Source: Naegleria gruberi (lineage: Eukaryota). From it: DNA of 64,000 nucleotides. The notes under the pieces were generated by a model, which saw only the letters and a list, made by a program, of their open reading frames with translations, did not search any database and was not told the origin of the DNA. Both the position numbers and the translations under genes were made by a program. Where the stretch lies: NCBI GenBank assembly GCA_000004985.1, contig GG738862.1, one strand, 5' to 3'. Below are positions 1 through 64,000 of the stretch, piece by piece (within the stretch, counting starts at the first letter, position 1; the number at the start of each line of letters is the position of its first letter).

Positions 1-404
1 TCTGATTTTCCTTCTCTATTCTTCATAATTTCTGGTCTTATTTTCTCGATGTGTTCCTTTAATAATTTACTGTATGGATTATTTTCCAAATTTTTCGAAT
101 GTTTTGGATTATTTCTAATAAGATACATGGCAATCCAATTAATCGGATCGATCTTTGAGTAGATAGTACTCTTTAATTTTTCATATTCTTGTTCCTCTTC
201 CGATTTCGGATCAACTGTTGAATACTCCTTTAATAAGGATTGAAAAGCAGGAATCAGCACTCCCAAAATATTTTCCTCCAAATAAAACGACAGCTCATCG
301 CCACCCTCCCGAGCCAATCTAATGGTTGTTTCATCCTCTCCGAGCGATTCCTCAACATGAAAATTGTATTCGTGATGAAGAGGCGAAGCAAAGTGCTTTT
401 TCAT
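1..404 (-). CDS. Partial CDS whose 3' part lies beyond the window start. Hypothetical protein with a Dpy-30/RIIa-like docking motif near the window edge.
   Basis: Reverse complement of 1-404 is one open frame starting at the ATG at 404..402 (MKKHFASPLHHEYNFHVEESLGEDETTIRLAREGGDELSFYLEENILGVLIPAFQSLL...PINWIAMYLIRNNPKH...) and has no stop before position 1. The track omits it because it runs off the edge. The + ORF 240..428 is antisense to it and low-complexity. Confidence 0.45.
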   Translation of the reverse strand, partial: MKKHFASPLHHEYNFHVEESLGEDETTIRLAREGGDELSFYLEENILGVLIPAFQSLLKEYSTVDPKSEEEQEYEKLKSTIYSKIDPINWIAMYLIRNNPKHSKNLENNPYSKLLKEHIEKIRPEIMKNREGKS

Positions 405-559
405 TTTTTTAAATTATTTTTATCGTAGTTATTTTTGGCGCCATTTTAGTCAATCTGAATGGTAATTAGTTTAAGATCATAAAATATTAGAATTCAAAGA
501 AGTAAGCGAGCGAGTGATAAATATTTTCATTTTGTTTGCCCACTACCCGCTCATTTTTG

Positions 560-760
560 TTGACGCATGTTTTGACGATTTTATAGTCATGAATGACGCC
601 TTTGTTTATGCTTGTTAAGGTGTCATTGGGACGGTGTTGTGGACGTCAAAATGACGTTTTTTTTCGTCATTTTGACGGTGTCAATTTGAGAGTCATTAAG
701 ACGTCAAAAAAAGCGTCCTCAATGACGTCTCAAAAAGTGTCTCCAATGACGTTGCAGAAT
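560..760. repeat. Subterminal cluster of about 10 TGACG / GACGTC (CRE-like half-sites and palindromes) inside the left arm of the TIR element. A matching cluster lies at 4470-4525.
   Basis: ttgacg, ttgacg, aatgacg, ggacgtc, aatgacg, cgtcat, ttgacgg, agacgtc, aatgacgtc and caatgacg occur within 200 bp. Right arm: cgtcagcgatgacgtcaaaaaaagcgtc...aatgacg. Confidence 0.5.
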
Positions 761-1096
761 GATTATTAATTTTTGATAAATTGAAATTTTATTGAACTAT
801 TCATAATTCTTACAAGTTGGAAATCTTTCATCTTGAACCATTTCACACTGAGTGAAACTCAATGCTGTGAAAGATTCACACCGTGTGAATTAATATTGTA
901 AAAGATTTCACACCATCAAAGATGACAAGGAAATTGACAAGAGTTTCTTATAAAAACGTGAAATAAAAATTTGAATTGATATGTCTTGTAAACGAATTGA
1001 AATGATGTAATATAATTGATAACTGATACGACTTACTAGTATGTTGAGGTATTTTTTTTGAAAAATATTTAAACTGGTGCAAAAATAGAAAGTGTT

Positions 1097-3838
1097 NNNN
1101 NNNNNNNNNNNNNNNNNNNNNNNNNNNNNNNNNNNNNNNNNNNNNNNNNNNNNNNNNNNNNNNNNNNNNNNNNNNNNNNNNNNNNNNNNNNNNNNNNNNN
1201 NNNNNNNNNNNNNNNNNNNNNNNNNNNNNNNNNNNNNNNNNNNNNNNNNNNNNNNNNNNNNNNNNNNNNNNNNNNNNNNNNNNNNNNNNNNNNNNNNNNN
1301 NNNNNNNNNNNNNNNNNNNNNNNNNNNNNNNNNNNNNNNNNNNNNNNNNNNNNNNNNNNNNNNNNNNNNNNNNNNNNNNNNNNNNNNNNNNNNNNNNNNN
1401 NNNNNNNNNNNNNNNNNNNNNNNNNNNNNNNNNNNNNNNNNNNNNNNNNNNNNNNNNNNNNNNNNNNNNNNNNNNNNNNNNNNNNNNNNNNNNNNNNNNN
1501 NNNNNNNNNNNNNNNNNNNNNNNNNNNNNNNNNNNNNNNNNNNNNNNNNNNNNNNNNNNNNNNNNNNNNNNNNNNNNNNNNNNNNNNNNNNNNNNNNNNN
1601 NNNNNNNNNNNNNNNNNNNNNNNNNNNNNNNNNNNNNNNNNNNNNNNNNNNNNNNNNNNNNNNNNNNNNNNNNNNNNNNNNNNNNNNNNNNNNNNNNNNN
1701 NNNNNNNNNNNNNNNNNNNNNNNNNNNNNNNNNNNNNNNNNNNNNNNNNNNNNNNNNNNNNNNNNNNNNNNNNNNNNNNNNNNNNNNNNNNNNNNNNNNN
1801 NNNNNNNNNNNNNNNNNNNNNNNNNNNNNNNNNNNNNNNNNNNNNNNNNNNNNNNNNNNNNNNNNNNNNNNNNNNNNNNNNNNNNNNNNNNNNNNNNNNN
1901 NNNNNNNNNNNNNNNNNNNNNNNNNNNNNNNNNNNNNNNNNNNNNNNNNNNNNNNNNNNNNNNNNNNNNNNNNNNNNNNNNNNNNNNNNNNNNNNNNNNN
2001 NNNNNNNNNNNNNNNNNNNNNNNNNNNNNNNNNNNNNNNNNNNNNNNNNNNNNNNNNNNNNNNNNNNNNNNNNNNNNNNNNNNNNNNNNNNNNNNNNNNN
2101 NNNNNNNNNNNNNNNNNNNNNNNNNNNNNNNNNNNNNNNNNNNNNNNNNNNNNNNNNNNNNNNNNNNNNNNNNNNNNNNNNNNNNNNNNNNNNNNNNNNN
2201 NNNNNNNNNNNNNNNNNNNNNNNNNNNNNNNNNNNNNNNNNNNNNNNNNNNNNNNNNNNNNNNNNNNNNNNNNNNNNNNNNNNNNNNNNNNNNNNNNNNN
2301 NNNNNNNNNNNNNNNNNNNNNNNNNNNNNNNNNNNNNNNNNNNNNNNNNNNNNNNNNNNNNNNNNNNNNNNNNNNNNNNNNNNNNNNNNNNNNNNNNNNN
2401 NNNNNNNNNNNNNNNNNNNNNNNNNNNNNNNNNNNNNNNNNNNNNNNNNNNNNNNNNNNNNNNNNNNNNNNNNNNNNNNNNNNNNNNNNNNNNNNNNNNN
2501 NNNNNNNNNNNNNNNNNNNNNNNNNNNNNNNNNNNNNNNNNNNNNNNNNNNNNNNNNNNNNNNNNNNNNNNNNNNNNNNNNNNNNNNNNNNNNNNNNNNN
2601 NNNNNNNNNNNNNNNNNNNNNNNNNNNNNNNNNNNNNNNNNNNNNNNNNNNNNNNNNNNNNNNNNNNNNNNNNNNNNNNNNNNNNNNNNNNNNNNNNNNN
2701 NNNNNNNNNNNNNNNNNNNNNNNNNNNNNNNNNNNNNNNNNNNNNNNNNNNNNNNNNNNNNNNNNNNNNNNNNNNNNNNNNNNNNNNNNNNNNNNNNNNN
2801 NNNNNNNNNNNNNNNNNNNNNNNNNNNNNNNNNNNNNNNNNNNNNNNNNNNNNNNNNNNNNNNNNNNNNNNNNNNNNNNNNNNNNNNNNNNNNNNNNNNN
2901 NNNNNNNNNNNNNNNNNNNNNNNNNNNNNNNNNNNNNNNNNNNNNNNNNNNNNNNNNNNNNNNNNNNNNNNNNNNNNNNNNNNNNNNNNNNNNNNNNNNN
3001 NNNNNNNNNNNNNNNNNNNNNNNNNNNNNNNNNNNNNNNNNNNNNNNNNNNNNNNNNNNNNNNNNNNNNNNNNNNNNNNNNNNNNNNNNNNNNNNNNNNN
3101 NNNNNNNNNNNNNNNNNNNNNNNNNNNNNNNNNNNNNNNNNNNNNNNNNNNNNNNNNNNNNNNNNNNNNNNNNNNNNNNNNNNNNNNNNNNNNNNNNNNN
3201 NNNNNNNNNNNNNNNNNNNNNNNNNNNNNNNNNNNNNNNNNNNNNNNNNNNNNNNNNNNNNNNNNNNNNNNNNNNNNNNNNNNNNNNNNNNNNNNNNNNN
3301 NNNNNNNNNNNNNNNNNNNNNNNNNNNNNNNNNNNNNNNNNNNNNNNNNNNNNNNNNNNNNNNNNNNNNNNNNNNNNNNNNNNNNNNNNNNNNNNNNNNN
3401 NNNNNNNNNNNNNNNNNNNNNNNNNNNNNNNNNNNNNNNNNNNNNNNNNNNNNNNNNNNNNNNNNNNNNNNNNNNNNNNNNNNNNNNNNNNNNNNNNNNN
3501 NNNNNNNNNNNNNNNNNNNNNNNNNNNNNNNNNNNNNNNNNNNNNNNNNNNNNNNNNNNNNNNNNNNNNNNNNNNNNNNNNNNNNNNNNNNNNNNNNNNN
3601 NNNNNNNNNNNNNNNNNNNNNNNNNNNNNNNNNNNNNNNNNNNNNNNNNNNNNNNNNNNNNNNNNNNNNNNNNNNNNNNNNNNNNNNNNNNNNNNNNNNN
3701 NNNNNNNNNNNNNNNNNNNNNNNNNNNNNNNNNNNNNNNNNNNNNNNNNNNNNNNNNNNNNNNNNNNNNNNNNNNNNNNNNNNNNNNNNNNNNNNNNNNN
3801 NNNNNNNNNNNNNNNNNNNNNNNNNNNNNNNNNNNNNN
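1097..3838. other. Assembly gap (2742 N).
   Basis: Run of n characters. The 1012/976/935-aa ORFs spanning it are poly-X artefacts. Confidence 0.99.
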
Positions 3839-3895
3839 CGTTAATGGAAAACGGGAATATGTGATTGTTCCAGAGCATGTCGATTCATCTTTGAT

Positions 3896-4240
3896 TTGAT
3901 AGATAAGGACAAAGCTTTTCCAGAGTTCATCAATGCCATTATCCAATGTGAAAAGGTATTAACTGACCTCACAAAAAGGTTTGCTCATCTATTTTCAGGG
4001 CTTGCATTCAACACTACCGTAAATGGTATAACTTATTCAATTCCTCCAGACATTATCAAAATGCTTATTGGTAATGTGACTCAAAAACAGTGCTTGGAAT
4101 TGTTAGCACATCATCACTTCAAGAAACCTATAGGAGAACTCACAACTGATCAAAGAACAGTATGTAGAAAGTTCTTTGAAGCAAGGGGATGGGATAAAGA
4201 AAGTGTTCGGAAGGCAATCAATAGTTTGATCAAAGAATAA
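3896..4240 (+). CDS. ORF in the right arm of the TIR element (114 aa). Possibly the C-terminal remnant of the element-encoded protein; function unknown.
   Basis: Open frame MIDKDKAFPEFINAIIQCEKVLTDL...FFEARGWDKESVRKAINSLIKE lies just inside the right TIR and subterminal repeats. The upstream part is lost in the gap. No motif recognised. Confidence 0.25.
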   Translation: MIDKDKAFPEFINAIIQCEKVLTDLTKRFAHLFSGLAFNTTVNGITYSIPPDIIKMLIGNVTQKQCLELLAHHHFKKPIGELTTDQRTVCRKFFEARGWDKESVRKAINSLIKE

Positions 4241-4557
4241 TTTCTAGACATGATGTTAAGCTTGATGAACAAGTCAAGCTTGTGAAATTTGTATTTTTTT
4301 TTTAAAATTTTCAAAAATATTCACAAGTCTGAAATACGTCACCTCCTCCTTCACTGATTTTCATCATCAAAACAACACAAAACAAACAACAACAAATAAA
4401 CAACACATTACAACATCAAGTAGAACACAACAGAATATCGATAATTAACTTTGGAGTAACTTTATGCAAAATCGTCAGCGATGACGTCAAAAAAAGCGTC
4501 AATCCACCATCAGGAATGACGAAATAAAATGAGCGGGTAAATAATTAACCAAAAAAA

Positions 4558-6165
4558 ATGACTCTACACAAAAGTACTCTTATTCGAAACAATAGTTTAT
4601 TTCCCGATGATATTTGTTTCGAAATTATAGATTACTTTGATTCTCCATTTATCATCAAAACATGTTCTTTAATTTCACATCAATTTTTACGTGTCATAAA
4701 ATTATATTCGAATCTTGTGGTCAATTTCCGAATGATTACTTCAGAACAAATTAATCAATTTTCAAAAAGTCAATTTTTAGGAAATATAAGAAAGGTTAGA
4801 ATAGCAAGTCATCAAATTGAAGGAGAAATAGGTGTTAAATTATTGGAAACTTTATCAGAAATGAAAAATTTAACCTATTTGAATATTGATTGGAATAAAA
4901 TTTCAGAAAAGTCTAAAATTATTCTTTCTGGAATGAAACACTTGAAAATACTTGCTGCTAGCGGATCTGAAATTGATAAATTTAGTCGATTGGATCAATT
5001 GACTGAACTAAATGTCAATTGGAATCGTTTAAAAGATGAAGATGTAGAATCTATTGGAAATTTGAAAAATTTAACTTTATTAGAATTGAGTGGAAATGAA
5101 ATTTCTAAAAATTCAATGAAATTTATTAGTCAGCTCTCAGAATTAACAAAACTTTCTGTGGGATTGAATTCAATTGAAAATGAAGGAATCAATTCAATAA
5201 TCAATCTTTCAAAATTGACTTGTCTAAACATTATTAATGCAAATATTACTTCAGAAGGTGTCAAATTAATTGGAAAACTATCAAACTTAACCATTCTCGA
5301 TATTAGTGGAAATTTAATTGGTGCTGAAGGAGGTCAATACATTGGAGAATTGAAGAATCTCAAAACACTTGTGGCAAGTGATAATGAACTTGGAGTGCTT
5401 GGAGCAAAGAGCATTGGAGAAATGAATCAATTAACTTCACTTTGTTTGATAGGCAATTCTATTGGAAATGAAGGAGCCAAGTATATTTCTCAATTAAGCC
5501 AATTGACTGATCTTGATTTGGGAAAAAATGAAATAGGTGATGAAGGATTTAAACTACTAGCAAAACTTGAAAAGTTGACAAATTTAGATTTGGTTTCTAA
5601 TAACATTTCTGATTTGAGTTCGACTGGTCAATTGGGTTTATTAAACTGCCTTGATGTCAGAAAAAACAAAATAGAGGACAAGGGCATAAGAAATATTTGT
5701 CAATTGAGTGGATTGCAATCACTTCGTCTTTGCGCAAATCCAATCACTTCAGAAGGAGCCAAAATATTATCAGAAATGGTTCAATTGACCAATTTATCAA
5801 TAAGTGAGACCCATATCGATGACGAAGGAGCCAAATTTATAGCACAATTGACAACTCTGAAATATCTTGATATAAGTACTAAAAGAATAACCGCGAATGG
5901 TGTCAAATTTATTTGCCAATTATCGAAACTAATCTCACTCGATATTAATTGGAATAATATTGGAGATGAGGGAGTGTTATATATTAGCAGAATGCAACAA
6001 TTAGAAACACTAAATGCTGTTTATTGTAATATTGGATTGGAAGGCGCAAAACTCTTGAGTGAAATGGAACAATTGACCGTACTTGATGTGAAAATTAACA
6101 GGATACCTGGAGAGGGAATTCAATTATTAGAAAATATTGCACGATTTAAATCATTAGTTGTGTAA
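4558..6165 (+). CDS. F-box-like N-terminus plus about 18 RNI-type leucine-rich repeats (535 aa).
   Basis: N-terminus FPDDICFEIIDYFDSPFIIKTCSLISHQFLRVI is F-box-like. It is followed by repeated units of about 24-28 aa such as LTxLxLxxNxIGxEGAKxIxxLxxL (GNEGAKYISQL, GDEGFKLLAKL, TSEGAKILSEM). The ATG is at 4558 and the stop is TAA. Confidence 0.75.
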   Translation: MTLHKSTLIRNNSLFPDDICFEIIDYFDSPFIIKTCSLISHQFLRVIKLYSNLVVNFRMITSEQINQFSKSQFLGNIRKVRIASHQIEGEIGVKLLETLSEMKNLTYLNIDWNKISEKSKIILSGMKHLKILAASGSEIDKFSRLDQLTELNVNWNRLKDEDVESIGNLKNLTLLELSGNEISKNSMKFISQLSELTKLSVGLNSIENEGINSIINLSKLTCLNIINANITSEGVKLIGKLSNLTILDISGNLIGAEGGQYIGELKNLKTLVASDNELGVLGAKSIGEMNQLTSLCLIGNSIGNEGAKYISQLSQLTDLDLGKNEIGDEGFKLLAKLEKLTNLDLVSNNISDLSSTGQLGLLNCLDVRKNKIEDKGIRNICQLSGLQSLRLCANPITSEGAKILSEMVQLTNLSISETHIDDEGAKFIAQLTTLKYLDISTKRITANGVKFICQLSKLISLDINWNNIGDEGVLYISRMQQLETLNAVYCNIGLEGAKLLSEMEQLTVLDVKINRIPGEGIQLLENIARFKSLVV

Positions 6166-6278
6166 AATTCAATTAAACAATTCCCTTTCCTGGATCAATG
6201 AAGATCAAGTTTTCCGTCTCTTCCACCCATTTGTTGTTTTGTTTACAACTCAAAGTTCACCGCCTTATTGATTTCATC

Positions 6279-7635
6279 TTAGTAGTGATCAACCACTTTC
6301 ATTTTTTTCCTCAGTTCCTTGATTATTCTATCCGAAATATCATCACCAATATAAAGTTTCCTCAAATTGGGCATGTTCAACAAATATTTAGCTCCTTCAT
6401 CTCCAATTTCACAGTGAATGACTGAGAGTTTTTGCAATTGGAGCATTCCACTAATTGCCTCGAGTCCTTTATTTCCAATTTTATTTCCCGAAAGGTTTAG
6501 TTTGGTTAAATTTTTCATTCCACTTAATGATTTTGCTCCCTCAATTCCAATATTACTGTCATAGATACGGAGATTAGTCAATTGATTTAGTTCACTTATT
6601 ATTTTTGCTCCTGAATCTCCAATTTGATTATCACTAATTAAAAGTCTGGTTAATTGATTCAGTTGACCAATTGGTTTGATATCATCGAAACCTAATTTGT
6701 TTGATTGAATATGGAGACAAGTCAATTGTTTCATATTACAGATCGCCTTAATTCCTTCTGTTCTGACATTAGTCCACTGAATGCAAAGTGTTTTTAAGTG
6801 TCTCAATTGACTAACTGAAATTGCACCTCCATCCCCAATTGGATTCTCACTCATGACGAGTTGAGTTAATGTTTGAATTTCACCAATTGCTTTGGCACCT
6901 TCATCCCCAATATTATTTTTACAAATGAATAGTCTTGTCAGTTGAGGAAGTTCACTAATTTCTTTCGCACCTTGATTGCCTAGTTTATTCTTTCGAATAT
7001 CGAGATAGTTTAGTCGTGTCAGATGTTTAAGTGTTTTTGCTCCTTCCTGTCCAATATTATTTTTACGAACACAAAGATGTGTTAATGAAGAATTCAAATT
7101 ACTCAATGCCTTAATACCTTCATCTCCAATTTTGTTTCCACACATTTCAAGTTTCGTCAATTGTTTCATCTTTCCAATAGATTTCATTCCTTCATCTCCA
7201 ATTTCAGTTCCACCAATATCAAGTTTGATTAATTGTTTCAAATTTGTAAAATATTCAGCACCTTTTGAGGTTATTGGATTGTTAAATACATTCAGTTCAG
7301 TAAATTGAGTCATTTCACTAATCAACTTGGCTTCTCATTTCCAATAAAATTATACGAAATTTCGAGTGTTTTCACTTGTTTCATTTTATGAAGAAGCTTA
7401 AACCAATTTTTCCAATCACGTCATAACAATTATCACAATAATTCGCACAAATAGTTCTGCAAGTGATTCTGTCAAACCAATTCCAATTTTGGCATTTGGC
7501 AATTTCGTCCATGTATAAATCCTTGTGAAGGTGAAATGAAAGTTTAAGTCTGTTTCGAATAACATTATACCACCGTTTTGAAACAAGCGCACATTTCATC
7601 AAAATAAATTCCACATTATTCGCAACAAATTTCAA
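6279..7635 (-). CDS. F-box-like/RNI-type LRR protein, probably 2 exons (N-terminal F-box-like exon 7381-7635, LRR exon 6279 to about 7337). The splice junction is not resolved.
   Basis: The 6279..7325 frame has 13 LRR units (IGDEGMKSIGKMKQL, IGDEGAKAIGEIQTL ...) and stays open upstream to a TGA at 7338-7340 with no ATG. The upstream ORF MKFVANNVEFILMKCALVSKRWYNVIRNRL is F-box-like. A candidate 42-nt intron (gtgaaaac...aaatgag) lies between them but the phase does not fit cleanly. Confidence 0.55.
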
Positions 7636-7803
7636 TATTTCATAACATAAATCATCAATTATTTCTAATAATTTTTTCGTTTTCTTTCCAATAATTTTCG
7701 AATAAAACTACCAACCTCCTTGTCTACTGTTGGCTACAACCAAATCTTCATCACGTTCTTCATTCAAATCACGTTCTTGCATTTTTTTCAATGAAAAACG
7801 ACG

Positions 7804-8325
7804 ATGAAAAAAATACCTCAACAAGACCATCCTCCGGATACGGAAGGGAGTAATTTGCTTGCTGACAGGATTTTTGTGTTAGAGAGAGCAATTGAAACCT
7901 ACCAAAAGGAAAACAATAATCTCCGTGACTATCTTCAACAACTTGTAAATATATGTAATGGTCACCCGTTATTGAATAATAATAATAATAATCCCATCAA
8001 ACCTGTAAATAATAATCTGATCAATACCCAACCATCAGAAAATGAAAATCTATTTATTACTAGAAATCCAGTAAATGTTAGAAATCTACCAACTAGTAGA
8101 AATTTAATTAATGGTGGAAATTTCTTGACTGAGACAGTTCAAATATGCGATAGTAATCCTAAAAATAGAACTGTCAGTTATGCTGATATTACAAGATTAG
8201 CTCCTATTAAAGCTCAGCCATCTATTAAGAAAACAATAGCAAAACAAAAATCAACAACTAATAAGATGAAAAGAAATATGGCAACTAATACTAGACCTAA
8301 CAAACGTAAATCGAGAGTATATTAA
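7804..8325 (+). pseudogene. LINE ORF1 (copy A), terminated prematurely by the MITE insertion at 8313.
   Basis: [47 protein letters not shown]... is identical to the first about 170 aa of the 9275.. ORF. It then reads into the MITE (RVY stop). The uninterrupted sequence resumes at 8735. Confidence 0.6.
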
Positions 8326-8726
8326 TATCCAATATCTATCCCAAACCGCTTTTTTTGGATATGGCTTTTTAAAAAGGGCAATCTGGCTAAATTTTTACGG
8401 GCTTGGCTTTTTGGATAAATCTTGGATTGGATAATATTATTTGAAAATGTGTCGTGTTTGAGCAATTGTCAACAAGGAATGCAGGCAAATCACTCTACGA
8501 ATATTTATTAGATTATTATCAATACTAATTGCAATAAATCAACAATTTTTCGATATAAATTTGGAATAATTTATTTTTGAAATAATTCATTTTTTAGTGG
8601 AAATTTCTTGACTTATTTTTGGATTTAGGTTTTGGCTTTTTGGTTCAATTTGGCTTTTTGCCGATTTTTTATTCACCTATATCCAAAAACTGGTTTGGGA
8701 TGGATTTTGGATATTAATATACTCTC
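8313..8726. mobile_element. 414-bp non-autonomous foldback element (MITE) with perfect 20-bp TIRs GAGAGTATATTAATATCCAA and an 8-bp target-site duplication CGTAAATC (8305-8312 and 8727-8734). This is hAT-like TSD length.
   Basis: Copy B of the same LINE has the uninterrupted site ...aacaaacgtaaatc|taattacaatc... at 9770-9790. Copy A reads cgtaaatc|gagagtatattaatatccaata...ttggatattaatatactctc|cgtaaatc|taattacaatc. The interior is AT-rich with internal symmetry (ccaaaccg...ggtttggg, ggctttttgg repeats). Confidence 0.75.
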
Positions 8727-8927
8727 CGTAAATCTAATTACAATCTTAATCAAATAATTAATGTAATTTGCTACAAAGATGTTACTAACGAATTTGTTGA
8801 ACAAATTACAGACCTACTCGGTGACTCTGTAATCATTAGAGTTAATCGATACTGTAATAATATTATTAATGTAATTTGCCCTGATGAAACCAGTTATAAA
8901 GAGTGTTTCAATCAATTAGTGCAAGGA

Positions 8928-8977
8928 NNNNNNNNNNNNNNNNNNNNNNNNNNNNNNNNNNNNNNNNNNNNNNNNNN
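8928..8977. other. Assembly gap (50 N).
   Basis: Run of n characters. Confidence 0.99.
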
Positions 8978-9254
8978 TTTTAGACAACATGTCAACATGT
9001 TCATCTTTGTAAATTCCTAAACATCCTGGTGAAATTCTACCAATATCCGAAACACCAGTGGCTTCTACAATAAATAAACCAGCTCCACCTACAATTCTAC
9101 TGCCAATATGTTGAACATGCCAGAAATTAGCAAATCCATCAACCGATGAGTACTGACACATTGGGGAGACGACAATACGATTCTTTAAAGTCAATCCTCT
9201 AATTTTGAATGGTTGAAAGAGTGGAGGAACGGATGAGATATCTTGTGCTGACAT
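8978..9254 (-). CDS. N-terminal fragment of an NADH:flavin oxidoreductase of the old-yellow-enzyme family (YqjM-like class). It is truncated by the gap and its ATG abuts the LINE 5' end.
   Basis: [92 protein letters not shown] matches the conserved OYE/YqjM N-terminal beta-alpha barrel start ([26 protein letters not shown]...GGAGLIIVEATAVxPxGRISPxDLGIW.DEH). Confidence 0.6.
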
Positions 9255-9274
9255 TTTTTTAATGGTTGTCGACG

Positions 9275-10247
9275 ATGAAAAAAATACCTCAACAAGACCA
9301 TCCTCCGGATACGGAAGGGAGTAATTTGCTTGCTGACAGGATTTTTGTGTTAGAGAGAGCAATTGAAACCTACCAAAAGGAAAACAATAATCTCCGTGAC
9401 TATCTTCAACAACTTGTAAATATATGTAATGGTCACCCGTTATTGAATAATAATAATAATAATCCCATCAAACCTGTAAATAATAATCTGATCAATACCC
9501 AACCATCAGAAAATGAAAATCTATTTATTACTAGAAATCCAGTAAATGTTAGAAATCTACCAACTAGTAGAAATTTAATTAATGGTGGAAATTTCTTGAC
9601 TGAGACAGTTCAAATATGCGATAGTAATCCTAAAAATAGAACTGTCAGTTATGCTGATATTACAAGATTAGCTCCTATTAAAGCTCAGCCATCTATTAAG
9701 AAAACAATAGCAAAACAAAAATCAACAACTAATAAGATGAAAAGAAATATGGCAACTAATACTAGACCTAACAAACGTAAATCTAATTACAATCTTAATC
9801 AAATAATTAATGTAATTTGCTACAAAGATGTTACTAACGAATTTGTTGAACAAATTACAGACCTACTCGGTGACTCTGTAATCATTAGAGTTAATCGATA
9901 CTGTAATAATATTATTAATGTAATTTGCCCTGATGAAACCAGTTATAAAGAGTGTTTCAATCAATTAGTGCAAGGAAGTCATGGAGGAAAATTCATATTA
10001 GAATGCTTTCCATCTCCAGCAATCTTTAATCCTAAACCTTTAGCACTTTCACATACTACTTCCAGTAAAACTACTCACCTTAAAATGCTAGAAAATATTA
10101 TTAGCAAATGTATATTGGAAGATAATATTTCTGTTGAGGAACTCTACACTAACTATTCTCATAACCAATTTATAATTAGAATATCATTTGAGGATCAAAC
10201 TATTTGCTCTCAAATGGCACAAAATCTTGGTTTAAATCAATATAAAA
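9275..10247 (+). CDS. LINE ORF1 (copy B): N-terminal coiled-coil, poly-N, then an about 150-aa C-terminal domain. It runs into the 50-N gap.
   Basis: [47 protein letters not shown] (heptad-like) ... [63 protein letters not shown]... The architecture resembles L1-type ORF1p (coiled coil plus nucleic-acid-binding domain). This is an inference. Confidence 0.45.
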
Positions 10248-10297
10248 NNNNNNNNNNNNNNNNNNNNNNNNNNNNNNNNNNNNNNNNNNNNNNNNNN
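10248..10297. other. Assembly gap (50 N).
   Basis: Run of n characters. Confidence 0.99.
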
Positions 10298-10571
10298 TGG
10301 CCGTAATAACATTTTAAGGTAATAGAAACTTGAGTATGATGAGTAATACTATGAATATATATTGTATTTCCTTTAGAATCTAGTAATTTGGTTACCTTGG
10401 TAAGTCAAGTGTTGTATATTTTCGCTTTATTAGTTGTAAATGACTTTGAGAATAAATATATATATATATTTCAAATATCATCATTTAACTACTTTCAGCT
10501 TTTATTGTTAAAAACATAAATAAATTTCCGGTGTTTATTACAACTAGGTAAAACTGAAACGGTACTACTAA

Positions 10572-13500
10572 GATAACGTAAATGGTTTATATAAGCACGC
10601 AAGCCATAAATCAGTTACTCCTGAATTGAAATCCATGTGTTTAACACATGGAATTCACTTTATGAGTTTAACTGAAACTCACTTAAATACCCCAGAACTA
10701 GAAATAGAAGTCAAAAACTCTGGATCAGGGTACCTATTATTTAACTCATTAATGAATACAAGAAAAGGTTGCAAAGGTACTGCAGCTATGCACTTTCTAA
10801 ATAATTATAGAAAGCGCAATATTACAAATAATAATCTCGTACCTGGAACATTACAATGGACACGATTCGAAAGTCGTGGAATTCCAATTAACATCTTCAC
10901 AATTTATCTTAGTGGAAGATCTAATGATTATGACAATGAGGAAGAAGCTCTTAATAGCTTTATTAATGCTGCCCTCACAATTAAAGATGAACATATTATT
11001 TTAAGTGGTGATATTAATATTGATACAAGAAATCCCACTAGTAAAAGAGAAAAAGACTGGCTATGGATACTTAATCTACTCAGACTAACCGAATTACAAA
11101 CATCCAATAATACTTGGATAAGAAGAGTTCAATCTAATATTTTTGAATCGAAACCTGATCATGTCTTTGTGTCAAAAGACATAAGAATAGTTAAAGAAGT
11201 GCTCATGCCTCCATTAACCACTAATGATCACATTCCTTTCTATATAGATCTCGAATTTAAATCTAACTTAACCTAGAGACCTTACTTTAGTAAGAGTAAG
11301 AGAAAGAAAATATATGAAGAAATTAATAAGTCTCCTATAGATAATTTCAAAGAGTTAAATCAAGCTATCTTGACTCAAATTAACAAATATGGCTCCAAAA
11401 CTGATAGATTAGGTGTTGGTCGAATCTCAACAGCCTATAAAGAAGAAATTCAAGATTTGGAAGAAGAAATTCTTCACAAATTAAATAATGAAACTATTTC
11501 TCAATCAGAAATATCTGAATTACAAACATTACTGAAAGAAACTCATATTAAAAATGGAAAACATATTAAGGAAAAATTGATAGAAGAATTCAATGATAGA
11601 ACTTCATCTAAAATGTATCAATTTGATAGAATGGTTCATTCCAAAGAAATTAAATGGAAAGATATTAATTTCGAAGAAGAGGAAATTTTAGAATACTTTA
11701 CAAATAAGTTTACCTCGACTAATCAACTTCCAACATTCATTCCAAGTAGATCAACTATTAAAGAAGGACCAAATTGGACCAACTCGATCCATATAGAAGA
11801 ATTGGAAAAAGCTTTAAAACGTATGAAATCAAATACCCCTGGTCCTGATCTAATTTCTCTGGATATTATTAAGCATCTCACAGAAAAAAATCAGAAAATT
11901 TTATTGAACGAATTTAATAATTGCCTAAGAATAGGTGATATCTCTGAAGATTGGAAGCAAGGATGGGTGAAACTCATTCCTAAAAGAGATATCACTTCTC
12001 TCAGTGACATTCGTCCAATCACTATTTTACCTACATTTTATAGAATTTTATTTAATATTATAGCCTTTCGACTTAGATCTTGGGCATCATCTCATATAAA
12101 TATGAGACAACAAGCATTTATTACAGACAGAAACACTTTAAATCATGGTGTCCTTCTATCATCATTAGCTATGAAAACTAAGAAAAGAACCTTCATTCTT
12201 GTTAACCTAGATATTGAAGGAGCTTATGATGCTGTAGAATTGTCAGTGATTAAAATGGCACTAGACCATTGTAAATTTCCTAACGAACTCACTCAATTTA
12301 TTATTAATGCCTATAGCAACCATGAATTGAGCCTAGAAATTGATAATCATCTATCCACAAAATTTACAAAAACTCGAGGAATCCCACAAGGATGCCCATT
12401 GGCTCCTCTTATATACGATTGTATCACACAATTAATTATTGATAAAGCAATAGATAAATGGAAAATACCAATCAAACCAAACAAACTATGTGCTAATGAT
12501 ATTGCACTCTGTTGCTTTGCAGATGATATGAATGTTGTCTGTGACAGATATGCCAAATACAATGACAGGCTAGATAACATACATGACTGGCTAGGTCAAC
12601 TACTTTTTAAACTAAATGCAAAGAAATCAGTTGCAACTCTACTACCTAAAACAAGCAAAGTATCTCCCAAAATTAAGGGTACACCTATTCCTAAACAAAA
12701 AAACCTTAGGATACTTGGACATTATCCATGGGATGATATTCTGGTTCGACAAGATATCCAAAACAAAATTGAAAAATTTACCAAATCTTTGAAATTTCTC
12801 CCATTATTCAAAATTGAACCAGATAACCTTAAACAAATTATTCACGCTAAAGCTATTAGCTTATTTACACACCTTTCTAAAATTAACTTAATTCCTCTGA
12901 AAAAGGCACAACAAATTGATATAGCCATTAGAGGAGCAATTAGAAGAAAACTATATATGGACAGGAAAACACCAACCAGCTTATTCCACTTACCATTAGA
13001 AAAAGGTGGATTAGGACTACCATCTATTGTAGAATTTTCTGAAAGAATGAACCTAAGAACCATGACCTTAATTGCTAACAGTAACAATTTACTCGTCAAG
13101 AAAGCTTTCAAACATGGTATCAAGCACTGTGAGGAAACGAAAGACAATATTTATTCGAAATGGCTACTAGTACTAAAAGAATACAACCTCACACTTAAGA
13201 AAAATGAAATGAAATTCAAGTTGAAAAAAATCAAAACAGGAAATAATTTTGATATTCACACTGACGGATCAAGACTCGAATCAAAGACTGGAATGGGGAT
13301 TAATATCTATGATTGCTCCAATATGAACACTCCAGTTAGATCTTTATCCCTCCATATTAATGATCAATATTCAAATAATGTAGCTGAAATATGCTCTATT
13401 ATTACAGCAGCTAAAGTTATCCCAAGAGACTCCAAGATTAAAATCCATACTGATAGTAATGTGGCAATTTAAGTTCTCAAAGAACGATATAAGGGAAACT

Positions 13501-14222
13501 TTCTACCACTAAAAAAAGCCTTCTTTAAAACCATTAAGGATAGAAAACTTGAATATGAATTCAAGAAAGTTGAAGCTCATAAGGATAAGGAAAATATCAA
13601 AGTTGATTTATTGGCAAAGAATGCAACTCTGAAACCTAAAATCTTTGATATCCGTAAACTACTCTTTAATCAATATATCCTCACAAAGAACGATATTATA
13701 ATCTTTGACTATAAGAGGTTAACTACCTCACAACATTTAAGGCTAATGCTTGACAAGATAGAGAGTCACCCCAATCACATACCTAACCTAGATTGGAACT
13801 CTATCAACGTCAGCTACCTTAAATCCCATTTGTCTCCTAAATCTAAATATTATATTTGGAGAAACTCTTCAAATGCCCACATCAATTTTGGTGAGGGTAA
13901 AAGTTTCTGTCATGATTGTAACACAGAATCTGACCTTAATCACTATATTCATGAATGCCCTGCTCTGGATAGTGCCAGATACTTTTGCTTGTCAAAAATA
14001 TCTGATATTCTTGATCAGAGAGAGTGTAAACTCACTCATATTCAATTCAGACCAGAAAAGCATCACCATGTACTCTTCTTCCACCATTCTGGAACCACAT
14101 TCTTCGAAGATGGATACGTACAACAATACCCAGACATTGCAGAGAAATGGCCTGAGATCCAGGGAGCCATTTCTAACTTTGTCGGCCGCTCCTATAGATA
14201 TTATTATATTGACTCAATGTAA
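10572..14222 (+). pseudogene. LINE ORF2 of about 1200 codons in a single reading frame, interrupted by only two in-frame stops (TAG 11274-11276, TAA 13470-13472). It contains an APE-type endonuclease (10572-11276), reverse transcriptase (11370 to about 13150), RNase H (about 13200-13620) and a C-terminal CX2C...HX4C motif.
   Basis: EN: DNVNGLYK...LTETHL...SGDINID...TNDH. RT: FRLRSWASSHINMRQQAFITDRNTLNHG...IALCCFADDMNVVCD (YXDD/FADD box). RNH: IHTDGSRLE...DSKIKIHTDSNVAI / VLKERYKGNF...EAHKDKENIKVDLLAKNA. C-terminus: CHDCNTESDLNHYIHECPALD. ORFs 10626, 11370 and 13611 all start at positions that are 0 mod 3. Confidence 0.7.
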
Positions 14223-14460
14223 ATTTACAAATTCAAAGAGAATCTGAATAGATTCGTTATTATTGCAATAAAAGATTTTTTTCAATGAAAAATTACACAA
14301 TAAATCAATTCTTCATTACTGTCAATATTGAACAAAACCCCAATTTATATAAATTTAATCTTGATCTCAATGATGTTTACAATGAACAACCTTGTTCCAA
14401 TTCCATTTCAAAATTGAAAAAAAACAGAAAACATAAACTTTAAAAAAAAAACTCTTAAAA

Positions 14461-14946
14461 ATGTCCCTCTGCAAAGACAATTGTGGTTTCTACGGCAATG
14501 ACAATTACGAAGGTTATTGTTCAACATGCTATCGAAAGAGAAATGCAAAACCAGGTGATGATCAATCATCGTTATCGGTAATTAATTCTACTCCAGTTTA
14601 TACTCCACCAATGCCATCTTTCTCCTCCGATGAGGAATTGGCTGTTTTTATCAAATTGATCAGTAATATGCCAGAGATAACTTCTGGAAAGATTGATAAT
14701 GTGTTGCAGACTTTGAATGTTTATTTCACTGAGAAGCAGGCAAGAGAATTGTTGACTGCTATTGGAAAGGTCACCTTGGATGGAAATAATTTCATTTATC
14801 ATCATGCTGTGTATTGTAGAGTGGTGGATCGTTATAATTTACAAGAATGTTTTGGAGCTGAAGGATATTATTATGTTGCACGAGGAAAGAAACCTCAAGA
14901 TGATTACAAAGTATGGGATCATCAACATTCATTCTTGAAACATTAA
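14461..14946 (+). CDS. A20-type zinc-finger protein (161 aa).
   Basis: N-terminus MSLCKDNCGFYGNDNYEGYCSTCYRK matches the A20 zinc-finger pattern CxxGCGFYGxxxxxGxCSxCY. The rest is unrecognised. Confidence 0.6.
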   Translation: MSLCKDNCGFYGNDNYEGYCSTCYRKRNAKPGDDQSSLSVINSTPVYTPPMPSFSSDEELAVFIKLISNMPEITSGKIDNVLQTLNVYFTEKQARELLTAIGKVTLDGNNFIYHHAVYCRVVDRYNLQECFGAEGYYYVARGKKPQDDYKVWDHQHSFLKH

Positions 14947-15009
14947 ATTCCATTACAATTTTTCATATTGAAATTATTCTATTATGAAATTAAACAAAAT
15001 ATTGAACAT

Positions 15010-18000
15010 TTACTTAGTTTTAATACCGGCATTATCTTGGTGGAACATTGGCAAGACACTAGGTCTGTCCTTTCTACCTCTTCTTCTCACCATCAAAGTG
15101 AGAGAAAGACAGCAGAATCCACAAACAGCAAGCAAGAGGGCAACAATAACAAACACCCAGAATGGAACCTTTTCTCTTGGTGGTTTAGGAACTTGAGCAG
15201 CAGGAATCTTCCTGGTTTCGATTGGTTTTTCTTCCTTCTTTTCCTCAATAATATTAATCTTTTTATCTTCTTCTTCGGCAGTTCTAATTTCTTCTTCAGC
15301 AGTTTCCTCAACAGTTTCGTCATCTTCCAATCCCAAATCATTAATTTCCTTATTGTTGGTATCTTCATCAACAGTGTCCTTTTTAGAGATTGGAACAAAA
15401 CCTTTTCCACTAAAAGTCATTGCAGCAAAGTAAGATTTGATAGATGTTGCAGGAAGGGTAATGGTGTATGGTGAAATACCACCAATGGCCAATAATTTTC
15501 TACCACCAGCATTCTTTTCCATTTCAGCAATAGCTTCATCAGAAAGGAAGACCCCTTCTTGATCGGTGTTTTGGCCTCCTTCGCCTTTGAGTTTAACTTC
15601 TTTAGTAAAATCAAATCTCATTACTGCATCCTTCTTGAATCTCAACTTTCTCTTTTCCTCACTGACTTCATAAATGAGATTGAGAGAACGTTCTCTAAGA
15701 TCAGAAACTTCAATACCCTCAGAGAAGAGAGTACTAAAATCAATTGTTAATGGCTTAGATGGATGTAAATTTTGTAATCTAATAGCAACTTCATCAGAAG
15801 AAATACCTCTAGCCTGCAAGGAGATGATTTGAGCTGTGGATGGGAACTTTTTGTTGAAAATATTAAATTGTCCAATAACTTTACCTCTAACAGCATAGCT
15901 TTGAGGTTGTCTATTAACGAGGAGGGACTTTTGGTGGAGTTTGACAAAATCATCATTGGTTGTTCTGGCAAGGTAGGAAACTGCAAGTCTAAACTTGAGA
16001 GAAGATTGGTCATTGTTTGCTTCTGACATTCCTCTATAGTCATCCTTCATGAGTCTTCTGTGGACAAGGAATTCCAATTCTCTGCCGTTAGCTGTTGTGG
16101 CCATGGCGTGATCTGTGAGGACAGAAATTTGAGAGTCAGGGAATTTCAAGAGAGCTCCATTTGTTGATGGATAGAATTTACCAGGTTTTGGAGCAGCTTC
16201 ATGAATAGTTCTCTTAACAAAGTTGAATCCATCATAGACGATCATGGAACCAGCTGAGGCATCCTTTGTGGCAACGCCAAATCTTACAACTGTTTCAGAA
16301 TTCTCTGGAAGAGGATTAATTTCCAATCTATAATCAATATATTGTTCCAAATTTTCATCTTCCAATTCATGTGGAAGAGTGACAGTCATGACAACACGAT
16401 CAGTATTGATAATAGCCTTATCAACAACTGGTCCACGTGAGATGTAGACATATTCGAGATTTTGAGATCCGAGAGGACTTGGACCATCATCGTTTGGTCT
16501 GAAAAGGTAGCTACCACTGTTTTGTGTCTTGTATTCTAAGAATTGATTTACGGTTTCGTGAACCTTACCATCCTTCTTACTGGTGACTTTCTTGACATAA
16601 CCAGTACTCTTGTCAATAGTTAAGGCATAATGAGCATTTTCAAGTAGAATTTCCTTTGCTGAAGAAATGTCACGAACTTGAATCTTCTTTGAGGTGAATT
16701 GTTCATAATGTTGACTCATTCGCTTAACATAGAGGATATTTGTGTCGAGCAAATCTCCTTCAGAATGCTCTTCACACTTGAAAGAGTAGCTGTTAAAAGC
16801 CAATCCATCAACACTAGCTACAAACTGAATGTTGTAAGGTAATGGAATTTCGGTCTTTTCTCTTCCAACATTTGGAATGACTTGATATTCGACGTTTTTC
16901 TTGGCAGAGTCCAAAATAGTTGCCAAAGAACACTTGCTATTCACAGTAACTATTTGTTTGATATTGTGGGACAAGCTGTTGTAAACAATGATAGAATGTT
17001 GATCATCATTGGTAACATCCAAACTATCTGATAAGACACTATTACTATCAATTTCCAAAACGTGTTGAGTGAGTGATTTGTGAAGGGACTTCATATCTTG
17101 AATGACTGAAGCAAGTTGGGACATGTAATCATTATAAACATGTCTTCTACAAGTACCAGTAATGGCATCGTGGTGTTGTACCAACCCAACAGTTTGTCTA
17201 GATCTTTGAATAGTATTAAATGTGTCTACCCAGTTGAACATGCTATTTTGGTGAGTCATCTTTACTCTTGCAAGAGCATACAACATTTCAGTTGATGTGA
17301 GCGCTGATTCAGCAGTTCTGGCAGACTTTTTAAGGTTTGGTAAGGAGGTAAAGTAACCAGTCCAATAACTATCTGGGTAGTCAGCATATGGTACAAAGTC
17401 TTGTTTAACGACTGGGAACTTGGTACTGCTACCGTAGTTTTTGAATAATTCATTAAAGTATTCAGTAGTGGTGGCATATTGAACCTTAACTCCTAGATCA
17501 TGATTATCCAAAAACTGAATAACTCTATCCATATTTGAAAATTGGGCTCCGGCATCTCTGAATTTAAAGTCGTCGCCCATTGGAACAAGAATGTATGGTG
17601 TTCTGTATGCTGAAGATCTCTTCCTCATGTCTTCAATAAATTCGTGAGCTTTTCTTTCCACATTTTGATCATTGATAAATTCCGCACCTGGTTTTTCAAA
17701 ATCAAAATTTCTAGGACTGGAATAGTGAGTATGAAGTACTTCAGTGAAGATGGTATTGTTTGAGCTGATGTTCCAAATAAATTCCAATGCCTTTTCGTCC
17801 TTCATTACAGATTTGATGGAAAAGTGAACTCTGTTAATTACGAGAGCATCAAATCCCATTTGGCTGAATATTTGTGGAATTTTTCCGTCATGACCCTTAA
17901 TTCATCATATATTAATCTTTCCTCGAGATGTGAAAACTTACAAAAGGATCAATTTGCCAAGCAACTCTCGGTCTCACTCCAAATCTTCTCAAAAGATATT

Positions 18001-18607
18001 CATGACCTACAGTCATTGAGTTAATAATTGAAGTGTATGATGCACAAGCTTCATCTGTTTGAATCCAACCTCCTCCGACAAATTCGAATCTATTTGTTTT
18101 AATTAGCTTTTTCACTTGTTGTTGTCTTGGTGCTGGTTGTTGTTCGAACCACTCCTTAAAGTAGAGAACATCACCCCACACATATCTGGTATGTGGTTTT
18201 TCCAATAATTGACCAATAACACTGTCCAAAATTGAGAAGGTTTCTGATTGATACTCTCTAACAGTTCTCAGCCATCCCTGATCGATATGTGAATGCGGAA
18301 TCACTTATTGTTGTATAAATTAGACAAATACAATTCACTCCTCAAACTACCTACAGAAAACACGAAGATTTTCTCCTCTCACTAGTAAATCACCAGAAAA
18401 ACCAGCAATTAAAATTATGAATATGATGAAACACGATAAATATATAAACTTTTGCAGTGGATTTTTCATAATATGGAGGCCACTACCACTATGATCATCA
18501 ATCGATAATCTTAAGGGTGTAGTGCTTGCTGCCGTGCTGTTCATCTTCATCAGAGAATCCATCAAGCCTGAAGAGTTTGATCGACTCTTCAGTTGCTTGT
18601 TCATCAT
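15010..18607 (-). CDS. Class II alpha-mannosidase (glycoside hydrolase family 38), 3 exons: join(18607..18355, 18303..17942, 17895..15010). Introns are 51 nt and 46 nt.
   Basis: Exon 1 encodes an N-terminal hydrophobic anchor (YLSCFIIFIILIAGFSG). Exon 2 begins (V)FLIPHSHIDQGWLRT...GGGWIQTDEA...WQIDPF. Exon 3 continues GHDGKIPQIFSQMGFDALVINRVHF... through the GH38 core. Intron 2 is gtaagttttcac...gaattaag (17896-17941) and intron 1 is gtaggtag...aataag (18304-18354). The exon phases (1, 0) are consistent. The C-terminus has an acidic linker and a second transmembrane segment (FWVFVIVALLLAVCGFCCLSLTLMV). Confidence 0.8.
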
Positions 18608-18976
18608 TTTTTCTAGAATTTTTCTTCTTGCAAAAAATTACATCATTACGATTTGTCCTCGATTTCGCGTTATCTAATTGGATTGCTTTTTGGAGGATCG
18701 GATATGAAATTGTTCAATTATCAGCAGCATCAGGTGAGACATCATTCGATAGTTTCTCGCCTGCTAGGAATTAATTATTTGCAAAAATCATGTAAGTTAA
18801 TTTAATTTTTTAAAATGACCAAAAGGTACGTTCTTTTCATCATTAAATTAATTAATCAATTTTTATTATAATTTGATGATGTATTGGTTTATTTGCTAAA
18901 TAATAATAATAGAAATACAATGCAATATCAATGATGCACTCCGTTTTCTAATTCAATTTTAATTTCAACAAAAAAA

Positions 18977-20252
18977 ATGCTCAACACAACTACATCATCC
19001 GAACAAACGTCCGATGCTCACAATGATTCAGACTTTTCCTATGTTGGAAAGAATTTAAATACCACCTCATCCTCTCATCATCATGAAATAAAGAAGGAGA
19101 GAATTGTTCCAGAAAACAAGTTGAAAGGATATGAATTTTGGAAATCTATTGGTTCACCAAAACATGTTGTTGCACCAATGGTAGACCAAAGCGAATTGGG
19201 TAAGTTGTTGTAGCATTGACGATAATTTACTAAATAGGTGAATAGCATTCCGATTGTTAGCTCAAAATCATGGATCCACACTTGCTTATACTCCAATGTT
19301 CCACGGAAGAATTTTCGTTCAAGATGAAACATATCAAAAGACACATTTCCAATTCTTGGAAAGTGAAGGACCAGTTTTTGCTCAATTTTGTGCCAATGAT
19401 CCTAACATTTTTGTAGAATGTGGTTGGTTAGCTTGGGAATTGAGTAACCAAAAAATTGCAGCAGTTGACTTGAATTTGGGATGTCCACAAAGAATTGCCA
19501 AGAAGGGAAGATATGGATCTTATTTGATGGAAGATATTGATTTAATTTGTTCAATGATTGAAAAAGCACACAAGGAATTACCAGTTCCTGTCACTGCTAA
19601 GATTAGAATTTTTGAAGATGCAGAACATACCTTAAAATATGTGGATAGAATTCTTGAAGCTGGAGCTCAAGTATTGTGTGTTCATGGAAGGACGAGAGAC
19701 CAAAGAGGACACAATCAAAACTATGCCGATTGGAAAATGATTAAACTTATTAGAGAACACGTACCACACATTCCAGTAATTGCTAATGGTAATATTAGAA
19801 TGTATCAAGATGTTATTGATTGTTTGGAATTTACAGGAGCTGATGCTGTCATGTCAGCAGATCCACTTTTGTGCAATCCAGCACTTTTTAATGGAGGTCA
19901 ACATGTCAATGGAATTGATTTGTGTGAGGAATATATTAACATTTGCGAGAAATATCCACCACCAGATCATAGTTTTATCAAGAGACACTTGTTCCAAATG
20001 TTGGACCATACCTTAGGTACACATAATCACCTCCGGGCAACCCTTGCAAAAGCCAGTGGTATTCAAAAATACAGAGAATTTGTTAATCATCTTAAAGAAA
20101 ATAAGGAAACCTTAGTAGTTGATCCACCAGTTTATGAACCATCAATTATGGTTGTCAAGGATCCAAAGAATCATCCAATAGATAAAAAACCAAAAGGAAG
20201 AGGTTGCAAGCCATGTGATGACGAAGTTGTTCCTGGAATAAATGATAACTAG
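18977..20252 (+). CDS. tRNA-dihydrouridine synthase (Dus1-like), 2 exons: join(18977..19199, 19246..20252). Intron is 46 nt.
   Basis: ...KHVVAPMVDQSEL|A FRLLAQNHGSTLAYTPMFHGRIFVQDETYQ...FAQFCANDP...NLGCPQRIAKKGRYGSYLM... matches Dus family motifs. The intron runs gtaagttgttg...ggtgaatag with a GTAAGT donor at 19200, and the phase-1 junction reconstitutes QSELA as in animal DUS1L. Confidence 0.8.
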
Positions 20253-20513
20253 ATATGATAACTTTCTCTTTTTCAAGATAAAAGGCAACTAATTTTTCCA
20301 TTTTAGAATATTTACAGTAATAGAAACCTCAGGCAGACATTCTCGTTTGCAATATTTTAGTGTGTTTCGTTTTCTTCCCAAGAGAGATCCGTAGATATCA
20401 GAGATAAACAGACGGGGTGAGTTCACCTTTCGAATAAAAACACATTTTCTTCCTCCCCTCACCATCTTTCAACTCAAAAAAAAATCAAAGCTCTCATTTC
20501 TTCCTTATTCTCA

Positions 20514-21621
20514 ATGAAATCCCATTGTTTATTCCTAGCTCTGCTTTCCTTCTCATTGAGCGTACTTCTCGTTCAATGCCAAGAAATGGGCACTGTGCCT
20601 GTCACTCAAGAATTTACAGATGCCATCGATTCTGGAATGCAAGATGTCATTACTGACACTTCCTTTAGTTTTCAATACTACAAACTCATGCTGTTCAACG
20701 TTCCTGCCATTGAAATTTGCACCACACGAGCTAAATACCCAACTAAGAATCCATTTATTGGAAGAACTCAACTCAACATGTGCATTGAATTGGGAACTAT
20801 TTATCCACATTATGAAGGTAAGTTGATTTTCTAGTTGAGTGGTGGAATTTAATTGGGAAATAGTCAAGCATTTGGTATCCAAAATGTTGGTTGATAAGAT
20901 TAATGCCAATTACAAGATTAATTTAAAGGTGGAATATAGATATTTGAATACTTCCAAATTGGGATTTTTTGCAACAATGAGACAAGGTGTTGATTCTGGA
21001 TATTGTGATATGATTTCATCGAATACTACACCAACTGATGAGAGAAAGAAAGTGTCTCATTTCCAATGTAGTTATGGAACTACAGCTCAAGGTAAGAAAT
21101 TGATATATTTCTAATGAAAATAACTTTCGTAAATTTTTCTAATGATGTGAATACGAAATTATACATGAAAAATAGGATTCTTGAGATCAGGATTGGAACC
21201 TGAACGTAAATTGTCTTCTTTAAATGATTTGAATCAAACTGGAATTATTGTAGGAGCTTATGCAGGAACAACATACGAAACTTTGGTAAAAACTAAACTC
21301 TCTGCAGCCACCTACGTTCCTTTCTATGAAGTAAATAATCAATATCAGTCGATTAATGCCAAATCTGTTCATGCCTTAATTGGAGATGGTATGTTTTTTC
21401 AATAATTTTTTAATGATTTTTGACATTTGAAAGCTGTTCAATACCTAATTTGGCAAGCAGCAAACAATGCCACCTGTGGAGGATGCTCAGTAAAGATCTA
21501 CAGCGAACCATACACTTACGGAACTTTTACAACAGGAAACATTACAAAAAGTTCAGCAAGTTCAATTCAATTTTTATTACAAAATATTCTTCTCATTTCT
21601 TTACTTATTCTTTACTTTTAA
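20514..21621 (+). CDS. Secreted protein with a bacterial-type solute-binding (SBP_bac_3 / PBPb-like) fold. It has a signal peptide and a C-terminal hydrophobic, GPI-like tail. 4 exons: join(20514..20817, 20864..21091, 21176..21388, 21434..21621). Introns are 46, 84 and 45 nt.
   Basis: Signal peptide MKSHCLFLALLSFSLSVLLVQCQ. Lobe motifs INLKVEYRY...FFATMRQGVDSGYCDMISSNTTPTDERKKVSHFQCSY, LSSLNDLNQTGIIVGAYAGTTYETLVK...YVPFYEVNNQYQSINAKSVHALIGD, and AVQYLIWQAANN... All donors are GTAAGT, GTAAGA or GTATGT and every junction is phase 1. Confidence 0.65.
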
Positions 21622-21855
21622 TAAAAACAAATACAAATTTCCAATTATCAATTCTTTCAACTTTACAATGAAAATTTACAAGGAACAGATTTGCAAATTT
21701 GTGCTAATTTAGAAAGTATGGTCGAGCAAAAAATTGGCTCCTCATAATAATCTTCCAATTGTTCTGCCCATTTGTTTGCTTCCTAAGTTCAACTTTTTCA
21801 GTGCAATATTAAATCAAATCGTTTAGTTCATGTTCGTGAGCTTTCTTCATGAGAT

Positions 21856-22533
21856 TCAAAAGATTTTGATTGGGAATTTCCAAATTTTCCTTTCCGTAAA
21901 TGTATTCAATAATGAAAAGAGTTTCGTATGGAAAGATTTCACTTGAATTCCAAGTTGCAATCTCACTTTTGAGAGAAATGCTTTAAAAAATAATCTTTTT
22001 GACATGAGAATTGTTTTGTGACATTTCACAGTGAATGAAGTGAGGCCATCTTTTGATGTAATTGAACTGTCAATGTCAGAATTATATTCTTTGGTGAATA
22101 ATTCCCATAGTGGATTAGAAATGAGTTCTTTTTCTGTAAATGATTCAAATAAATTCCACATTCGAAATTTTCAATATAATACGCAACTTTTTGGTTTGCC
22201 TTTTCAGTAACACCAAAACTTTCCAAATATTCCAAATTAATACTATACTTTCGAATAAAAGTTTCTTCCAATGAGTCAACCTCATTTATACCATCAGGAA
22301 ACACTTCAATATTATCATACATTATCACATCCACAATAATTTGCAATTCTTCTCTTTCCAATTTTGACAGTTGACTCAACAATTTCACTTTCAGAAATTC
22401 CAGATGAATAGTTTAGTATTTCGTAATGATTACTTTCGATTAGATGATCTTCATGAGGATTGAAACTAGGAAGAGAACTGAGTTTAATGATCAATGGATT
22501 GGCGGTTATTCCAATTGGATACAAATAATCCAC
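21856..22533 (-). pseudogene. BTB/POZ-like gene fragmented into three overlapping frames. It is either frameshifted or has unresolved small introns.
   Basis: The 3'-most frame contains TSFTVKCHKTILMSKRLFFKAFLS, a BTB-like core. The upstream frames 22026..22388 and 22315..22533 are contiguous on the same strand with overlapping ends. Confidence 0.35.
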
Positions 22534-22795
22534 TATTGATTATTGAGTTTCTTTAAAGTTTGACATTTTTTTTGTTTAACTAAAAGCAACAGCTGACACA
22601 TTTTCACATTAATGTGATTTTTGATCTACTATTATCATATTGTTAATTGTTATTCATCAACATTTCATTTAAAAAAGAAAAGGACGGGAAAATTCTTACA
22701 AATTTCAACAATTTTTTATTCACTCTTTCTTCACTCTAGAAATATCAAAACACTAAAAATTAAAACACTAAATTAATCTAATCTTTGATTGGATC

Positions 22796-23263
22796 TTAAC
22801 ACCAACTAACACCTCCAGCACAACCCACACCGCCATATCCACCATAACCAACACCATAACCATAACCACCACCATATCCATAACCACCGCCATATCCACC
22901 ATAACCACCATAAAATGGAACACCTCCATATCCACCATATCCACCATAGCATGGAATTCCTCCTCCGTATCCACCATAGAAAGGCATTGAGTAGGCACTT
23001 CCATAATTGGTTCCATAACTACTTGGTCCAGTATATGAAGATCCATAACTTGAGTATGGACTTGAATTGACTGCATTCACTTGATTCAAATAGGATTGAG
23101 TATTTTGTCCATATTGATTGTAATTTCCTCCAGTGACTCCATAATTAGAACCAGCACCCCCTGATGTACCATAATTAGTACCGTAATTGTTGCTATATTG
23201 ACAGTTGACCAAGCAAGTAGCCAAAAGTAAGGTTGCTACTAGAGCAGCGATAAATTTGTTCAT
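22796..23263 (-). CDS. Secreted Gly/Tyr-rich low-complexity protein (155 aa).
   Basis: Signal peptide MNKFIAALVATLLLATCLVNC, followed by (N/S)YG and GGYGGYGG repeats. Confidence 0.6.
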   Translation of the reverse strand: MNKFIAALVATLLLATCLVNCQYSNNYGTNYGTSGGAGSNYGVTGGNYNQYGQNTQSYLNQVNAVNSSPYSSYGSSYTGPSSYGTNYGSAYSMPFYGGYGGGIPCYGGYGGYGGVPFYGGYGGYGGGYGYGGGYGYGVGYGGYGGVGCAGGVSWC

Positions 23264-23757
23264 TGTTTTTGAGTTGTTTTTTTATGTGTGAATTGATTTT
23301 GAATGAGGATGTTGTTCATTGGGTATTTATATGTTTTTTGAAAGATTATGTTGTTGCATACATGTGTACTAACAGATTGTTTCCAAATGTAAAATTGACA
23401 AAAAAGGAATGTGTTATTTGGAAAGATTGTTGTGAGTGAAAATGGAGAGTTGACTAAAATGAAACGTTTCATTTATGTGTTTAATAATGGAATAAGAGAT
23501 TTGTTAAGCATTTTTTGTAATCTGCTTCTATACTTAAAGCTCGTGGCCATGATTGGACATAAGATTAAGATCCCTTCAATTAGCAACGAGGTAACATTAG
23601 TCAATTTATCCACCAAACACTTTCGTAACCTCCTAAACAGCGGAGAGTTTAATTGTGTTACTGTAAATGAATGTGTGGCCAATAATGGAAGTTTAGGAGG
23701 TTACGAAAGTGTTATAACCACTAACTCCCATTACAACATTAAAAAAATTAAAAAAAA

Positions 23758-24438
23758 ATGGCACAATACACACAACAAAGACTCGACGATTTATTCAACA
23801 AGTACTATGAGAGTGATTTGAAGAATTTATGTGAAAGGTACGAAGAGTTATCCTCCAAGTATCAAATCGAAACAAAGAAGAATTTCAGATTATTGTCAAG
23901 TTATCCAAGCGACCAGACATCATTGAGTGTTTCTGCTCTCCGCTCAGCTATTGCAAAGGAAATTAAAGCCATCACACCAAAGGAGGTTGTTGAAGGAGTA
24001 AAGAAGAGAAAATTGGCTCGTAAACAGAAGGAAATGGAAAAGAAGAAGAGAAAATATCAGAAATCTCATGGACATGTTTGTAAAAAGTGTGGAGGAAAGG
24101 ATTTTCTTGGTATTTATCATAAGTATAATGATGGAGGACATTGTACATTGCCAAGTGGAAAGGAATGTGATGGTTATTCTCCTAGTTTTGCAAATATTTG
24201 TAATAGTGATCAAATGTTGATGGATATTTGTGTGGATTGTGGAACTATCTTTGGATTGGATGTGGCTGAATTGAAGAGACAAATTGCTTATTCTGATAAT
24301 AATGAAGATATTCGTCAAGCTGAAGGTGAAAGCTCAACTGAAGAAGTTTTTGATTATGGAGAAGAAGAAGATTCTGAATCTGAAGAAGATGCATCTGAAG
24401 AAGAAGAAGAATATGTATCTGATGAGGATGAGGAATAA
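23758..24438 (+). CDS. Hypothetical protein (226 aa) with a Cys/His-rich putative zinc-binding centre and an acidic C-terminal tail.
   Basis: HGHVCKKCGG...GHCTLPSGKECDGY...CVDCG, then EEEDSESEEDASEEEEEYVSDEDEE. The ATG is preceded by an A-run. Confidence 0.55.
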   Translation: MAQYTQQRLDDLFNKYYESDLKNLCERYEELSSKYQIETKKNFRLLSSYPSDQTSLSVSALRSAIAKEIKAITPKEVVEGVKKRKLARKQKEMEKKKRKYQKSHGHVCKKCGGKDFLGIYHKYNDGGHCTLPSGKECDGYSPSFANICNSDQMLMDICVDCGTIFGLDVAELKRQIAYSDNNEDIRQAEGESSTEEVFDYGEEEDSESEEDASEEEEEYVSDEDEE

Positions 24439-24440
24439 AT

Positions 24441-27377
24441 TTACATTCTATTCATTTCTTGAAAAATTGAAAATTCACAAATGAAAGAATGGTCAACTTG
24501 CAATGAAGGTGAGGCAAATTGCAGAGCCATTTCATTTTGTTTGACAGCTACTTGTACAAACTCTTTTGTAGATCTCAATGTAGGACTGCAATATTCCAGT
24601 GCAAGGCCATTATATTTGACAAACTCTATCATGACTTGCTCATTATCTTTGTAATGATCTGGTAATAAATCTAAATACTTGATTTCATTTGTGATTTTTA
24701 CAGATTCCAATAGAAATTCAGAGTGATTTCGTAAATAGTTCTGTGAAACAAATGGCAATAATCCTTTCACATCAAGCTTGAGAATATTTTCATCGGTGAA
24801 TGCTTGTGAAGCCAAATTATTGTAATTTCTGTATCCGCATTGGATGGCTATTTTGATAATTTCCTTTTCATACTGAAGATGTGATGGTATCAAATTGAAT
24901 AGTTTAGGATAATTAGAAAGCAATAATTGTATCATTTCAATTGATTCCTTGAGATTTTCATCCAAATGTCTGAAATTATTTGGATCCTTCAAGATGGCAC
25001 GTTTCATAAGTTCAGCATCTGACCTCTTCTCTTTTGGAAATTGAGAAACATTGACTCCCTTATCAATACATGTAGCTAGAAATTCATCTTGACATTTTAA
25101 ATCATTACAAGCAATCTGAAAGAAATCTTGTCCATACTCTACAGCAGATTCAATAAAATCCCTATCTTCAGAAAACAGTTCAATAAGGAATGGCATTGGA
25201 ATCTTGTATCTATCCACTGAGAGAATAGAAAGAAGAATCTTACGTATGGTTCCTTTTTGCTGATCATCCAAATATCTTTCTTTTAGTTGTTGTAAAGCTT
25301 CTTCGTCTAGAGAAGTGCTACCAGATAGAATGTCAACAACTTCCTCAATCATAACCATGTCTACCAGAACAGTTTCGAAAAATTCACGTAAAATAGCTTT
25401 GGACTTTCTCTTTTCGAAAGGAAGTTTAAAGAATAAATCTCTATCAAGAGAAAGTGCCTGACTGGCTAATTCATCATAGAATGGTAGAGAAGGATCAAAC
25501 CATGCTGTTTGTTCAATGATAGAGGGGTTGTTAGTGATAACATCAATAAGGAACTGAGAGTTTGTTTTTAAATCTTTGTGAATTTGTCCAAAGTTTCTGT
25601 ACGGGTTGAGGGTTACTGATTTGAGAGCTAGATCTCTATTTCCCTTTAGTCTTGCACTCGCATAGCTAAACAGTTCGGGATCTTTCTCAATAATTTCATT
25701 CATAATTTCCAAATCATCTCTTATTGATGGTGGAGCGAATTCAATGACTTGCAGATTATTTTGAAGAGCAATCTTGAAAAATTCCAAATCATTCATATAA
25801 TCTCTCAGATACTGTAGACAAGCTCCATTAACTGATACAAACTTCAATAAGTATTCTCTGTTCCACTTCATTTCCTCTGGTATGAATATGATTGTTTCTT
25901 CATTGTACTTGACAAGATTTAAATAAAAATCCAAATCTCGATGTCTATTCTCACCTCTTGAGAATCTATTCCTAATTTCAGGTTTTATCCATCCCAAATT
26001 TTGTTTGACCACTTGTTCTAATTTAGGATCTTGATTCAATTCTTCTGAAATGGTTGTAATTGCCCAAACGTTTTGACGTAAAGCTTGGAGTACAACTTCT
26101 GTATCTTTTCTATATTCAGGATACACATACTGAATGGCTATTCCATTTCTCTTTAAGACTTCCAATACAAAATGCTTATGTTGATAGGGAGATAGTTCCA
26201 TACAGAAAGGATGAATGCTGGCAGCTTCCAAATGTTTGTGCCACAATGTTGAATTGTTTGGATTTTTAAATGCTTGTGTGTAGGCTTGTGAAATGGCAGC
26301 CATTTTGTGCATGAAACTAACTCTTTCTTTTCTATTTGGATTTTTCAATGTTTCAACAATCTTTCGAATAAAATCAGTAGGAGTATTTCCAACAAGCTGC
26401 TCAATAGTTACACCCAACGAATACAAATCTGTATCAATACCGTATGGAAGTGGTAAATTCTTCCTTTCCTCAGGTTTAATTTTCTTCAAATTCTCAATAT
26501 ATTCAAATATAATTGGATCCATATAACTAAGAGTACCTCCATCGTTCACCTCTTTGATTGATTTTTGACTAAATGATAATCCAAAATCTCCAACAACCAC
26601 CTGAATACTTTCCAAATCAAAATCAATACTTCTGACCAATAAATTTCCTGGCTTGATATCTCTATGACAAATATTCTTTTTGGAAATATATGAAAGTGCA
26701 TCACAAACCTGAGCTACAATTTGAATAAGCATTGAATCAGTGAGCTTTCGTTTATAGCTAACCAGAGATCCCTTCTCCATAAATTCCATTTCAAGACAAA
26801 CCATTCCCTCAATAATGTGAAAATCATCAACTTTTACAATATGTTCATGATCTAATTGAATTGAATTTGCCAATTCCTGAAATCCAATAACAGTAGAGGA
26901 ATTTGTAATACATTTAATGGCCTTCCTATTCTCACCAATCAACACTGTAAAAACAGATCCAAATCCTCCTGAACCAACACAATCGTCCACTTTCAATCCT
27001 TTCGAATAGAAATATTCTTTCAACCTTCTCTCCGTTGTATTTTCATTTAACATTTTCTTCAATTGTTCCTCACGATTATTAAATTTATCATTTTCATTCT
27101 TCATTGTGGTTTGTTCTCCATCCCGATCATCATTAATATTCATATTAATATTATTTAAATTATTTAAATTATTTAAATTATTATTATTGGGTAAAACATC
27201 AACTAAATTCAAAGCCTTCTTTTTCTTAAGTTGTCGAAAGGAAATTGTTTTTTGATTAGTTTCATCATCATCACGCATGACTTGAACAGTTTCATCATCA
27301 CTAAAATCATCGGAAGAGTCTAATAAAATTTTGATAGATTCTTCTCTCTTCCTTTTGTGTGCTGCGTCATTGAGCAT
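24441..27377 (-). CDS. Ser/Thr protein kinase (N-terminal) fused to a long array of about 30-aa DUF4116-like repeats (978 aa).
   Basis: Kinase motifs GSGGFGSV, AIKCI, HRDIKPGNLL, DFGLS, and an APE-like segment. C-terminal repeats have the consensus YNGLALEYCSPTLRSTKEFVQVAVKQNEMALQFASPSLQ, that is (A/G)LxFASxxLRxDxE(F/I)VLxAVxxNGxAL. Confidence 0.75.
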   Translation of the reverse strand: MLNDAAHKRKREESIKILLDSSDDFSDDETVQVMRDDDETNQKTISFRQLKKKKALNLVDVLPNNNNLNNLNNLNNINMNINDDRDGEQTTMKNENDKFNNREEQLKKMLNENTTERRLKEYFYSKGLKVDDCVGSGGFGSVFTVLIGENRKAIKCITNSSTVIGFQELANSIQLDHEHIVKVDDFHIIEGMVCLEMEFMEKGSLVSYKRKLTDSMLIQIVAQVCDALSYISKKNICHRDIKPGNLLVRSIDFDLESIQVVVGDFGLSFSQKSIKEVNDGGTLSYMDPIIFEYIENLKKIKPEERKNLPLPYGIDTDLYSLGVTIEQLVGNTPTDFIRKIVETLKNPNRKERVSFMHKMAAISQAYTQAFKNPNNSTLWHKHLEAASIHPFCMELSPYQHKHFVLEVLKRNGIAIQYVYPEYRKDTEVVLQALRQNVWAITTISEELNQDPKLEQVVKQNLGWIKPEIRNRFSRGENRHRDLDFYLNLVKYNEETIIFIPEEMKWNREYLLKFVSVNGACLQYLRDYMNDLEFFKIALQNNLQVIEFAPPSIRDDLEIMNEIIEKDPELFSYASARLKGNRDLALKSVTLNPYRNFGQIHKDLKTNSQFLIDVITNNPSIIEQTAWFDPSLPFYDELASQALSLDRDLFFKLPFEKRKSKAILREFFETVLVDMVMIEEVVDILSGSTSLDEEALQQLKERYLDDQQKGTIRKILLSILSVDRYKIPMPFLIELFSEDRDFIESAVEYGQDFFQIACNDLKCQDEFLATCIDKGVNVSQFPKEKRSDAELMKRAILKDPNNFRHLDENLKESIEMIQLLLSNYPKLFNLIPSHLQYEKEIIKIAIQCGYRNYNNLASQAFTDENILKLDVKGLLPFVSQNYLRNHSEFLLESVKITNEIKYLDLLPDHYKDNEQVMIEFVKYNGLALEYCSPTLRSTKEFVQVAVKQNEMALQFASPSLQVDHSFICEFSIFQEMNRM

Positions 27378-27599
27378 TTTTTTTAAATAGTTTAAATATT
27401 ATTTGTTAATACTTGGTTGACCAATACAATATTTAATATTATTCAAATCTTCAAATCTACCTAATATATATGTCGAAATGTAACTTATTGAGATTATTGT
27501 TTTAAAGAACTACACACAAGATAATTTGTGAAAAAGTTAAAATGGATTTGGCATAAATTAAAAATGGAAATTTTTGCTAAAATTAAACTGTAAAAAAAA

Positions 27600-29495
27600 A
27601 TGTTTGAATTGATATCTTCCTTCCTGTATGAAGTGATCCGATATGTTTTTCACGTAATCTACCTCATCTACACTGTATGGAATTTCAATCATCATCATTA
27701 TCCTGATAATCACAACAATAAGAATAGCAACAACAAATATGATCAACAATTCATAAACGAACAATGTGGAGAAAGTAACTTTCCACTACTCCGATCTCTT
27801 CTAATTGATTCCATTGAATTATTAAAGGCTTGTTTTAATTTTGTATTTGAAAGTTTTGGTGATGAAAAACAAAGAACATTTTCAAAGCCTTCGAAACAAA
27901 AGCCACGAAGTGTTTGTATTATTGGAGCAGGAGTTTCTGGCTTGGTTTCATTAAAGACAATTATTCACGATTATTCGGATGTGGATTTTGCTAATGTGAT
28001 TGTGTTTGAGAGGAGTGAAAGTGTTGGAGGATTGTGGAATTGCAATCAGGCTGGGAAGAGTAAGCAATTTTATGAATTATTGATGGAAAGTGGAAAGAAT
28101 TTGATGGATAATATTGATATCTCACCAATGTATGCCTCATTGCATACGAATACGAGTAGGGATTTGATGGGATTCTCTGATTTTCCAATGAATGAGAAAT
28201 TTCCTGATTTTCCTTCGTGTGAACAAGTTAATAATTATTTGAAGGCCTATGTGGAAAAGTTTGATTTGATGAGATATGTCATGTTCAATACAGAGGTTGT
28301 CAGCGTGAGGAAGAAGGATAAAATTGATCAGGCAACTTGTAAATTCTTTGAGAGGAATCATGTGGACAAACTCACCAAGTGGATTGTGATTACGAAAAAT
28401 CTTTTAACCAATGAATGTGTTGAAAGAGAGTTTGATGTTGTCATTGTTGGCAATGGAAAGAATACAAAACCTAGATTACCAGAACAGTTCAAAAATCTTG
28501 CACAGACCTACAAGCTTGGAAAGGTATTCCACTCTAAAATTTATCAAGACGATTATGAAATTTTCAGAGACAAGACAGTATTGATTATTGGTAGTGGCTC
28601 TTCTGGAAGTGATATTGCTAGTAGAGTTGCACTAGTCACAGAGAATACCTACATTTCAGTTCAGAAAGGTGCCTCTCTGTTACCTAAATATTTAGATGGA
28701 AAACCTATTGATTTCAATGTGGCAAGAAGAAGATACTTTACATGGCTTCCCAAAAGGATACAAACCATGATTTTGAACTTTTTCATCAATAACAGACTTC
28801 CTAAATCTAAACTTTATCATCCTTTCAATTCAAATCCATCAAGAAATCACACAGTTGGATTGAGTTCAGAACTTATTGTAGAGATTGGATTTGGAAGAGT
28901 GAAAGTGCACCCTCCACTTGTATCTTTTTCTGAATCGGAAATCAAATTTGAAAACGGAACAAGTTTGGCCCCAGATTATATAATACTATCGACAGGATAT
29001 GAATTACACTTTCCATTTTTAGAGGATGATATTTTACAATTGGACGAGAATAAGAGTAGAACAACCAAGCTTTATGAGCATATATTTCATATGGATTATC
29101 CCAATTTGATTTTCCTTGGACTTCCATTCACAGTTCATCCTCTAATTGTCTGTGAACTACAAGCAAGATATGCCATTTCTGTTCTAGCTGGACAAAATTC
29201 CATTCCCACAAAGGAAGCAATCAAACGTGCCAACCAGACAAAAATAACGAATTTAGAAAGTATATCAATTAATCCAATCAAATTCTTCCACAGAGAATAT
29301 CATTTGGACTATTGTGACAAGTTGGCAAAACTAGGAGGATTTTTCCCAAATCCATTCAAGTATGAAAACTTTCCTTACTTTAAGGATTTGATATTTGGCC
29401 CTTTTTATGGAATTCATTTTCGTATGCAAGGTTGTGGAAAGTTATCTGACAATCAAATAGCATCCATTCTCACAAGATATAAGGAAAATGAGTGA
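27600..29495 (+). CDS. Flavin-containing monooxygenase (FMO-like), with an N-terminal hydrophobic segment.
   Basis: VCIIGAGVSGLVSLK (GxGxxG FAD site), LIIGSGSSGSDIA (second Rossmann NADPH site), YIILSTGYELHFPF (FATGY-type motif). Confidence 0.7.
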   Translation: MFELISSFLYEVIRYVFHVIYLIYTVWNFNHHHYPDNHNNKNSNNKYDQQFINEQCGESNFPLLRSLLIDSIELLKACFNFVFESFGDEKQRTFSKPSKQKPRSVCIIGAGVSGLVSLKTIIHDYSDVDFANVIVFERSESVGGLWNCNQAGKSKQFYELLMESGKNLMDNIDISPMYASLHTNTSRDLMGFSDFPMNEKFPDFPSCEQVNNYLKAYVEKFDLMRYVMFNTEVVSVRKKDKIDQATCKFFERNHVDKLTKWIVITKNLLTNECVEREFDVVIVGNGKNTKPRLPEQFKNLAQTYKLGKVFHSKIYQDDYEIFRDKTVLIIGSGSSGSDIASRVALVTENTYISVQKGASLLPKYLDGKPIDFNVARRRYFTWLPKRIQTMILNFFINNRLPKSKLYHPFNSNPSRNHTVGLSSELIVEIGFGRVKVHPPLVSFSESEIKFENGTSLAPDYIILSTGYELHFPFLEDDILQLDENKSRTTKLYEHIFHMDYPNLIFLGLPFTVHPLIVCELQARYAISVLAGQNSIPTKEAIKRANQTKITNLESISINPIKFFHREYHLDYCDKLAKLGGFFPNPFKYENFPYFKDLIFGPFYGIHFRMQGCGKLSDNQIASILTRYKENE

Positions 29496-29506
29496 ATTAC
29501 AATCAC

Positions 29507-29640
29507 TTGATATGTTCCAATCAAATTGGTGATGAGGGAGTCAGATCAATGAGTGAAATGAAACAATTGACATCAATATTGATGAAAATGAAGTTGGTGA
29601 TGAAGGAATCAAATCAATAAGTGAAATAGAGAAGCATTAA
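29507..29640 (+). pseudogene. Relic of an RNI-type LRR gene. Two repeat units are separated by a frameshift.
   Basis: NQIGDEGVRSMSEMKQLTSI... and, in the next frame, ENEVGDEGIKSISEIEKH*. These match the xxIGDEGxKxISEMKQL units of the F-box/LRR family in this window. There is no start and no long ORF. Confidence 0.4.
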
Positions 29641-29671
29641 AGCTGACTAAACATTTAATAAATATTGAAAA

Positions 29672-30460
29672 TTACTTCTTGTTGTCTTTATAATCTTTCC
29701 TCTTTGATTTTTCTTTGTAATAATCAATTATTTCATCGACATTACAATAATCTGCCAATGTTCCCTCATAATCTGCATATTCTTCATCATTTTTAATAAT
29801 ATTTCTGTTTTGTAAATCACAATACAAATCAATTTCGAACTGATCTAAATATTTCACTATCTTACTTCTAGCCAATGGTTTAAACGTTTGTGAATCCTTA
29901 TTAATTATTGAAGTTTGGGCACAAATTGTGAAAACAGTATATTCCCATAACTCTGTGACATTCTCATCATACAATTCTGGTTCTGTAAACCTTGGATTTC
30001 CATAAATTGTAATCGTATCACTATGAACAGAGTAACAATCAAAATCTTTAACCTCTCTAACAACCTTGAAAGTTACAAACGGTTCCACACCTTCTCCCAA
30101 ATCTTCTTCTTTGATGATTTTTTCAATATATTGAACATAGTCACTATTCATTAATTCCATTTGCTTGGAGTAAAAGGTGGCAGATTTACCACCATCATTG
30201 TGAAAAACACTTTTTATCCAAGTATTATTATTAATGTTGGTAAAGTCCTTATTATCGTAGTAGGTTTCATAAAATGTTTCTTGGGTGTTGGTAGGATAAT
30301 ACTCCTTTAAGGCATCTCTTTCTTTCCTTTTCAAATAGAAATGTTGATGCACATTAGTAGTGTTTTCAGGGAGTGAAGAAGTAGGACATACGAGAGTGAA
30401 CGAATGATGTGTCGGATCAAAGTTTACGCTCCCTTTCTGCAATTCTAACACAGCAGACAT
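29672..30460 (-). CDS. Hypothetical protein (262 aa).
   Basis: Clean ATG..stop ORF with local codon usage and a lysine-rich C-terminus. No recognisable motif. Confidence 0.5.
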   Translation of the reverse strand: MSAVLELQKGSVNFDPTHHSFTLVCPTSSLPENTTNVHQHFYLKRKERDALKEYYPTNTQETFYETYYDNKDFTNINNNTWIKSVFHNDGGKSATFYSKQMELMNSDYVQYIEKIIKEEDLGEGVEPFVTFKVVREVKDFDCYSVHSDTITIYGNPRFTEPELYDENVTELWEYTVFTICAQTSIINKDSQTFKPLARSKIVKYLDQFEIDLYCDLQNRNIIKNDEEYADYEGTLADYCNVDEIIDYYKEKSKRKDYKDNKK

Positions 30461-30694
30461 TTTTTTGTTTTTTTTTACTAAGAGAAAAAATAATTTTATC
30501 GTAAACGTGCCTTAATGTGTTGTTTATTCCTCCACTTGCTGCTTACTTATCTAACATTCAAAATCGTATTGGAAGAAATAGTGTTTTGCAAAACCAGGCA
30601 GAAATAACAACGTAACTACACCTTTCTTATTCGAACAAGATTTGGTCAACCTTCAACCAATATTTTCTTAACATTGATCAGATTACAAAAAAAA

Positions 30695-31744
30695 ATGGCA
30701 ACACAATTAATGGATTTAACTGTGATCTTGTTACTGGATCAAACTATTAAATCACACCTCTTACCATTAAAAATGCGAGATTTTCATTCGAAACAACATA
30801 ATTTGAGAGAAACACTTCATAATTTAATAGATGAAGCAAATCCATATTTTATTCCGTTGTGGAAATTAGATGTGATCCGAGAGAAATCTTTCATTCTGGA
30901 TGTTCTGGAAGATTCGTTTAGATTTGTTTCGTATACTGCCAAATATATTTTTGCTTCATTGCAAAGAAATGTGTTGGATAATTTAGTGAGAATTCTGCCG
31001 TTTCATTTAAAGGACAAATCATTGGAAAATGCTGCAAAATCTTTCAATAGATTATTCGTTCATTGTTCGAATCTGAAGCCATTATTCAAAACCATTAACA
31101 TTGAATTATTCGAAAGTCAAGTATTGAATCAAAATAGGATTATTCTCAATCAAATTTACGAAATGCTGCTCAATGACAGAAAATGTGCAAAACGATTACT
31201 TGACTTTCATCCAACAGATTTCGAATTTCTGAGTGAGAAACTCAAAGCAGATAAATCCTTCGTATTAGAAACTATTCCAAAATACTCCAATTGCATTAAA
31301 TATGCCAGTGAAGAACTAAGGAATGACAAACAAGTAATTTTACGCGTGTTGGTTGGTAAAAATGGTCTTTTACTAGAATTTGCAAGTGAAGCATTGAGAA
31401 ATGATAGAGAAATAGTTTTGAGAGCAATTGAGGGTGAAAAAATTGCCAATTCCCATTTGCGAATTCCTTCATGTCATGATATGCATATGAATAATGCACT
31501 GGCTTTGCAATTTGCTAGCCCTCAATTGAGAAATGATAGAGAAATAGTTAGTAAGGCAATTATTCGAAATGCTTTGGCAATTCAATTTGCTAGTGAGGAG
31601 TTGAGAAATGATCGAACACTTGTTTCGTATGCTGTACAAAGGAATGCATCAGCTTTGGATTTTGTGAGTGAGGAATTGAGGAAGGATGAGAAAATTATTG
31701 AATTGGCTGCCAAGGCAAGGTTTGCTGATTTAGATATGGATTAA
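30695..31744 (+). CDS. Stand-alone DUF4116-like repeat protein (about 350 aa). It is a paralog of the C-terminal half of the kinase at 24441-27377.
   Basis: LLLEFASEALRNDREIVLRAIEGE, ALQFASPQLRNDREIVSKAIIRNALAIQFASEELRNDRTLVSYAVQRNASALDFVSEELRKDEKII. Confidence 0.65.
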   Translation: MATQLMDLTVILLLDQTIKSHLLPLKMRDFHSKQHNLRETLHNLIDEANPYFIPLWKLDVIREKSFILDVLEDSFRFVSYTAKYIFASLQRNVLDNLVRILPFHLKDKSLENAAKSFNRLFVHCSNLKPLFKTINIELFESQVLNQNRIILNQIYEMLLNDRKCAKRLLDFHPTDFEFLSEKLKADKSFVLETIPKYSNCIKYASEELRNDKQVILRVLVGKNGLLLEFASEALRNDREIVLRAIEGEKIANSHLRIPSCHDMHMNNALALQFASPQLRNDREIVSKAIIRNALAIQFASEELRNDRTLVSYAVQRNASALDFVSEELRKDEKIIELAAKARFADLDMD

Positions 31745-31816
31745 AAGTTTCGAATATTTTCAATGTTTTAATTCGAATAAGAACTAAATTAATTAAAAAA
31801 TTTGTTGTTTTTATTG

Positions 31817-32725
31817 TCAATTCAATATTTCTTTCAAAGATATCGAAGTTCTAAAAGCTGGTTTACAACCAACATTCGAAAGTGGACTATTCACATTTCC
31901 CACACTATTACTGTGGTATGCATTAACAAGATGTGGTTGTGTTGAAAAAGGTATCACCTCAGAAACATTTACATGATTTTCATTGATTGGGGTTTGCTCT
32001 AAACTGAAACAGCCCTTAATTGAACTTTGTCCATTTTTGGAAGGAGATGTACAAGTTGGAATTTTTGATATTTTTGAAGGTTGACTTTCCAAAAAAGCAT
32101 AGTTTTGTTGCATGTTATGTGGCATTTGCGTTAGTAATGAATTATTTTGCTGTTCTTGAACCAGAGTTGGTACTTGACTTAAATACATGTGTGTTTGATT
32201 GTTCTTTCTTGATTGGTGACTTGATTTGATTATCTTACTGGTTGATTGGTTAGGTCTGGTAACAGTCCATCTGAATTGTTGATCATGTTGAGTTGGAGGT
32301 GAAATTGGACGGGTTGGTTGTGGTGAGGTGACAGTTTGTTTGGCAGGTTGATTTGTCATGACATTTGGCAGCATGTAGTGTGAATAAACTGTTGGTTGTT
32401 GAGGAGATAATGTTGGTGAGGTACTGTTAGCCTTTCTTTGTGGAGTCTTTCCTCTAAAACCTGCCAGTTGTCCATTTGCTGACATGTTCTTTGTGAGCTG
32501 GCTCTGTGTTGTAGTTGGCTGCACTGGTTTGTTGACAGTAAATGAGGAACAGAATTGGTGTTGTGAAGAATTAGAATTTGGATCGAAAAAGTTAGTGGTA
32601 GTTGTAGTTGTTCTGGTAATAATTTTGCTATTCGAAACAGTTTGTTTGTTATTAGAATCCTTCATGGTCTTCATCTTGAGAGCGGCAGAAGGAGAGCTCT
32701 GAAAGTCAATAATACTAATCTTCAT
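31817..32725 (-). CDS. Ser/Thr/Gln/Pro-rich low-complexity protein (302 aa).
   Basis: Long ORF containing TTTTTT, SPQQPT and QQ tracts. No domain recognised. Confidence 0.45.
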   Translation of the reverse strand: MKISIIDFQSSPSAALKMKTMKDSNNKQTVSNSKIITRTTTTTTNFFDPNSNSSQHQFCSSFTVNKPVQPTTTQSQLTKNMSANGQLAGFRGKTPQRKANSTSPTLSPQQPTVYSHYMLPNVMTNQPAKQTVTSPQPTRPISPPTQHDQQFRWTVTRPNQSTSKIIKSSHQSRKNNQTHMYLSQVPTLVQEQQNNSLLTQMPHNMQQNYAFLESQPSKISKIPTCTSPSKNGQSSIKGCFSLEQTPINENHVNVSEVIPFSTQPHLVNAYHSNSVGNVNSPLSNVGCKPAFRTSISLKEILN

Positions 32726-33337
32726 ATTGTGCTGATTTTTTTAAAGTGATTTCTTCAATAAAAAACCAAAACAGCAGTCAGTTGTCACTTTATGGCGATC
32801 CAACCATTACCAAAGAGAAAGTAGAGACTAAAATATGAGTGCGTTAAAAAACCAAATCAATACACAAGGATCCAAAGTTGACATTTTAACAAACAATTAG
32901 GGATTACCACTATCACCCTTTCGAATAACAATTGGGTTCACGTCGCCATATCATTGGCAACAAACCGCAAACTACCATCTCTGCCTAGGAAGAAATACCT
33001 AATCTGAACTATCTATCACTCACTCATAGAAGGAGTTGACTTTTTAATTGAAGAAATTTTTTCGTATCTCTTGTTACAAATGACTATTCAAGAAAAAGTG
33101 GTGGAAGGTTGATAACTTGGTAATGGAATCGCTACATGATTTTCACATTGCTTGTAAGGAAATGACCATATGATTATTGTGCACATGGATGTTTGTTGTC
33201 TTTTAGAGTAGTAACTTGTTTGAGTTGTGCTTGTTTATTTACAGTTTTTAATACTTACTTTCGTAAAGAGGTTGGAGAGAGATGAAATTTTGTTAAATTA
33301 ATAGAGATATAAGAATGTGAAAGAATAATACTCTTTT

Positions 33338-36300
33338 TTATTGTAATTTAGCAAAATTTCTTGGTGCTTTTCGATATTTGTTGTGGACAAATTCCAAAAA
33401 GTCATTCACCAATATTTCATTAGAATCGTGCATGTCCATAAAATCAGAAGGGAGAGAGTGAACTGGAATGCTTAATTGATAAAATTGATTTCTATTGTTG
33501 GAGGTTTGAGGAATTGGTTGTGGTGGAGGTGGACCGTGTGGATTAGAGATGGGAAATGAAGATGTTTCACTTTTAAAAACTTGTTGTTGTTGTTGAGGAT
33601 TGATCATACTTGAGGGTGGACTTGATCTGTTATTAGGTGGTGGCGGTGCAGTCATTGGTGAATTAGAGAAAATTGAGGAAAGAGAAGGTAATGAAGAGGA
33701 TCCAGTGGACACAGGTGATTGTTTTACATGAGACTGGTGTGATTGGGTTGGATATGGTGGGCTTCCAGAAGAAGATCTAACCTCTGATGGATGTTGTTGT
33801 TGTGAATAATAATGATTATTTTGAGAAGGGTTACCATTAACATTATTACTATCAAATATTAAGGAACTTGCACTGTAACTTGGCCTATAGGTTGATTGTT
33901 GTTGTGGAGGTGTTCCAAAAGATGAACTTACTGCATGGTTAATAGGTTGATTGTTTGAATAATAACCATGTCCTCCACCAGCAGAGGATGCAGCAGGACT
34001 ACCAGAAACATGATTAAATGATTGATTCGAATGACGTTGAGGTGGTTGATGATTCTTATAACCATCCATATAATACGGTGAAGGGGCTTGTTCTGGATGC
34101 AAGGGCGACACCACCACGTTATAGTGTTGTGGTGATTGTTGTTGGTGTGAAATACTGCTGTTATTGGCAAGCTGAGACAATTGGTTTCTAGAATCCCTTA
34201 AAGGTGGTGTTTGCTGGTGGTATGTTGTTGTTGTATGATGAGGTGTATGTGTTGGGGGATATGGATTGTAAGCATGTGAATGATTCGCCGAATGTTGCGA
34301 AAAGGTAACTGAAGGGGATTCATCACAAATTAAGGAATTTGATTTGGTGTTAGCGCCATCGCTTAGTGAAGAGGCCACTTGCCTTAATTTGGCACCGATT
34401 GGAGAGGAAGAAGATCCAGAATTAGAGGAAGTCAAACCACCATAACCTCCTCCACCTTGAGGGGTTGCACTGATACTTGTTGGATTTCCTGTGAGAGTAC
34501 CTTTTGCAGTCTTGATTCTCCGTTTGTCGAAGAAGAAGGAACGTGCAGTAAGGCAAACAATAGTTGGACTAAGCAAGAGTGAAATTCGTGTCTGTTGTTG
34601 TTGTTGTTGTTGCTGTAGTTCACTTAGATACGGGAGTGCAATCATTTCAAATCTAACTTTCAATCTCTTGTTCACAACCTTGACTGTCTTTCTTTCCAAA
34701 GAGAAATCCAAATTACGAGAGTAGACCAAGAATGAATCCACTGGTTTTTCCTCCTGTTCATTATTCTTTAAATATTTCTGATAGCATTGAATTGGATCTA
34801 GAGAAAATTCATGAACTAGCACTTCCTTTGCTGTAAATTCAGCATTCTTATAGAGTATTTGGTATTTGATTGGTGAAATAATGGAAGGATTTAAATTACC
34901 AGATGAAAAATCATCGAAAATTGTTTTAAATTGATTCAGAGTTTGTTCCTTAATTTTCACCCATAAATGAAGAACTACTTGCTGATTTTCATACCATGTT
35001 AAACCTTGTGTTTCTGAAGTATCTGGTGAATTTCTTCCACAAGAAGATGCAGAACTGGTTGAATCAGTACTCTTTCCACTTTCAAAATTTGTAAAAACTC
35101 CATTTGGTGTGCATTTAATATAGTCAATTCGAGTTAAATTACTATTATTATTTGCAGAAGAACTGCTCGATGATACACCATTCAATATAGATCCTTCAGA
35201 AGAATTAACACCAGTATTAACAGTAGCAGAAGTGGCAGTATTACTGTTCACTGAATCATAATTTCCACAAGAATTTAAATTATTTGCTATTGTGGAATTT
35301 GAGGTAGTGCCTGTCGCAGATAACAAGGATGGATTGTAATAACCATCTGAAAATAGCTGTCGCATATCACTATTAGAAAGATGCAACTCAAATTCTAACA
35401 TTTCATGCATGTGACATGTCATCCTCTCCACAAGTCTTTTAATGTGTTGATCATTTTCAATCATCGAAATAACATTATTTTGATGATATTGTTGTTGTGA
35501 TGTAATATTATTACCGTTATTTGAGTAGGAATGATCAGTCATCTGATTGTGGCTAAGTGATGATGGATTTGATTGTTGTTGTTGACCCATCATATTTAAA
35601 GAATTATTGGGAGAAGGATCCACGGCAAACGTTTGATTTGTTGTTGATCTATAAACTATATTTGAATACATAGTTTGTTCACTACCACACTGTCCATTGT
35701 TATTAGTATTAGTATTAGTATTCACATGTGGTGATTGCATCCTATTTTGTTGATTATTGTAATATGATTGTTGTCCTGTTGTTGGTGGAGGAGGATTTGA
35801 TGATGATGGCAACACGTGATGATGGTGGTGTGAATTTGTTTTGTTTTCCAAAACGGAACCGTCTTGCTGTTGTGAAACTCTTTGTTGAATCACTATGGGA
35901 GAACACATGTTCGAATCTTGGTGAATGGTAGGCAATGAACTATAGCTCGATTGAATTTCACAGGACATATTTGTGGCCTTACTACCTAATGTGAGATCAC
36001 AAAGATCGGTGCTATGAAAGCTCTTTGAAGAGTTGGCAGGTTGTTGTTGCCTTTCATTCATAGATGGTTGTTGGTTGGATATATGTGATGAGGCGGTGAA
36101 GTTTTTTGGAGTTGGAGATGATTGGATTCGTAGTATAGAAAGATTGCTACCATGCATGGTTGTAGGCTGAGGTGGAGAATGGAAACTTTTTGGAAAAGAA
36201 TCCTTATATAAGGATGTTGATGAAGCATGTGGGGAAGTCTGATAAGATGCAATTACATTCATATTGTTTGCTTGATTATTGGAAGTAGTTTGATTTAAGG

Positions 36301-36451
36301 GTTGTTGTGTTGAGTTGAGATGGTGATGGGAATATGTTGATGTTATTCTTCTTAAGGATCCTTCTTCTGCTTCTTCTTGTATTGCTGGGAATGAATTATT
36401 TGGAGAGTGTTGTTGTAGTGGGGAATTGTCCATCATGAATCTATAACTCAA
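33338..36451 (-). CDS. Large (1037 aa) Q/N/S/P/H-rich protein, possibly nuclear, with an about 200-aa conserved-looking central globular region.
   Basis: Central segment GLTWYENQQVVLHLWVKIKEQTLNQFKTIFDDFSSG...FSLDPIQCYQKYL...FLVYSRNLDFSLERKTVKVVNKRLKVRFEMIALPYLSELQQQQQQQ, flanked by homopolymeric Q/N/H/T tracts. Confidence 0.55.
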   Translation of the reverse strand: MSYRFMMDNSPLQQHSPNNSFPAIQEEAEEGSLRRITSTYSHHHLNSTQQPLNQTTSNNQANNMNVIASYQTSPHASSTSLYKDSFPKSFHSPPQPTTMHGSNLSILRIQSSPTPKNFTASSHISNQQPSMNERQQQPANSSKSFHSTDLCDLTLGSKATNMSCEIQSSYSSLPTIHQDSNMCSPIVIQQRVSQQQDGSVLENKTNSHHHHHVLPSSSNPPPPTTGQQSYYNNQQNRMQSPHVNTNTNTNNNGQCGSEQTMYSNIVYRSTTNQTFAVDPSPNNSLNMMGQQQQSNPSSLSHNQMTDHSYSNNGNNITSQQQYHQNNVISMIENDQHIKRLVERMTCHMHEMLEFELHLSNSDMRQLFSDGYYNPSLLSATGTTSNSTIANNLNSCGNYDSVNSNTATSATVNTGVNSSEGSILNGVSSSSSSANNNSNLTRIDYIKCTPNGVFTNFESGKSTDSTSSASSCGRNSPDTSETQGLTWYENQQVVLHLWVKIKEQTLNQFKTIFDDFSSGNLNPSIISPIKYQILYKNAEFTAKEVLVHEFSLDPIQCYQKYLKNNEQEEKPVDSFLVYSRNLDFSLERKTVKVVNKRLKVRFEMIALPYLSELQQQQQQQQTRISLLLSPTIVCLTARSFFFDKRRIKTAKGTLTGNPTSISATPQGGGGYGGLTSSNSGSSSSPIGAKLRQVASSLSDGANTKSNSLICDESPSVTFSQHSANHSHAYNPYPPTHTPHHTTTTYHQQTPPLRDSRNQLSQLANNSSISHQQQSPQHYNVVVSPLHPEQAPSPYYMDGYKNHQPPQRHSNQSFNHVSGSPAASSAGGGHGYYSNNQPINHAVSSSFGTPPQQQSTYRPSYSASSLIFDSNNVNGNPSQNNHYYSQQQHPSEVRSSSGSPPYPTQSHQSHVKQSPVSTGSSSLPSLSSIFSNSPMTAPPPPNNRSSPPSSMINPQQQQQVFKSETSSFPISNPHGPPPPQPIPQTSNNRNQFYQLSIPVHSLPSDFMDMHDSNEILVNDFLEFVHNKYRKAPRNFAKLQ

Positions 36452-38116
36452 TGCTTACAAATATTAATGTCTTCAGCGGAACTCAATATAGTAGAAAGGA
36501 GATGTTCTTGCAAAGGCTTGGCTGCCTACTGAGAGATTTTGAGCAATATAAATTGGTAATGCACAATGGCAAATAAATTAGCAAAAGTGATGGAAGACAG
36601 TTTGATTCAGTCGTTGTTGTCGTCGAAAGATTACCCGAGGGAGAGTTTTATTGAGGGTCGGGTTGAGAAAATTGTTGAATTCAAAGTTTGATCCAAAATA
36701 CAGTCAAAATAGTAGTGATGACGATATTATTGTTGTTGTATTGGATTGGAGGTAAGGTTGCGTGTTGAGGTGTTTTATTCGTTTTCGCACCAAACCATGA
36801 ATTGAGGCAGATTGCGGTCGGTGCCAACAACAACAATAAAAAAAACCACAGCAAGAGCCGTAATTAAGTTACAGGCGAAGAACGAGTATTGATACTACCC
36901 TCTAGAAATGTACTTACCTTATTTAATGCTACTGTCGGTTCGCTAAGGCGCAAACTGTAATGAATATGGGCACACTTTTACAAGTCCAGATATATGTACC
37001 GTAATCTTGAGATTAAAATTAAAAAGGAACAACGTTGGGATTATGGAATTCAGGCTTTATGAACAATGCAAAAAGGTAAAATTGAGAGAAAAGCTTGTTG
37101 TGATGAAGAGAATTTGTCAGAGCCAATTTTTGTGTTGAAGAGGATGACACAATTTTGAATGAGGAGAAGAAGGTTTGGTTTCTTTTTTTTGTTGTTTTGT
37201 GGCAACATCAATGATCGAACAAAATCAGGTCAATTGTCAATAATTAAATAAGCTTCAGACGGTATTTAGTTTCATGAACCAATGATGTAATGACATGTTA
37301 CAAGCCATATCTGCAACATTTCCATACAATTTTGCTTTTGGTAGTGAAAGGATCAAATAAAGAATTTGTAATTGACAAAACCACTCAAGACGTGGACAAA
37401 CACTACTCTCTCAGATTGGAAGAAAAGTTCGCAACTCATCTGTTAAGCAACATAAAACCATTTCATCACATTGTCAACAAACAAGATAACAACAGCAAAC
37501 TTGGTTTTCTCTCTCTTCACTTGTGAAAATCCCCCCATCACGCAACCTTACCAACAGAAGCAAAAACTATACCATAGCAAAATATGAAGTGACTTTTCGC
37601 TGATTAAATACAATACCTTCGAGCACTTTAATAAGGTAGCCCGAATTATGAGGATATTTCCACTACAGTGTTTATTCCTCTCAATGATACTTCAAGCTTC
37701 TCAACAAACGGCGAAAGTAAGGCTACCAAATTCTCCTATGGAAATATACCTTCCTTATTTCTCCTTGGCAAGTTCTTCTTTGGGATTTGCAACTTTGTTT
37801 GGTCGTCTGTTAAGCGATTGAAATCAAAGGAGCATGTTGAAAATATTCCGTGTAAATACATATGCGATGTTAGCAAATCAAAATTGGATGTTTTTTTCAA
37901 TTTGCCAAACAGCCCTGTGGTGATTAGAATATAAATGACCTTAAGGACAGGATTCTGAATGTCAGAATACTGTTTCAGTCTGTTGCAGTTGCTTTTTTAT
38001 TGTTAAGCTTTCTTAATTGTTTGGCTAACAACTTTGCTAATGAGAAGGTTAACTATTGGATTCTTAGGTTATGGCGCCAAAAGAAAAAACCGTTTTGTTA
38101 TTTTAAAAAAAAAAAA

Positions 38117-39285
38117 ATGAAAAAAGTTATTCAAGACGAATCAGACCACGACGATGAATACGAACCAGAGGAAAATACTCCAATGGACGATGAAGAAGAA
38201 GTAGAGGAAGAAACAACATCTTCATCACAAGCAAGTAGTAGTAATAGTAGTATTAATAATATTGCTGGATCTAGTAGTAATGTTGATGCTGATGATGAAG
38301 ATGAGAATGCCTATGTGATGGGTATCGATGAAGCCGGAAGAGGTATTGTAGTTTATATTTAATTATTGAATATTAACAACTTATTGCGATGATACGTTTA
38401 CTTTAAAATACAATAATTCATCATCTTCATCATTTAAACTTGATGAAAATAGGACCTGTTCTTGGACCACTTGTCTATGCTTGCATGTTTTGTAAATCCA
38501 AGTATAATACTGATAATTTCCTGAAGAAAACTTTCCATGTTAATGATTCTAAAAAACTGACAGCCAAAATGAGAGAAAAGATCTTCAAGACACTCAAGGA
38601 AAATTCAAAAATTGTACACTACATTACTTGTATTGTTCAGTCAGATGAAATTTCACACAAAATGCTCTCGAGGAAAAAGTATAATCTCAACTTAATTTCT
38701 CACGATTGTGCCATTCATCTTATCAAGACAGCATCAGAAACTCTCAGTAAAAAGGGAAAGTATTTGAAAGAGGTTTATATTGATACAGTTGGTGATCCAA
38801 AAAAGTATCAAGCCAAGCTACAAGAAAAATTCCCAGAAATTGAATCCATAGTGGTTGATAAGAAGGCTGATTCCAAATATCCAGTGGTTGGTGGTGCTTC
38901 AATTGTTGCCAAGGTGAAGAGAGATGAAATTGTGGAGGAAATACAGTCATTGAAATATTCTAAACTGAAAATGGGAAGTGGTTACACTTCAGATAAGTAT
39001 ACCAAGGATTTTTTGAATAAGGCATTGGATAAAGTTTTTGGATACCACCACACAGATGTAAGATTCAGTTGGTCTACCATAAAAAAAATTTTAGATGATA
39101 GTGCAGTATCAGTTGAGTGGGAGGATGATGGAATGGATGACGGCACAAATGAAGATGAATTCGAATCTCCTTTTGAAACCAAGCAACAGACCAAATTGTC
39201 TTTCCACATTTCAGCAGCGGAGAAACAAAGACACAGAATTGATTTTATGGCAAATAGAAATATTGAACTGGTTTCAGAATTTTAA
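38117..39285 (+). CDS. Ribonuclease H2 catalytic subunit A (RNase HII family), 2 exons: join(38117..38342, 38453..39285). Intron is 110 nt.
   Basis: YVMGIDEAGRG|PVLGPLVYACMFC...DSKKLTAKMRE...VYIDTVGDPKKYQAKL...YPVVGGASIVAKVKRD. The donor GTATTG follows AGAG and the acceptor is aaaatag. Phase 1 restores GIDEAGRGPVLGP. The N-terminus is acidic and Ser-rich. Confidence 0.75.
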
Positions 39286-39601
39286 TTTTTACAAAATTTT
39301 GGAAATTTTGTAAAAATACACAATTATTTCAACAATTTAATCTGAGTCGATAGGACCAGCAACCAAACTTTTTGATTCAATTTGGACTTTTCCCTTCTCT
39401 TTTGTTGATTCTTTCCACGTTCCTCATCAATTTTATAGAGTGCATCAATTCTAACTTTCTCCAATTCTTCGCTATCGATGATATTGCGGATCATGAGATG
39501 AGATCGGCAGAGTTTCATCATCTGCATCTATCCTCATCAGCCTTTCTTTGCTTGTTGCATTTTTTTCTTGTTGAGCAAGGATTTTGTAATCAATTAAAAA
39601 A

Positions 39602-40797
39602 ATGGGAAACCAGCAACCAAGGCATGGTAGTGTTTCTTCATCATCGGAATCATTAACAACTAATAGAACAAGTAACAATTTTCTTCCCAATGAAATTTAT
39701 TTAGAAATTATGAGCTATATGGACAGTGGGCAAATAATTAAAAATTGTTCTTTAATTTCCAAGCAATGGTGGACCATGATCAAACAACACTGTTCTTTTA
39801 GAATTATTCTCCGATATAAACTTGATATGATTCATGTAAAATCAATGAGCAAGTGTAGATTCTTGGAAAATATTAAAAGCATTGAAATTAATGCAACATA
39901 TGAGAATCATACTGAAAGATTGAAAATATATCAAGAACTATTAAGAGTTATGGGAAGGATAAAGAATTTGCATTTCTTTCCATTAATTCATTGATGATCA
40001 ATCCAAAACAAGCTGAATTGATATTGAATTTGAAAGGATTACAATATCTGAATATTGGAAGGAACAATATTGATGATGCTACTATTTGCAAAATTAGCAA
40101 AATGGATAAATTGACATCTCTAAATATTGAATCAATACATATAGGAATTGAAGGATTTAAGGCAGTATGTGGGATGAAACAATTGACAGCATTATATACC
40201 TGTTTCAATGTCGAAGTTCATACAAACGATGTAGTCAAACTAATTTCTTTATCATTACCTAATTTAACACTTTTGGATATTCAAGCAAGTTATCTAAAGG
40301 AACAAGAAGCAAAATATTTGAGTCAACTGGTAAATCTAAAATCACTGAATGTTAGATTTAACTTTCTTGGAGACGAAGGAATGCAATATATTAGTAAATT
40401 GGAAAATTTAACATTTCTGAATATTGCTCATAATATTATAACACCTGAAGGAGCAAGACAATTTAAGGAGCTGAAACACCTGACGAATCTCAATTTAAAA
40501 GGATGTGGACTTGGTGAAAAGGGATTTGAGGCACTCAAAATTAATGAACTCTGTAATTTGACAATATTAAATATTAGTGCTAATAACATTGGTTTAAAGC
40601 AAGTTCAATTCATTTGTAAGATGACTCAATTGATATCACTCGATACCAGTGAAAATCTCATTGACATAGATGGTTCCCAAATAATTAGTGAAAGGCTGTT
40701 AAATTTAAGAGAACTTGTAATGGATGAGATTGCTTTTGATGAGGAAGCAATCTCTAATATGCCTCGATTGATCTCTGTGGAATTGTTTCAAAGATGA
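39602..40797 (+). pseudogene. F-box-like/LRR gene with a frameshift at about 39990 and no splice signals there. It is either a pseudogene or a sequencing error.
   Basis: Frame 1 gives MGNQQPRHG...LPNEIYLEIMSYMD...CSLISKQWWTMIK (F-box-like) and ends in ...LHFFPLIH*. Frame 2 continues immediately with MINPKQAELILNLKGLQYLNIGRNNI... LRR units. The two frames overlap by 4 nt. Confidence 0.5.
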
Positions 40798-40916
40798 AGG
40801 AGATTTTAGACATCTGACAACGTTTTGGTGTTCAATGGTTTTGGTGAAACCTTGCCACTTTGTAGTTAGGCGAGTTGTGAGTTGACTAAAATAATTTATG
40901 AAAATTACGAAAAAAA

Positions 40917-41852
40917 ATGTCATTGATGAATCAAGATGGGGACTGCTGTTGTACGGTGGACTTGATTGATTTCTCGAGTGGTGGTTGCAATAGTGAATCA
41001 TATCAAGATCCAATGATCGGAATGTTGAAACAAAAATTTAGATCACCAAAGCGAATTGCCTTCTCCAACAAATTTGAACAATTCAAAAGTATTGAATTAG
41101 AAGGTGATGATGTGTTTGATGTTAGGATTTCTCGGTCCTGCTCATTGATAATTGCCGTTAACAACAACTGTTTTGTTTTTATAGATTATGAAACATTGGA
41201 AATCAAGCGACAAGTAGAAACTGAAGAAGAATGCATGTATTTCGAACTTGAGGAAGATTATGATTATTGTGGAAATGATGCCTTGTTGATTAATTACAAT
41301 AGGAGTGTTTCGAAATATGATTTGAAACAATTTATTACAGAAGGGGAGAGTTGTAAACCCATTTGGACCTATTGTACAGGCATTGTTACAAGCCAACCTG
41401 TTAGTGTGATGATTTTGGATGGAAAAAAAGTTGTGGTCTTTAATGAGGATAGCTGTATGGCCTTTCTTGATACCAAGATAGGAACAAAGCTAATAGAGTA
41501 CACTATCAAATTGGAGGGCTCTATTTCTGGATGCATTGAACCTGATCGTAGGAAACCAAACACTCTTTATCTCTTCGTGAAGGAAATGATGAGATTTGAA
41601 TATGAGAATGGGAATTGGAAAAGTACCTCATTTACTACCGATCATAGTAATATTGATGGATTATGCATGGATAGAGTTTCTGGTGTTCTTTATTTTAGTG
41701 GATATTGTGAGACCAAATGGAGCATTTCTGCATATACAACTTCTGGAACATTTATTGGAACACATTATGTCATTTGTGGTGGTTTTTGCATTGACGAGAG
41801 AACAGGATTAATGTACATGGCAGAATCGAACAAGATTTCAATTGTGAAATAA
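40917..41852 (+). CDS. Hypothetical protein (311 aa), Cys-rich N-terminus, possibly beta-rich or propeller-like.
   Basis: Clean ORF MSLMNQDGDCCCTVDLIDFSSGGC...GLMYMAESNKISIVK. No motif recognised. Confidence 0.5.
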   Translation: MSLMNQDGDCCCTVDLIDFSSGGCNSESYQDPMIGMLKQKFRSPKRIAFSNKFEQFKSIELEGDDVFDVRISRSCSLIIAVNNNCFVFIDYETLEIKRQVETEEECMYFELEEDYDYCGNDALLINYNRSVSKYDLKQFITEGESCKPIWTYCTGIVTSQPVSVMILDGKKVVVFNEDSCMAFLDTKIGTKLIEYTIKLEGSISGCIEPDRRKPNTLYLFVKEMMRFEYENGNWKSTSFTTDHSNIDGLCMDRVSGVLYFSGYCETKWSISAYTTSGTFIGTHYVICGGFCIDERTGLMYMAESNKISIVK

Positions 41853-41857
41853 TGGGG

Positions 41858-42014
41858 GAGACAACCTGCACATTATGCTTATCCCTGGATAACTGCTCGA
41901 TAGACCACCGTCAGCTTGTTCCCGCCAAGTCCTGACTTTGTTATGTGGGGATAAGCATATTGTGCTGGCTTCAGCTACCACTGTCAGCCAATAATGCACA
42001 GTTGAACATTTTTT
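41858..42014 (+). ncRNA. Candidate small structured RNA. It is a GC-rich island closed by a 17-18-bp inverted repeat and followed by a T6 run, consistent with a Pol III-type terminator.
   Basis: 41869-41885 cacattatgcttatccc pairs with 41947-41964 ggggataagcatattgtg and encloses about 60 nt of GC-rich sequence (ccaccgtcagc / cactgtcagcc direct repeat). tttttt lies at 42009-42014. The surrounding DNA is AT-rich. Confidence 0.3.
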
Positions 42015-43006
42015 GACCCATTTTCTTTATTATCTATTGAAATTCTTGTTCAATACTCGCAATTAAAGTTCAATGTAATAATGTCACTTCTGTGTTTGCT
42101 CCATGTTCAACTATTTCAAAGAAGTCTAATCATGAAAAAACAAACAACGACCATAATTCAGTTTTCAAAAAACATCCATCGAGAAAGGTTTTTAAGATTT
42201 GTTCGAATTTCCACTCTTTGGTTTCTTCATACTTACCTTGAAGGACATTTCAGTGATCATGCAGACTGAAATGTGAATCTGGAAACTCTCCTCCTTGCAC
42301 TCAGAGGATGAGTAGCCAGAGTTTGGTCAATAATCAAAGTGGTTGTTGCACTCCTTCTCAATTTTTTCCTGTGAGGATTCATCTGGTATGATTTCTCGCT
42401 CTGTTAACAAATAGAAATTCAATGAAAATATGTGTTGAAGTGGTCTTGCATTCGAATAGTTGCTGCAACGAAGAATCTCCAACAAGTCCAAGTTACCTTG
42501 TATTGGCCTTCACTTGCTGGATTATTTAATACCAACTGAACCCAAATACATGGTGATAGATTTGCTGAAGCTACTGAATAATTCATCAAAATTTCAAAAG
42601 CTCAAGCTGTGAGTCATTTTTTATATCTTAAATAAACGTTGGATTTAAAGTGTTAATTTGAAAAAGACTACAGCACCACAGGTTCCCAAGTTGTCTCCAA
42701 CCTCAGTACTGATGTGGCTCGACGATGCTTAACTTCTCAAATCGGACGGGATGAGGTGCATTCATCGTGATATGGCCGTAGCCATTCATTTCTTCAAAAT
42801 GTTAAACTTCAATGTAGAATCCAACAGTTTGCTTTAAGCACCTACCAAATCTGTTCTTTGTATTCAACAACTCCTGTTCACACAACCCAGACCAAAAAAT
42901 CTAGGAAATCAATTTGGAATTTTCAACATTACGGACAATTCCAATCCAACAACTAACTGCACACCTCATTCCACAAACACTGTTCTTTTGAAAAAAAAAC
43001 CTTTAA

Positions 43007-43339
43007 ATGAAACGAAAACAAGCAGCTCGTATCTTGAAAGCATTCCTATCTCTGTTGAGGATTCTCATTCTACATTTCTATCCACAACTGTTTGGTCAAT
43101 TCCAGAGCAAAGTGGCGCAAGTTGTGGAGGAGAAGAAGGGTCAATTGATATTGAAAAGGAAGGCACTCAAACAATTCCTCCAGAAATTATATACCATCCT
43201 CTTGTTTAGAATGTTATTGAGGAAGAGGAAAAGTAGATTCACAATGATCGGAATTAGAAAATTTACTACTCCACAACAACAACAACAACAATCTAATGAT
43301 GGAGCAGTAAGAACATTAACTGCATTGGCCAATAACTAG
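43007..43339 (+). CDS. Small basic hypothetical protein (110 aa). Weak call.
   Basis: ATG ORF MKRKQAARILKAFLSLLRIL...RKFTTPQQQQQQSNDG. It contains a (CAA)6 microsatellite. No homology recognised. Confidence 0.25.
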   Translation: MKRKQAARILKAFLSLLRILILHFYPQLFGQFQSKVAQVVEEKKGQLILKRKALKQFLQKLYTILLFRMLLRKRKSRFTMIGIRKFTTPQQQQQQSNDGAVRTLTALANN

Positions 43340-43697
43340 GAAGGGAAATATTGGATAAGAAAAGAATCAAAGTGTTGCTGAGAAGTTGAGAATGAGAATT
43401 GTAAAGCGTGAAGAATCATGTGATGAAGGTTCAAGTGAAGTATTTCGTGGATTCTCAATCAATATATCTCTAGAGAGAAGATGCTGATTTCAAATAGTTT
43501 GGATAATGGTGCATTATAATGATGAAGATAATGAGAAAATTGGATATTCGAATATCTGGATAAGAAAGGTATTGGATAAGAGTGCATTAGTCAACTTGTA
43601 ATATTGAGCAGGTTGAAACTAGTTGAAGATATGATAATTTACAATTTGTAATATTTTGTAATTGTTGAAATTAATTAAATAAAAATTATTAAAAAAA

Positions 43698-45185
43698 ATG
43701 ACTGACAGTTCGTGGCAGATTATTCCTGATGAAATTTTGATCAATATTTTCGAATATTTACATTCGATTGATTATGTCCGTATTGCCCACGTTTCTTCTC
43801 ACTGGAGAAAACTTGCAAAATTATCCTATTGTCATTCGGTGTGGAATTTACAACAATATCACAAGGATTTGAGTAGAACTACTCCATCACTCTGTCAACC
43901 TAAACTAAATAATGATGTTTTATGGTTGTTTTCGAAAGTTTATTTATCAATTGATCCCAATAATGTGAAATTTATTAATGAATTTATCAAGAATTTGTTA
44001 ACTTCTAAAAAATTGAAACATTTAATTGTGGAAAATCCAAGTTTTTTGGAAAGTTCGAATATTTTCAAACAGTTTGATAATGGAGCGACAAGTTGTGAGA
44101 GTCTTACTGCTTTGGAGATTGTTTCTAGTTATGCTATGATTGACTGTATGGATAAATTTCCAAATTTGAAAGTTCTCAAGTTTAGAAATTGTTATGGAGT
44201 AATTGGAATTTCATTGATGAAACATATTCATCAAAGATTGGAGAGTTGTGCTATTGAAAATTCATATTTTGATTCAAAAACGTTTTTCAATGCGATTGAG
44301 AATGGAGTTTCGAATTTAAAAAAGATTAGTTTAGAGTTTATCAAAAAAGAAGATTTAACTGCATTGAGCTTGAGCTCGTTTCCCTATTTGAGAAAATTGA
44401 AAATATCAAAAATTAACCTTCAAATAGCTCACTTATTATGGAATTCGTTTAGTCATCAATTGAAAAAGTTCAATATTACTCTGGCTGATGATGAATATCA
44501 AGTTTTTGATTTTCAAAAAAGAAATGCTCCTCATTTGAAATCATTGCAACTTTGCAACTCAACTTTGGATGAATGTGATATAGAAATGCCTCAATTAGAG
44601 CATTTGGAATTTTATTATGTATACGAATTGCCAGTAATCATTTCCAAATTCGTTGGATTGAAAACTCTAATTATTAGAAACTGTTACGAAATGGATTTTT
44701 CCAATATTGGTCAACTCTTGCAATTACGACACTTGGAAGCAAGTAATGTTGGCGATTTGGAAGCTGTTAGACATATTTCGAAATTGGAAAATATCATTCA
44801 TTTAACAATTTCAGGAATTAATGATGCTGGAAGTGAAATTATTTCTAATGGAAATCTTAGAAACCTGAAATGCTTGGAAATTGATTTTGAAAATCCTGAG
44901 AAATCAGCTTACTATCTCTCACACTCCAATTTAACAAACTTGAGAATTATTCGATTCACTCTCAATGAAGAGGCAAGCAAAATATTCAGTCGAACGAGCT
45001 TGGAATTGAGGACTGTTATTCTAAACGAAATATGTGAAGTTTCACACCTTATCAAGAACTTGCAATGTGACCAAATTGTTGTGTGGACATTAAAACGCCT
45101 CCCCAACTTGGACCAAAATTCCAAATTGGCTATGAAATGCAATAAGAGATTAATATTCACCAATGATTACAAACCATTCCTTTAA
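43698..45185 (+). CDS. F-box protein with C-terminal LRR-like repeats (495 aa).
   Basis: Canonical F-box IIPDEILINIFEYLHSIDYVRIAHVSSHWRKLAKL, followed by degenerate L-rich repeats (LKVLKFRNCYGV..., LKTLIIRNCYEM...). Confidence 0.7.
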   Translation: MTDSSWQIIPDEILINIFEYLHSIDYVRIAHVSSHWRKLAKLSYCHSVWNLQQYHKDLSRTTPSLCQPKLNNDVLWLFSKVYLSIDPNNVKFINEFIKNLLTSKKLKHLIVENPSFLESSNIFKQFDNGATSCESLTALEIVSSYAMIDCMDKFPNLKVLKFRNCYGVIGISLMKHIHQRLESCAIENSYFDSKTFFNAIENGVSNLKKISLEFIKKEDLTALSLSSFPYLRKLKISKINLQIAHLLWNSFSHQLKKFNITLADDEYQVFDFQKRNAPHLKSLQLCNSTLDECDIEMPQLEHLEFYYVYELPVIISKFVGLKTLIIRNCYEMDFSNIGQLLQLRHLEASNVGDLEAVRHISKLENIIHLTISGINDAGSEIISNGNLRNLKCLEIDFENPEKSAYYLSHSNLTNLRIIRFTLNEEASKIFSRTSLELRTVILNEICEVSHLIKNLQCDQIVVWTLKRLPNLDQNSKLAMKCNKRLIFTNDYKPFL

Positions 45186-45489
45186 AGATGATCAAAATTA
45201 AAAAGACAACCACCACACCAGCTAGCCGACGAGGAAATAACAGTAACCAAACCAGCTGGGGTGGTAAGTTGCCCTTTCTCCTTTCGAAGATCAATGGAGA
45301 CCAGAGGCCGTCGGGGTTGCAGTGTGATCACTTATTCCTCGCTATCTTAAACATGATTAGGGCATGTTTCTGTACCAGTTTAGATTGTAAATAACTCCCT
45401 CTTGTGGTTTATTAATTTTATTATTTTTATTTATGAACTTTCGATTTCAGAACCATATGAGGAAAACAAAGATTTGTTGTGATATGAAT

Positions 45490-48009
45490 TTACTGAGTGA
45501 TGGTGGCGTTGGTGATAAATTGTTGGATAACTTGTTCGGCTTTTGCAATTGCCCTTTTACCTCCTCCTAAGAGAATGCTTACAGTTGTTGGATCAGTAGG
45601 TGTAGTGGTAGTGGTGGCAATTGGGAATTTGATATATTCACATCCTGAACGATATTTGATATGGCTGGATCTGTGTGAAATCTTATTGTATTGTTCCTGA
45701 GTGATTTTAACCTCCTTTTCTCGAATGAGCAAATCATTGATTGTTCCCACTTCATGATAAGATCCAAATACAATAAATGTCTGTTCTGAAGTTCCCATAG
45801 AAACTGATGGAAAGTTCATAACCAGCTCTGCAATATGTTTACCCTTAGAACCAATTAGTTTACCAAGGAAATATTTGGAAGTAAATTGCGGAGTTTCATC
45901 TTGGGTGATTGTTACAACCCTGTTCGGATTATTATTGTTCATAAATTCAAATTCACAATTTTTAGCAAGCTCCTTTCCAACAAAGAAGTAAAGCCTCAAA
46001 TGTTGTTCCTTATTTTCATTTTGGGATTTACTCTTGTAATATTCATCCAGAGGAATATCCACATAAAAGTATCCATCGTCCATTACACCATTTTCCCTCA
46101 AGTATTCTTTTCTTTCTTCTGTAAGGTATGGAAATTCATAATCTCTCAAGGTTCCATCATATAGATAGCTTCTTCTGATAATTGTTGACGCTAGGGAAGG
46201 GCTTTCATTACCAGGTTTAAACTTTTTGTTCATGAGGTGTAATCTTTGTGTTTCATAGAGGAAGAGCAAATATTTTACGTCCAACGCAGCTCCTTCCAAT
46301 TGATCACTACTCAAAGGTCTCGTTTTCCAGTAAGTTTCCTCAGATATTACTTGTTCTTGAATGGTTTTCTTGGAGGAATAATCTATCATACAAAAGTCGT
46401 GTAGTAATCGAACCAATCCCTTAATCTTGAAATAGTTAGTGATTGGGTAGTGAGTTACAAACATTCCTAGGTTGTTGGTGTTGTTATTAGTCACAATAGT
46501 ACTAGGTTGTGAAAGTTGTTTCAATTGCCATTTTTCGTTAATATTTACAATATCCAGGGAGACAATATTTACATTAGCATCAATGTTAGTAAACAATTCA
46601 GTTGAAACAGTTGCTTCACCTTTGGCAGCATTCAAATAAGGGCTAGACGGTGACAATACTGCTTGCTCAGTATTCATCCAAGATTTGATAGTTTCTCGCA
46701 AGTTTTCCAGATTATCATTTATACAATCATCGTCCTCAATGTTCTTTTCACTGAGAAAGACTACCAAATAATTTAATCTGACAATATAGTAAGTCAACTC
46801 TAGATTGGATTCAATTTCTTGGGATATTAACACGTCCAATATCTTTTCAATAAATAATTTTCTCTCAATAACTCTTAGGTGATATAAATTTACAATAAAT
46901 ATAATGTTAAGAAAACCAGTTCTTTCAAACATGTTGGTAGCCACTGTTTTGCTAATTAGTTCAGAGCTGGTAGGTAATATAGAACTATTATGTTTGGCAC
47001 TTTGACTATTTAAATGGTTTCTAGATTGGTATTCGTCAAAATTAGCTTTAGAAAGTGTTGATGTGAATTTTTCAATAGTCTTTTCTATGATTTGATCCTT
47101 GAAGGCTTTCAAAAACTTGTCCTTTCCATCCTTTTGGAAAAATACACTATTCCTAACATTATTTGTAACATCTCTACAAAATTTAGCTGCTATATGGGCA
47201 TCTTTTCTTTCATGTGACTTGAAACTATGGGCTGCATTTACAATCATGTTGGCAATGGAACGAGCACAGTCGGCTTGAAGTTCTGGAGCTTGCTTATAGT
47301 TTTGCTTGTTATAGGTTTCCTTTACAAAATCTTCCAAATCAGTCATGAATCCCTTCAACATGTCACCATAGTGTTCAGGTGAGCTATTTCCTGTAATCAA
47401 ATCGATGTAACAAAACCACTTGACAAACTTGGGCAAGAAGTTTGATTCAAATAAGGATAAAACAGTGTTATTACTCTTATATAGAGAATAGAATACATGA
47501 CTTTGTCTTATAGAAACATCAGCAATTTGTGTGTCGAATGTGAAATTTAGTTTGGTTCCATTCATTTGATAGAAGAGAACATCCGAATCTCTTCTACCAT
47601 CATGGATTACTTTTAGTACTGTTTTGGACTCTAGGAGTTTTCGGAGATTGGTCTTGTTTGATAACTCTTGTCCTCCAATTTTAAATACATCAATAATGTA
47701 AATATCTAGAATTTCAGGATGTAATTTGTTAATTAAAGATATTTGTATAATACATAGTGTTCCACTTTGCTTGACTAGATCAGGAGATCCTTCACAATCA
47801 AGACCAATACAAGGGGTATTGTTGTTGTATAAATGTGTTTGTGAAAAGGAATTTGTCCTATTTCTACATGATTCTCCTTGCTCTAGTAAATCCTCTACTA
47901 TTGGACTTAACTTTTCTGTGTAAACCTCCAAAGAGTCAATCAAGTGAACAACATGATTGATAGAAAGAACATTCGTGTCCGAGACACCATTGTTATTATT
48001 AGAAATCAT
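45490..48009 (-). CDS. Protein of 839 aa with an N-terminal 3'-5' exonuclease (DEDD, RNase D/WRN-exo-like) domain and a C-terminal KH domain.
   Basis: Exonuclease motifs PCIGLDCEG...LCIIQIS and VIHDGRRDSDVLFY. KH motif FLGKLIGSKGKHIAELVMNFPSV near the C-terminus. Confidence 0.6.
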   Translation of the reverse strand: MISNNNNGVSDTNVLSINHVVHLIDSLEVYTEKLSPIVEDLLEQGESCRNRTNSFSQTHLYNNNTPCIGLDCEGSPDLVKQSGTLCIIQISLINKLHPEILDIYIIDVFKIGGQELSNKTNLRKLLESKTVLKVIHDGRRDSDVLFYQMNGTKLNFTFDTQIADVSIRQSHVFYSLYKSNNTVLSLFESNFLPKFVKWFCYIDLITGNSSPEHYGDMLKGFMTDLEDFVKETYNKQNYKQAPELQADCARSIANMIVNAAHSFKSHERKDAHIAAKFCRDVTNNVRNSVFFQKDGKDKFLKAFKDQIIEKTIEKFTSTLSKANFDEYQSRNHLNSQSAKHNSSILPTSSELISKTVATNMFERTGFLNIIFIVNLYHLRVIERKLFIEKILDVLISQEIESNLELTYYIVRLNYLVVFLSEKNIEDDDCINDNLENLRETIKSWMNTEQAVLSPSSPYLNAAKGEATVSTELFTNIDANVNIVSLDIVNINEKWQLKQLSQPSTIVTNNNTNNLGMFVTHYPITNYFKIKGLVRLLHDFCMIDYSSKKTIQEQVISEETYWKTRPLSSDQLEGAALDVKYLLFLYETQRLHLMNKKFKPGNESPSLASTIIRRSYLYDGTLRDYEFPYLTEERKEYLRENGVMDDGYFYVDIPLDEYYKSKSQNENKEQHLRLYFFVGKELAKNCEFEFMNNNNPNRVVTITQDETPQFTSKYFLGKLIGSKGKHIAELVMNFPSVSMGTSEQTFIVFGSYHEVGTINDLLIREKEVKITQEQYNKISHRSSHIKYRSGCEYIKFPIATTTTTPTDPTTVSILLGGGKRAIAKAEQVIQQFITNATITQ

Positions 48010-48572
48010 AATTTCTCCAAAATATATAATCTGATCTTATCCACAATAAATTATATGTTTGATTCTATTAACATTACAAGATGATGATACAATCCTTGTC
48101 AATATATGTACAATATTCCAATATATTATTACTATTATTATTAAAAATATTTAATAACTGTTTGATGATGATGAAATTGTTGTAACTGCTTTCAACACTG
48201 AAAAAATCAACAAAAAAACCTTCAAAGGTTGCGTGTGCTGATGATGTGCAGGAATTTTTTTATGAAGAGAAAAGGTCATTTTTAGCCTTGGAAGATTACG
48301 CGCCAAAAAATCATCAAACAATTGTTGATGAAAATTCAATGTGAAGTTACTATTGGAGATTGATGGTGCAATGTTGTGGTGGTGATGATGAAGGAATTTT
48401 CATAATGCTGATTAATTAAAATTATCGGAATTGATACCGAGAAGATGCACGAATGGAATTTACTTTTGAATATTTGGATAATAATTATTTTAATATTATA
48501 TATTTTAATAATTATATAATAATAATATTATGTTCACAATTTATTGAATATGCATGTCTTTGTATCAAGATT

Positions 48573-49208
48573 TCAAGGCATTACCTTTTTGAGTTGTTCA
48601 TTGACTTGATTTTTCAAAGAATTGATTCCTTCCTTTGCTGCTATATCAATTGTTGATTGAATGAGTTTGGAATTGGATGATGTAAAATCTTTCATTGAGG
48701 AAATTGTTGACTTGACACTCTGTGCCATGTTCTGTTTGAATTTGGAATATCTTGAGGTTATATTTTCCTTAATTTTCTGGATTGCTTGGTTGACTGATTG
48801 TTTGGAATTGTTTCTGAACTGGTTGATCTTGTCTTTCAACATTTGTTCAGTGATTTTTTGTTTATCCCTTACCAAGTTTTCAATTCTATCGACTTCTGTC
48901 TGAGCTTTTGTATTTGTTGCCTCGACAGCTTCCTCAACATTCCTTTCAACTGTTTCTTGGATATCATGATTGACTTTTTGGACTTGTTTATCAATATAAA
49001 ACTTTTTCTTATTGACATAGTTTTGAATTTGATCCTTGACAGCTAAAGTGTCCTCCTTGAAATCTTCCTTCTTTACATTGAGGAATGATGAGCTAGCTGT
49101 AGGTTGATTTGGTTGGAGAGAAACAGATTCAGAGGAAGAGATGGAAAGTACTACAATGAGCAGTATGCCCAATAGCAAGATGGTTGTTTGTTGATTTGTT
49201 TTTTTCAT
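48573..49208 (-). CDS. Secreted coiled-coil protein (211 aa).
   Basis: Signal peptide MKKTNQQTTILLLGILLIVVLSISSS, followed by a K/Q/E-rich heptad-like sequence. Confidence 0.55.
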   Translation of the reverse strand: MKKTNQQTTILLLGILLIVVLSISSSESVSLQPNQPTASSSFLNVKKEDFKEDTLAVKDQIQNYVNKKKFYIDKQVQKVNHDIQETVERNVEEAVEATNTKAQTEVDRIENLVRDKQKITEQMLKDKINQFRNNSKQSVNQAIQKIKENITSRYSKFKQNMAQSVKSTISSMKDFTSSNSKLIQSTIDIAAKEGINSLKNQVNEQLKKVMP

Positions 49209-49689
49209 TTTGTTTGATGCTCAAAGAGAATTGTTATGCGAATCGCATACAAAATTTATAATTCGAATTTTTTTCTGTTTTTGGTAAGAGAATTTGATAT
49301 AAGGAAACCATTTGTAACAATGTGCGCCTTTCTTTTCAAGATGCCGTATGAAAATTCAACATGAAATTATAAATCAGATCCGACAATGAAACTCTACCAC
49401 TCCATATTTAATCAAAGTAGACAAAGAAAATATTAAACAATTAAATAATAATAAAAAATAATTTCTGATATTCTGAAGAAAGTAAAAATCAGAAATACCG
49501 AATATTTAATTAATAAAATATTTAATATTAATTACAATTAAGCATATTATAATATTGATTAATTAATAAAATAATAAATATTTTTAAAAAATACTAATAG
49601 CATGTTGAATTTAGAACTTGAACAGTTGAAACGTTAAATGAACATAATAAAGTTCTATTACAATGTAAAATATATTTTAAATATAAAAA

Positions 49690-49859
49690 ACAAAAAATAA
49701 GATAGGGGTCTGATCTTCCTTCCATTTTTGGATTCAACACACAAACAATAAATAGTTTGTAATTAATTTCAAGTTAAGGGCCTGATCTTCCTTCCAAATA
49801 TTGATAAAATGACCCCAGGATTAGAAGTCCTGTGCTCTATCCAACTGAGCTATGACGGC
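49690..49859 (-). mobile_element. tRNA-Arg(UCU)-derived SINE-like unit. The tRNA head is intact through the anticodon stem (49859-49811). It lacks a T-arm and acceptor 3' half, and is followed by two copies of GGRCCTGATCTTCCTTCCA 72 bp apart and a T-run.
   Basis: Minus strand: GCCGTCA TA GCTC AGTTGGATA GAGC A CAGGA CTTCTAA TCCTG GGGTC, then a non-tRNA sequence. The A box TAGCTCAGTTGG is intact. Repeats lie at 49778-49796 and 49706-49724 (plus-strand coordinates). A6 runs at 49685-49698 give TTTTTTGTTTTTT on the transcribed strand. Confidence 0.4.
49811..49859 (-). tRNA. Truncated tRNA-Arg (anticodon TCT) 5' portion: acceptor 5' strand, D-arm and anticodon arm only.
   Basis: See the cloverleaf parse above. 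No GCCGTCA-complementary 3' acceptor strand or TTCGAAT T-loop follows. Confidence 0.45.
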
Positions 49860-50090
49860 TTTATTTCTTCTAATATTAAGGGGAGGCTCACACAACAAAC
49901 AAGTTAGGGGTTATAGTTAAGCTCCCTAAAACCACATTCTTGGAATCGATATCGGAGATGTGTAAATCTTGTCAAACTATCATCACTATTTCTGTTATTG
50001 TAATACACTGTTCAAAAATGTATTCAGTAGTCATTGATTTTCCTCTTTGACCAAAATTCAACACAAAATTCATATGGCTCGCCACGTTTA

Positions 50091-50161
50091 CCGTCTCGGG
50101 AGGAATCGAACCTCCGTCAATGGATTCAAAGTCCACTATGCTACCATTACACCACGAGACG
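50091..50161 (-). tRNA. tRNA-Gln (anticodon TTG), 71 nt, no intron.
   Basis: Minus strand: CGTCTCG TG GTGTAATGGTAGCAT AGTGGA CTTTGAA TCCAT TGAC GGAGG TTCGATT CCTCC CGAGACG G. The acceptor stem is a perfect 7 bp, the T-arm is GGAGG/CCTCC with a TTCGATT loop, and the layout is near-identical to eukaryotic tRNA-Gln. Confidence 0.8.
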
Positions 50162-51738
50162 AGCACATAGACGCTAAAATTCTTGTGTTGATATAACGCT
50201 ACCATTACGTCTGTTTTTTAATTGTTGCTGGAATCAGTTTCAATGACATTCAACCCTGTTGTAAAGTTAGGTCAATAAATATTGAATGCAAAGTTATAAC
50301 AAGGATTGGTCACATGATTGAACATCAGTTTCGAATTTTCTTTCAACTCGTTGTATACAACAGTTGTTTTAATAGAAGAATATTCTATCATATCCAAAAA
50401 GTTTAGTTTCCTTCCGAATGCATCAAAAAATACCAAATCCGGAGATTCTATTACTAAAAGTAAAATTTAGTAATTTGAATTTCAAAGTTGGTGCAAAAGT
50501 TCTGAAAATCAAGTACAGTTCCCTAATCGTTGAACACTGCATCAAAATTACCTCTATTGTAAATTGTCAACCCTTTCCTGCAAATATATCAACATTGTTT
50601 AGGTTGTCTTTGATTGAAATTTTACTCCCATTCACCAAAACAATATTTTTCATTCATTGGAATGCTCTTCCTTTTCAGTTTACAAATCATCCAAACTCTC
50701 TGCTTTCAATTTGAATATTAAATCATGAAATTTGTCAATTATTAATAACTTGAAGTCTATTGAAATGCAATTCACATGAATTACCTAACAAGTTGAATTG
50801 GTAATCAGACCTGCCATGTGTTGATGGAGATAACGAGGTCTGTGTTTCTCAATATCGACATCCAAAAATTCATCTTTTCAACGTTCATAATCAACACATT
50901 CATATGAATCATAACGAATCTTTCAACATGCATCAATGAAATCCACAATTTCACTTATTTAAATATTTGAAACTTAGTTGGCATTCTGCATTCTCTTTGA
51001 ACATTAAGTGGCGTTCATGGTTTTTCAAATCCACAAACGGAAAGGAAATCTATATTCCGGTTTATCGATAAACACCAAAACACTCTTCTTGTCTCATGTG
51101 TCAGCTATTGATTTTGGTACGATCACCGCTTTATTTACATGTTCCTTCTCATGTCAACTAGAAATGTCTTTATTGATACTTTCTACAGAGCAATAATTTT
51201 GAGAGAATCTTTGTAAGAGCACAATTGAGGCCATCATGTTGACTCTTATTGGACAATCTAAACTGAAATGGTTAGTTTGATAGCTTGTTTGTGATGTGAT
51301 GCATTTTCTCTTGTGAATCACAGAGAGGAGCGAGTTGTTATTATGGTCCAAAAACGCAAAACCACAGTCCAAATGAATAAAAGCCATGAACAATGCGACT
51401 TGTTACCTCAAAACAAATCAAAACAAATAACATCACACCCTGAAGCGAGTGCTAACAACGAACAGCCTTGTTTTCCGAAGCCTTTGAAAACTTATTCTCC
51501 CCAACACCCAATAATTGCTACAGGCTGATCCATCCTAAGATAAATTCTATTAGGTGTTATCACTCTACCAATTAATTCAATCTACCCTTTTAATTTATTA
51601 TCCACTTTATCGCGAGACGTCTCTCTTACACACACAAGTCCAAAGCCTTGATTGCGAGATACCAACCAACAACACCCAACCAACCTACACAACCGAATTT
51701 CCTCATCATCCAAAACAATATATTCACTAACAAAGAAA

Positions 51739-53125
51739 ATGGTCGAAAAGAAAGCTGCTAGTCGTAAGAATTCAAACGGAAGCTCCCTCTTCACTGCTGA
51801 AGATGATCAAAAACTTATCGAAGGCTACAGAAAGTATGGTAACAACTGGAAGGACATTTCCAAAGAGTATTTTAATGGTAAATTCAAGACTAACCAATTG
51901 TTCCAACGTTATAAGAGAGTCCTTGTTGCTAAGGACAAGGAAAGTACCTGGTCAAAGAATGAAGACATTGAACTCCTTTCAGTCTATCATCACTTTGAAG
52001 GATCATGGGTTCAAATGAGCAAGAAGTATTATATTGGTATGTATTCAATTAATGTTTCAATTATTTAATGACATTTGATTAGACACAAGAACTGATAACC
52101 AACTTTCAAATAGATGGGCTAGTTTAAAGAAGAGTTGTTGTTTGATTGATACTTTTGCCAAGTTGAAACCTACTGTCAAGAAGGATCTCTACAATTTATA
52201 TAAGAAAGTTAGAAAGGCTGATGGTCCTGATGCTATTAAGAATACAAATTATACCGATATTGTCGAAATTCCAGACGATTCATTCCCAAAGATTTACCTT
52301 GGTGAAGGTAGAAAGGTTCAAAAAGAAGGATCAAAGAAGAGAAAGTCAACCAAGAAATCAACTGAAACAATTGAATCACCAAAGAAGAGAAAGTCAAATA
52401 CTAAGGATGCTTTCATAGTTGAAGAAGAAGAGGAAGAAGATAACTCATCTGTTTCTTCATCTGAAGAAGATAATACTTCTGAAGAAGCTCCACTTCGTGT
52501 TATTCCAACAAGAAGATCTCAACGTGTAAATTATTCCAAGATGCTCAGTGATGAAGAAGAAGAAGAAAAGCAATCATCACCTGAAGATGAAAAGCCTCAT
52601 CTCTCTGCAGATCAAATCCAATGGCTCAAGGCTCAAAAGTGTCCTGCCAAGAGACAATCATCATCAAGCACTGCTCCATTTACTTTTGATCTTGCTTGTG
52701 ATGAACATCTTGAAAACACTGTTACTCAACAACCACAACCAGTCCAACAACCACAACAAACTGTATCTGTACAACCATTGGCCATGCCAACCAAGCAAAT
52801 CCAATACACAGTTGTTGAAAATCATGATTTTAACTTGGACTTTAACGAAGATGAATTCCTTGAAATTGAAAGATTTATTGGTGCTCCATATAGCCACTAC
52901 GAACAAGAAAGAACCATCTCTATTGAAGATATTGTTAATCAAACAAGAAGCATTAAGGAATTTTTCGAGCAAACAAAACCAACTCCAAAGGTTGAAGAAG
53001 AACAAAATCTATTCGACTTTAATATGACAGATTTTGGTGAAGATGGTCTTGACTTGTTTGATTTCTCCAATCCTTCAAGAGCTCCAAAGTCTCCATTGTT
53101 ATTTGAAGATGGTTTGGACTTTTAA
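51739..53125 (+). CDS. Myb-domain transcription factor (two SANT/Myb repeats) with an acidic, Ser-rich C-terminal region. 2 exons: join(51739..52036, 52083..53125). Intron is 46 nt.
   Basis: R2-like LFTAEDDQKLIEGYRKYGNNWKDISKEYFNGKFKTNQLFQRYKRV. R3-like WSKNEDIELLSVYHHFEGSWVQMSKKYYI|DTRTDNQLSNRWASLKK. The intron runs gtatgtattcaatt...gatttgattag with phase 1. The + ORF 52548..53027 is an overlapping alternative frame. Confidence 0.7.
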
Positions 53126-53530
53126 ATCTTGATCATCAATTTTGCCTTCCGAATCTCTCCCACACAAATCTAACGATTGTACTACCCTAAGCTTTTTTAC
53201 TGTACCAGAAATATGTACATAACATCAAATCATTACTAATTTATAAACACAAATCTCTTAAATTCTTGATGCTCATCTTCTTCAAATCCTCCTTCTTGTT
53301 GAATTATTTCCAAAATTTGTCTTTTTAGTCCCATTTCAAGAGACCTGCCACAGAGTCTGATCTCTGAGCTGATTGAGGTCTTCCTCTAGGTTTTAATTCA
53401 ATTGTATTTGAATTTAAAACTCTCCAATAATTTGTTGTTGGTAGTAAATCTTTCGATGCTTCTGGCTGTGATTTGTTCATTTGAATTAATTATACATAAT
53501 AAAAATAAGGCTCATTGGTATATTTCATGA

Positions 53531-54139
53531 TCAACTTACCTTGACATTGGCAAATGATCCGCCCTCAAAGGAAGATCTAAGGGCCATTGGACTTGCTCTT
53601 CTTCCTCTCTTATCGGAATGATCGTTCGATGTCTTATCTTCATACGACAATAGACTCTTCACGCTTACTGACTCATGTAGAGATCCACTTAAACCAGCTG
53701 CTGGAGTCGACCCATCTTCTCCTAATGATGATCTATTTGGTCTCTCTCGTGTTGGTGTAATAACCTTTCTTCTATTGTATAAATGATCCTCTGGTGGATT
53801 GATAACTACATTCCTCGATTCATAACTCGCAGATGTTGGCCTCTTTCTCATATACCTTGGAGGAGGAGGTTTACTCTCATCATTTGCCTTAGGACCATCC
53901 CATTTACCTCTCCTTGTTGGTGTCTCACTCCTCGTTGGCACAGGTTGTGTAAAGGTCTTTTTCCTTGGTATCTCCAACTCTTGAGAAGAGTTCAAAATGG
54001 TTTTCCTTCCTGCTGAATAGTTTGCCATTGGAATACTCGATGTATTACTTGTACTCGAATAATTGATACCAGCCCTACCAAACATACTAGTGGCTGGTGA
54101 TGGACTTCTCGTTGGTCGACCTGAGGCAAGTGGACACAT
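53531..54139 (-). CDS. Ser/Pro/Arg-rich hypothetical protein (202 aa).
   Basis: ATG ORF MCPLASGRPTRSPSPATSMFGRAG... with a consistent frame and local codon usage. Confidence 0.45.
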   Translation of the reverse strand: MCPLASGRPTRSPSPATSMFGRAGINYSSTSNTSSIPMANYSAGRKTILNSSQELEIPRKKTFTQPVPTRSETPTRRGKWDGPKANDESKPPPPRYMRKRPTSASYESRNVVINPPEDHLYNRRKVITPTRERPNRSSLGEDGSTPAAGLSGSLHESVSVKSLLSYEDKTSNDHSDKRGRRASPMALRSSFEGGSFANVKVS

Positions 54140-55035
54140 TTTTTGTTGTTTTCTTAGAAAATTGTGTTCTCAAATACGTAACGGTTTAAAACGAAGTTAC
54201 CTTTGTATTGTTGTTGTTATTGGTGATGATGTAAGTTAACTTTGAAGGTGGAGATGAAGTAAGTTTGATCAAACTTTTCCTTATTGAACCTCAATTGTAG
54301 AGTTAGTTTGAAAATAAGATACTAGTTCTAAGGATGATTGAATATTGTAGATTTTCACTCTGATACTACAACAACTTCAATAGCGCGGACTCATTTGCTC
54401 CTTTTTTTTCAAAGATGTATTCCTGTAGATCATTCATTGTGTATTACTGATCGAGATGATACACAAGTGTCTTGGTTCTACAACGATCTTGTATGATGGG
54501 CTGATGATGTTTTGAGAAGCAATTTGTGATGCAAAATGAGAAGATTTCAACTCGAGCATGTTGTAGAGTGGTGTGTGAACTACAAAAATTGTAGAATGTC
54601 AGATGGGTTTCGAATTGAGGTGATGGCACACTATGGGAATACAAACAGAACGGATGGGGCTACTCGACAGGGGATTTCTTCTTAATGAGGAAAGTTGAAT
54701 ACTTGATTAGTTTGGTTTCGATTAGTTGAATTATAATTAAGGGTAAAATTTTCAGCACGTTTTGTATTGAATTATAAAGTAATGGATAATTGCAATTCAA
54801 TACATCTCGAATCAATTTCTGCCTCAATAATCAAAAATTTATTTTAATTATTAAAAGAAAATTAAAGTTTCAAGACACTTGCAAGTTGTATGGAAATGCA
54901 TTTTGGCGCCAAAATGTAAAATTGCGCCACACCTTAAAATAAAATACAAACCTTAAAAAAAATATTCAACCCACCACACTTGGGCCAAATTATTGTATTA
55001 TAGAAAAACTAGATTGAAGTTGTTGATAAGAAAAG

Positions 55036-55593
55036 ATGAGTTCATTTCGAGGAAAGACTGATTATTTGAGCAGAAAGCCATCTCCTTCATCCATATCGTC
55101 GAGTAAATTATCGGGGAAGAAGATGAAATTAAGTGATGAACAAAAACAAGAAATTAAAGAGGCTTTTGATTTATTTGATACAGATAAGGATGGACAACTT
55201 GATGCTCATGAATTTAAAGTTGCTATGAGAGCTTTGGGATTTGATGTTAAAAAGGAGGAAGTTCTCCGATTAATTAGGGAAAATCTTGATGAACGACCTC
55301 TCGATGATTCTTATCCAATGCTGATAAGTGCCGATTCATTCATGCAAGTAATGACAGATAAGATTTTAGAAAGAGATCCACTGGAGGAAATTAGAAAAGC
55401 ATTTAAATTGTTTGATGAGGATGGAACTGGAAAAATCAGTGTTAAAAACCTGAAAAAGATTGCAAGAGAAATTGGAGAAAGTATGAGTGAAGAGGAATTA
55501 CAAGCCATGATTGATGAATTTGATTTGGACAGAGATGGTGAAATTAATGAGAATGAATTTATTGCCATCATGAGTAACAATGAAGATTATTAA
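55036..55593 (+). CDS. Centrin/caltractin-family EF-hand protein (185 aa) with a Ser-rich N-terminal extension.
   Basis: [38 protein letters not shown] (EF1), [30 protein letters not shown] (EF3), [25 protein letters not shown] (EF4). The centrin-type N-terminal tail is [14 protein letters not shown]. The second EF loop is degenerate ([12 protein letters not shown]). Confidence 0.75.
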
Positions 55594-55695
55594 AATTAAT
55601 TATTTCTAAATAATATGTAATTGATTATTATTTTCTTTATTAATTTTAAATCATCTTATAATAATTTAATAAATAATTTAAACAAGATCAAAAAA

Positions 55696-56358
55696 ATGCC
55701 ATCACAAACTCTTTCCCATTTTGTGGGTGATTTAAAGGAATTTTTATTTAATGCAAAGAATTTAAATGCTCCAGAAAATCTGCCGGAACCATCATCCTCG
55801 GAGGAACCAACATCAACATACTTTTTTGAATTGGGAAGGATGTACAATTCGAAAATTGAATTTTGGTTGGCCAAAATGAGAAAGTTTTCCTATGCTTTTG
55901 CGTTATTGACAGTATTACATTTTTGTAAATTATTATTTCATGATTCTATAGATTCGGAAATGAGTCAGTGGAGCGATTTGATGGCAGTGGAAACAGCTCA
56001 AACATTTGTCTTGTCAAATTATCCACTTGTTGGATCGATATTGAATTTAGTATTTGTCAAATTATTAATCTTGATCATGACATTCACTTTGTGTTATCAA
56101 TATTACAACAAGACTAATACTGAAAATATGAAACGACTCAATTTTATCTATTATGCAACAAGTGTTGACATTTTCTTCTTCATGTTACATGTTGTTTTCT
56201 TCTTGTGGAGAGAATATTACACTAACAATGATGGATTATTCATGTTTTCTGATCCACTGTTTAATAGTGTGACATATGTTGGATGGATCATTGTTTCCCT
56301 TTTCTATGTAAGTTGTTTTTCAAATTTGTATGAAATATTTACAATTCATTTTCAATAA
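55696..56358 (+). CDS. Small multi-pass membrane protein (about 220 aa), function unknown.
   Basis: Four or more hydrophobic segments (FSYAFALLTVLHF, LVGSILNLVFVKLLILIMTFTL, VDIFFFMLHVVFFLW, VGWIIVSLFYVSCF). The ATG is at 55696. Confidence 0.5.
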   Translation: MPSQTLSHFVGDLKEFLFNAKNLNAPENLPEPSSSEEPTSTYFFELGRMYNSKIEFWLAKMRKFSYAFALLTVLHFCKLLFHDSIDSEMSQWSDLMAVETAQTFVLSNYPLVGSILNLVFVKLLILIMTFTLCYQYYNKTNTENMKRLNFIYYATSVDIFFFMLHVVFFLWREYYTNNDGLFMFSDPLFNSVTYVGWIIVSLFYVSCFSNLYEIFTIHFQ

Positions 56359-56999
56359 TAATTTAGATTTGTTACTCTCATGCATCAAAGGAATTATCTT
56401 TGAATATTTTAATTAAAACTGAATTAATACCTTCAATTGAGGAAGATCAATACAATAAGGATGTTTTATAAAATCATTACTATTTAAATAATGGTAAGAA
56501 GAATTAGAATAAACCTCATCATTTTAGTTTAATAAGGATTTAATATTCGAATCTTTTACCAAGAGAACATCAAGCTGGAACAAATCTTGTTAGGGCTCCT
56601 AATTGGATGTTATTGTTTTATTTTAATATGATGATGTTTGTTTCAATCACTCATCAGTACAGTAGTAGCAACAATTGTATACCAACAATAATTATCATTG
56701 TAATATTTAAACGTTAAACATTAATGAATAATGACACAATCAACCAATAAGAGGTCAAAAGATGCAAACATCATCACTGATTAATAACAATTAATACACC
56801 TTCAGTATTGTCAATGAGACCATGATTAGACCTTCAAGGCCATTTTCCACGGAACCATCAACTGTCTGTTGTGAAACTCATCAACTTTAAAAAAAAGTAC
56901 ATCAAGAGACAACTCACCCATTACTCTCTTGAAACTTTTCAACAAGAACAAACTACCGAAAAGAAGAGCTTTTTTCGTCTTTAATTATAATTCGAAACA

Positions 57000-59900
57000 A
57001 TGGGTAAAGACGATATTGTTTTCTTACCATCCAAAGAAGTGGTAATTAGTACAATTAAAAAGTTTCAAACAGATTCTTCACTTGAATGGATATTCTTTGC
57101 CTATCAAGAATCTGATCCATCCACAAAACTTGCCAAAGGAAACAGCAATACTATTGAATTGGCTCGTACAGGAAGTGAACCACTCGATAGAAATCAATTG
57201 CAAACTCTTCGTGATGTGACAAAGGATTCTGAAGAAAGTATCAAGGCCTACCTCTCTCCACACAGTGCCAACTACTTTATTGCTCGTATTGATGCAAATC
57301 GTTACATTTTCATTAATTGGATTGGTACAAAAACCAAGACATTACAAAAAACCAGAGTAATGACTCACAGACTTGAATTGAAATCAATGGCTGAGAAATT
57401 ATTGTCCATGTCCTTTGTTTTCGATCATAATGGAATTGATGAGTTTGACAAATTGGTTAATATTGTTGATTCTTCTCGTTCTTTTGAATTTGAAAATATG
57501 AAAGATCAAAAACAAACATCCTCTCCACGTACCACTACTACCACAACTGCTACTACTGGTGGCTCTTCTCAAGTTGCCTCTGCCTCTGCTTCTTTAAAGT
57601 CTGCTTCTTCTTCATCATCATCATCATCTAGTAATACTACTAGTGCTAGTTCTTCTTCAAGTGGTAACAATTCTGCCACTAAGGGATCCTTAATGAACAG
57701 ATACAATCCTCAAACTTTAACAGAACAAGAACAAATCAATGCTAGACGTCATCAACGTTCTGGATCCAAACCACCAAAACTTGGACTTGCTGCAATTATG
57801 CGTCAAGTGTTGAAATTGGACGAAACAAACATTACTCCACTCTTGAAACAACGTTCATTTGGTTGGTTATTGTTGGGTTATAATGCTGATGGTTTGTGTC
57901 AAGTTGAAGGTCAAGGAAATGATCAATGTACATTCCCAGATCCACTCTTTGATGCTTTGAAAGAAGATGATATGCAATATATTGTTCTTCGTTGGGTTTT
58001 ATCTGACACTGGTTATGGTGGTGATGTTGAAAAGACCTATTTCTTGTCATATGTTGGTTCTGCTGTTAATTCTGTTCGTCGTGGTAAGGTAAATCAACAC
58101 AAACAAGAAGTTTATGATTATGTTAATAAGCATTTCCAATTGGGAGGTGAAGTTACAATTACTGCTCTTGAAGAATTGAATGTTGATTACATTAAGAATG
58201 TCATGTTGGGTAATAGAAGTGCTAATACTGTTACTTTGACAGATTGGGGTACTGTTCCAGTTAAGGCATCCCCAGTTGTTGGACAAACTAGTCAACCAAA
58301 GGCAACTGCTTCTCCAATCAATTCTCCAAGAAACATCAAGAAGGAAACAGCTACTGCTTCTGTTGCTACATCATCAGTTACAACAGATGCTCCAGAAAAA
58401 CCAATCGAAAGAAAGGGAAGTGAATTGTTGAGTAAGATTAAATTGGGATTCAAGGAAGGAAAATTGAAGGGTATCAAGGGAACTACTCCTGAACCTGCTG
58501 AAGATCTTACTTCACCTAAGAATTTGAAATCTCCTGGAAGAGAACCACTTAAATCACCAGGTAGAGATGGTCTTACTTCTCCTGGAAGAAAAAAGTCAAC
58601 CAAGGGTGGTATTCTCAGTTTCTCAGCTAACAATATGGACAAATTCTCTGCTAGTTTGAAAAAGAAGGATATTGTAAAGGTTCCTAATTTGGGAACTGGT
58701 CAAAACGCCATCAAGATTGAAGACGAAACTAAGGTTATTGACAAGTTGTACGATCTCAAAGATCCACTCGATAGAAATAACCAATGGGTTTTATTCAGTT
58801 ATCCAAATGACAAGACTCTCAATATTTTATCGCTTGTTGATAGTGGTTCTGAACCAATTTCTAAATCTGTTGCTGTCACCTCTCAATTGACTGATAATGG
58901 TGTCAAGTACTTTATTCACAAGTTCTACGTTGAAAGAAATGGAAGAATTGAAGCTAAATTCAGAGTTATTATCTGGAGAGGTAAATCTATTAGAGCTTAC
59001 TTCAAGGCCATTTGTACTAACCATGCCATGAAGTTGGTCACTACTATTGCTCCTGTCATTACTCAAGTTGAAGGTGATCCAATTATTTTGACTGATGTTG
59101 CTGAAGTTCCAAATGTTGTCTTATCATTGGAAGGTTTTGGTACTCCACTCGATCATGATTCTGCCATTAAGAAATTGGAAGAAAAATTGGCTGCTGCTGA
59201 ACAACGTGAAAAGCAAAAGGAAACTTCATCACCATCCAATAAGATCCAACACGAAAAGAGAGTGTCAATGAAGAAGGCTGATTACAATGCAGGTATTGAA
59301 GCTGGTTTGAAGATTTTGAACGAAGAAGAATTGATTCAAAGAATGAAGGAATTGCAAAGTGATGAAAGTGCCGTTTCCTGGGTCACCATTAGTTATAAGG
59401 ATTCCAAGACTTTGCAACTTGATGGATATGGTTCTGGAACTGCTGAATCATTCAAATCCAAGTTTACTGATGATAAGGTTTACTACACATTGTACAAACA
59501 ATTCTTGGAAGAATTGGGTGGTGCTCCAAAGACTATTCTCATTGCTTGGGTTGGTCAAGATGTCAAGCCAATGGCCAAGGCCTCTACTACTCCTCATCGT
59601 ATTGCTCTCTTCAAGTATTGCTTACGTCACGTCACTTTATCTAGTGAATATCAACCAATCACTATCAATGATTTGGATAATGATTCAATCTTTGGTAAGG
59701 TTTCTGGTGGAAGCAAGAGTGGATCAAGTGGTGTTGTTTCTAAATCATTTGGTGGTAAGAGTCAATCCCTTACACTCGCTGATGAGAATATCATTCTCGA
59801 ACAAGTTAAGGATTTGAATTCTGATGCCACTGCCACAAACTGGGTCAAGCTAGGATATAATGAATCTGGACATTTGAAATATGAAGAAAAGGGACAAGGT

Positions 59901-61859
59901 GGTTTGGCTGAATTTGAACGTCGTCTCTCTGATGATTCTGTAAATTATGTACTTTACAAGACCTATGTTGAACACAGTCCAAAGATTACTTTGATTACAT
60001 GGGTCGGTTCTGGTGTCACTGCTGGTACTGCCAAGGCAAGAGCTACCACACATCAACTTGAATTGGAAGCTTTCGTTAAGAAGGTCTTCACTGTTGCTGC
60101 TTTATATCAAGCTTTAGAAAGAGAAGAATTGAAGGAAGAATTAATCTACAAGAAGGTTGCTGGTTCCAACATTATTATCGCTCCAACTGCTGTCTCAAAG
60201 GGTACATTTGGTGGTAGAGATTCTAGTTTGAAATTCGATAATGATCAAGCTGTTCTTGATGCTTTCAAGGAATTGAGAGGAAATTCTGGAATCAGATGGT
60301 TGCTTTTCGAATATGTTCCTGGAAATCAATACACTGTTCGTGTTTCTCAAATCGGTAAGGGAGGTGTCAGAAACTTCAAACAATACCTCACTGATAACGT
60401 TGTTTGCTATGTTGTCATGCGTTTGACATTTATGGAATATTCAGATGTTGCCAAGGCTATTGTCATTACATGGGTTGGTGAAAATGCTCAAAGTTTCCAA
60501 AAAGCCCTCTCAGGTGGTCATAGAATCAACTTGTACGATTTCACTAGAAAGCAAATCTCAGTTGGTGGTGAATATCAACCTGAAAGTCTTGAAAGCTTGT
60601 CTGATGAAGATTTGCTTTCCAAGATTACTGGTACTAAGAGTGATAATGCTGGTGATGCTTTAGAAGAAAAGATTCAACAACAACGTGCCTTTGAAAGAGA
60701 ACGTATTGTGCAAGTTCAACCAACTATTGAAGTTAAGGATTCCAAGCAATATATTGGTGAATTTAAGGATATTGATTTTAATGGAAAGGAAGAAATCAAG
60801 AAGGCCTTGTTAGAACTTTCTGAAAAGTGTAGAAAGGAACAACATGATAGAGCTCTTGAAGATGCCACCATTCACTACATTAAGATGAAGTTGACTGGTA
60901 AGGAATTACGTGATGTAGTCATTGAATCTACTGGAGATGGTGCATTGAGTGAAGAATGGAGAGCTACTCATCTCGATTCAAAGGAATTCCTTCTCTTCAT
61001 CTTTGGTTTGTTCACATCTGAAGGTGGTTATGGTATGATGACCAAGTATGTCTTTGTTCAATGGACAGGACATGATACCAAGCACTTGTTGAAGGCCAAG
61101 GCCAGTGAAATCAGACAATCCATCTACAATTTCTGTAATAAGGAGTTGAACATGTCTGGCGAAATTCAAGGTTGCACTAAACCAGAACACATTACCAAGA
61201 AGTTGGTTTTGGAAAAGATTACCGGTTCAAACGTTCGTGGTAGTGAAATGAGATTGGAAAAGAAGGACAAGAAATTCGAAGGCTTGGGTAAGGAAAAGAA
61301 GAGTAAACTTGTCATCAAAGACCAAGAAACATTGAATCACTACGTTGAAGATATGATTCTCCAAGATTACCTCGAAAAAGATGAGGATAAGAAGGACGAT
61401 GATGATCCAGAAGAATGGAGAAATCACAAGAGAATTACTAAAGGTAAACTTGATTGGATCTTGTTGAGCTATTCCAAGGATTCCATTGATGAAATCAACG
61501 TTACTGCTCATGGTGAAGGTGACGTTCAAGCTTTTAAACAACACTTGAAACCAGATAGTGTCAACTTTGTAATTATCAGAGTTTTCCACGCTCAAGGTTA
61601 TGCAAAGGATATTTCCATGTTGACCGATAATAGAATCAACCTTGCCAAGCCATACTTTACTCTCATCTATTGGAAGGGAGAAAATGTTCAAGTTTTAGAA
61701 AAGGCTCTCACTTCTCATCACTTTAATGCATTCCACAAGTTGATGACTCAAAAATTCATGAGAATGAAATCATCACTCCAAGGTTCAACTTATCAAGCTG
61801 AAACTTATGAAGAATTGGACATGGAACGTATTAAGAAATTGATGAGATTGTATGATTAA
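57000..61859 (+). CDS. 1619-aa protein composed of about 8 tandem ADF-H (coactosin/Abp1-like actin-binding) domains separated by Ser/Thr/Pro-rich linkers. Codon usage is that of a highly expressed gene.
   Basis: Repeated units of about 130 aa: ...ANYFIARIDANRYIFINWIGTKTKTLQKTRVMTHRLELK, ...SWVTISYKDSKTLQLDGYGSGTAESFKSKFTDDKVYYTLYKQF...ILIAWVGQDVKPMAKASTTPHRIALFKY, ...ATNWVKLGYNESGHLKYEEKGQGGLAEFERRLSDDSVNYVLYKTY...ITLITWVGSGVTAGTAKARATTHQLELEAFV, ...RWLLFEYVPGNQYTVRVSQIGKGGVRNFKQYLTDNVVCYVVMRL...IVITWVGENAQSFQKALSGGHRINLYDF, ...YVFVQWTGHDTKHLLKAKASEIRQSIYNF, ...DWILLSYSKDSIDEINVTAHGEGDVQAFKQHLKPDSVNFVIIRVF...FTLIYWKGENVQVLEKALTSHHFNAF. The pattern matches coactosin (xxNWxLxxYxxxxxLxxxxxGxGGxxEFxxxLxDDxVxYxxxxV...KxVxIxWxGxxxxxxxKAxxxxH). 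Confidence 0.7.
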   Translation: MGKDDIVFLPSKEVVISTIKKFQTDSSLEWIFFAYQESDPSTKLAKGNSNTIELARTGSEPLDRNQLQTLRDVTKDSEESIKAYLSPHSANYFIARIDANRYIFINWIGTKTKTLQKTRVMTHRLELKSMAEKLLSMSFVFDHNGIDEFDKLVNIVDSSRSFEFENMKDQKQTSSPRTTTTTTATTGGSSQVASASASLKSASSSSSSSSSNTTSASSSSSGNNSATKGSLMNRYNPQTLTEQEQINARRHQRSGSKPPKLGLAAIMRQVLKLDETNITPLLKQRSFGWLLLGYNADGLCQVEGQGNDQCTFPDPLFDALKEDDMQYIVLRWVLSDTGYGGDVEKTYFLSYVGSAVNSVRRGKVNQHKQEVYDYVNKHFQLGGEVTITALEELNVDYIKNVMLGNRSANTVTLTDWGTVPVKASPVVGQTSQPKATASPINSPRNIKKETATASVATSSVTTDAPEKPIERKGSELLSKIKLGFKEGKLKGIKGTTPEPAEDLTSPKNLKSPGREPLKSPGRDGLTSPGRKKSTKGGILSFSANNMDKFSASLKKKDIVKVPNLGTGQNAIKIEDETKVIDKLYDLKDPLDRNNQWVLFSYPNDKTLNILSLVDSGSEPISKSVAVTSQLTDNGVKYFIHKFYVERNGRIEAKFRVIIWRGKSIRAYFKAICTNHAMKLVTTIAPVITQVEGDPIILTDVAEVPNVVLSLEGFGTPLDHDSAIKKLEEKLAAAEQREKQKETSSPSNKIQHEKRVSMKKADYNAGIEAGLKILNEEELIQRMKELQSDESAVSWVTISYKDSKTLQLDGYGSGTAESFKSKFTDDKVYYTLYKQFLEELGGAPKTILIAWVGQDVKPMAKASTTPHRIALFKYCLRHVTLSSEYQPITINDLDNDSIFGKVSGGSKSGSSGVVSKSFGGKSQSLTLADENIILEQVKDLNSDATATNWVKLGYNESGHLKYEEKGQGGLAEFERRLSDDSVNYVLYKTYVEHSPKITLITWVGSGVTAGTAKARATTHQLELEAFVKKVFTVAALYQALEREELKEELIYKKVAGSNIIIAPTAVSKGTFGGRDSSLKFDNDQAVLDAFKELRGNSGIRWLLFEYVPGNQYTVRVSQIGKGGVRNFKQYLTDNVVCYVVMRLTFMEYSDVAKAIVITWVGENAQSFQKALSGGHRINLYDFTRKQISVGGEYQPESLESLSDEDLLSKITGTKSDNAGDALEEKIQQQRAFERERIVQVQPTIEVKDSKQYIGEFKDIDFNGKEEIKKALLELSEKCRKEQHDRALEDATIHYIKMKLTGKELRDVVIESTGDGALSEEWRATHLDSKEFLLFIFGLFTSEGGYGMMTKYVFVQWTGHDTKHLLKAKASEIRQSIYNFCNKELNMSGEIQGCTKPEHITKKLVLEKITGSNVRGSEMRLEKKDKKFEGLGKEKKSKLVIKDQETLNHYVEDMILQDYLEKDEDKKDDDDPEEWRNHKRITKGKLDWILLSYSKDSIDEINVTAHGEGDVQAFKQHLKPDSVNFVIIRVFHAQGYAKDISMLTDNRINLAKPYFTLIYWKGENVQVLEKALTSHHFNAFHKLMTQKFMRMKSSLQGSTYQAETYEELDMERIKKLMRLYD

Positions 61860-62024
61860 TCGACATATCTTTAAATAAATATTCTAAATGTAAAATTGAG
61901 CAAAAGTGTGATGATATTTGTGTAGGTGATCTGGGAATGCAAACTCCATACAATATTAACAATCTTTGTATGTAAACTAATGAAGTAATCCTTGTCAGCT
62001 GTAATCTTGACACCTTAATTATCA

Positions 62025-62181
62025 TCATTTGTTTGCTCTTTCAGTGCAGTTGCACATCCCTCACATAAGGACATGTGACCACAAGGTAAAACAACAGTAT
62101 TAGCCTCTTCAGACATACAAACAACACATAAATTCTCTTTCTCTTCATGATGATGATCAATAGGTGGTAGTAGTAGTATAA
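62025..62181 (-). CDS. Terminal exon encoding a C3HC4 RING finger (IAP/MUL1-type C-terminal RING). Upstream exons are not resolved.
   Basis: The minus frame reads ...PPIDHHHEEKENLCVVCMSEEANTVVLPCGHMSLCEGCATALKEQTNDDN*. The frame is closed by a TGA just upstream and has no in-frame ATG before the RING, so it needs an upstream exon. An AG acceptor lies at 62182-62183. A short candidate first exon ATGTCGATTGTAAG|GTATGT is present on the same strand at about 62480. Confidence 0.35.
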
Positions 62182-62631
62182 CTCAATATTGAGACAAGTT
62201 CTTCATCCAAATTTACAAATGGTAAGTTTTTACAATAACAATGATTTGTGATGTTTTGATTTTAAAATATTCGAATAATTGAGGATTGGTATTTAAATAT
62301 TGTAATAATAACTATTGAACTATTTTGAAATTTCTTGAATAAATTAATGAGTATTACAATTATTGTATTTCTTTCAAAGGTTATCAACATTAAGAATCTT
62401 GCCTTTCAAATATTAGAAATCTACCGAAACCTGACAATAAACACGTGGAAGGAATTACATACCTTACAATCGACATTTTCTTCTTTGGTTCCTCTCAAAC
62501 TTTACTACTTTTTAGATCTCTGTCATTCCCGCTCAAACCTTCCGTTACCAAAACAACTATTTGTCTAGCGAACAGTCAAAAAAAATATTCGAAAATAGAA
62601 TATTAGAAACTCTAGCCACGTCAACAACAAT

Positions 62632-64000
62632 ATGAATGACTTTTTGGAGTCGTCTGCTCCTTCTTCGTGTATTACACCAAGACAAAACCATCATTCATCA
62701 ACAGCAAATAATTTCTTCTTGTCCATAAAACAAGTTTCGAATAGTAATGGACACGCCGAGACGAAACATTTGGATGATGAAAATAACAGTAGCATGTATA
62801 GAACCCCTCCACGAAAGCACAAAACTTTCGATTCTTCATCGAGTAATCTTGCAAGTACAGCAAGTATGACCACAGTTTCGGATATGAGTTTAACTCCACA
62901 ACATGCTTGTACATCCATGATTGAATCTGATATGGTTTCGTATGATTCTTTCATATCTAGGACTTCACAATTCTCTTCATCTACCTTCACTTTACTTCAA
63001 GGTGAAAATTCTGATAAGAATTTAATGAACAATAATATTGAACGAAAGTCGTCGATTCTGGACGAATTACTGCAGGACGAAAGTGATTTTATTATTATGG
63101 TAGAATCACCACCTTCCTCTCCAATGAAGAAAGATACTCCTATCAAAGAAAGTCAAAATATTGAGTATTCAATTACCACTTCCTCCATTTCTGTAAATAA
63201 TAGCAACAATAATTCACCTAAACTTGTAAATAATAATCCAGAAATTTCTGGTTATTTATCACCACCAATGCTCAACAAGAAACAATTTTCCAGGAGTTTC
63301 AATGATATTTCTTCTCAAACATGTGAAAGAAATTTATTCGAAAATTCCCCAACAATGGACGAATCCCAGTCAACCACGAGACATATTCGAAGAGAAACCC
63401 TTACTCCAGTCACTGCTGCTTTCCTCAAACAAGCCAGAACTCAAAGAAATTCACTAGCAAGAAAGGGAAATTTCGTTCATCGACTTTCTATGAGAAAATT
63501 TAAAGATTTTTCAGATTTTCAAATTTTCAACTCACAAAATTCTGAGAATTTGGAAAAATCAAAGAAATTGGCACATCAGGAGATTTTTGAAAGAATGAAG
63601 ACAAATCAAGGCAAGTCAATTTGTGAGCTTTCTCAGGAATTTTCAATAGTTTTGATATTTGTTAAGAGTTTCCTTTGTCCTTACTCGTCGCTTTCTATTG
63701 GAAACATGAATAGACAATTGACTAAAATGTTGAGTATGAATGTCATGCCAGTATTTGTCATATTTGGTGAAGAGAGTACTTGTGAAAATGGAGGATTATC
63801 TTTTGAAGGACTGAATGATGGTTCAGAAAATAGACGAAACTCTGTCATTCTTTCAGGGTTAAAGAAGAGTTGGAGAAGTTTCCGTAAGAAACCCAAAGAA
63901 TCATCCAATTCTTCAAGTAGTCTCGATACAATCTTTGGCACCAACTTTACTCAATCAAATTATGACAAATTTTCACAGTACAAACAATTAGTCCAAAGTT
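62632..64000 (+). CDS. Partial CDS (over 455 codons) running off the window end. Ser/Asn-rich hypothetical protein with a conserved-looking C-terminal region.
   Basis: ATG at 62632. The hand translation MNDFLESSAPSSCITPRQNHHSS...RHIRRETLTPVTAAFLKQARTQRNSLARKGNFVHRLSMRKF...MPVFVIFGEESTCENGGLSFEGL... has no stop through 64000. The ORF track omits it because it lacks a terminal stop. The minus ORFs 62672..62990 and 63681..63944 are antisense to it. Confidence 0.5.
   Translation, partial: MNDFLESSAPSSCITPRQNHHSSTANNFFLSIKQVSNSNGHAETKHLDDENNSSMYRTPPRKHKTFDSSSSNLASTASMTTVSDMSLTPQHACTSMIESDMVSYDSFISRTSQFSSSTFTLLQGENSDKNLMNNNIERKSSILDELLQDESDFIIMVESPPSSPMKKDTPIKESQNIEYSITTSSISVNNSNNNSPKLVNNNPEISGYLSPPMLNKKQFSRSFNDISSQTCERNLFENSPTMDESQSTTRHIRRETLTPVTAAFLKQARTQRNSLARKGNFVHRLSMRKFKDFSDFQIFNSQNSENLEKSKKLAHQEIFERMKTNQGKSICELSQEFSIVLIFVKSFLCPYSSLSIGNMNRQLTKMLSMNVMPVFVIFGEESTCENGGLSFEGLNDGSENRRNSVILSGLKKSWRSFRKKPKESSNSSSSLDTIFGTNFTQSNYDKFSQYKQLVQS

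Follow-up and report, generated by a model that had tools for sequence, protein, structure and literature searches.

En/Spm, Ac and P elements carry subterminal repeats, and in Ac the subterminal motif AAACGG binds the element's own protein; target-site duplications measure 8 bp in hAT elements and 7-8 bp in P elements. The transposons of Heterolobosea are poorly catalogued, and in the literature found those of Naegleria gruberi are mentioned only as Kolobok, PIF/Harbinger (PIF_Harbinger-1_Ngru) and MuDRF. In the CMCT group (EnSpm/CACTA, Mirage, Chapaev, Transib, Plavaka, ESTA) duplications are 2-5 bp long, being TA or 2 bp in ESTA and PlavakaA, the termini read 5'-CA...TG-3' in most lineages, and the published tree is without any Naegleria family (PMC12730594). 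In the PIF/Harbinger-ISL2EU (PHIS) group the duplications are of 3 bp (TWA), of 2 bp (TA) or absent (PMC12730594).

The stretch of N. gruberi contig GG738862.1 analysed here (64,000 nt, hereafter the window) contains at 546-4537 what we judge from its sequence, with a probability of roughly 70%, to be a copy of a Naegleria DNA transposon of class II (cut-and-paste type) that is present in low copy number. The insertion site would be an otherwise approximately 160-bp intergenic region between two genes pointing apart, both outside the element: on the left a Dpy-30-like gene on the minus strand (3-404, with its ATG at 404 and its N-terminus within the window), for which the Pfam Dpy-30 match is weak (E 7e-4), and on the right, on the plus strand, the gene of a 535-aa LRR protein (4558-6165; Pfam LRR_6, LRR_8 and others), whose ATG is fixed at 4558 by an in-frame TAA at 4546-4548. 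The pre-insertion, empty site is expected to read ...cccacTAaataatt... / ...gtttgcccacTAaataattaacc....

A sequence-only reading of this region had described an exact 14-nt inverted repeat with TA on both outer flanks, and both features are present: TACCCGCTCATTTT lies at 544-557 with its reverse complement at 4526-4539, the match extending no further on either side, and the TA dinucleotides occupy 544-545 and 4538-4539. The right TA is a candidate 2-bp target-site duplication, and the left one either its partner or the outermost two nucleotides of the inverted repeat. Leaving the TA aside, the terminal inverted repeats are CCCGCTCATTTT at 546-557 on the plus strand and its exact inverted match at 4526-4537 on the minus strand (AAAATGAGCGGG on the plus strand), and the right end lies 18 nt from the ATG of the LRR gene (20 nt when TA is counted as a duplication) and not 19 bp as first counted. 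Within the window copy no longer duplication is found, with CTA facing TAA and nothing at 8-9 bp, which rules out a 3-bp duplication of the PHIS kind, and a match of two base pairs is weak evidence of a duplication. The left flank caCTAccc may also be read as CACTA (541-545), a reading that was rejected because the right end is without TAGTG.

The inverted repeats, exact at both ends over 12-14 nt, are by themselves within chance for the window, which holds 13 distinct exact 14-mer inverted pairs within 5 kb against a shuffle mean of 5.4; no third copy of the 14-nt repeat occurs in the 64 kb at up to two mismatches. The worry that the repeat could be a chance 14-mer was justified for the repeat taken alone; the transposon call depends on a related contig. 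The same expectation of about five pairs per window would also suit a resident, non-mobile host locus, made up of a lineage-specific gene or gene pair and, 3' to it, a conserved regulatory block with many CRE-like TGACGTCA sites. The 14-nt match would then be due to chance or to a cis-element shared upstream of the outward-facing genes; in fact, AAAATGAGCGGGTA reads towards the outer gene on both sides, 140 nt and 18 nt upstream of the ATG, in a promoter-like manner.

The evidence that bears most directly on this point comes from L001, a 2,967-bp Logan contig of run SRR28981358, of a short-read type that can be chimeric. Positions 2116-2813 of this contig align with 3839-4537 of the window at 78.4% identity, and the similarity breaks off precisely at ...GAGCGGG, immediately inside the TA. 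By segment, identity amounts to 79.7% in the coding part, 52% in the 77 nt of 3' spacer, 82.7% with zero gaps in the non-coding terminal 220 nt (4318-4537) and 31% in the flank, so that the non-coding end is conserved together with the unit and not with the downstream gene. Beyond the junction the window enters the LRR gene and L001 a truncated trypsin-like ORF (Pfam Trypsin profile positions 47-89, E 0.005), which is open from the junction, has no ATG and stops seven codons inside the element; the unit in L001 thus sits within a different gene. The right end of the unit, and only this end, is in this way seen in two genomic settings unrelated to each other. A gene and a 220-nt non-coding end in common, with similarity lost exactly at the outer edge of the repeat, are the grounds on which the earlier proposal, a DNA transposon delimited by the inverted repeat, is upheld. 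For the host locus, the different neighbor in L001 would have to represent ordinary synteny loss between species, in which case neither the loss of similarity to the base, without decay, nor a conserved block followed by unrelated genes in two contexts, one of them an ORF without a start, is readily accommodated.

The non-coding arms point in the same direction. On the left, the array at 558-770 comprises 10 GACG and 5 CGTC; most of them form part of TGACG or GACGTCA, both orientations occur, and the phasing is at multiples of 12 nt. The 15 copies of GACG/CGTC in 551-750 compare with an average over the window of 0.36 per 200 nt, constitute the maximum density across the 64 kb and are far beyond chance. 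No comparable GACG cluster is present in the other intergenic regions of the window, and both the motif cluster and the 14-mer are absent upstream of its other approximately 35 genes, contrary to what a host regulatory block would suggest. On the right, GACG/CGTC reaches at most 5 per 200 nt, and the array CGTCAGCGATGACGTCAAAAAAAGCGTCA...TGACG (4466-4525) has its GACG spaced by 12 + 12 nt, with three of four copies conserved in L001. The figure of about 8-10 TGACG/GACGTC motifs per arm given previously is to be corrected to 7 TGACG, 3 CGTCA and 3 GACGTC for the left arm, and is too high for the right one (2 TGACG and 4 CGTCA). Same-strand GACG spacings of 12, 24 or 36 nt were counted in seven cases against 1.3 expected (P ~8e-4, for a spacing chosen post hoc), and the 12-nt phasing is seen in both arms. 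Likewise, the 18-nt block said to be common to both arms, gacgtcaaaaaaagcgtc, is found exactly at 700-717 and 4483-4500, as a direct and not an inverted repeat. Collinear homology of the arms beyond the repeat was considered and rejected; only motif content is shared, and the arm-to-arm score was reached by 12 of 500 shuffles. Further inwards, a second motif set at 841-914 consists of three TTCACAC (842, 875 and 907) with inverted copies, which form the two short palindromes already recognized, tttcac/gtgaaa (841-857) and attcacac/gtgtgaat (874-890), with a fold z-score of -2.3. Binding by proteins of the element itself would account for the GACG arrays at least as well as the bZIP-type sites that, on the earlier proposal, the element end would contribute to the LRR promoter.

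Most of the interior is, as had been observed, an N-run (1097-3838, 2,742 nt), and its content can be predicted by comparison with L001 and with a second N. gruberi gene copy: the first ~343 codons of a plus-strand gene, a spacer of ~55 bp and, in divergent orientation on the minus strand, the ORF of the candidate transposase. Elsewhere in the window other assembly duplications adjoin N-runs. The plus-strand gene leaves the N-run at 3840-4240 (133 codons and a stop), and by word-index homology search this visible ORF is NAEGRDRAFT_58999 (P0001) of N. gruberi. The second copy, NAEGRDRAFT_82336 (P0004, EFC35873.1), encodes the full-length protein of 476 aa, is 99% identical and resides on a separate 12,976-bp scaffold; the two could be alleles of a single locus. 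An assembly gap caused by repetitiveness, as first proposed, is compatible with this second copy, whereas the very small size of the family and the possibility of an allele speak against it. The His88 codon of NAEGRDRAFT_58999 is split at the N-run boundary and its residues 1-88 are found nowhere else in the window, the deposited entry being a truncated gene model. Compared with the deposited proteins and L001, the window copy is one nucleotide short at 3885/3886, a frameshift, and it may be decaying or the missing base may be a sequencing error at the contig end; coding mismatches between the window and L001 copies are evenly spread over the codon positions (23/18/24).

The ORF at 3896-4240 had been put forward as a possible transposase C-terminus; it is instead the C-terminus of the 476-aa orphan protein, which belongs to no Pfam family. 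HMMER, applied exhaustively to 1.84 billion representatives, recovered a single further relative, P0002 (67% identity), encoded by L001; the protein is absent from non-Naegleria proteomes and no further Naegleria sequence appeared among these representatives, an absence that also weighs against a host gene. Searching 5.8 billion clusters with a profile yielded no more relatives, scans of metagenome and viral contigs by means of the protein alignments and the L001 ORF gave none, and P0003 was discarded as a spurious match to a repeat adhesin. The predicted structures have a pLDDT of 52 for P0001 and 34 for P0004, and Foldseek against PDB returned no match below E 0.2. The family thus has two or three members, a size that, together with the lack of a transposase domain among the matches, would suit a host locus; weighing these points against the sharp unit end, the arrays and the restricted distribution, we regard that explanation as unlikely and continue to favor the transposon.

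In L001 the second gene is directly visible, 55 bp upstream of the plus-strand gene and divergent from it, as an ORF of 337 aa that is cut short. It carries CRECKDFQHDAQHTHCSC (a Cys/His cluster) and LNGDGVSPF...ILPRKPDKIDIEIGL (with a GDGVSPF motif) and is our candidate transposase. Over these 337 aa the only Pfam match is to DUF7082, below threshold, and no transposase family was matched in Pfam, NCBIfam, PHROGs or PDB sequences; a word-index homology search found no relatives, the ORF has no entry in the cluster collection, and an Rfam scan gave no usable match. The succession D-G-x-x-P-F ... N-x-x-x-x-x-R-K-K ... I-L-P-x-x-P ... I-x-x-x-L resembles what we take to be the first-Asp region of EnSpm/Plavaka transposases, a lead only, the available stretch reaching just past the presumed first Asp. 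In the window, the sole open frame leaving the N-run leftwards (908-1096; 62 codons on the minus strand, ending in a stop at 908-910) may represent the C-terminal end of the gene under the N-run; its composition resembles non-coding AT-rich sequence.

Since the interior is hidden by the N-run and the proteins are orphans, and since duplications of the assembly are found next to N-runs in this window, one may also ask whether the repeat marks the edge of a unit of another nature, such as a segmental or inverted duplication, or a virus-derived or recombinase-borne fragment with a coincident end. Inverted repeats at the termini together with motif arrays in each arm are, in contrast, a specific transposon signature, no viral or phage family was matched and the element is compact (4 kb), and we hold this origin to be distinctly improbable. 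The short inverted ends and GACG arrays most likely belong to an ordinary kind of transposon, the proteins of which fit no known family.

The assignment of this transposon to a superfamily is less straightforward. The sequence-only reading had suggested a Tc1/mariner-pogo type, which would have a TA-specific duplication and, in the gap, a single DD(E/D) transposase, and the window copy resembles these elements in its short (12-nt) inverted repeats with TA on both sides. In such elements, however, TA is duplicated at every insertion, whereas the equivalent right-hand flank of L001, the one flank visible there, is AA. The element differs further in having two divergent genes and subterminal arrays, and in its visible ORFs no Pfam match was obtained to a Tc1/mariner or pogo DD(E/D) transposase with paired-like HTH or CENP-B domains. 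We know of no Tc1/mariner element with dense subterminal motif arrays. Moreover, TA duplications are also produced by the PHISTA, ESTA and PlavakaA lineages (PMC12730594). The assignment was accordingly abandoned, and we consider it very improbable.

Closer likenesses are found with the CMCT group, which shares short terminal inverted repeats, two element-encoded proteins and numerous short motifs repeated subterminally in either orientation in both arms; the 2-bp TA of the window copy, were it a duplication, would fall within the CMCT range. The termini, 5'-CCCGC...GCGGG-3', are on the other hand not of the CA...TG form, and the N-terminal 337 aa scanned gave no match to Pfam Transposase_21 (tnp2) or Plavaka families. 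The genes of the element are also divergent, whereas the En/Spm proteins are products of alternative splicing. With PHIS the element has in common a two-gene organization (in PHIS, an IS5-like DDE transposase and a DNA-binding partner) and short inverted repeats. With E allowed to rise to 10, neither P0004 nor P0002 nor the L001 ORF matched DDE_Tnp_4 / Plant_tran or Myb/SANT, for a candidate transposase whose C-terminal half is unseen. Ac/hAT and P elements are functional analogues only, by their clustered short CpG-containing subterminal motifs, and differ in that the window copy shows no 7-8-bp duplication and no hAT or THAP domains were found.

As reconstructed from these comparisons, the element is bounded by 12-nt terminal inverted repeats and provided with subterminal arrays of GACG (TGACG/GACGTCA) in both orientations, phased by about one helical turn, and its two genes point outwards on either side of a short spacer in the middle. 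The one on the plus strand supplies the 476-aa orphan protein, with its acidic and serine-rich linker, and the one on the minus strand, under the N-run in this copy, the putative transposase. By analogy with En/Spm, Ac and P, the phased arrays of both arms would be bound by one or both of these proteins, bringing the ends together; the candidate transposase would then cut at the inverted repeats, and a 2-bp staggered cut on integration would yield the TA duplication. Such an element may be mobile at present.

A two-gene element without relatives outside Naegleria among ~1.8 billion representative proteins would enlarge the catalogue of Heterolobosea by a family, and the hidden ORF, if neither CMCT-like nor PHIS-like, would add a transposase lineage. 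More speculatively, and with considerable doubt, the element could be the founding member of a lineage, perhaps a superfamily, of cut-and-paste transposons of eukaryotes that has not been described before and is so far seen only in Naegleria, in which an uncatalogued transposase and its 476-aa partner recognize the ends through 12-nt-phased CRE-like GACG(TCA) arrays, which, once inserted, could at the same time serve a host gene lying 20 nt downstream as bZIP-type enhancers. NAEGRDRAFT_58999 and NAEGRDRAFT_82336 are probably better annotated as transposon than as host genes. The LRR gene retains only about 20 nt of upstream sequence of its own, and the locus thus offers a natural experiment on whether a gene in Naegleria can be driven or silenced by the transposon end next to it.

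The window is AT-rich (G+C ~33%) with densely packed genes, and since a Dpy-30-like gene runs leftwards from its ATG at 404 and an LRR gene starts at 4558, the flagged interval lies between two outward-facing genes. The exact 14-nt inverted repeat described in the sequence-only reading (TACCCGCTCATTTT) is present at 544-557 and 4526-4539, and so is the TA on both outer sides, which takes up the outer two positions of each arm; the candidate duplication is 2 bp long, and no longer one fits the element flanks. No third copy of TACCCGCTCATTTT was found in the window at up to two mismatches. The inverted repeat alone is insufficient for a transposon reading, because exact 14-mer inverted pairs up to 5 kb apart are common here (13 observed versus 5.4 expected from shuffles) and because the arms inside it share motif content, not collinear homology. 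The longest hairpin-forming pair of the window is a perfect 23-nt inverted repeat at 23616-23638 and 23691-23713, 52 nt apart (aacactttcgtaacctcctaaac ... gtttaggaggttacgaaagtgtt). Near-identical direct duplicates at 7783-8927 and 9254-9976 (300 nt at 98%, offset 1471; 201 nt at 100%, offset 1049) adjoin 50-N gaps at 8928-8977 and 10248-10297, and look like a two-haplotype assembly artefact or a recent tandem duplication.

Comparison with L001, a 2,967-bp Logan contig from another sequencing run, carries the argument further. Window 3839-4537 aligns with L001 2116-2813 at 78.4% identity over the right end of the element only, and the alignment stops with the final base of the 12-nt repeat, at GAGCGGG. 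Identity is 79.7% in the coding segment, 52% in the 77 nt after the stop codon, 82.7% without gaps in the terminal 220 nt, and 31% (random level) beyond the repeat. Because this terminal non-coding block is conserved as well as the gene and ends exactly where the inverted repeat does, it looks like a transposon end. Outside the boundary the window has TA, then 18 nt, then the ATG of the LRR gene, and L001 has AACTGTCAAGG... The L001 flank (2814-2967) carries a trypsin-like ORF (…HPAYSAKTLDNDI) that sets in abruptly where the element ends, roughly at the catalytic-His motif. Its frame is already open at the junction and lacks a start codon; traced back into the element, it meets a stop seven codons in. 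Its match to the Pfam Trypsin profile begins at position 47 and falls below the cut-off (E 0.005). Judging from this junction, the element in L001 looks to lie within, or cut into, a trypsin-like gene, an apparently interrupted host gene. The original call of a DNA transposon is supported in that the L001 likeness ends at the repeat edge with an unrelated neighbour beyond, and we put the probability that the window element is a transposon at about 0.7, the comparator covering its right end and the interior lying under the N-run.

Where the N-run ends on the right, an ORF becomes visible that shares 99% identity with the Naegleria gruberi protein NAEGRDRAFT_58999. This 221-aa protein extends 88 residues further upstream, with the His88 codon split by the N boundary, so that real coding sequence lies under the N-run; residues 1-88 are encoded nowhere else in the window, and since they must be encoded there the N-run (1097-3838) conceals sequence known elsewhere and not purely unknown. 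In the same 90% cluster, NAEGRDRAFT_82336 (476 aa, on a separate scaffold of 12,976 bp) is 99% identical to it and has 255 extra N-terminal residues, so that the 221-aa version is a truncated gene model. No Pfam family was found for the 476-aa protein, and among 1.84 billion representative proteins there is one real relative, P0002 (489 aa, 67% identity), encoded on L001. The visible ORF, which had been proposed for comparison with transposase C-termini, belongs instead to this orphan protein. Relative to both deposited proteins and L001, the window lacks one base at 3885/3886: 3882-3889 reads gattcatc, where gatTACatc is required by the deposited proteins (VDYIFD) and by L001 (gactatatc). Lying 45 nt from the N-run, the missing base is either a frameshift in the window copy, a contig-end sequencing error or a sequence version differing from the GenBank proteins. 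Since nucleotide differences between window 3887-4237 and L001 are even over the codon positions (23/18/24) though full-length ORFs of both gene copies are intact elsewhere, constraint on the C-terminal domain appears relaxed or unusual. Residues 338-365 (window 3840-3920) and 400-421 (about 4010-4075) of the 476-aa protein form similar modules, YFQVRHVNGKREYVIVPEHVDYIFDLI and FNTTVNGITYSIPPDIIKMLIG, each predicted as a beta-hairpin and a helix in low-confidence models, which suggests an internal repeat.

L001 also carries a second ORF, divergent from the P0002 gene and separated from it by 55 bp on the upstream side; the contig end cuts it at 337 codons. Its N-terminus is acidic, and a Cys/His cluster (CRECKDFQHDAQHTHCSC) precedes LNGDGVSPF...NEMSPSNRKKSTNNFLWAILPRKPDKIDIEIGL. 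We take the LNGDGVSPF region to resemble the surroundings of the first catalytic Asp in EnSpm/Plavaka-type transposases; a looser likeness to the GxxDGTH...NRK region of PIF/Harbinger is arguable too, and because both can be argued the motif readings are weak. The Pfam scan of this ORF returned DUF7082 only, sub-threshold, searches of PDB, NCBIfam and PHROGs gave no match, and a word-index search gave no homologue. We regard the ORF as a candidate transposase and assign it no superfamily, because no library backs either likeness. A 476-codon gene ending at 4240 is expected to start near 2810, leaving about 1.7-1.9 kb for a minus-strand ORF of roughly 600 aa, and a single frame is open down to 908, the direction in which the predicted ORF would reach. 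The two-gene geometry agrees with the window, provided that the N-run length is accurate.

The claim of motif-dense arms holds on the left, where 200 nt contain 15 GACG/CGTC (the mean for the window is 0.36), the densest place in the 64 kb; the right arm has 5-6, fewer than had been counted. Inwards from the end, GACG lies at 17, 29, 50, 85, 97, 108, 129, 155, 179 and 203 on the left and at 38, 50 and 62 on the right, with CGTC copies scattered between. Same-strand spacings of 12, 24 or 36 nt number 7 in the left arm versus 1.3 expected (P ~8e-4, post hoc); the right-arm GACG spacings are 12, 12 and 24, and 3 of 4 right-arm copies are kept in L001. The 18-nt block common to both arms is exact (700-717 and 4483-4500) and is a direct rather than an inverted repeat, and the palindromes, at 841-890, are real and part of a TTCACAC motif set. 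The arrays are not promoters of the element's own genes, because both genes point outwards and the arrays stand at their 3' ends. A general Naegleria promoter motif is argued against by the lack of any comparable GACG cluster in the other intergenic regions of the window, the next-densest places being a tRNA-Gln gene and coding sequence. The tRNA-Gln (TTG) gene, at 50090-50162 (-), accounts for one minor peak. By analogy with the known behaviour of subterminal repeats in En/Spm, Ac and P elements, the arrays would be read best as phased sites to which a protein of the element binds.

As to classification, the proposed Tc1/mariner-pogo type is not supported, given the AA flank in L001, the two genes and the lack of matching domains in the visible ORFs. 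TA duplications are also produced by the PHISTA, ESTA and PlavakaA lineages (PMC12730594). CMCT elements usually end in 5'-CA...TG-3', whereas the ends of the window element differ. Families recorded in N. gruberi include Kolobok, with TTAA duplications (PMC9587614), PIF_Harbinger-1_Ngru and MuDRF, with 9-bp duplications (PMC3164196), and none of them matches the window element. The element is of an ordinary kind, a TIR transposon with subterminal repeats, and, given its very low copy number and orphan proteins, there is an outside chance that it represents a new lineage.

Follow-up and report, generated by a model that had tools for sequence, protein, structure and literature searches.

A probable non-autonomous terminal inverted repeat transposon in a LINE ORF1 of Naegleria gruberi, with an empty site in a second LINE copy

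The interrupted LINE and its second copy

The window analyzed here is a 64-kb stretch of the Naegleria gruberi genome, which was found to have a G+C content of 33.6% and to contain three runs of N (1097-3838, 8928-8977, and 10248-10297). Genes with LRR_6-type leucine-rich repeats are located at 4558-7325, 39991-40797, and 43698-45185, one of them with a Pfam F-box, and genes with DUF4116 repeats at 24441-27377 and 30674-31744. Both represent expanded families in this region. A LINE preceded by leucine-rich-repeat genes has its ORF1 interrupted by an insertion of 414 bp (copy A), and a second LINE copy with an uninterrupted ORF1 (copy B) is found within the same stretch. The features of the LINE copies and their surroundings are the following:

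7781-7798, no strand: 5' copy of the LINE target-site duplication (TSD), ATTTTTTTCAATGAAAAA, 18 nt directly before copy A
7799-8312, plus strand: 5' portion of LINE copy A, with the ORF1 ATG at 7804 and the part of ORF1 that precedes the insertion
8735-8927, plus strand: LINE copy A, ORF1 resuming after the insertion and running to the contig end; matches copy B
8928-8977, no strand: 50-N assembly gap between the contigs of copies A and B
8978-9254, minus strand: start of a gene for a flavin oxidoreductase of the Old Yellow Enzyme type (92 N-terminal codons), in the 5' flank of copy B
9270-10247, plus strand: LINE copy B, 5' end and uninterrupted ORF1, on a 1,270-bp contig (8978-10247)
10248-10297, no strand: 50-N assembly gap between the contig of copy B and that of the LINE ORF2
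10298-14281, plus strand: rest of the LINE, with APE-type endonuclease, reverse transcriptase, and RNase H (ORF2) and two in-frame stops
14275-14292, no strand: 3' copy of the LINE TSD, its first 7 nt (ATTTTTT) common to the LINE 3' tail

The interrupted sequence is, from its coding content and its junctions, a bona fide non-LTR retrotransposon (LINE). Pfam analysis identified Exo_endo_phos_2 at 10626-11276 and RVT_1 with RNase_H at 11370-13472, and the whole of ORF2 (10575-14213) is colinear with its counterpart in a related LINE (1,213 aa; Logan contig L003), at 52% identity. The APE-type endonuclease and reverse transcriptase are accompanied by TSDs of 17-18 nt at two fully bounded insertions and by a 5'-truncated copy. 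The latter was recovered by a protein search with ORF2, which returned Naegleria LINEs and two Logan contigs, L002 and L003. Contig L002 carries an independent 5'-truncated LINE copy (90.6% identical) which ends in ...AATAAAAGATTTTTT and has its own 17-nt TSD, ATTTTTTAGTGCTAAAT (L002 3659-3675 and 5239-5255). The 414-bp element is absent from both of these contigs.

No homologue of ORF1 was detected at E ≤ 1e-5 in a search of 5.8 billion proteins. The ORF1 of copy B aligns from residue 2 with the ORF1 of the LINE on L003 (25% identity, E = 9e-18), and this homology indicates that the element inserted into real coding sequence, truncating the ORF1 of copy A to 173 codons. The ORF2 reading frame is broken by a TAG at 11274 and a TAA at 13470, being otherwise colinear with its intact relative. 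With these two stops the LINE copy is unable to make a full-length ORF2 protein, though its 5' end is identical to that of another copy. No open frame joins ORF1 to ORF2 across 10298-10575, and ~200 C-terminal codons of ORF1 are missing relative to L003; the true extent of the sequence missing at the 50-N gap (10248-10297) is therefore probably greater than the gap length suggests.

At three independent insertions of this LINE (7781-7798/14275-14292, 9252-9269, and that on L002) the target starts with ATTTTTT and is preceded by C. The LINE has no poly(A) after its terminal sequence, and 7 nt are common to the target and the retrotransposon, which would suggest that the target is chosen by annealing of the U-rich RNA tail. 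Reverse-complemented, the target CATTTTTT gives AAAAAATG, the context usual for start codons in N. gruberi, and copies A and B both lie 11-12 nt upstream of a minus-strand ATG.

Global alignment of the two copies showed positions 7799-8312 of copy A to be identical to 9270-9783 of copy B (514 bp, 100%), and 8727-8927 to be identical to 9776-9976 (201 bp, 100%). With no differences in 715 bp, their divergence is calculated to be roughly below 0.4% at 95% confidence. The lower figure of 98.9% returned by BLAST upstream of the element arose where the alignment ran into the similar, but non-homologous, CATTTTTTT target sites. The LINE proper is 100% identical, and in the global alignment all differences fall in the outermost 5' positions, which belong to the flank.

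The 18-nt TSD preceding copy A recurs directly after the LINE 3' end, of which the window contains only one, and copy A and this 3' end thus form one insertion extending from 7799 to ~14281. For copy B, the predicted LINE TSD, ATTTTTTTAATGGTTGT, was found to have neither a partner nor a matching 3' junction in the window; the sequence predicted for that junction (the LINE 3' end followed by the predicted TSD) is ...AATAAAAGATTTTTTTAATGGTTGT. The 5' flanks of the copies are unrelated, with leucine-rich-repeat genes before copy A and the Old Yellow Enzyme gene before copy B. From these flanks and the TSD pairing it follows that copies A and B are separate insertions, and copy B is a true paralogue, neither an allele nor a tandem duplicate of copy A.

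This bears on a caveat of the initial annotation, that the copies might be alleles collapsed in tandem. The assembler would in that case have stacked two haplotypes of one LINE, and the insertion would be a presence/absence polymorphism. Such an arrangement would be in keeping with the position of copy B immediately behind copy A, on a contig of only 1,270 bp that has a 50-N gap on either side, and with the 100% identity of the LINE sequence common to both, while the two accessions of the gene 3' of the LINE (14461-14946) hint at redundant assembly nearby. However, the two copies have nothing in common upstream of the LINE 5' end, and the TSD predicted for copy B lacks the partner in the window which that of copy A has; the caveat is contradicted by these flanks and is considered very unlikely to apply. 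In the simplest reading, the copy B contig probably derives from a LINE elsewhere in the genome and was placed in the scaffold through the shared repeat. The contig at 8978-10247 is not part of the surrounding LINE insertion, and a scaffolding error in the reference is probable.

The gene directly 3' of the LINE encodes an A20 zinc-finger protein and is represented on two contigs, under the N. gruberi accessions EFC45517 and EFC36337; the sequence of EFC36337 is the same as that of the protein from 14461-14946. For six genes of the window, at 24-62 kb, there is a single N. gruberi accession each. A redundant or haplotype scaffold may exist beside the LINE. With respect to the Old Yellow Enzyme fragment, no identical N. 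gruberi protein was found in the database; its matches reach at most 74% identity and carry bacterial names where named. The gene may have escaped annotation or be truncated, or its ancestry may be bacterial.

The inserted element and its empty site

The features of the insertion itself, and of the corresponding site in copy B, are as follows:

8305-8312, no strand: left copy of the TSD of the element, CGTAAATC, 8 bp, directly adjoining the element
8313-8726, no strand: putative non-autonomous terminal inverted repeat (TIR) DNA transposon, MITE-like, 414 bp, after codon ~170 of LINE ORF1
8313-8332, plus strand: 5' TIR, GAGAGTATATTAATATCCAA, with an imperfect extension to ~8347 and, more weakly, to 8381
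8327-8432, no strand: left subterminal zone, in which TTGGAT(A)/TATCCAA and TTGGCTTTTT motifs recur as candidate transposase-binding sites
8597-8613, plus strand: 17-nt segment GTGGAAATTTCTTGACT, identical to LINE ORF1 at 8114-8130 and 9585-9601
8619-8712, no strand: right subterminal zone with the same motifs as the left
8707-8726, minus strand: 3' TIR, perfect reverse complement of 8313-8332
8727-8734, no strand: right copy of the TSD, CGTAAATC, 8 bp, directly adjoining the element
9776-9783, no strand: empty site, a single CGTAAATC in LINE copy B, apparently never occupied

The limits of the element were read from the sequence and checked by script. Its ends are inverted repeats which match at 20/20 positions and then extend imperfectly, with 33/35 matches to ~35 nt and ~75% identity over ~69 nt. 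An element of 414 bp with perfect 20-bp TIRs had been proposed in the initial annotation, with coordinates and reverse complementarity in agreement with those found here. Its description as a "foldback" element is overstated, as the interior of ~300 bp is unique and non-palindromic and the inverted repeats are confined to the ends. As single-stranded DNA the element is predicted to fold through these ends with an energy of -54.2 kcal/mol (z = -6.7). When the 20-mer was searched with up to 3 mismatches, only the two ends of the element matched in the 64-kb window, where shuffled sequence gave an expectation of 0.02, and a generic scan of the window for TIRs with TSDs returned no second element of comparable quality.

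In size and termini the element (414 bp, with a perfect 20-bp TIR) falls within the range of MITEs (< ~800 bp). It is also without coding capacity, as is expected of a MITE, with stop codons in 6/6 frames. No Pfam match at E ≤ 1 was obtained with nine peptides of 27-48 aa drawn from its six-frame translation. A search of Rfam with 8200-8850 returned no credible family, the sole match being far below the gathering score.

The 8-mer CGTAAATC has only three occurrences on the plus strand of the 64-kb window, namely the two TSD copies and the empty site. The sequence of copy A is that of copy B with 414 bp and one extra CGTAAATC added, so that the duplication expected of a MITE is present twice at the filled site and once at the empty one. 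The flanking 8-bp TSD had been called previously and its two copies match. A filled/empty-site pair had also been recognized; this is upheld by the single 8-mer in copy B and the 100% identity of the LINE flanks, though the empty site, placed at 9775-9790, has a narrower exact span than was given. The comparison of filled with empty site is valid although the copies are not adjacent in the genome. The earlier claim that the insertion followed the split of the LINE copies is borne out. Taken together, the perfect TIRs, the perfect TSD, and the absence of LINE substitutions over 715 bp indicate a recent event. Both LINE copies are young, and the insertion of the element is younger still.

It could be argued that copy B has lost the element through precise excision, or through deletion between the 8-mers, and was not always unoccupied. 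Recombination between 8-bp direct repeats would indeed restore exactly the sequence of copy B. However, copy B is a different LINE insertion in a different flank, and an independent gain and loss at the same base would be needed. The excision of cut-and-paste transposons normally leaves a footprint, which also speaks against this, and the related LINE ORF1 of L003 aligns straight across the site without a 414-bp insert. Excision is therefore considered extremely improbable. A chance inverted repeat, or a chimera of assembly or cloning, deserves equally little credence as an explanation for the 414 bp. In its favor, the sequence comes from a draft assembly with gaps, in which the contig stops 201 bp past the element. 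However, the combination of 20-bp TIRs and an 8-bp TSD, both perfect, with an empty site that fits to the base is the signature of transposition, and the chance expectation is negligible (0.02 for the 20-mer), this being the sole such element in 64 kb. The insertion is very probably a short, non-coding, non-autonomous class II TIR DNA transposon in a LINE ORF1 of N. gruberi.

Short motifs were found to be repeated near both ends of the element. TATCCAA/TTGGATA is present in 6 copies, compared with 0.21 expected, and AAAAGCCA/TGGCTTTT in 4 copies, compared with 0.05 expected. This enrichment of ~30- to 80-fold lies in the subterminal ~100 bp at each end and involves both orientations. Repeated short subterminal motifs are the usual layout of transposase-binding sites in hAT, Mutator, P, and CACTA elements, and those described here are considered candidate transposase-binding sites. 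Elsewhere in the window, five TTGGATA(A/T)-type motifs are clustered at 43340-43590, upstream of the F-box gene at 43698. This TTGGATAAG-like cluster was considered as a degenerate copy of the element and rejected, having no TIR, no TSD, and no wider similarity.

The 17-nt segment GTGGAAATTTCTTGACT within the element matches LINE ORF1 exactly at a point ~200 bp upstream of the insertion site. A blastn-short search against the whole window gave E = 0.001 for this match, with the next best at 0.08; under a looser null of Markov shuffles, matches of at least 17 nt were obtained in 7/200 trials. Abortive gap repair may have left the segment as filler DNA, or the match may be due to chance.

Superfamily assignment

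The termini of hAT elements follow 5'-YARNG, with 5'-CAGAG in hobo/Hermes, and their targets tend toward nTnnnnAn, which is a preference and not a rule. The terminus of the element, 5'-GAGAG, matches this consensus at A2, G3, and G5, but has G in place of C/T at position 1. Its TSD, CGTAAATC, departs from the preferred target with G at position 2 and T at position 7, which for a single site is weak evidence. The resemblance to hAT-type MITEs and other non-autonomous hAT elements (Ds-like derivatives of Ac and relatives of hobo/Hermes) extends to the 8-bp TSD, the TIRs of ~20 bp, the subterminal motifs in two orientations, the small non-coding body, and the xAGAG terminus. The element differs from them in its first base and in its TSD. 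Elements of the hAT superfamily are mobilized by a transposase with a DDE/RNase H-like core and a hAT dimerization domain; none is shown here for Naegleria, and no transposase was detected among the scanned long ORFs of the window.

Mutator-like elements (MULEs) have TSDs of typically 9-11 bp and occasionally of 8 bp. Along with their MITEs they share with the element a 5'-GAGA terminus, an extended imperfect TIR, and an AT-rich target, but its TSD measures 8 bp and not 9-11 bp, and its perfect TIR is just 20 bp. Both Mutator-like and Zisupton/KDZ elements can give 8-bp TSDs. That the same insertion was made by a Mutator-like element, or by a member of another group with 8-bp TSDs (P, Zisupton/KDZ, or Novosib), and not by a hAT element, is the most serious of the alternatives, although a minority one. 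It draws on the likeness of 5'-GAGAG to the 5'-GAGA... of maize Mu, on an imperfect inverted repeat whose reach of ~69 nt exceeds typical hAT TIRs, and on the 8-bp TSDs of Zisupton, which hAT elements also usually make (PMC12730594). It is weakened in its Mutator-like form by the typical TSD length of MULEs. Nor is it favored by what is recorded from a related species, as the only DNA transposon classes reported for Naegleria lovaniensis are CMC-EnSpm and PiggyBac, so that no superfamily has prior support (PMC6125883).

Merlin elements produce TSDs of 8-9 bp and have TIRs with a conserved terminal 5'-GG (PMC8101967). The element agrees with these IS1016-like transposons in its TSD but starts with 5'-GA. 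Within Discoba, Merlin was recorded only in Euglena and two kinetoplastids in the same survey, Naegleria being unmentioned (PMC8101967). The P superfamily is characterized by 8-bp TSDs and a THAP-domain transposase, and of these the length of the TSD fits.

A hAT-like transposase is the best guess, at somewhat below even chances, and membership is not claimed. A Mutator-like origin is appreciably less probable, a P element is unlikely, and Merlin is very unlikely, the rest falling to other or undefined superfamilies. The initial annotation had listed hAT-, P-, or Merlin-like transposases. Its first choice is also ranked first here, and P is retained at a low probability, but the list was too wide in its inclusion of Merlin, the 5'-GG of which is absent, and too narrow in its omission of the Mutator-like and Zisupton/KDZ groups, which also give 8 bp. 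As a whole, the annotation is correct to the base in what it observed, with an interpretation that is essentially correct and over-specific.

Mobilization and significance

No transposase gene and no autonomous partner were detected by Pfam analysis of the scanned long ORFs of the window, which suggests that the element would have been mobilized in trans. In the mechanism proposed, a DDE-type transposase encoded elsewhere in the genome would bind the 20-bp termini and the subterminal TATCCAA and AAAAGCCA motifs and would excise the element from a donor site. The element would then be joined to a target cut with an 8-bp stagger, and gap filling of this stagger would duplicate CGTAAATC. The LINE insertion at another locus, copy B, would never have received the element and would have kept the intact target.

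One copy of the element is present in the 64-kb window. It may belong to a multi-copy MITE family, as the name used in the initial annotation implies, and it may be currently active, for which a live transposase, likewise implied there, would be needed. A search for the TIR 20-mer in viral contigs gave 0 matches. Among metagenome contigs the 20-mer was matched once, in L001, in an unrelated coding region near a BRCT-like sequence, and this match was dismissed as due to chance. The literature searched on DNA transposons, MITEs, or hAT elements in Naegleria was found to hold no description of this or any other family with 8-bp TSDs. A more speculative proposal, which is considered rather unlikely, is that the element marks a still-active, uncharacterized cut-and-paste system in N. 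gruberi NEG-M and that the GTGGAAATTTCTTGACT segment is a trace of how the element arose, through abortive gap repair inside a copy of the LINE.

TIR transposons inserted into other repeats, and proven by a paralogous empty site, are textbook material. The present case is similar to nested-transposon dating in plant and animal genomes, where a young repeat copy likewise serves as the empty-site control for a younger insertion. Nothing differs in principle, except that here one copy has probably been mis-scaffolded beside the other. The insertion is clean and recent but represents ordinary biology, and its value is mainly local. Naegleria genomes are poor in repeats and TEs. That of N. gruberi is reported to have 5.1% repeats (PMC6125883), of which only a small fraction can be assigned to known TE classes (PMC6125883; PMC12344493), and in one survey TEs were annotated in 0.28% of the genome (bioRxiv 10.64898/2026.06.24.734286).

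The analysis also flags a likely scaffolding error in the reference, in which a 1.27-kb contig of another LINE locus lies inside this LINE, as well as a LINE family with the specific target CATTTTTT. To our knowledge, there is no established endogenous transposon tool for Naegleria. The exact termini and the TSD length of the element can be used to mine the genome for its family and for the transposase. If that transposase is intact, an insertional tool native to this organism, for which few genetic tools exist, could be developed from it.

Follow-up and report, generated by a model that had tools for sequence, protein, structure and literature searches.

RNase H-bearing APE LINEs, such as the I factor, Tad1, LOA, R1 and ingi/L1Tc, encode an endonuclease, a reverse transcriptase (RT), an RNase H and a C-terminal Cys/His motif. 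TRE5/TRE3 of Dictyostelium and SLACS/CZAR of trypanosomatids are target-specific LINEs of compact protist genomes, and 5′-truncated copies are typical of LINEs.

We analysed a 64-kb stretch of Naegleria gruberi NEG-M DNA (contig GG738862.1; hereafter the window), which encodes two proteins identical to N. gruberi database entries and in which positions 7799-14274, the resident locus, very likely hold one young, Naegleria-specific LINE insertion with an 18-bp target-site duplication on both sides. An AP-type endonuclease and an RT lie within one ORF of this element (Pfam; catalytic motifs aligned), the insertion shows a target-site duplication without terminal repeats, and 5′-truncated copies are found among its relatives, all as in non-LTR elements. 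RNase H lies downstream of RT as in I/Tad1/R1/ingi-type elements. Indeed, the domain order of ORF2 is identical to that of I, Tad1, LOA, R1 and ingi, with an endonuclease of the Pfam Exo_endo_phos_2 type (E 8.9e-6), and the element resembles I, R1 and other 'stringent' LINEs in having no poly(A) tail.

Further similarities connect the element with L1 (human L1 ORF2p, PDB 8c8j and 8sxt), including the combination of APE, RT and a CCHC-type motif, the presence of two ORFs, the first with a helix predicted at its N-terminus, and an apparently target-primed mode of insertion that leaves 14-18-bp duplications and 5′-truncated copies. It differs from L1 in carrying RNase H, in the absence of poly(A) and in an ORF1 that has no Transposase_22 match. 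Neither the poly(A) tail nor the TTTT/AA-type target of the L1 clade is found; relative to the L1 TTTT/AA site, the Naegleria target is mirrored, with the T-run on the element strand and the A-run on the nicked strand. Like TRE5/TRE3 and SLACS/CZAR, the family shows non-random, gene-adjacent insertion within a gene-dense genome, but what it targets is a short (C)AT6-9 motif, not one class of genes. Its insertions lie at or close to Pol II start codons and not at tRNA or spliced-leader genes, and no safe-haven logic is evident. The element is ordinary except for this T-run targeting beside gene start codons.

A distinct Naegleria lineage

Literature searches found no description of this LINE family. 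In a rough NJ tree built from the RT core, with no curated clade references and a single reference bearing a clade name (R1), the family appears to be a Naegleria lineage in its own right, placed outside the L1/Tx1-like cluster. The Naegleria RT sequences form their own branch with 100% support, and they do not group with L1: the L1/Tx1-like cluster without Naegleria has a bootstrap value of 97%, and Naegleria is its sister in 7% of replicates. Of the bootstrap replicates, 33% place Naegleria with the sampled RNase H-bearing cluster and 60% place it outside both clusters. The Naegleria RT resembles L1 ORF2p (E 1e-14) no more closely than it does R2 (E 1e-17), and sequence identity to non-Naegleria proteins is at most ~29%. 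An earlier note on this DNA had taken the RNase H to place the element outside L1, in a Tad/I/plant-L1-like group. The tree agrees with a position outside the L1/Tx1-like cluster; at a bootstrap of 33%, it speaks neither for nor against the proposed affinity to Tad, I or plant L1 elements.

A probable composite of two copies across scaffold gaps

The features that delimit the resident copy (copy A) and a second copy (copy B) are as follows.

7781-7798, plus strand: left target-site duplication, ATTTTTTTCAATGAAAAA
7799-8312, plus strand: true 5′ end of copy A, with a 5-nt leader (CGACG) and ORF1 from 7804 (ATG) as far as the MITE
8313-8726: MITE-like insertion of 414 bp with 69-nt terminal inverted repeats, splitting copy A ORF1
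8727-8927, plus strand: continuation of copy A ORF1 after the MITE, ending at a scaffold gap
8928-8977: scaffold gap, 50 N
8978-9254, minus strand: N-terminal ~93 codons of an Old Yellow Enzyme-type gene, start codon at 9252-9254
9253-9269, plus strand: left flank of copy B, ATTTTTTTAATGGTTGT, presumed left target-site duplication
9270-10247, plus strand: 5′ part of copy B, leader and ORF1 codons 1-324, ATG at 9275, terminated by a gap
10248-10297: scaffold gap, 50 N, separating ORF1 from ORF2
10298-10568, plus strand: non-coding stretch of 271 bp with stop codons in all six frames
14223-14274, plus strand: 3′ UTR of 52 nt, ending ...GCAATAAAAG, without poly(A)
14275-14292, plus strand: right target-site duplication, ATTTTTTTCAATGAAAAA

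The earlier note had described a nearly intact element at 9255-14452, interrupted by just two stops. This interval mixes two copies at the scaffold level, and the element looks near-intact because the draft scaffold fuses parts of both over gaps. The proposed 5′ boundary at 9255 falls on a small contig (8978-10247), which carries the start of an unrelated minus-strand gene, and the 3′ boundary has to be moved from 14452 to 14274. The 18-mer that pairs the two ends of the resident locus occurs exactly twice in 64 kb, where ~0.25 matches would be expected even allowing 2 mismatches.

The Old Yellow Enzyme gene fragment sets 8978-10247 apart as a contig of its own, derived from a different locus; it is matched at 9221-8979 only, and the rest of the gene is absent from the 64-kb window (tblastn). 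All 706 element bases that copies A and B have in common (7799-8312 plus 8727-8927) are identical. The flank of copy B is unlike that of copy A, so copy B is an independent insertion. The 5′ end of copy B (9270), on this 1.27-kb contig, is probably that of a second copy wrongly placed in the scaffold, a reading drawn from duplication pairing and gene content within this one assembly. The draft scaffold may have broken within the repeat, and the scaffolder would have put the 1.27-kb foreign-locus contig, with its Old Yellow Enzyme gene and the 5′ end of the identical second copy, into the gap. Such a misplacement would have generated the apparent 9255-14452 element.

If the scaffold order were right, 9270-14274 would be one element and 7799-8927 either an independent 5′ fragment or a partial copy in tandem. 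The scaffolder's own contig order and the matching orientation of copy B agree with this arrangement, but we consider it improbable, since the perfect 18-bp duplication links 14275-14292 to 7781-7798 and not to the copy B flank at 9253-9269, and since a truncated Old Yellow Enzyme gene would come to lie within the element with its remainder nowhere in the window. With the resident insertion taken as 7799-14274, the count of just two stops fails as well: ORF1 is split by the MITE, a third stop is present, ORF2 has no ATG and the 271-bp non-coding stretch lies before it. The open ORF1 and ORF2 with start codons of an autonomous element are absent, given the MITE, the three stops and the missing ORF2 ATG. 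As a caution, a mobile element that looks 'nearly intact' in a draft scaffold can be a two-copy composite joined over gaps.

ORF1 and the region upstream of ORF2

The MITE-like insertion in copy A has an 8-bp duplication of its own, CGTAAATC, at 8305-8312 and 8727-8734. The end of ORF1 and the ORF1/ORF2 junction fall in the unassembled part of the locus (50-N gaps). Copy B ORF1 has 324 codons before the gap, and the ORF1 of one relative (L001) has at least 523; the two are homologous from about codon 170 of copy B, and a long N-terminal helix is predicted for the copy B protein. The earlier description of ORF1 as a coiled coil with a C-terminal domain of ~150 aa is incomplete, as the assembly lacks at least the C-terminal third. 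A homologue search with ORF1 gave no matches, and neither did Pfam on the ORF1 sequences of the window, L001 and L002, Transposase_22 included. An AF2 model of ORF1 from a single sequence without alignment was unusable (pLDDT 34).

In relatives (L001 and L004) the ORF1 stop lies 0-20 nt upstream of the ORF2 start, at the place where the resident copy has its 271 bp of non-coding DNA. Neither the rest of the window nor the eight related loci give a significant match to this stretch (10298-10568). The inverted repeats that it contains are merely AT-rich palindromes.

ORF2 domains and in-frame stop codons

The features of ORF2, all on the plus strand, are as follows.

10569-10571: third stop in frame (TAA), where the N-terminus of ORF2 would lie (alignment)
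10572-11273: AP-type endonuclease with the motifs N-V-N-G-L, L-T-E-T-H, S-G-D-I-N, P-D-H and N-D-H all found (Pfam, alignment)
11274-11276: TAG nonsense codon, replacing Trp (TGG) (alignment)
11976-12722: reverse transcriptase core with the FADD motif (Pfam RVT_1, E 1.6e-28)
13251-13620: RNase H domain, D, E, D, H and D residues aligned, broken by TAA at 13470-13472 (Pfam, alignment)
13908-13958: C-terminal zinc-knuckle-like CX2CX7HX4C motif (sequence, alignment)

The ORF2 frame runs from 10572 to a TAA at 14220-14222 and aligns colinearly, with no frameshift, with the intact 1213-aa homologue P0001 and, more widely, with intact ORF2 proteins that range from 1213 to 1227 aa. The single frameshift-free frame from EN through RT to the RNH/C-terminal segment reported earlier is thus borne out, and Pfam likewise upholds the assignment of APE, RT, RNase H and Cys motif to one ORF2 frame of a non-LTR retrotransposon. 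The RNase H domain matches Pfam RNase_H with E 3.3e-6, and the homologous proteins P0109 and P0111 carry precomputed PF00075 (RNase H) annotations. Pfam gave no matches on the C-terminal 249 aa of ORF2.

Both previously noted stops, TAG at 11274 and TAA at 13470, are present. P0109, from a second N. gruberi copy on a separate 7.8-kb scaffold, matches the window at 390 of 391 codons, and its sole difference is GAA (Glu) at the TAA of 13470-13472. Among other homologues this site is Glu in P0111 and P0006 and Gln in P0001. These comparisons show the TAA at 13470 to be private to the resident copy. The TAG site is Trp in all seven covering homologues (P0001, P0002, P0006, P0008, P0009, P0010 and P0110), which is consistent with a TGG-to-TAG change in the resident copy. 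The TAA at 10569-10571 lies two codons upstream of the endonuclease N-x-N-G-L motif, and the resident ORF2 has no ATG where P0001, P0002 and P0010 begin (alignment). For TAG 11274 and TAA 10569, privacy is judged from between-family comparison and not from sister copies. Taken together, the stops appear to be base-call errors or point mutations private to this copy.

For a barely diverged copy, three nonsense codons are more than neutral decay would lead one to expect. They may stem from errors in base calling or assembly, or from trans-mobilisation of a master element that was already defective. Of the readings that the earlier note had offered for the stops, recent inactivation or sequencing error is favoured; read-through is without support, as P0109 has Glu. 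That the stops are all sequencing or assembly errors in a Sanger draft, in a true element that is intact and active, would fit the near-identity of the resident copy to others (390/391 codons against P0109, 706/706 bases against copy B) and the position of a collapsed or broken repeat beside contig ends, where consensus quality is lowest. We regard this as unlikely, since the damage extends beyond the stops to the 414-bp MITE, which has a target duplication of its own and interrupts ORF1 in the copy that the 18-bp duplication ties to this locus, to an ORF2 without ATG, and to the 271 bp of non-coding DNA in place of the tight ORF1/ORF2 junction of L001 and L004. The resident copy is instead a recent insertion that is already defective.

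Functional stops, read through or recoded and common to the family, have the absence of a frameshift as the single point in their favour and are hardly credible here. The GAA of P0109, from the same genome, with the Glu or Gln of P0111, P0006 and P0001, refutes recoding for the TAA at 13470; every covering homologue has Trp at the TAG site, and neighbouring genes have long standard-code ORFs (for example 949, 978 and 1619 codons). A ciliate-type genetic code was likewise rejected, because the standard code leaves neighbouring ORFs open over as many as 1619 codons. The in-frame stops in this defective copy are thus no evidence of recoding.

Target-site preference

The element 3′ end, ...AATAAAAG, directly adjoins the right duplication, and no poly(A) tail is present. 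The 3′ UTR contains a 20-nt block (14238-14257) that is identical in L001 and L006. A 6-bp hairpin in this 20-mer is not stabler than shuffled sequence (z 0.30), and we claim no structure for it; an Rfam search of 7700-14600 gave no matches.

The left duplication lies directly after a CAT (7780-7782) that would be the start codon of an F-box/LRR gene on the minus strand. Four relatives (L002, L005, L006 and L007) have duplications of 14-18 bp that start with (A)T6-9, again without poly(A), and three (L003, L006 and L008) are 5′-truncated copies. The family target is (C)AT6-9, frequently exactly at host start codons. We propose that insertion proceeded by target-primed reverse transcription following a bottom-strand nick at the A-run; the nick site, 5′-A7T/G, would be the start-codon context of the divergent F-box/LRR gene.

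Five of the eight insertion junctions are at host start codons, including those of TERT (N. lovaniensis) and a TELO2-like gene (N. fowleri). Enrichment at start codons beyond the T-run preference is marginal, at 5/8 against the ~25-35% of T-run sites in the window that coincide with start codons (P ~0.04, a binomial estimate). We tentatively suggest that in this poly(A)-less lineage the endonuclease or priming step might select 5′-A6-9T/G, an A-rich start-codon context, so that copies land antisense at start codons. If so, the element 5′ end could supply promoter activity to the displaced gene; alternatively, insertions could persist on one haplotype only. Were targeting of T-runs and start codons real, the family would offer a simple system for LINE site choice in a very compact genome, and would also show the fate of genes cut off from their promoters.

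Recent activity of the family

The reported TE content of the Naegleria gruberi genome is only ~0.28% (bioRxiv 10.64898/2026.06.24.734286). Several signs in the sequences point to very recent activity of the family: two copies share 706 identical bp, the RNase H and C-terminal frame of a sister copy is open, and a 90%-identical copy is found in a related strain or species.

The LINE in the window is an ordinary copy, recently inserted and now defective, to which the draft assembly gives a false look of completeness, and its family is a young, distinct Naegleria lineage.

ORF2 domains and reading frame

The core observation of the earlier note, an ORF2 that carries endonuclease, RT, RNase H and a C-terminal region in one frame, is real, since translation of 10299-14222 keeps these segments continuous, Pfam matches are found for Exo_endo_phos_2, RVT_1 (E 1.6e-28) and RNase_H, the protein is colinear with seven homologues (including the intact P0001, 1213 aa, and P0010, 1227 aa) with no frameshifts, and the Cys motif is present as CX2CX7HX4C at 13908-13958. 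The catalytic residues of the endonuclease, RT (FADD) and RNase H are kept in this alignment. The two internal stops also lie where they had been placed, as TAG at 11274-11276 and TAA at 13470-13472, and the terminal stop is TAA at 14220-14222.

Boundaries of the element and scaffold order

The sequence at 7780-8312 and 8727-8927 repeats 9252-9976, revealing a second LINE 5' end upstream. The resident copy A and the downstream 5' part, copy B (9270-10247), are identical at 706 of 706 bases of element sequence and differ in their flanks. The window contains the 18-mer ATTTTTTTCAATGAAAAA exactly twice, at 7781-7798, directly preceding the first base of copy A, and at 14275-14292, 52 nt past the ORF2 stop. 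The pair is a classic LINE target-site duplication, which sets the resident insertion at 7799-14274. The flank of copy B, ATTTTTTTAATGGTTGT, differs from this duplication. The window contains three runs of N:

1097-3838, 2742 bp, large assembly gap near the window start
8928-8977, 50-N scaffold gap, just upstream of the interval proposed earlier for the element
10248-10297, 50-N scaffold gap, inside that interval

The 1.27-kb contig between the two 50-N gaps (8978-10247) begins within a minus-strand Old Yellow Enzyme gene, of which it holds the first ~93 codons, and also carries the 5' end of copy B; the window lacks the remainder of that gene. Most simply, this contig derives from a different locus, and it was probably put into a repeat-induced gap and so misplaced in the scaffold. 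The previously proposed start at 9255 is therefore the flank of a different copy, and the proposed end at 14452 runs 178 bp too far, into formerly intergenic sequence that separated an F-box/LRR gene from the zf-A20 gene at 14461.

The start codon of the F-box/LRR gene (6279-7782, minus strand) adjoins the insertion. To remain open, this gene needs two or more changes of frame between 7300 and 7450; it could be a pseudogene that the LINE insertion perhaps inactivated, or the sequence at this point could be of low quality. An intact paralogue lies at 4558-6165. The window is AT-rich (GC ~33%) and of high gene density, and two of its ORFs match N. gruberi proteins EFC45520.1 and EFC45641.1 (502-kb scaffold) exactly. 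A single tRNA-Gln (TTG) gene at 50090-50162, minus strand, has no association with the LINE.

ORF1, the ORF2 start and the internal stops

In copy A, a MITE-like insertion of 414 bp (8313-8726) interrupts ORF1. Its terminal inverted repeats are imperfect and 69 nt long, and it has an 8-bp target duplication, CGTAAATC, whose length suggests a hAT-type origin; no further copies of the insertion were found in the window or the related loci retrieved. In copy B, ORF1 runs from 9275 and is cut off by the gap at 10248 with 324 codons read. In the related locus L001 the homologous ORF1 is at least 523 codons long, and only its first 320 align with the window ORF1, so the C-terminal part of ORF1 is missing from the assembly.

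Homologues begin ORF2 three to nine residues ahead of an N-x-N-G-L motif (P0001 starts MACYNINGL), and the window reads R-Y-Y-stop-D-N-V-N-G-L at this position. The count of only two stops thus falls short, as a third in-frame TAA lies at 10569-10571 with further stops upstream, and translation and homologue alignment reveal no ATG at the ORF2 start. The preceding 271 bp (10298-10568) have stop codons in all six frames and no match in similarity comparison; in L001 and L004, both relatives, the stop of ORF1 falls 20 nt ahead of the ORF2 ATG or overlaps it. The copy cannot be called nearly intact, because even without the stops it would be defective through its MITE, its lack of an ATG and the 271-bp stretch.

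P0109 (NAEGRDRAFT_82331), an N. gruberi protein from a separate 7.8-kb scaffold found by an endonuclease and RNase H/C-terminal search, agrees with the window translation at 390 of 391 positions and differs only in having Glu at TAA 13470. Glu is also found there in P0006 and in P0111, a Logan-assembly copy with 90% identity, and Gln in P0001. All seven homologues covering TAG 11274 carry Trp, and one TGG-to-TAG change would suffice to explain this stop. Because homologues carry these residues, the read-through or recoding that had been considered is unsupported; the Glu of P0109 refutes unusual translation for the TAA, and for the TAG the idea has no support. The stops may be true mutations or base-call errors. 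Three nonsense codons in a nearly undiverged copy exceed what simple neutral decay predicts, and they may reflect errors in the consensus or a master copy that was defective before this one arose.

Target preference

The target preference of this family is of interest. An (A)T6-9 run opens each readable duplication or junction, which is not chance given that AT6 sites occur in the window at 5.4e-4 per position. None of the copies has a poly(A) tail, and 3' ends directly abut the duplication (...AATAAAAG in N. gruberi, ...CTAATTAG in N. fowleri L002, ...ATATTTTTAC(A) in N. lovaniensis L005).

Insertion sites of the LINE family, with the divergent gene whose start codon (CAT) precedes the T-run
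Copy A: duplication ATTTTTTTCAATGAAAAA, 7781-7798 and 14275-14292; F-box/LRR ORF
Copy B: 5' flank ATTTTTTTAATGGTTGT, 9253-9269; Old Yellow Enzyme gene
L002: duplication ATTTTTTTTTGATATTA, 2371-2387 and 7983-7999; annotated start, TELO2-like gene
L004: 5' junction, 3548-3557; annotated start, 1923-aa gene
L008: 5' junction, 5654-5672; annotated start, TERT
L005: duplication TTTTTTTGTTCTATT, about 3175-3196 and 7605-7630
L006: duplication ATTTTTTAGTGCTAAAT, about 3657-3673 and 5238-5254
L007: duplication beginning ATTTTTTC, about 4365-4385 and 9610-9635
L003: 3' junction
L001: 3' junction

Five of the eight readable 5' flanks have, directly ahead of the T-run, the start codon (CAT) of a divergent gene. 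Much of this pattern is explained by a plain preference for A-runs, because about a third of the window's A-runs of at least seven bases (18/52) are directly followed by TG, most of these starting long ORFs; the excess over this preference is only marginal (P ~0.04, our own estimate). A7-9 typically stands ahead of N. gruberi start codons. Insertion may involve nicking of the bottom strand at A(n)T/G and priming on an RNA 3' end that is not polyadenylated, perhaps one produced by read-through and carrying U-runs.

Family and phylogenetic placement

ORF2 homologues are found only in Naegleria (N. fowleri P0003, P0008 and P0012; N. lovaniensis P0009 and P0113) and environmental or Logan contigs, at 38-56% identity, and identity outside Naegleria is at most ~29%. 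N. gruberi has at least two further LINE subfamilies (P0006 and P0007, ~77% identical; P0110, ~55%). Comparison with solved structures gives similar scores for R2 proteins (E 1e-17) and for human L1 ORF2p (E 1e-14).

In a rough NJ tree (299 RT-core columns, 36 sequences), support is 100% for Naegleria RT monophyly, 97% for an L1/Tx1-like (zf-RVT) cluster and 87% for the sampled RNase H-bearing cluster, which includes one R1-named protein. The Naegleria sequences join the RNase H-bearing cluster in 33% of replicates, the L1-like cluster in 7% and neither in 60%. These values uphold the earlier placement of the element outside L1, and the family looks like a separate Naegleria lineage, to which this rough tree assigns no clade.

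The N. gruberi gene models P0006, P0007 and P0110, from the two other subfamilies, are without the whole RT core, and P0006 and P0007, on different scaffolds, share the junction ...QGW|KAQEIDRAIRG...; this reflects either amplification of a derivative with an internal deletion or an artefact of gene prediction. A 20-nt 3' UTR block, GAGAATCTGAATAGATTCGT, is found at 14238-14257 in the window, 5237-5256 in L001 and about 5200-5220 in L006. The N. fowleri and N. lovaniensis copies, whose 3' UTRs are 4-11 nt long, lack this block, and its 6-bp hairpin has no thermodynamic significance. The block is identical between elements with ORF2 proteins just 56% identical.

Follow-up and report, generated by a model that had tools for sequence, protein, structure and literature searches.

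NAEGRDRAFT_66319 of Naegleria gruberi, located at positions 20514-21621 on the plus strand of the window (the whole stretch of 64,000 nucleotides analysed), encodes in four exons a product of 310 amino acid residues. Its ectodomain (about 265 residues) shows solid sequence homology to the bacterial class-II (SBP_bac_3, cluster F) amino-acid-binding proteins. Judging from profile comparisons, the family to which it belongs is a circular permutant of this fold, in which the last two helices (the canonical C-terminal hairpin) are placed at the front and the chain ends where the hairpin would start. The circular permutation is a new observation, missed in the initial annotation. With moderate confidence, the gene product is considered to be a cell-surface Venus-flytrap protein that would be GPI-tethered, bind amino acids and be read out by a membrane partner.

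The four exons join in frame, and the three introns start with GTAAG or GTATG, end with AG and are all in phase 1. Without splicing, a stop codon appears within 17 nt past both exon 1 (..EGKLIF, stop) and exon 3 (..GDGMFFQ, stop). Upon alignment of the spliced product with full-length homologues of N. lovaniensis and N. fowleri (47-54% identity), no gaps were found at the three junctions, and because the homologues are conserved at all junctions, the exon structure is supported at the level of sequence, as is the four-exon gene of the initial annotation. Both deposited N. gruberi models are devoid of the signal peptide and of exon 4, the deposited reading frame running into intron 3 (..GDGMFFQ, stop) and NAEGRDRAFT_76003 having an alternative 3' exon, and therefore these features stayed hidden. 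A weak Pfam score (see below) and the disagreement of the deposited models at both ends might suggest an artefact such as bacterial contamination, a pseudogene or a chance chain of open reading frames. This reading is, however, effectively refuted, and has next to no probability, given the three canonical short introns of the same phase, the eukaryotic neighbours (Dus, GH38 mannosidase, and a kinase/DUF4116 protein), the GC content of 33%, similar to that of the remaining window, the full-length homologues conserved in three other heterolobosean genomes, the position of intron 2, matched to within 1 nt by the sole intron in each of three N. lovaniensis paralogues, and a second, identical copy in the N. 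gruberi assembly. Synteny with N. lovaniensis was not detected at the two loci examined. A tblastn match at window positions 13680-13877 (E = 0.025) falls within the ORF of a non-LTR retrotransposon and was rejected as a chance match.

Table. Positions within the window of the exons, introns and predicted protein features of NAEGRDRAFT_66319
Feature	Position	Strand	Description	Basis
Exon 1	20514..20817	+	Codons 1-101 and one further nt; encodes signal peptide, two-helix extension at the N-terminus, linker with Cys, and beta-strand 1 (lobe 1)	Splice model; ungapped homologue alignment across junction
Predicted signal peptide (residues 1 to about 23)	20514..20582	+	MKSH, CLFLALLSFSLSVLLV, QCQ	Hydropathy; homologue leaders
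N-terminal extension (residues about 30-60)	20601..20693	+	EFTDAIDSGMQDVITDTSFSFQYYKL; counterpart of the canonical SBP_bac_3 C-terminal helix hairpin	
Linker (residues 61-84)	20694..20765	+	FNVPAIEICTTRAKYPTKNPFIGR; family-conserved C69 and YP; matches tandem-SBD inter-domain linker	
Intron 1	20818..20863	+	46 nt, GTAAGT..AG, phase 1	Read-through stop at 20832-20834
Exon 2	20864..21091	+	Completes codon 102 and runs to the first nt of codon 178; rest of lobe 1, with GYCD and the carboxylate-binding motif TTPTDERKK (21043-21045 for R162)	Splice model
Intron 2	21092..21175	+	84 nt, GTAAGA..AG, phase 1	Splice model
Exon 3	21176..21388	+	Codons 178-248 and one further nt; hinge region and lobe 2; LNQT sequon, GTT (21265-21273), D248 (21385-21387)	Splice model
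Intron 3	21389..21433	+	45 nt, GTATGT..AG, phase 1	Splice model
Exon 4	21434..21621	+	End of lobe 2 with CxxC (C263/C266, 21475-21486); last lobe-1 strand YGTFTT (21517-21534); GPI-signal-like tail; TAA stop (21619-21621)	Splice model; kept in homologues
Candidate GPI-attachment-like signal	21544..21618	+	KSSASS (candidate omega site), short spacer, terminal hydrophobic FLLQNILLISLLILYF	Hydropathy; rule-based

Of the two Pfam profiles named in the initial annotation, SBP_bac_3 (PF00497) matched the protein with E = 2.1e-4 and 21.5 bits, below its gathering score of 26.4 bits, and Lig_chan-Glu_bd, as well as Lig_chan, was not matched. Despite this sub-threshold score, the homology to SBP_bac_3 is established, because the phmmer search of PDB gave the GlnPQ SBD (6h30) as the best single-sequence match at 2.1e-8, and the family profile matched AncCDT-1 at E = 7.6e-26. 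The family profile picked up a total of 202 PDB sequences at E <= 0.01, with amino-acid-binding proteins on top, and TIGR01096 gave a match at 2.2e-7. Less-derived members of the family exceeded the gathering score of SBP_bac_3 (P0056, 64.5; P0087, 62.8; P0142, 54.5; P0102, 49.5 bits). NAEGRDRAFT_66319 is nearer to the bacterial ABC-transporter binding proteins than to the ligand-binding domains of iGluR. For the structure, the AF2 model of a homologue, P0003 (54% identical), was used in place of the N. gruberi protein (pLDDT 90.9, pTM 0.80), and the best matches by Foldseek were ligand-bound amino-acid SBPs. The class-II flytrap fold, with two alpha/beta lobes and a two-strand hinge, is present. 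An AF2 model made from four sequences was set aside (pLDDT 44). The splice model, the homologues and the profile and structure matches altogether bear out the initial proposal of a eukaryotic, intron-containing, secreted protein of the SBP_bac_3-type fold.

The high ranking of AncCDT-1, AncCDT-3/5 and CDT entries, in both sequence and structure comparisons, might point to an enzyme derived from the fold, for example a cyclohexadienyl/arogenate dehydratase. This is very improbable, since the PDB title of AncCDT-1 describes an ancestral amino-acid-binding protein, extant dehydratases were placed below the binding proteins by the family profile (3kbr, 1.1e-10, against 5eyf, 1.2e-19), and the binding-protein clamp is intact (see below). 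AncCDT-1, the best match, is presumably a reconstructed binding protein and no enzyme; reconstructed consensus-like sequences tend to score well.

The clamp for an alpha-amino acid, consisting of Arg and Thr/Ser from lobe 1 and of the G-T backbone and Asp from lobe 2, is present in NAEGRDRAFT_66319. The three motifs pointed out initially, TPTDERKK, GAYAGTTYE and ALIGD, were all found, and align to T70-R75, G117-T118 and D157 of GlnBP, the sequence and numbering of which agree with the published contact residues. The segment TDERKK is identical to residues 72-77 of E. coli GlnBP. Within the family, R162 (aligned to GlnBP R75) is conserved in 90 of 91 sequences, G208 (G117) in 74 of 91, and D248 (D157) in 71 of 89, with Glu in seven more; position 209 (T118) is Thr or Ser in 87 of 91, and T157 (T70) is found in 33 of 93, with Asn and Ser as the additional residues. 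The side-chain positions Y206 and G247 are variable. In the Naegleria subfamily, the first hairpin of lobe 1, a source of side-chain contacts in the canonical SBPs, is shortened, and therefore the pocket may be remodelled.

Both ends of the protein carry hydrophobic segments, the only two along the chain, and the ectodomain between them is continuous. At the N-terminus, a 16-residue hydrophobic core (hydropathy of 2.67 for residues 6-20) is arranged in the n-h-c layout of MKSH, CLFLALLSFSLSVLLV and QCQ, and the homologues likewise begin with hydrophobic leaders. From this layout and the homologue leaders, we judge that the protein carries a cleavable signal peptide, as noted previously. At the C-terminus, the last 15 residues show a mean hydropathy of 2.25, and the protein ends there with no cytosolic residues. 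Based on the rule of small omega-site residues, a polar spacer and 15-20 hydrophobic residues ending the protein, the layout of GNITKSSASSIQ followed by FLLQNILLISLLILYF reads as a tentative match, the spacer being short. By the same rule-based reading, 58 of the 71 family members possess such a tail, in line with the GPI-like tail proposed initially. The product is thus predicted to be, probably, a secreted, lipid-anchored surface protein; a short C-terminal transmembrane anchor is the alternative for this tail. The literature on GPI anchors in Naegleria provided nothing usable, and no biochemical evidence for a lipid anchor on Naegleria homologues was found. In addition, six cysteines (Cys69, 90, 149, 170, 263 and 266) are conserved in the family, and N-x-S/T sequons are located at N130 (42 of 92 sequences) and N197 (45 of 86).

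A total of 100 family clusters were identified at E <= 1e-10 in a library of 1.84 billion proteins; the word-indexed homologue search with family alignment yielded only 10 proteins. In Naegleria and Willaertia, the named members occur in multiple copies, and several genes of N. fowleri belong to the family. The stand-alone secreted version, regarded initially as uncommon, is indeed a eukaryotic, intron-bearing secreted form, but it is no lone oddity, being a member of this large family. No description of the family was found in the literature searched for the locus tags or for Naegleria solute-binding proteins. Such a large, fast-diverging set of paralogues with GPI-like tails, together with the shortened lobe-1 hairpin and the variable Y206 and G247, might represent a surface coat or adhesion scaffold with a vestigial cleft, in which the expansion reflects diversity of surface and not of ligand; PfVFT1, a stand-alone eukaryotic flytrap without known ligand, has been studied as a surface antigen. 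Against this reading, which we regard as improbable, R162 is near-invariant and the G-T and Asp positions are strongly conserved among sequences of about 20-50% identity, and this conservation of the clamp is hard to account for without ligand binding.

The canonical order of the SBP_bac_3 chain, with beta-strand 1 at the N-terminus and the helix hairpin at the C-terminus, is not followed by NAEGRDRAFT_66319. Instead, the N-terminal hairpin is connected to beta-strand 1 by the linker with C69 (conserved in 73 of 74 sequences), and the chain ends immediately beyond the final strand of lobe 1. When the profile of the N-terminal extension was compared with PDB, 31 sequences were detected at E <= 10 (best E = 0.002), among which 28 were SBP_bac_3 proteins, all matched in the C-terminal hairpin, at the final 30 residues or so of the chain (for the tandem 6h30, of SBD1). 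Upon moving the N-terminal extension to the C-terminus, the scores increased by 13-16 bits for P0087 and P0056 and by 5-12 bits for P0102, and the alignments of these three reached the ends of the model, restoring full-length collinearity; the same re-ordering of the NAEGRDRAFT_66319 protein gave an increase of only 1.2 bits. The family profile also spans, in one collinear alignment, the SBD(n)/SBD(n+1) junctions of bacterial multi-SBD proteins. At the family level, therefore, an N-terminal segment homologous to the canonical C-terminal segment, the absence of the latter from its usual place, and the recovery of collinearity by re-ordering are all observed, as defined for a natural circular permutant of the kind produced by duplication and truncation.

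A direct link from the N-extension to bacterial hairpins is only weakly seen in the Naegleria subfamily. The N-extension profile made from Naegleria and Willaertia sequences matched no binding proteins in PDB, giving only insignificant matches to adenovirus hexon, and the hhalign score of the Naegleria-type extension against bacterial hairpins was 15.8, compared with 13.6 for the reversed control, although it exceeded those of 150 shuffles. The permutation claim for this subfamily therefore depends on the transitive link to the canonical-like eukaryotic N-extensions, with which the Naegleria-type extension aligns by hhalign at E = 7e-8, a score reached by none of 100 shuffles. In the P0003 model, the two N-terminal helices are predicted with pLDDT of about 98 (residues 31-80), a confidence value from which their packing on lobe 1 is inferred. 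The literature search for naturally occurring, circularly permuted periplasmic binding proteins of eukaryotes yielded nothing relevant.

Among the relatives, P0142 of Cavostelium carries the permuted SBP ectodomain, including the N-terminal hairpin (hmm 4-292), followed by a transmembrane segment and a Tyr/Ser-Thr kinase, and P0136 of Nematostelium, a 5'-truncated transcript, carries the SBP core, a transmembrane segment and a kinase. No effectors other than kinases are fused to family members. Because these two variosean amoebae join the permuted ectodomain through one transmembrane helix to a TKL-type kinase, the receptor reading is preferred. In the proposed mechanism, the tail would serve as a GPI-attachment signal, and lobe 1 would attach the mature protein to the outer leaflet, so that lobe 2 could close freely. 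The clamp of R162, T157/T159, G208-T209-T210 and D248 would bind a free L-amino acid, or something closely analogous, by its alpha-carboxylate and alpha-ammonium groups, with a side-chain specificity that would differ from that of glutamine or arginine binders. A partner in the membrane would read out the closure, for sensing or capture.

A tethered binder might alternatively concentrate amino acids as nutrients and pass them to a transporter, or be internalised with its cargo, by analogy with bacterial SBPs that feed ABC importers. The nearest relatives are SBPs of transporters and SBD-permease fusions of the GlnPQ type, the clamp is conserved, and a multi-copy family could cover several substrates. 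Nutrient capture in place of sensing is, however, rated as unlikely, because no permease or ABC domain was found in NAEGRDRAFT_66319 or in the adjacent genes listed above, the sole effectors fused within the family are kinases, and no SBP-dependent importer surfaced as a eukaryotic partner in this analysis; to our knowledge, none is known.

With respect to its origin, the permuted unit would most likely have arisen by out-of-register excision from a bacterial tandem array of binding domains of the GlnPQ type, a route that is plausible because tandem arrays already occur in bacteria. The ideas of the initial annotation, an ancient transfer and a receptor or nutrient sensor, are plausible in view of the conserved clamp residues and the kinase-fused relatives. 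As a tentative and rather doubtful extension, a eukaryote may have captured an out-of-register slice of a bacterial gene for tandem binding domains of the GlnPQ type, and the permuted flytrap thus formed may have radiated into GPI-anchored surface binders in heterolobosean amoebae, including N. fowleri, and, in variosean amoebae, into receptor kinases of the single-pass type, serving in either group as an amino-acid chemosensor for cues from prey or host. With this family, one of the best-studied ligand-binding folds gains a naturally occurring circular permutant, and the SBP_bac_3 module is extended in eukaryotes, outside glutamate-receptor channels, to forms that are putatively lipid-tethered (Naegleria and Willaertia) or kinase-coupled (two amoebozoans). 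The family genes of the pathogen N. fowleri, the products of which are probably on the cell surface, are candidates for sensing of nutrients or host cues, or for antigens.

Compared with the bacterial cluster F SBPs (GlnBP, HisJ/LAO, ArtJ, ArgBP, and AncQR/AncCDT-1), the Naegleria chain is circularly permuted, its subfamily has the shorter first hairpin in lobe 1, and the family shows the six conserved cysteines and N-glycan sequons; NAEGRDRAFT_66319 itself carries a predicted eukaryotic signal peptide, spliceosomal introns and a GPI-like tail, and has no ABC transporter partner in the protein or next to it. The tandem SBDs of GlnPQ (SBD1-SBD2 of Lactococcus lactis, 6h30) are similar in that they are also membrane-tethered binders, that the N-extension profile matches the SBD1 hairpin just upstream of SBD2, and that the family profile is collinear across the SBD junctions. 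In GlnPQ, however, each hairpin belongs to the preceding domain, whereas the single Naegleria unit opens with a hairpin, has none at its end, and is devoid of the permease; direct descent of the family from a tandem-SBD donor is a putative relationship. The ligand-binding domain of iGluR, the best-known eukaryotic use of the flytrap fold, shares as S1S2 (including bacterial GluR0 and plant GLRs) the fold and the agonist clamp of Arg/Thr/Asp type, but S1 and S2 are split by the pore-forming Lig_chan, while the ectodomain of NAEGRDRAFT_66319 is uninterrupted. PfVFT1 of Plasmodium falciparum (PF3D7_0606800, 5jkq) is alike in being a eukaryotic, membrane-associated, stand-alone flytrap with a signal peptide. 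In the SBP_bac_3 receptor and sensor kinases (bacterial BvgS/EvgS, StpK7-type Ser/Thr kinases, P0142 and P0136), the binding module is employed as an extracellular sensor; unlike these kinases, NAEGRDRAFT_66319 contains neither a transmembrane nor a cytosolic signalling part, and therefore a separate partner would be needed.

When the gene proposed in the initial annotation was reconstructed from the window sequence, which is AT-rich eukaryotic DNA of about 33% GC, its four exons joined in frame to encode a protein of 310 amino acids. The introns (46, 84, and 45 nt) are all GT..AG and all in phase 1, and a stop codon appears almost immediately if intron 1 or intron 3 is left unspliced. Alignments with full-length homologues of N. 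lovaniensis (C9374_008686 and C9374_008190) and N. fowleri (FDP41_004449), showing 47-54% identity, were gap-free at every exon junction, so that conservation supports the four-exon structure. The single intron of the N. lovaniensis paralogues, between ..TSQ and AF.., differs in position by no more than 1 nt from intron 2 of N. gruberi.

The top database match of the spliced product was a 'predicted protein [Naegleria gruberi]' with 99% identity (NAEGRDRAFT_66319, XP_002678263.1, UniProt D2VBS7). This deposited model (P0001) starts at Met25 and runs into intron 3 (..GDGMFFQ, then stop). NAEGRDRAFT_76003 (XP_002669082.1; P0160), an identical second copy of the gene, also starts at Met25 and skips exon 4, splicing to ..GTDLQICANLES near 21683. 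Since both models start at Met25 and miss exon 4, they lack signal peptide and C-terminal exon alike; both are wrong at both ends, and the reconstructed model is better. The 100% identity of the pair across residues 25-248, on separate scaffolds, suggests that the second copy is a duplicate made in the assembly, lies on an allelic scaffold, or arose by duplication very recently.

Positions of NAEGRDRAFT_66319 exons and of other features (in the window unless a contig is named)
Feature	Position	Strand	Description
Exon 1	20514-20817	+	splice model
Exon 2	20864-21091	+	splice model
Exon 3	21176-21388	+	splice model
Exon 4	21434-21621	+	splice model
Dus	19254-20252	+	
GH38 mannosidase	15010-17859	-	
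Kinase/DUF4116 protein	24441-27377	-	978-aa ORF; protein kinase domain and five DUF4116 repeats
Non-LTR retrotransposon remnant	11370-14222	+	700-aa ORF with reverse transcriptase and RNase H domains
Runs of N (assembly gaps)	1097-3838, 8928-8977, 10248-10297		three
TnpB/Fanzor-like gene (L002)	N. lovaniensis PYSW02000035.1, 1391-2470	-	359 aa; OrfB_IS605 and Cas12f1-like TNB domains

The neighbours of NAEGRDRAFT_66319 are ordinary eukaryotic genes, with no adjoining transporter gene among them. The retrotransposon remnant carries next a 203-aa ORF without Pfam match, in which a weak tblastn match of the binding protein was judged to be due to chance. The near-zero GC at 2001-4000 in the composition profile is due to the first run of N, which is 2742 bases long. 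In N. lovaniensis, the TnpB/Fanzor-like gene and a DDE_Tnp_4 transposase gene are located 1-4 kb upstream of C9374_008685 and C9374_008686, two family genes that lie side by side. No mention of these loci or of the family was found in the searchable library.

The SBP_bac_3 fold had been proposed from sequence motifs. The spliced protein alone did match Pfam SBP_bac_3 at E = 2.1e-4, but its 21.5 bits are under the gathering score of 26.4, and the match is borderline. Stronger matches were obtained with NCBIfam TIGR01096 (2.2e-7) and, by phmmer against all PDB sequences, with GlnPQ tandem binding domains (2.1e-8) and AncCDT-1 (2e-6). A four-sequence Naegleria profile detected, among 1.84 billion representatives, 281 proteins at E <= 1e-3, of which 100 reached E <= 1e-10; a 35-member family profile reached AncCDT-1 at 7.6e-26 and 202 PDB sequences at E <= 0.01, with amino-acid binding proteins at the top. 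The AF2 model of P0003, the N. lovaniensis member with 54% identity, was built with 37 family sequences (pLDDT 90.9, pTM 0.80), and its top Foldseek matches were ligand-bound amino-acid binding proteins. The assignment to the SBP_bac_3-type fold is secure, and among known proteins the family is closest to the binding proteins of bacterial transporters, not to the domains of glutamate receptors.

In canonical SBP_bac_3 proteins the chain goes on from the last lobe-1 strand into a two-helix hairpin, whereas all family members end directly past this strand (YGTFTT). In all full-length members, the signal peptide is separated from beta-strand 1 by 40-60 residues, which form two helices in the P0003 model (pLDDT about 98). 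A 37-position profile of this N-extension, searched against the whole PDB at E <= 10, matched 31 sequences, 28 of them SBP_bac_3 proteins, and all 28 within the C-terminal helix hairpin, which makes up the last 30 or so residues of the chain or, in tandem 6h30, of SBD1 (GlnPQ SBD1 221-249 of 251, E = 0.002; LAO 205-235 of 238; HisJ 203-233 of 238). When the N-extension of three less-derived members was moved to the C-terminus in silico, alignments reached the model ends and scores rose for TIGR01096 (P0087, 63.5 to 79.3 bits; P0056, 60.9 to 75.8; P0102, 38.5 to 43.1) and GlnH (54.4 to 68.1, 46.2 to 59.6, and 27.6 to 39.1, respectively). We infer that the N-extension helices occupy the canonical hairpin site. 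This apparent family-wide circular permutation is newly recognised in the present analysis.

The direct signal of permutation is weak in the Naegleria subfamily. The Naegleria/Willaertia-type N-extension profile matched no binding protein in PDB, and un-permuting the N. gruberi protein gained just 1.2 bits; hhalign against 47 bacterial hairpins scored 15.8, a value that none of 150 column shuffles attained, but the reversed control came to 13.6. The Naegleria-type N-extension matched the canonical-like eukaryotic N-extensions with an hhalign probability of 94.6% (E = 7e-8, score 31; shuffles 7.2 +/- 1.7, reversed 7.4), and the tie of the subfamily to bacterial hairpins is thereby a transitive one. 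In bacterial GlnPQ-like multi-domain proteins, a single family-profile alignment spans the hairpin of one domain, the linker, and the next domain (P0110, hmm 28-271 and 29-256; P0118, 30-257; P0122, 24-174). A bacterial SBD-SBD-permease, P0111, has at residues 24-70, between a lipoprotein-like leader and the first domain, a stray helix hairpin, FNSFLGEQIKTGSLDKILNTWI, which resembles the SBP C-terminal hairpin; therefore hairpin-first units may already exist in bacteria.

The N. gruberi protein ends in ..GNITKSSASSIQFLLQNILLISLLILYF, the GPI-like hydrophobic tail noticed initially. On a rule-based reading, this layout (a Ser/Gly/Ala/Asn-rich stretch, then a terminal hydrophobic run followed by no more than one charge) recurs in 58 of the 71 family sequences reaching the last strand; six others have a TM helix with a cytosolic extension. 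Six cysteines are conserved (C69, C90, C149, C170, C263, C266), and sequons N130 and N197, the latter within the stretch aligned to GlnBP DLDGK, are retained in about half of the members. By this reading, these features fit secretory-pathway passage and a GPI anchor.

N. gruberi has three loci of the family, of which one is a tandem-unit model; N. lovaniensis has six or more, including an adjacent pair, and N. fowleri has at least three. Willaertia magna also carries the family, and many more members lie on environmental contigs; one of these genes has no intron, and its contig (37% GC) holds neighbours of eukaryotic character. The tandem model, P0009 (NAEGRDRAFT_68554, from another part of the N. 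gruberi genome), is a 462-aa predicted protein of two units, the first without the N-terminal hairpin (hmm 85-264) and the second with part of it (hmm 34-309). Either the tandem is genuine, and would then be informative on the origin of permutants, or the gene caller has fused two adjacent genes. In P0099 the family domain is joined to NIDO and EGF repeats. Cavostelium apophysatum P0142 links the entire permuted unit through a TM helix to a Tyr/Ser-Thr kinase, and the 5'-truncated Nematostelium gracile transcript P0136 contains core, TM, and kinase. Mainly because of these kinase fusions, a receptor role is favoured.

The initial observation of gene and fold is confirmed and its interpretation supported. 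The family is best described as uncharacterised heterolobosean amino-acid flytrap proteins, circularly permuted, disulfide-bonded, and probably GPI-anchored, that would derive from bacterial SBP_bac_3; what is unexpected is the permutation, together with the existence of kinase-fused relatives.

The ligand clamp was compared by aligning GlnBP from E. coli with the family HMM; the numbering of GlnBP agrees with its published contact residues. R162 corresponds to GlnBP R75 for the alpha-carboxylate (90/91 in the family) and D248 to D157 for the alpha-ammonium (Asp 71/89, Glu 7); the clamp is completed in lobe 1 by T157 (T70; Thr in 33/93, plus Asn and Ser) and in lobe 2 by G208 (G117; 74/91) and T209 (T118; Thr/Ser 87/91). 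TDERKK is the same in both proteins; the side-chain-specific positions differ (GlnBP K115 aligns with Y206, H156 with G247), and the first lobe-1 hairpin is shorter in the Naegleria subfamily than in canonical binding proteins. The ligand is presumably either an alpha-amino acid or one of its close analogues. The N. gruberi protein differs from the canonical SBP_bac_3 family in chain order and in showing no transporter partner, fused or adjacent, but because fold and ligand clamp are retained, it most likely works like an amino-acid binding protein.

Follow-up and report, generated by a model that had tools for sequence, protein, structure and literature searches.

Alternative end joining and replication slippage leave short templated insertions and micro-duplications. 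Extragenic B boxes are familiar from the tRNA genes of Dictyostelium, which have an ex-B box downstream, and from the yeast U6 gene SNR6, where a B box likewise lies downstream. A tRNA-derived SINE combines a 5' head of tRNA type with a body unrelated to tRNA and with T runs further down; the head has both the A and the B box, and an A-rich, simple-repeat or LINE-derived tail, flanking target-site duplications and many dispersed genomic copies complete the picture. Closest to the case described here are the pseudogenes and relics of eukaryotic tRNA genes. Naegleria gruberi has 924 tRNA loci, 41 of which were called pseudogenes; partially degraded tRNA copies have been tied to rearrangements, and tRNA loci turn over fast (PMC2888827).

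Here we examine a tRNA locus in a 64-kb stretch of N. gruberi DNA, referred to below as the window. We consider it quite probable that the sequence at 49859..49811 is the dead relic of an N. gruberi tRNA-Arg(UCU) gene, truncated by one rearrangement that was accompanied by local micro-duplications. Like the relics described earlier, it is an unmistakable tRNA fragment that stays below detection thresholds, it has an intact tRNA gene less than 1 kb away and so forms part of a tDNA cluster, and it sits in a genome with many tRNA loci and poor syntenic conservation; unlike them, its head is undecayed, is cut at the border of a structural domain and meets a 35-nt local duplication at the junction (PMC2888827).

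The minus-strand sequence of 49859..49811 is GCCGTCA TA GCTC AGTTGGATA GAGC A CAGGA CTTCTAA TCCTG GGGTC, which corresponds to tRNA positions 1-49 and places the UCU anticodon at 49825..49823. This segment, the Arg head, contains the 5' acceptor strand, the D arm with its A box (TAGCTCAGTTGG), the anticodon arm and the variable loop. All of these parts are flawless, with no decay mutation at any canonical position. The T arm, the B box and the 3' acceptor strand are all absent from it. At relaxed thresholds, the Rfam tRNA model matches 49859..49789 on the minus strand with 26.6 bits, short of its gathering score of 29. From position 1 the head aligns well up to the variable loop; beyond it, the T-arm and acceptor positions that the model forces onto the following sequence are left unpaired. 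ARAGORN, run on the 64-kb window, did not call the head as a tRNA. The locus therefore has neither the complete cloverleaf nor the covariance-model score of a functional tRNA gene, and what it does have, clear partial tRNA homology with essential elements lost, is what characterizes a tRNA pseudogene or relic. The first-pass annotation, made from the letters of the window, had described a tRNA-Arg(UCU)-like sequence that is canonical and then diverges, with neither T arm nor 3' acceptor strand. Both observations hold, and the clean part can now be said to run to position 49.

The point of divergence can be located by comparison with intact genes of the same kind. A 28-nt piece of the Arg head was used as the query in a scan of 241 million metagenome records, and exact matches were obtained only in three contigs, all of them intact tRNA-Arg(UCU) genes in giant-virus metagenome-assembled genomes (MAGs). 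Aligned to these three genes, L004 and L006 among them, the head is identical at 42 of 42 positions (tRNA positions 8-49). After position 49, the intact genes continue with G(A/T)GGGTTCGAG.., and the window has ATTTTATC in that place, so that similarity is lost exactly where the intact genes start the T stem. Because identity gives out where the T stem begins, the breakpoint can be placed at 49811/49810, on the border between variable loop and T stem, the reference for this placement being giant-virus tRNAs with a common core rather than N. gruberi's own intact tRNA-Arg(UCU).

A matching 3' half was sought in the surrounding DNA. The required 3' acceptor strand, TGACGGC, has zero occurrences on the minus strand of the whole 64-kb window. 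When one mismatch or G-U pairs were allowed, no such strand appeared within 900 nt downstream of the head, and with one mismatch none appeared within 230 nt upstream of it. Since neither a 3' acceptor strand nor a B box was found in these searches, a misplaced intron and a permuted gene were both rejected as readings of the locus. A complete non-canonical tRNA-Arg, the outcome that the first-pass annotation had named as fatal to its own view, is excluded locally. A trans-split tRNA-Arg gene is a possibility in form only. The predicted fold of the 186-nt region was no better than that of shuffled controls (z = +0.41), with nothing predicted beyond the tRNA arms, and a structured-RNA reading was rejected as well.

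What follows the head on the minus strand is, in order, ATTTT, a first repeat copy R1 (49805..49771, ATCAATATTTGGAAGGAAGATCAGGCCCTTAACTT), a 37-nt spacer, a second copy R2 (49733..49699, ATCCAAAAATGGAAGGAAGATCAGACCCCTATCTT) and two T6 runs (49697..49692 and 49690..49685). The TTTT run at 49809..49806, picked up in a scan for terminator-like sequence as an anticodon stem followed by ATTTT, begins one base past the breakpoint and would serve as a Pol III stop were the head transcribed. R1, which adjoins the breakpoint, and R2 are 35 nt long each, are 80% identical, share an exact 15-mer core and stand at a spacing of 72 bp. The 19-mer by which the first-pass annotation had identified this repeat has two matches in the window at up to three mismatches, against 0.01 expected. 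That two copies lie 72 bp apart (49699-49733 and 49771-49805) and that the unit closes in T runs on the transcribed strand (one T4 and two T6) is as the annotation had said. The borders of the repeats show no clear microhomology, and no open reading frame covering the head-repeat unit is longer than 48 aa. Two further readings of the repeat were tried and rejected: as a C/D snoRNA, whose C box is missing, and as the primer-binding site of an LTR element (TGG...), for which the 3' end implied for the primer does not look like that of a tRNA.

About 230 bp separate this unit from the tRNA-Gln(UUG) gene, which the first-pass annotation had called intact and which remains so in our hands. ARAGORN places the gene at 50162..50090 on the minus strand, with the anticodon at 50129..50127, as its sole tRNA in the whole window, and Rfam scores it at 68.8 bits, with the whole model (positions 1-71) aligned. 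Its 3' flank has TTTT runs at 50068..50065 and 50056..50053, 22 and 34 nt downstream of the gene and bracketing the 9-mer TGTGTTGAA; these runs are likely to be the Pol III termination sites of tRNA-Gln. On present evidence from the sequence, tRNA-Gln(UUG) alone is predicted to be the functional gene of the pair. The partial D-arm copy that had been reported upstream of the gene on the same strand also turned up in our repeat search, as an exact 11-nt copy of a D-arm/A-box segment (GTAATGGTAGC) at 50208..50198, 35 nt upstream of the gene; its source is tRNA-Gln 50150..50140, and the flanks of the copy show no relation to tRNA. The 11-mer has just two matches in the window against 0.00 expected, and both this repeat and R1/R2 are beyond chance. 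Between the Arg relic and tRNA-Gln there is also a small hairpin of the form TTAGGG-N-CCCTAA (ttaggggttatagttaagctccctaa) at 49905-49930 on the plus strand.

The first-pass annotation had further pointed to a B-box-like motif in the repeats. The sequence in question, GTTGAATCC, is present at 49738..49730 on the minus strand, where it runs from the spacer into R2, the downstream repeat copy. A slightly longer stretch, GTGTGTTGAATCC (49742..49730), resembles a T stem and T loop (GTGGGTTCGAATCC), from which it differs by one substitution and one deletion, and the invariant C56 is missing. In classical yeast work, mutation of C56 abolishes TFIIIC binding. GTTGAATCC belongs with a heptamer, GTTGAAT, that occurs 20 times in the window, has 6 of the 20 occurrences within 49354-50792, and clusters again in the promoter region of an EF-hand gene (54694, 54725, 54964). 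Because C56 is missing and GTTGAAT is locally frequent, GTTGAATCC is probably a common intergenic motif and not a TFIIIC site. The motif is thus where the annotation saw it.

The related 9-mer TGTGTTGAA occurs six times in the window. Three of the six occurrences lie on the same strand as, and just downstream of, small-RNA genes or the Arg head: at 42431 (+), 33 nt after a U1 snRNA gene; at 50065..50057 (-), 25 nt after tRNA-Gln; and at 49741..49733 (-), 70 nt after the Arg head. A shared 3'-flank element could explain this arrangement, as could chance.

For the truncated gene, the following course of events would account for these features. A single deletion or replacement would have taken the gene from the start of the T stem to its end, plus some flank, and with it the B box required by TFIIIC and the 3' acceptor strand. 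R1, at the junction, would be a diverged copy of R2, which lies 72 bp further on, and the 11-nt D-arm copy upstream of tRNA-Gln would be a second small local duplication. We infer that R1 and the 11-mer were left behind by break repair or by slippage during replication, for example as short templated patches from nearby DNA. The locus resembles known templated insertions in that copies of 11-35 nt lie tens of bases from their source, one of them at a deletion junction; it differs from them in having no clear microhomology at the borders and in the identity of R1 and R2, which is only 80%.

With the B box and the 3' acceptor strand lost, the Arg relic cannot yield a tRNA, and it probably is not transcribed independently, since a head of this kind should not recruit TFIIIC. 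The age of the event can be judged from two features. Because the head has no mutation at any canonical position, the truncation appears to be recent; an undecayed head is a poor fit for a long-dead pseudogene, and either the truncation is recent or the head has been kept for some reason. The divergence of R1 from R2 means either that the event is not very recent or that the copying was error-prone.

The first-pass annotation had offered the layout as that of a tRNA-derived SINE or of a tRNA gene destroyed by rearrangement. Under the first of these readings, the Arg unit would be one copy of a tRNA-Arg-derived SINE, or of another dispersed N. gruberi repeat family, in which a head related to tRNA would be followed by a body with the two repeats 72 bp apart and the whole would close in Pol III stops. 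The succession of head, non-tRNA sequence and T runs does look like this; an undecayed head would fit a young or active family, and the unusually numerous tRNA loci of N. gruberi also speak in its favor. The other hallmarks that could be tested are missing, however. The head has an A box and no internal B box, the nearest look-alike being GTTGAATCC, about 70 nt away; there is no A-rich, simple-repeat or LINE-derived tail, the minus strand running instead through the T6 runs into AT-rich intergenic DNA; and no target-site duplication of at least 7 nt is found, the 40 nt upstream of the head having no k-mer longer than 6 nt in common with 49730-49600. Self-BLAST shows neither a second copy of the unit in the 64-kb window nor any repeat common to the tRNA locus and the rest of the window. 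That the unit is single-copy, the other outcome named in the annotation as refuting it, thus holds for the window. Nor does the repeat motif occur in some 60 kb of DNA from other Naegleria (loci of N. fowleri and N. lovaniensis and on a third contig that is Naegleria-like) or in IMG/VR; the unit is missing from JGI metagenomes as well, and the metagenome matches to the 28-nt head were, as noted above, to intact giant-virus tRNAs only. No Naegleria tRNA-SINE or tRNA-targeting element is described in the literature that we searched, and SINEs account for 0.04% of the N. fowleri genome (PMC6831594). We therefore regard a SINE or dispersed-family origin as unlikely: of the two options given in the annotation, rearrangement fits everything that was tested, and every testable SINE hallmark fails. 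The annotation's related suggestion of retroelement integration in the tRNA neighborhood is not borne out either, as no retroelement remains near these tRNAs by self-BLAST or by Pfam; the latter finds no reverse transcriptase, integrase or transposase domain in the open reading frames of 48.5-52 kb at E <= 1. A variant, that head, R1, spacer and R2 together make up an undescribed, N. gruberi-specific repeat family headed by tRNA-Arg, or that the undecayed head with its TTTT is transcribed as an RNA resembling a tRNA 5' fragment, strikes us as a long shot. Such a family could be a SINE-like element that does without a B box, or the footprint of the process behind the roughly 900 tRNA loci.

The unit might also be functional in its present form, as a Pol III unit making an RNA of about 50 nt that resembles a tRNA 5' fragment, or as one half, the 5' one, of a tRNA that is split and joined to its partner in trans. 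Its parts would be the A box in the head, the TTTT stop and a downstream extragenic B-box-like element, an arrangement similar to that of SNR6. The head is perfectly conserved, A box included; a T4 run begins one base past it; GTGTGTTGAATCC lies about 70 nt downstream; and the related TGTGTTGAA is found after tRNA-Gln and U1 as well. B-box-like motifs 25 nt past tRNA-Gln and about 70 nt past the Arg head do recall the ex-B boxes of Dictyostelium and the downstream box of SNR6, but the motif here is without the invariant C, also follows U1, which is a Pol II gene, and is frequent in the neighboring intergenic DNA, Pol II promoter regions included. Against this reading there are also the lack of predicted structure beyond the tRNA arms and the failure to find a 3' half bearing TGACGGC in the window. 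We know of no split tRNA genes in eukaryotic nuclear genomes, and archaeal split tRNA genes break at other positions. All told, we rate a functional unit as very improbable. Slighter still is the chance that assembly of the draft created the 49811/49810 junction by a chimeric join. The scaffold does contain gaps, and near-identical duplicated blocks flank gaps elsewhere in the window, a sign of local imperfections in the draft, but the nearest run of N is more than 39 kb from the Arg locus, gene order on either side agrees with that of three other Naegleria-type contigs, and a chimeric join would leave the R1/R2 duplication unexplained.

The duplicated blocks just mentioned are direct duplications of 7780-8312 with 9252-9783 (533 bp, 98.9% identity) and of 8727-8927 with 9776-9976 (201 bp, 100% identity). 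Runs of N are found at 1097-3838, 8928-8977 and 10248-10297, and both duplications abut 50-N gaps, which suggests redundancy of the assembly at the gaps and not biology.

Comparison with other Naegleria places the tRNA pair in a wider setting. The window is nuclear DNA with a GC content of about 33%, and the Arg/Gln locus falls in a 3.6-kb interval between a 3'-5' exonuclease gene (ORF 45490-48009, minus strand) and a Myb gene with its start near 51650. The exonuclease ORF is 100% identical over 839 aa to a predicted N. gruberi protein; its closest relatives are proteins of N. fowleri and N. lovaniensis, at 46% identity. In both species (contigs L001 and L003, respectively) the order exonuclease, Myb, 202-aa protein, EF-hand protein and 245-aa protein is kept, and on a third Naegleria-like contig (L010) the exonuclease and Myb genes are also adjacent. 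The exonuclease-Myb interval measures 0.9-2.2 kb on these three contigs, compared with 3.6 kb here. None of the three has a tRNA or tRNA relic in the interval, even at relaxed thresholds, nor does the interval contain alignable non-coding DNA. The tRNA pair at this site is therefore not ancestral to all of the compared lineages, and either gain or loss may account for the difference. Because the other intervals are without tRNAs, we infer turnover of tRNA genes at this spot, in agreement with the fast turnover of tRNA loci already published (PMC2888827).

Read as a truncated gene, then, the Arg relic would be a clean case of ordinary tRNA-gene turnover in a genome rich in tRNA loci, one in which the sharp breakpoint and the micro-duplications are still visible. 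Should the same junction be found at many genomic sites, it would point to how N. gruberi multiplied its tRNA genes or, alternatively, would suggest a repeat family of tRNA origin, the first in Heterolobosea.

The same neighborhood has other features of its own. A 211-aa ORF at 48573-49208 (-) has an N-terminal hydrophobic segment followed by a coiled-coil-like, low-complexity body; its Pfam matches are all sub-threshold, and it has no counterpart in the corresponding interval of N. fowleri, N. lovaniensis or L010. It makes up part of the N. gruberi-specific expansion of the exonuclease-Myb intergenic region. On the far side of the exonuclease gene, the U1 snRNA gene lies at 42229-42398 (+), with the canonical start ATACTTACCT; its score of 55.2 bits (E = 5e-11) is below the Rfam gathering score of 69.5. 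About 270 bp from it is a 5S rRNA gene at 42665-42783 (-), with 105 bits, and a 5S gene is also present in the syntenic neighborhood of N. lovaniensis (L003 15779-15897).

The giant-virus genes that served as reference for the breakpoint are located at 3351-3424 in L004, 1675-1748 in L005 and 5589-5662 in L006, on the same contigs as L007-L009. In two of the three contigs, tRNA-Arg sits in a cluster of the order Ile(UAU)-Arg(UCU)-Leu(UAA), and the proteins encoded on the contigs include Hsp70, serine hydroxymethyltransferase (SHMT), a haem peroxidase and a topoisomerase. The viral tRNA-Arg core (positions 8-49) is the same as that of the Naegleria head and the acceptor stems differ; the identity of the core hints at a host-like tRNA in these viruses.

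Follow-up and report, generated by a model that had tools for sequence, protein, structure and literature searches.

An intronless gene of Naegleria gruberi encodes eight tandem ADF-H domains akin to those of Abp1, drebrin and coactosin

A single-exon gene of Naegleria gruberi, located within the 64,000-nucleotide stretch of contig GG738862.1 analysed here (the window), encodes a protein of 1619 aa (about 178 kDa) that contains eight non-identical ADF-H domains (U1-U8) of the Abp1/drebrin/coactosin type, the last two forming a terminal U7-U8 cassette. The gene is genuine and conserved, and it is proposed, with a probability of roughly 0.55, that its product is a cytoskeletal protein acting as a multivalent side-binder of F-actin, which would stabilise or bundle filaments through avidity. 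The single ORF runs from ATG to stop, in agreement with the intronless gene of this length described in the first-pass annotation, and its translation is a 100% match to an N. gruberi protein on record (XP_002678271.1 / EFC45527.1 / D2VBU3 / NAEGRDRAFT_57728), annotated as 'predicted protein'. Literature searches joining Naegleria with ADF-H or coactosin, or using the gene identifiers, returned no description of the gene, and a proteomics paper on N. fowleri mentioned cofilin as the sole relevant protein. The gene is organised as follows:

57000..61859, plus strand: whole gene NAEGRDRAFT_57728 (single-exon ORF, Pfam, identical record)
57012..57494, plus strand: ADF-H domain U1, aa 5-165 (Pfam 29.7 bits, envelope, residues)
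57495..57779, plus strand: linker 1, aa 166-260, 95 aa (composition, no Pfam family)
57780..58244, plus strand: ADF-H domain U2, aa 261-415 (Pfam 42.1 bits)
58245..58703, plus strand: linker 2, aa 416-568, 153 aa (composition, no Pfam family)
58704..59153, plus strand: ADF-H domain U3, aa 569-718 (Pfam 27.6 bits)
59154..59300, plus strand: linker 3, aa 719-767 (composition, weak Stathmin match only)
59301..59726, plus strand: ADF-H domain U4, aa 768-909 (Pfam 52.3 bits, typing)
59727..59762, plus strand: U4-U5 linker SGVVSKSFGGKS, 12 aa (SK..FGG[KR] motif)
59763..60185, plus strand: ADF-H domain U5, aa 922-1062, generic type (Pfam 54.8 bits, typing)
60186..60221, plus strand: U5-U6 linker TAVSKGTFGGRD, 12 aa (SK..FGG[KR] motif)
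60222..60653, plus strand: ADF-H domain U6, aa 1075-1218, generic type (Pfam 56.8 bits, the highest of the eight; typing)
60654..60764, plus strand: U6-U7 linker, aa 1219-1255, charged and well conserved, FERERIVQVQPTIEVKD (alignment)
60765..61244, plus strand: ADF-H domain U7, aa 1256-1415 (Pfam 23.7 bits, typing, model)
61245..61325, plus strand: U7-U8 linker, aa 1416-1442, conserved and basic, ...KF.GLGK..KS.L (alignment)
61326..61856, plus strand: ADF-H domain U8, aa 1443-1619 (Pfam 52.0 bits, alignment, model)
61374..61418, plus strand: acidic stretch ending in Trp, EKDEDKKDDDDPEEW, aa 1459-1473 (alignment)

The Pfam family Cofilin_ADF (PF00241) matches the whole protein in eight stretches with E=3.1e-86, and all eight units, scanned singly, exceed its gathering score of 22.4 bits. 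Since the two long linkers (1 and 2) match no Pfam family, a cryptic ninth domain within them was rejected and the profile count is exactly eight, sharpening the earlier estimate of at least eight. Apart from ADF-H and the weak Stathmin match in linker 3, the Pfam scan of the whole protein found neither SH3, nor Gelsolin, nor any other domain, and the NCBIfam search gave no match. The scores of U1, U3 and U7 are close to the Pfam threshold, so that these three units may have gained other partners, as illustrated by the binding of ZMYND8 to the drebrin ADF-H domain in structure 5y1z.

Two signatures that had been ascribed to every unit are each present in 7/8: W-[IVL]-x-[LF]-x-Y is replaced by HYIKMKL in U7, and W-x-G by YVG in U2. 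Pairwise identity among the units is 19-32%. They do not make up a uniform polymer of ADF-H modules: all eight are specialised for their positions, and the two at the C-terminus form a conserved pair. U1 has an insertion of ~25 aa in its first half; U4 is of a generic Abp1/drebrin-like type, with drebrin 5y1z as its top PDB match; and the position of U6 is kept in relatives as distant as Paulinella. U7 is divergent in type: its first helix is extended, it carries the invariant motif E.GYG..TK....W.G, and it closes with TGSNVRG directly before the U7-U8 linker. In U8, the F-loop is lengthened by an insertion of 12 aa, the motifs KPY...W.G...EKA...HH..F.K are invariant and the C-terminus reads MRL[YF][DE].

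The linkers, initially considered Ser/Thr-rich, deserve this description in the case of linker 1 (S+T 43%), a low-complexity segment poorly conserved except for its end (QRSGSKPPKLGLAA), and weakly in that of linker 2 (S+T 21%), but those remaining are either charged or no more than 12 aa long. Within linker 2, the basic motif RKGSELLSKIKLGFKEGKLKGIK is conserved. The same linker has three SPGR repeats (aa 511-530) of the S/T-P-x-K/R type, which come from a 24-nt repeat (58527-58589) and are not conserved among the orthologues. Linker 3 is charged and probably helical. The SK..FGG[KR] motif is common to the U4-U5 and U5-U6 linkers and to the heterolobosean orthologues; being restricted to the latter, the FGG[KR] element was rejected as a general feature.

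A profile of the units, when compared with the PDB, matches drebrin-like/Abp1 (1x67, 2e-17), drebrin (2e-12), EhCoactosin (1e-11) and human CLP (2e-10), more weakly actophorin (7e-8) and the cofilins (1e-5 or weaker), and neither twinfilin nor GMF at E<=0.01. In sequence, the units are therefore closest to the Abp1/drebrin/coactosin clade, over the cofilin, twinfilin and GMF classes, and the designation 'coactosin-type' is supported, with the precision that Abp1/drebrin-like domains come first (2e-17) and coactosins next (1e-11 to 2e-10).

The residues involved in actin contact point in the same direction. Lys75 of human CLP is essential for F-actin binding (PMC4161475), and its equivalent, located before the W-x-G strand, is K in U2-U7 and R in U1 (7/8 K/R), being shifted in U8 by two residues behind the F-loop insertion. 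Nevertheless, Lys75 is an imperfect marker of binding, since EhCoactosin with the K75A change retains F-actin binding (PMC4161475). At the beginning of the long helix, 8/8 units have a basic residue (K/R), as do Abp1, drebrin and EhCoactosin. Willaertia keeps both residues, and Acrasis keeps the long-helix one in 8/8 units, with the Lys75-equivalent missing in units 1 and 3. Conservation of these residues does not amount to proof of binding, and the binding of actin by every unit is a prediction.

Structure prediction, suggested at first reading as a check of one unit, succeeded for U7 and U8: an AF2 model of the pair (pLDDT 77.6), whose inter-domain geometry is unreliable (pTM 0.50), shows for both the ADF-H fold, an alpha/beta arrangement with a central mixed sheet and a long helix. 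In contrast, the single-sequence AF2 model of U4-U6 was uninformative (pLDDT 35), and for U1-U6 the fold is predicted from sequence. A Foldseek search with the U7-U8 model retrieved the drebrin ADF-H domain (5y1z, TM 0.81), together with EhCoactosin, cofilin, GMF and twinfilin domains, and gelsolin and villin among the weaker fold matches.

Eight-unit arrays also occur in other Heterolobosea. Willaertia has eight units that correspond one-to-one, in order, with those of Naegleria, and Acrasis also has eight, partly collinear; across orthologues, identity is 0.6-0.86 in the units versus 0.30-0.45 in the linkers. Furthermore, a profile scan of 1.84 billion proteins, answering the suggestion that multi-ADF-H architectures be sought elsewhere, revealed dozens of clusters with 3-8 ADF-H stretches from Heterolobosea, Amoebozoa (Vermamoeba, Dermamoeba) and Rhizaria (Paulinella), that is, at least three eukaryotic supergroups, and all the named source organisms (Naegleria, Willaertia, Acrasis, Vermamoeba, Dermamoeba and Paulinella) are amoeboid. 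Among the survey matches are a '4-7-8' set and roughly 45 proteins with three units; word-indexed homologue searches with the unit and cassette profiles gave essentially no matches. Unit typing of all survey matches located the U7-U8 cassette in ~20 clusters, and 41 columns are invariant over 9 proteins from Naegleria to Paulinella; in the protein studied here the cassette consists of a U7-type followed by a U8-type domain, the ...KF.GLGK..KS.L linker between them and the MRL[YF][DE] end. In P0038 and P0102 the pair makes up a protein by itself, about 300-370 aa long, and in another relative (P0028) a coronin-type F-actin-binding propeller (DUF1899 + WD40_4) is fused to a 5-4-6-7-8 array.

Reviews (PMC5297645, PMC2447895) and textbooks sort ADF-H proteins into five classes, whose members carry one or two domains, and literature searches for three, multiple or tandem ADF-H domains found no description of proteins with at least three. 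The architecture, which had been considered novel, is thus absent from the literature searched but not unique; given the dozens of clusters with 3-8 domains, the gene is one of the long forms of a family that is already present in several lineages of amoeboid protists, although undescribed. Tentatively, the multi-ADF-H proteins might be regarded as a sixth, unnamed ADF-H class, in which the U7-U8 cassette is preceded by 0-6 generic coactosin/Abp1-type domains, common to Discoba (Naegleria, Willaertia, Acrasis) and Rhizaria (Paulinella), with parallel uniform arrays in Amoebozoa; this proposal is somewhat more doubtful than that of filament side-binding.

With respect to function, coactosin and Abp1 have a low affinity for F-actin, do not bind G-actin and do not disassemble filaments (PMC2447895), and EhCoactosin stabilises F-actin and blocks severing by cofilin (PMC4161475). 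Given the low affinity of these single domains, avidity by multimerisation would be a sensible design. It is proposed that each domain of the array would attach weakly to the side of F-actin, as the coactosin and Abp1 domains do singly, and that eight in series would bind with high avidity. In this way, the protein could decorate several adjacent subunits on one filament, protecting that filament from cofilin severing, or bridge two filaments, so that bundling or cross-linking is plausible; bridging would be possible because flexible linkers of 95 and 153 aa separate U1 and U2 from the U3-U8 run. The drebrin/coactosin-like fold, the kept basic residues, the greater conservation of units than of linkers, the coronin fusion, the amoeboid sources and the codon bias of the gene all argue for this model. 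Regarding the last of these, the optimal codon usage noticed initially is real relative to the neighbours, since Nc is 35.6 versus 35.0-45.4 in the window's remaining ORFs of 300 aa or more, and the AAG share of Lys codons is the highest (0.68). This bias is consistent with high expression and with an abundant protein.

It could be argued instead that the tandem units bind G-actin, sequestering monomers or aligning them for nucleation, or that U7-U8 caps barbed ends like twinfilin. Nucleation by tandem actin-binding modules (e.g., the WH2 proteins Spire and Cobl) is well established. Moreover, EhCoactosin, a close structural match, binds G-actin (PMC4161475), the stand-alone U7-U8 proteins are twinfilin-like in size, and the best two-domain match of the U7-U8 model is twinfilin in the actin/capping-protein complex (7ccc_B, E=8e-10, TM only 0.31-0.33). 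However, because of this low TM, the match reflects chain order and not a common domain arrangement, and the cassette profile finds no twinfilin sequence even at E<=10, so a twinfilin identity of U7-U8 was rejected. The long helix of the units has one basic residue, versus the two critical ones of cofilin and twinfilin, and the nearest clade, Abp1/coactosin, generally lacks G-actin binding (PMC2447895), making a monomer-organising role unlikely.

Slightly less likely is the regulation of the Arp2/3 complex in the way of Abp1, which combines ADF-H with acidic DDW motifs, or of GMF. In this reading, filaments or Arp2/3 would be the docking site of the array, and recruitment or modulation of the complex would fall to the acidic-Trp motif at the start of U8. 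The likeness of the units to Abp1/drebrin-like ADF-H domains and the presence of GMF structures among the fold matches agree with this idea, as does the resemblance of DDDDPEEW to the DDW motifs that bind Arp2/3 in yeast Abp1 (PMC2190564). Nevertheless, there is one such motif and no SH3 domain, GMF gives no sequence match at E<=0.01, and the Trp is kept in Naegleria and Willaertia only, being missing in Acrasis, Paulinella and metagenomic relatives that retain the rest of U8, for which reason the stretch was rejected as a conserved Arp2/3 motif.

It is very improbable that the ORF encodes a polyprotein precursor cut into single coactosin-like proteins, as polyubiquitin is. It does contain tandem units of the same fold, and SK..FGG[KR] in two short linkers could in principle be a processing site. 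However, polyproteins typically consist of near-identical units held alike by concerted evolution, while those described here are 19-32% identical and are preserved individually, each at its particular place in the array, from genus to genus; in addition, linker length varies between 12 and 153 aa, no motif recurs in every linker, and the conserved U7-U8 linker and the coronin fusion argue that the chain functions intact.

Finally, a mis-assembled or collapsed tandem array, or a false gene model, was rejected as having a negligible probability despite scaffold gaps elsewhere in the window and a truncated gene model in N. lovaniensis, because the units are divergent, Ns and long or near-identical DNA repeats are absent from the gene interior, the identical N. 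gruberi protein exists as a database record, and orthologues are single unbroken ORFs in two independent assemblies, with the same eight-unit order in Willaertia and a partly collinear set in Acrasis. Neither of the doubts raised in the first-pass annotation was confirmed: the repeats match ADF-H, and the ORF is not mis-assembled.

The preferred reading, a multivalent F-actin side-binder, can be placed among known systems. Coactosins (Dictyostelium coactosin, human COTL1, EhCoactosin) share with the units the ADF-H fold, the profile similarity (1e-11 to 2e-10), the Lys75-equivalent and the long-helix basic residue, and by analogy side binding and stabilisation without severing would likewise be expected here (PMC4161475); unlike this 178-kDa protein with eight domains, specialised positions and a conserved terminal pair, they are single-domain proteins of ~17 kDa. 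Abp1, drebrin and drebrin-like (HIP-55) proteins provide the top unit matches (1x67, 2e-17; 5y1z, TM 0.81), and the Abp1 DDW motif resembles the acidic motif of Naegleria and Willaertia, but in these proteins a single ADF-H domain stands at the N-terminus, with helical and proline-rich regions after it and, in Abp1, an SH3 domain as well; none of these additional parts is present here. Twinfilin is the sole described class with more than one ADF-H domain, and the U7-U8 model aligns with it in chain order; it differs in having two domains instead of eight, another domain arrangement, another long-helix signature and no sequence kinship beyond the superfamily.

In design logic, the array recalls gelsolin and villin, with 3-6 tandem small actin-binding domains of a fold related to ADF-H and present among the weaker fold matches, although the Pfam scan gave no gelsolin-family match and the domains here are bona fide ADF-H. 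Dictyostelium villidin joins WD repeats to gelsolin repeats, and P0028 would be comparable in joining a coronin-like WD propeller to an ADF-H array. Nebulin-type rulers or stabilisers, with many weak tandem actin-binding modules along one filament, offer an analogy for single-filament decoration only, since their fold is unrelated, their repeats are far more numerous and much shorter, and there is no sign of length control here.

ADF-H is among the few universal actin-binding modules, and in amoeboid protists of three or more supergroups 3-8 copies of it have been strung into arrays, some sharing the terminal cassette. A putative actin organiser that is codon-biased, possibly abundant, lineage-restricted and without human counterpart is of biochemical interest, and could reveal whether weak side-binding ADF-H domains become stabilisers, rulers or bundlers by multimerisation, as in the related gelsolin fold. 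Naegleria amoebae, which have no cytoplasmic microtubules, are very fast crawlers, and in the lethal pathogen N. fowleri both motility and phagocytosis are actin-dependent. Should the cassette have been present in early eukaryotes, with loss in animals, fungi and plants, it would represent an ancient filament-organising tool of amoeboid cells, for instance, if the proposal is true, a multivalent stabiliser or bundler supporting fast, microtubule-independent crawling.

The gene under study, at 57000-61859 (+), is a single uninterrupted ORF of 1619 aa whose translation is identical to N. gruberi XP_002678271.1 (EFC45527.1; UniProt D2VBU3; NAEGRDRAFT_57728), labelled just 'predicted protein' in its source; the window (GC ~33%) is thus N. 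gruberi nuclear DNA. Its Nc is 35.6, against 35.0-45.4 in the other long ORFs of the window, and preferences for AAG, TTG, GGT and CCA are high, so that the optimal-codon bias proposed in the first-pass annotation holds relative to the neighbouring genes; from this bias, the gene may be highly expressed.

The same annotation had counted about eight tandem ADF-H domains, and the profile search agrees. Pfam Cofilin_ADF matches the whole protein in eight stretches (E=3.1e-86), and when the protein was cut into pieces, each scanned alone, all eight segments passed the gathering score of 22.4 bits (29.7, 42.1, 27.6, 52.3, 54.8, 56.8, 23.7 and 52.0 bits). Two long inter-domain stretches, scanned as separate pieces, gave no Pfam match.

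ADF-H units, N- to C-terminal, with boundaries set by a profile made from the units
U1: aa 5-165
U2: aa 261-415
U3: aa 569-718
U4: aa 768-909
U5: aa 922-1062
U6: aa 1075-1218
U7: aa 1256-1415
U8: aa 1443-1617

The seven linkers measure, in N-to-C order, 95, 153, 49, 12, 12, 37 and 27 aa. U1 and U2 are set apart from the remaining units by two long flexible linkers, and the closely spaced U4-U5-U6, whose two 12-aa linkers have the motif SK..FGG[KR] in common, are followed by the conserved U7-U8 module. The earlier description of the linkers as Ser/Thr-rich can be kept for linker 1 (43%), the sole one truly of this kind, and not for the others. Linker 2 contains a conserved basic motif and three SPGR repeats (S/T-P-x-K/R pattern), encoded by a 24-nt tandem repeat of 2.6 copies at 58527-58589; since these SPGR motifs are not conserved among orthologues, they probably arose by a recent expansion specific to this species.

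Matches of the eight-unit profile among all PDB sequences
Drebrin-like/Abp1 (1x67): E 2e-17
Drebrin (5y1z): E 2e-12
Entamoeba coactosin (4liz): E 1e-11
Human/mouse coactosin-like protein: E 2e-10 to 2e-9
Actophorin: E 7e-8
Cofilins: E 1e-5 or weaker

Neither twinfilin nor GMF was matched in this comparison at E<=0.01. The protein thus falls within the ADF-H superfamily, and its domains group with the Abp1/drebrin/coactosin clade. Structure prediction supports an ADF-H fold for U7 and U8: an AlphaFold2 model of U7-U8 (nine-sequence alignment as input) has a pLDDT of 77.6, and its halves match drebrin ADF-H (TM 0.81), EhCoactosin, cofilins and GMF in Foldseek. The whole pair, whose inter-domain geometry is unreliable in the model (pTM 0.50), matches twinfilin in chain order with a TM of just 0.31-0.33.

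Lys75 of human CLP is essential for F-actin binding, and EhCoactosin, which binds F-actin, stabilises it and prevents its severing by cofilin, still binds as a K75A mutant (PMC4161475). By HMM-guided alignment, the Lys75-equivalent, which precedes the W-x-G Trp by six residues (W-6), is K in each of U2-U7 and R in U1; U8 has it two positions out of register, after an F-loop insertion of 12 residues. The long helix opens with a basic residue (W+10), K or R in 8/8 units, which matches Abp1, drebrin and EhCoactosin. Both basic residues are conserved in the Willaertia orthologue, and Acrasis retains that at W+10 in all eight units, having lost that at W-6 in units 1 and 3. Across orthologues, identity is 0.6-0.86 in the domains and 0.30-0.45 in the linkers, and therefore selection acts on each domain. 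All eight ADF-H domains of the protein are specialised members of the side-binding clade, every one of them constrained, and they retain the basic contact residues of this clade.

The reading we favour, with a probability of about 0.55, is that of an avidity-based F-actin side-binder which would stabilise, bundle or cross-link filaments. If each unit were a weak F-actin binder, the eight-unit chain would gain high avidity. With linkers of 12 aa, U4-U6 could sit on neighbouring sites of one filament, stabilising it and competing with cofilin in the manner of EhCoactosin, and the two long linkers could bring the N-terminal units within reach of a second filament, resulting in bundling or cross-linking. 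A G-actin organiser or twinfilin-like capper seems unlikely: cofilin and twinfilin depend on two basic long-helix residues (PMC2447895), whereas the Naegleria units have just one at the aligned position, and there is no twinfilin signal in their sequence. An Abp1/GMF-like regulator of Arp2/3, acting through the acidic motif DDDDPEEW, is somewhat more doubtful still, the Trp of this motif not being conserved outside Naegleria and Willaertia. That the product is a processed polyprotein is very improbable, given that its units are divergent and position-specific.

A mis-assembled tandem array is ruled out, and the chance of such an artefact is negligible: pairwise identity among the units is just 19-32%, the gene (57000-61859) contains neither long or near-identical DNA repeats nor Ns, and eight units in unchanged order are found in the Willaertia magna orthologue (P0006) and in P0003 (SRA run SRR29240419) and P0004 (ENA ERZ27315067), two independent assemblies in which the gene is a single ORF. 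For N. lovaniensis, the gene model on record is truncated. At two loci of Naegleria-like orthologues, an eEF1A gene (GTP_EFTU domains) lies directly upstream (L001 480-1850; L002 2337-3707). The N. gruberi window, compared over 55036-56999, has other upstream neighbours, namely a centrin-like EF-hand gene (55036-55593) and a hydrophobic 245-aa ORF (55621-56358), so that synteny is not conserved locally.

The architecture, proposed in the first-pass annotation as novel, is not unique. The unit profile, run with HMMER over the full set of 1.84 billion representative proteins, gave 1852 hits, and multi-domain proteins dominate the best 150. These, together with orthologues and cluster members, were re-scanned for unit counts (173 proteins): two full units were found in 77, three in 45, four in 10, five in 12, six in eight, seven in three and eight in six. 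Most of the family consists of metagenome or SRA-assembly sequences without taxon.

Multi-ADF-H proteins of named organisms
Acrasis kona (Heterolobosea): 8 units
Vermamoeba vermiformis (Amoebozoa): 6 units
Dermamoeba algensis (Amoebozoa): 4-5 units
Paulinella micropora (Rhizaria): 7 and 8 units

Comparing the proteins unit by unit, and typing them against HMMs for each of the eight kinds of Naegleria unit, separates two groups. Proteins of the first end in a U7-type followed by a U8-type unit, this cassette standing alone in P0038 and P0102 and closing the architectures 6-7-8, 4-7-8, 4-6-7-8, 5-4-6-7-8 and 3-4-5-6-7-8, as well as x-2-3-4-6-6-7-8 in Acrasis and 4-4-5-4-6-7-8 and (7-8)x4 in Paulinella. 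Its alignment in nine proteins, from Naegleria to Paulinella, has 41 invariant columns, including the inter-domain linker (TGSNVRG, which closes U7, then ...KF.GLGK..KS.L), KPY...W.G...EKA...HH..F.K of U8 and the C-terminal MRL[YF][DE]. The second group, with amoebozoan examples, is built solely from units of the generic U4/5/6-like kind, each protein having 2 to 6; these are probably separate or homogenised expansions, since neither method found positional correspondence to the Naegleria protein.

The Paulinella link comes from gene models of a single genome project. Contamination by a Naegleria relative is disfavoured by their composition, with tails rich in Ala and Ser, and by their identity of 34% to the N. 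gruberi cassette. One of these models (P0020, EukProt EP00808_P007603; 2177 aa) has four tandem U7-like/U8-like pairs, the di-domain cassette itself being duplicated as one unit. Another cassette protein, P0028, from a Logan contig of 5212 nt outside the window, carries the coronin hallmark domains DUF1899 and WD40_4 N-terminally in the same ORF (with the WD propeller, aa ~248-611), joined to a five-unit ADF-H array ending in U7-U8, which makes it a coronin/ADF-H hybrid of an undescribed kind. Since coronin is a propeller that binds F-actin, the fusion provides circumstantial evidence, independent of the rest, for F-actin as the target of the arrays.

Other features of the window
1097-3838 (2742 bases), 8928-8977 (50) and 10248-10297 (50): scaffold gaps (N runs), the first causing near-zero GC in the composition profile
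4558-6165 (+) and 6279-7313 (-): convergent leucine-rich-repeat genes (LRR_6 type)
11613-13472 (+): probably a retrotransposon copy, a 619-aa ORF located 1.3 kb downstream of the pair of 50-N gaps and having RVT_1 (reverse transcriptase) and RNase H domains
24441-27377 (-): protein kinase of 978 aa, its C-terminal part carrying five DUF4116 repeats
33338-36436 (-): 1032-aa ORF, an orphan gene with no Pfam family at E<=1e-5, where GC skew is unusually high (+0.17 to +0.30 across 32-38 kb)

By its architecture, the Naegleria protein is neither a coactosin, which has a single domain, nor an Abp1/drebrin, in which one domain is combined with SH3 or helical regions, nor a twinfilin (two twinfilin-type domains), and its nearest design analogy is the gelsolin/villin family, with 3-6 tandem copies of a related fold. 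A search of the literature outside subscription journals found no paper on NAEGRDRAFT_57728 or on any protein with at least three ADF-H domains; domain databases will already display such architectures automatically. The protein rests on a well-known domain and its general role is predictable; it is also real, conserved, taxonomically intriguing and experimentally approachable.
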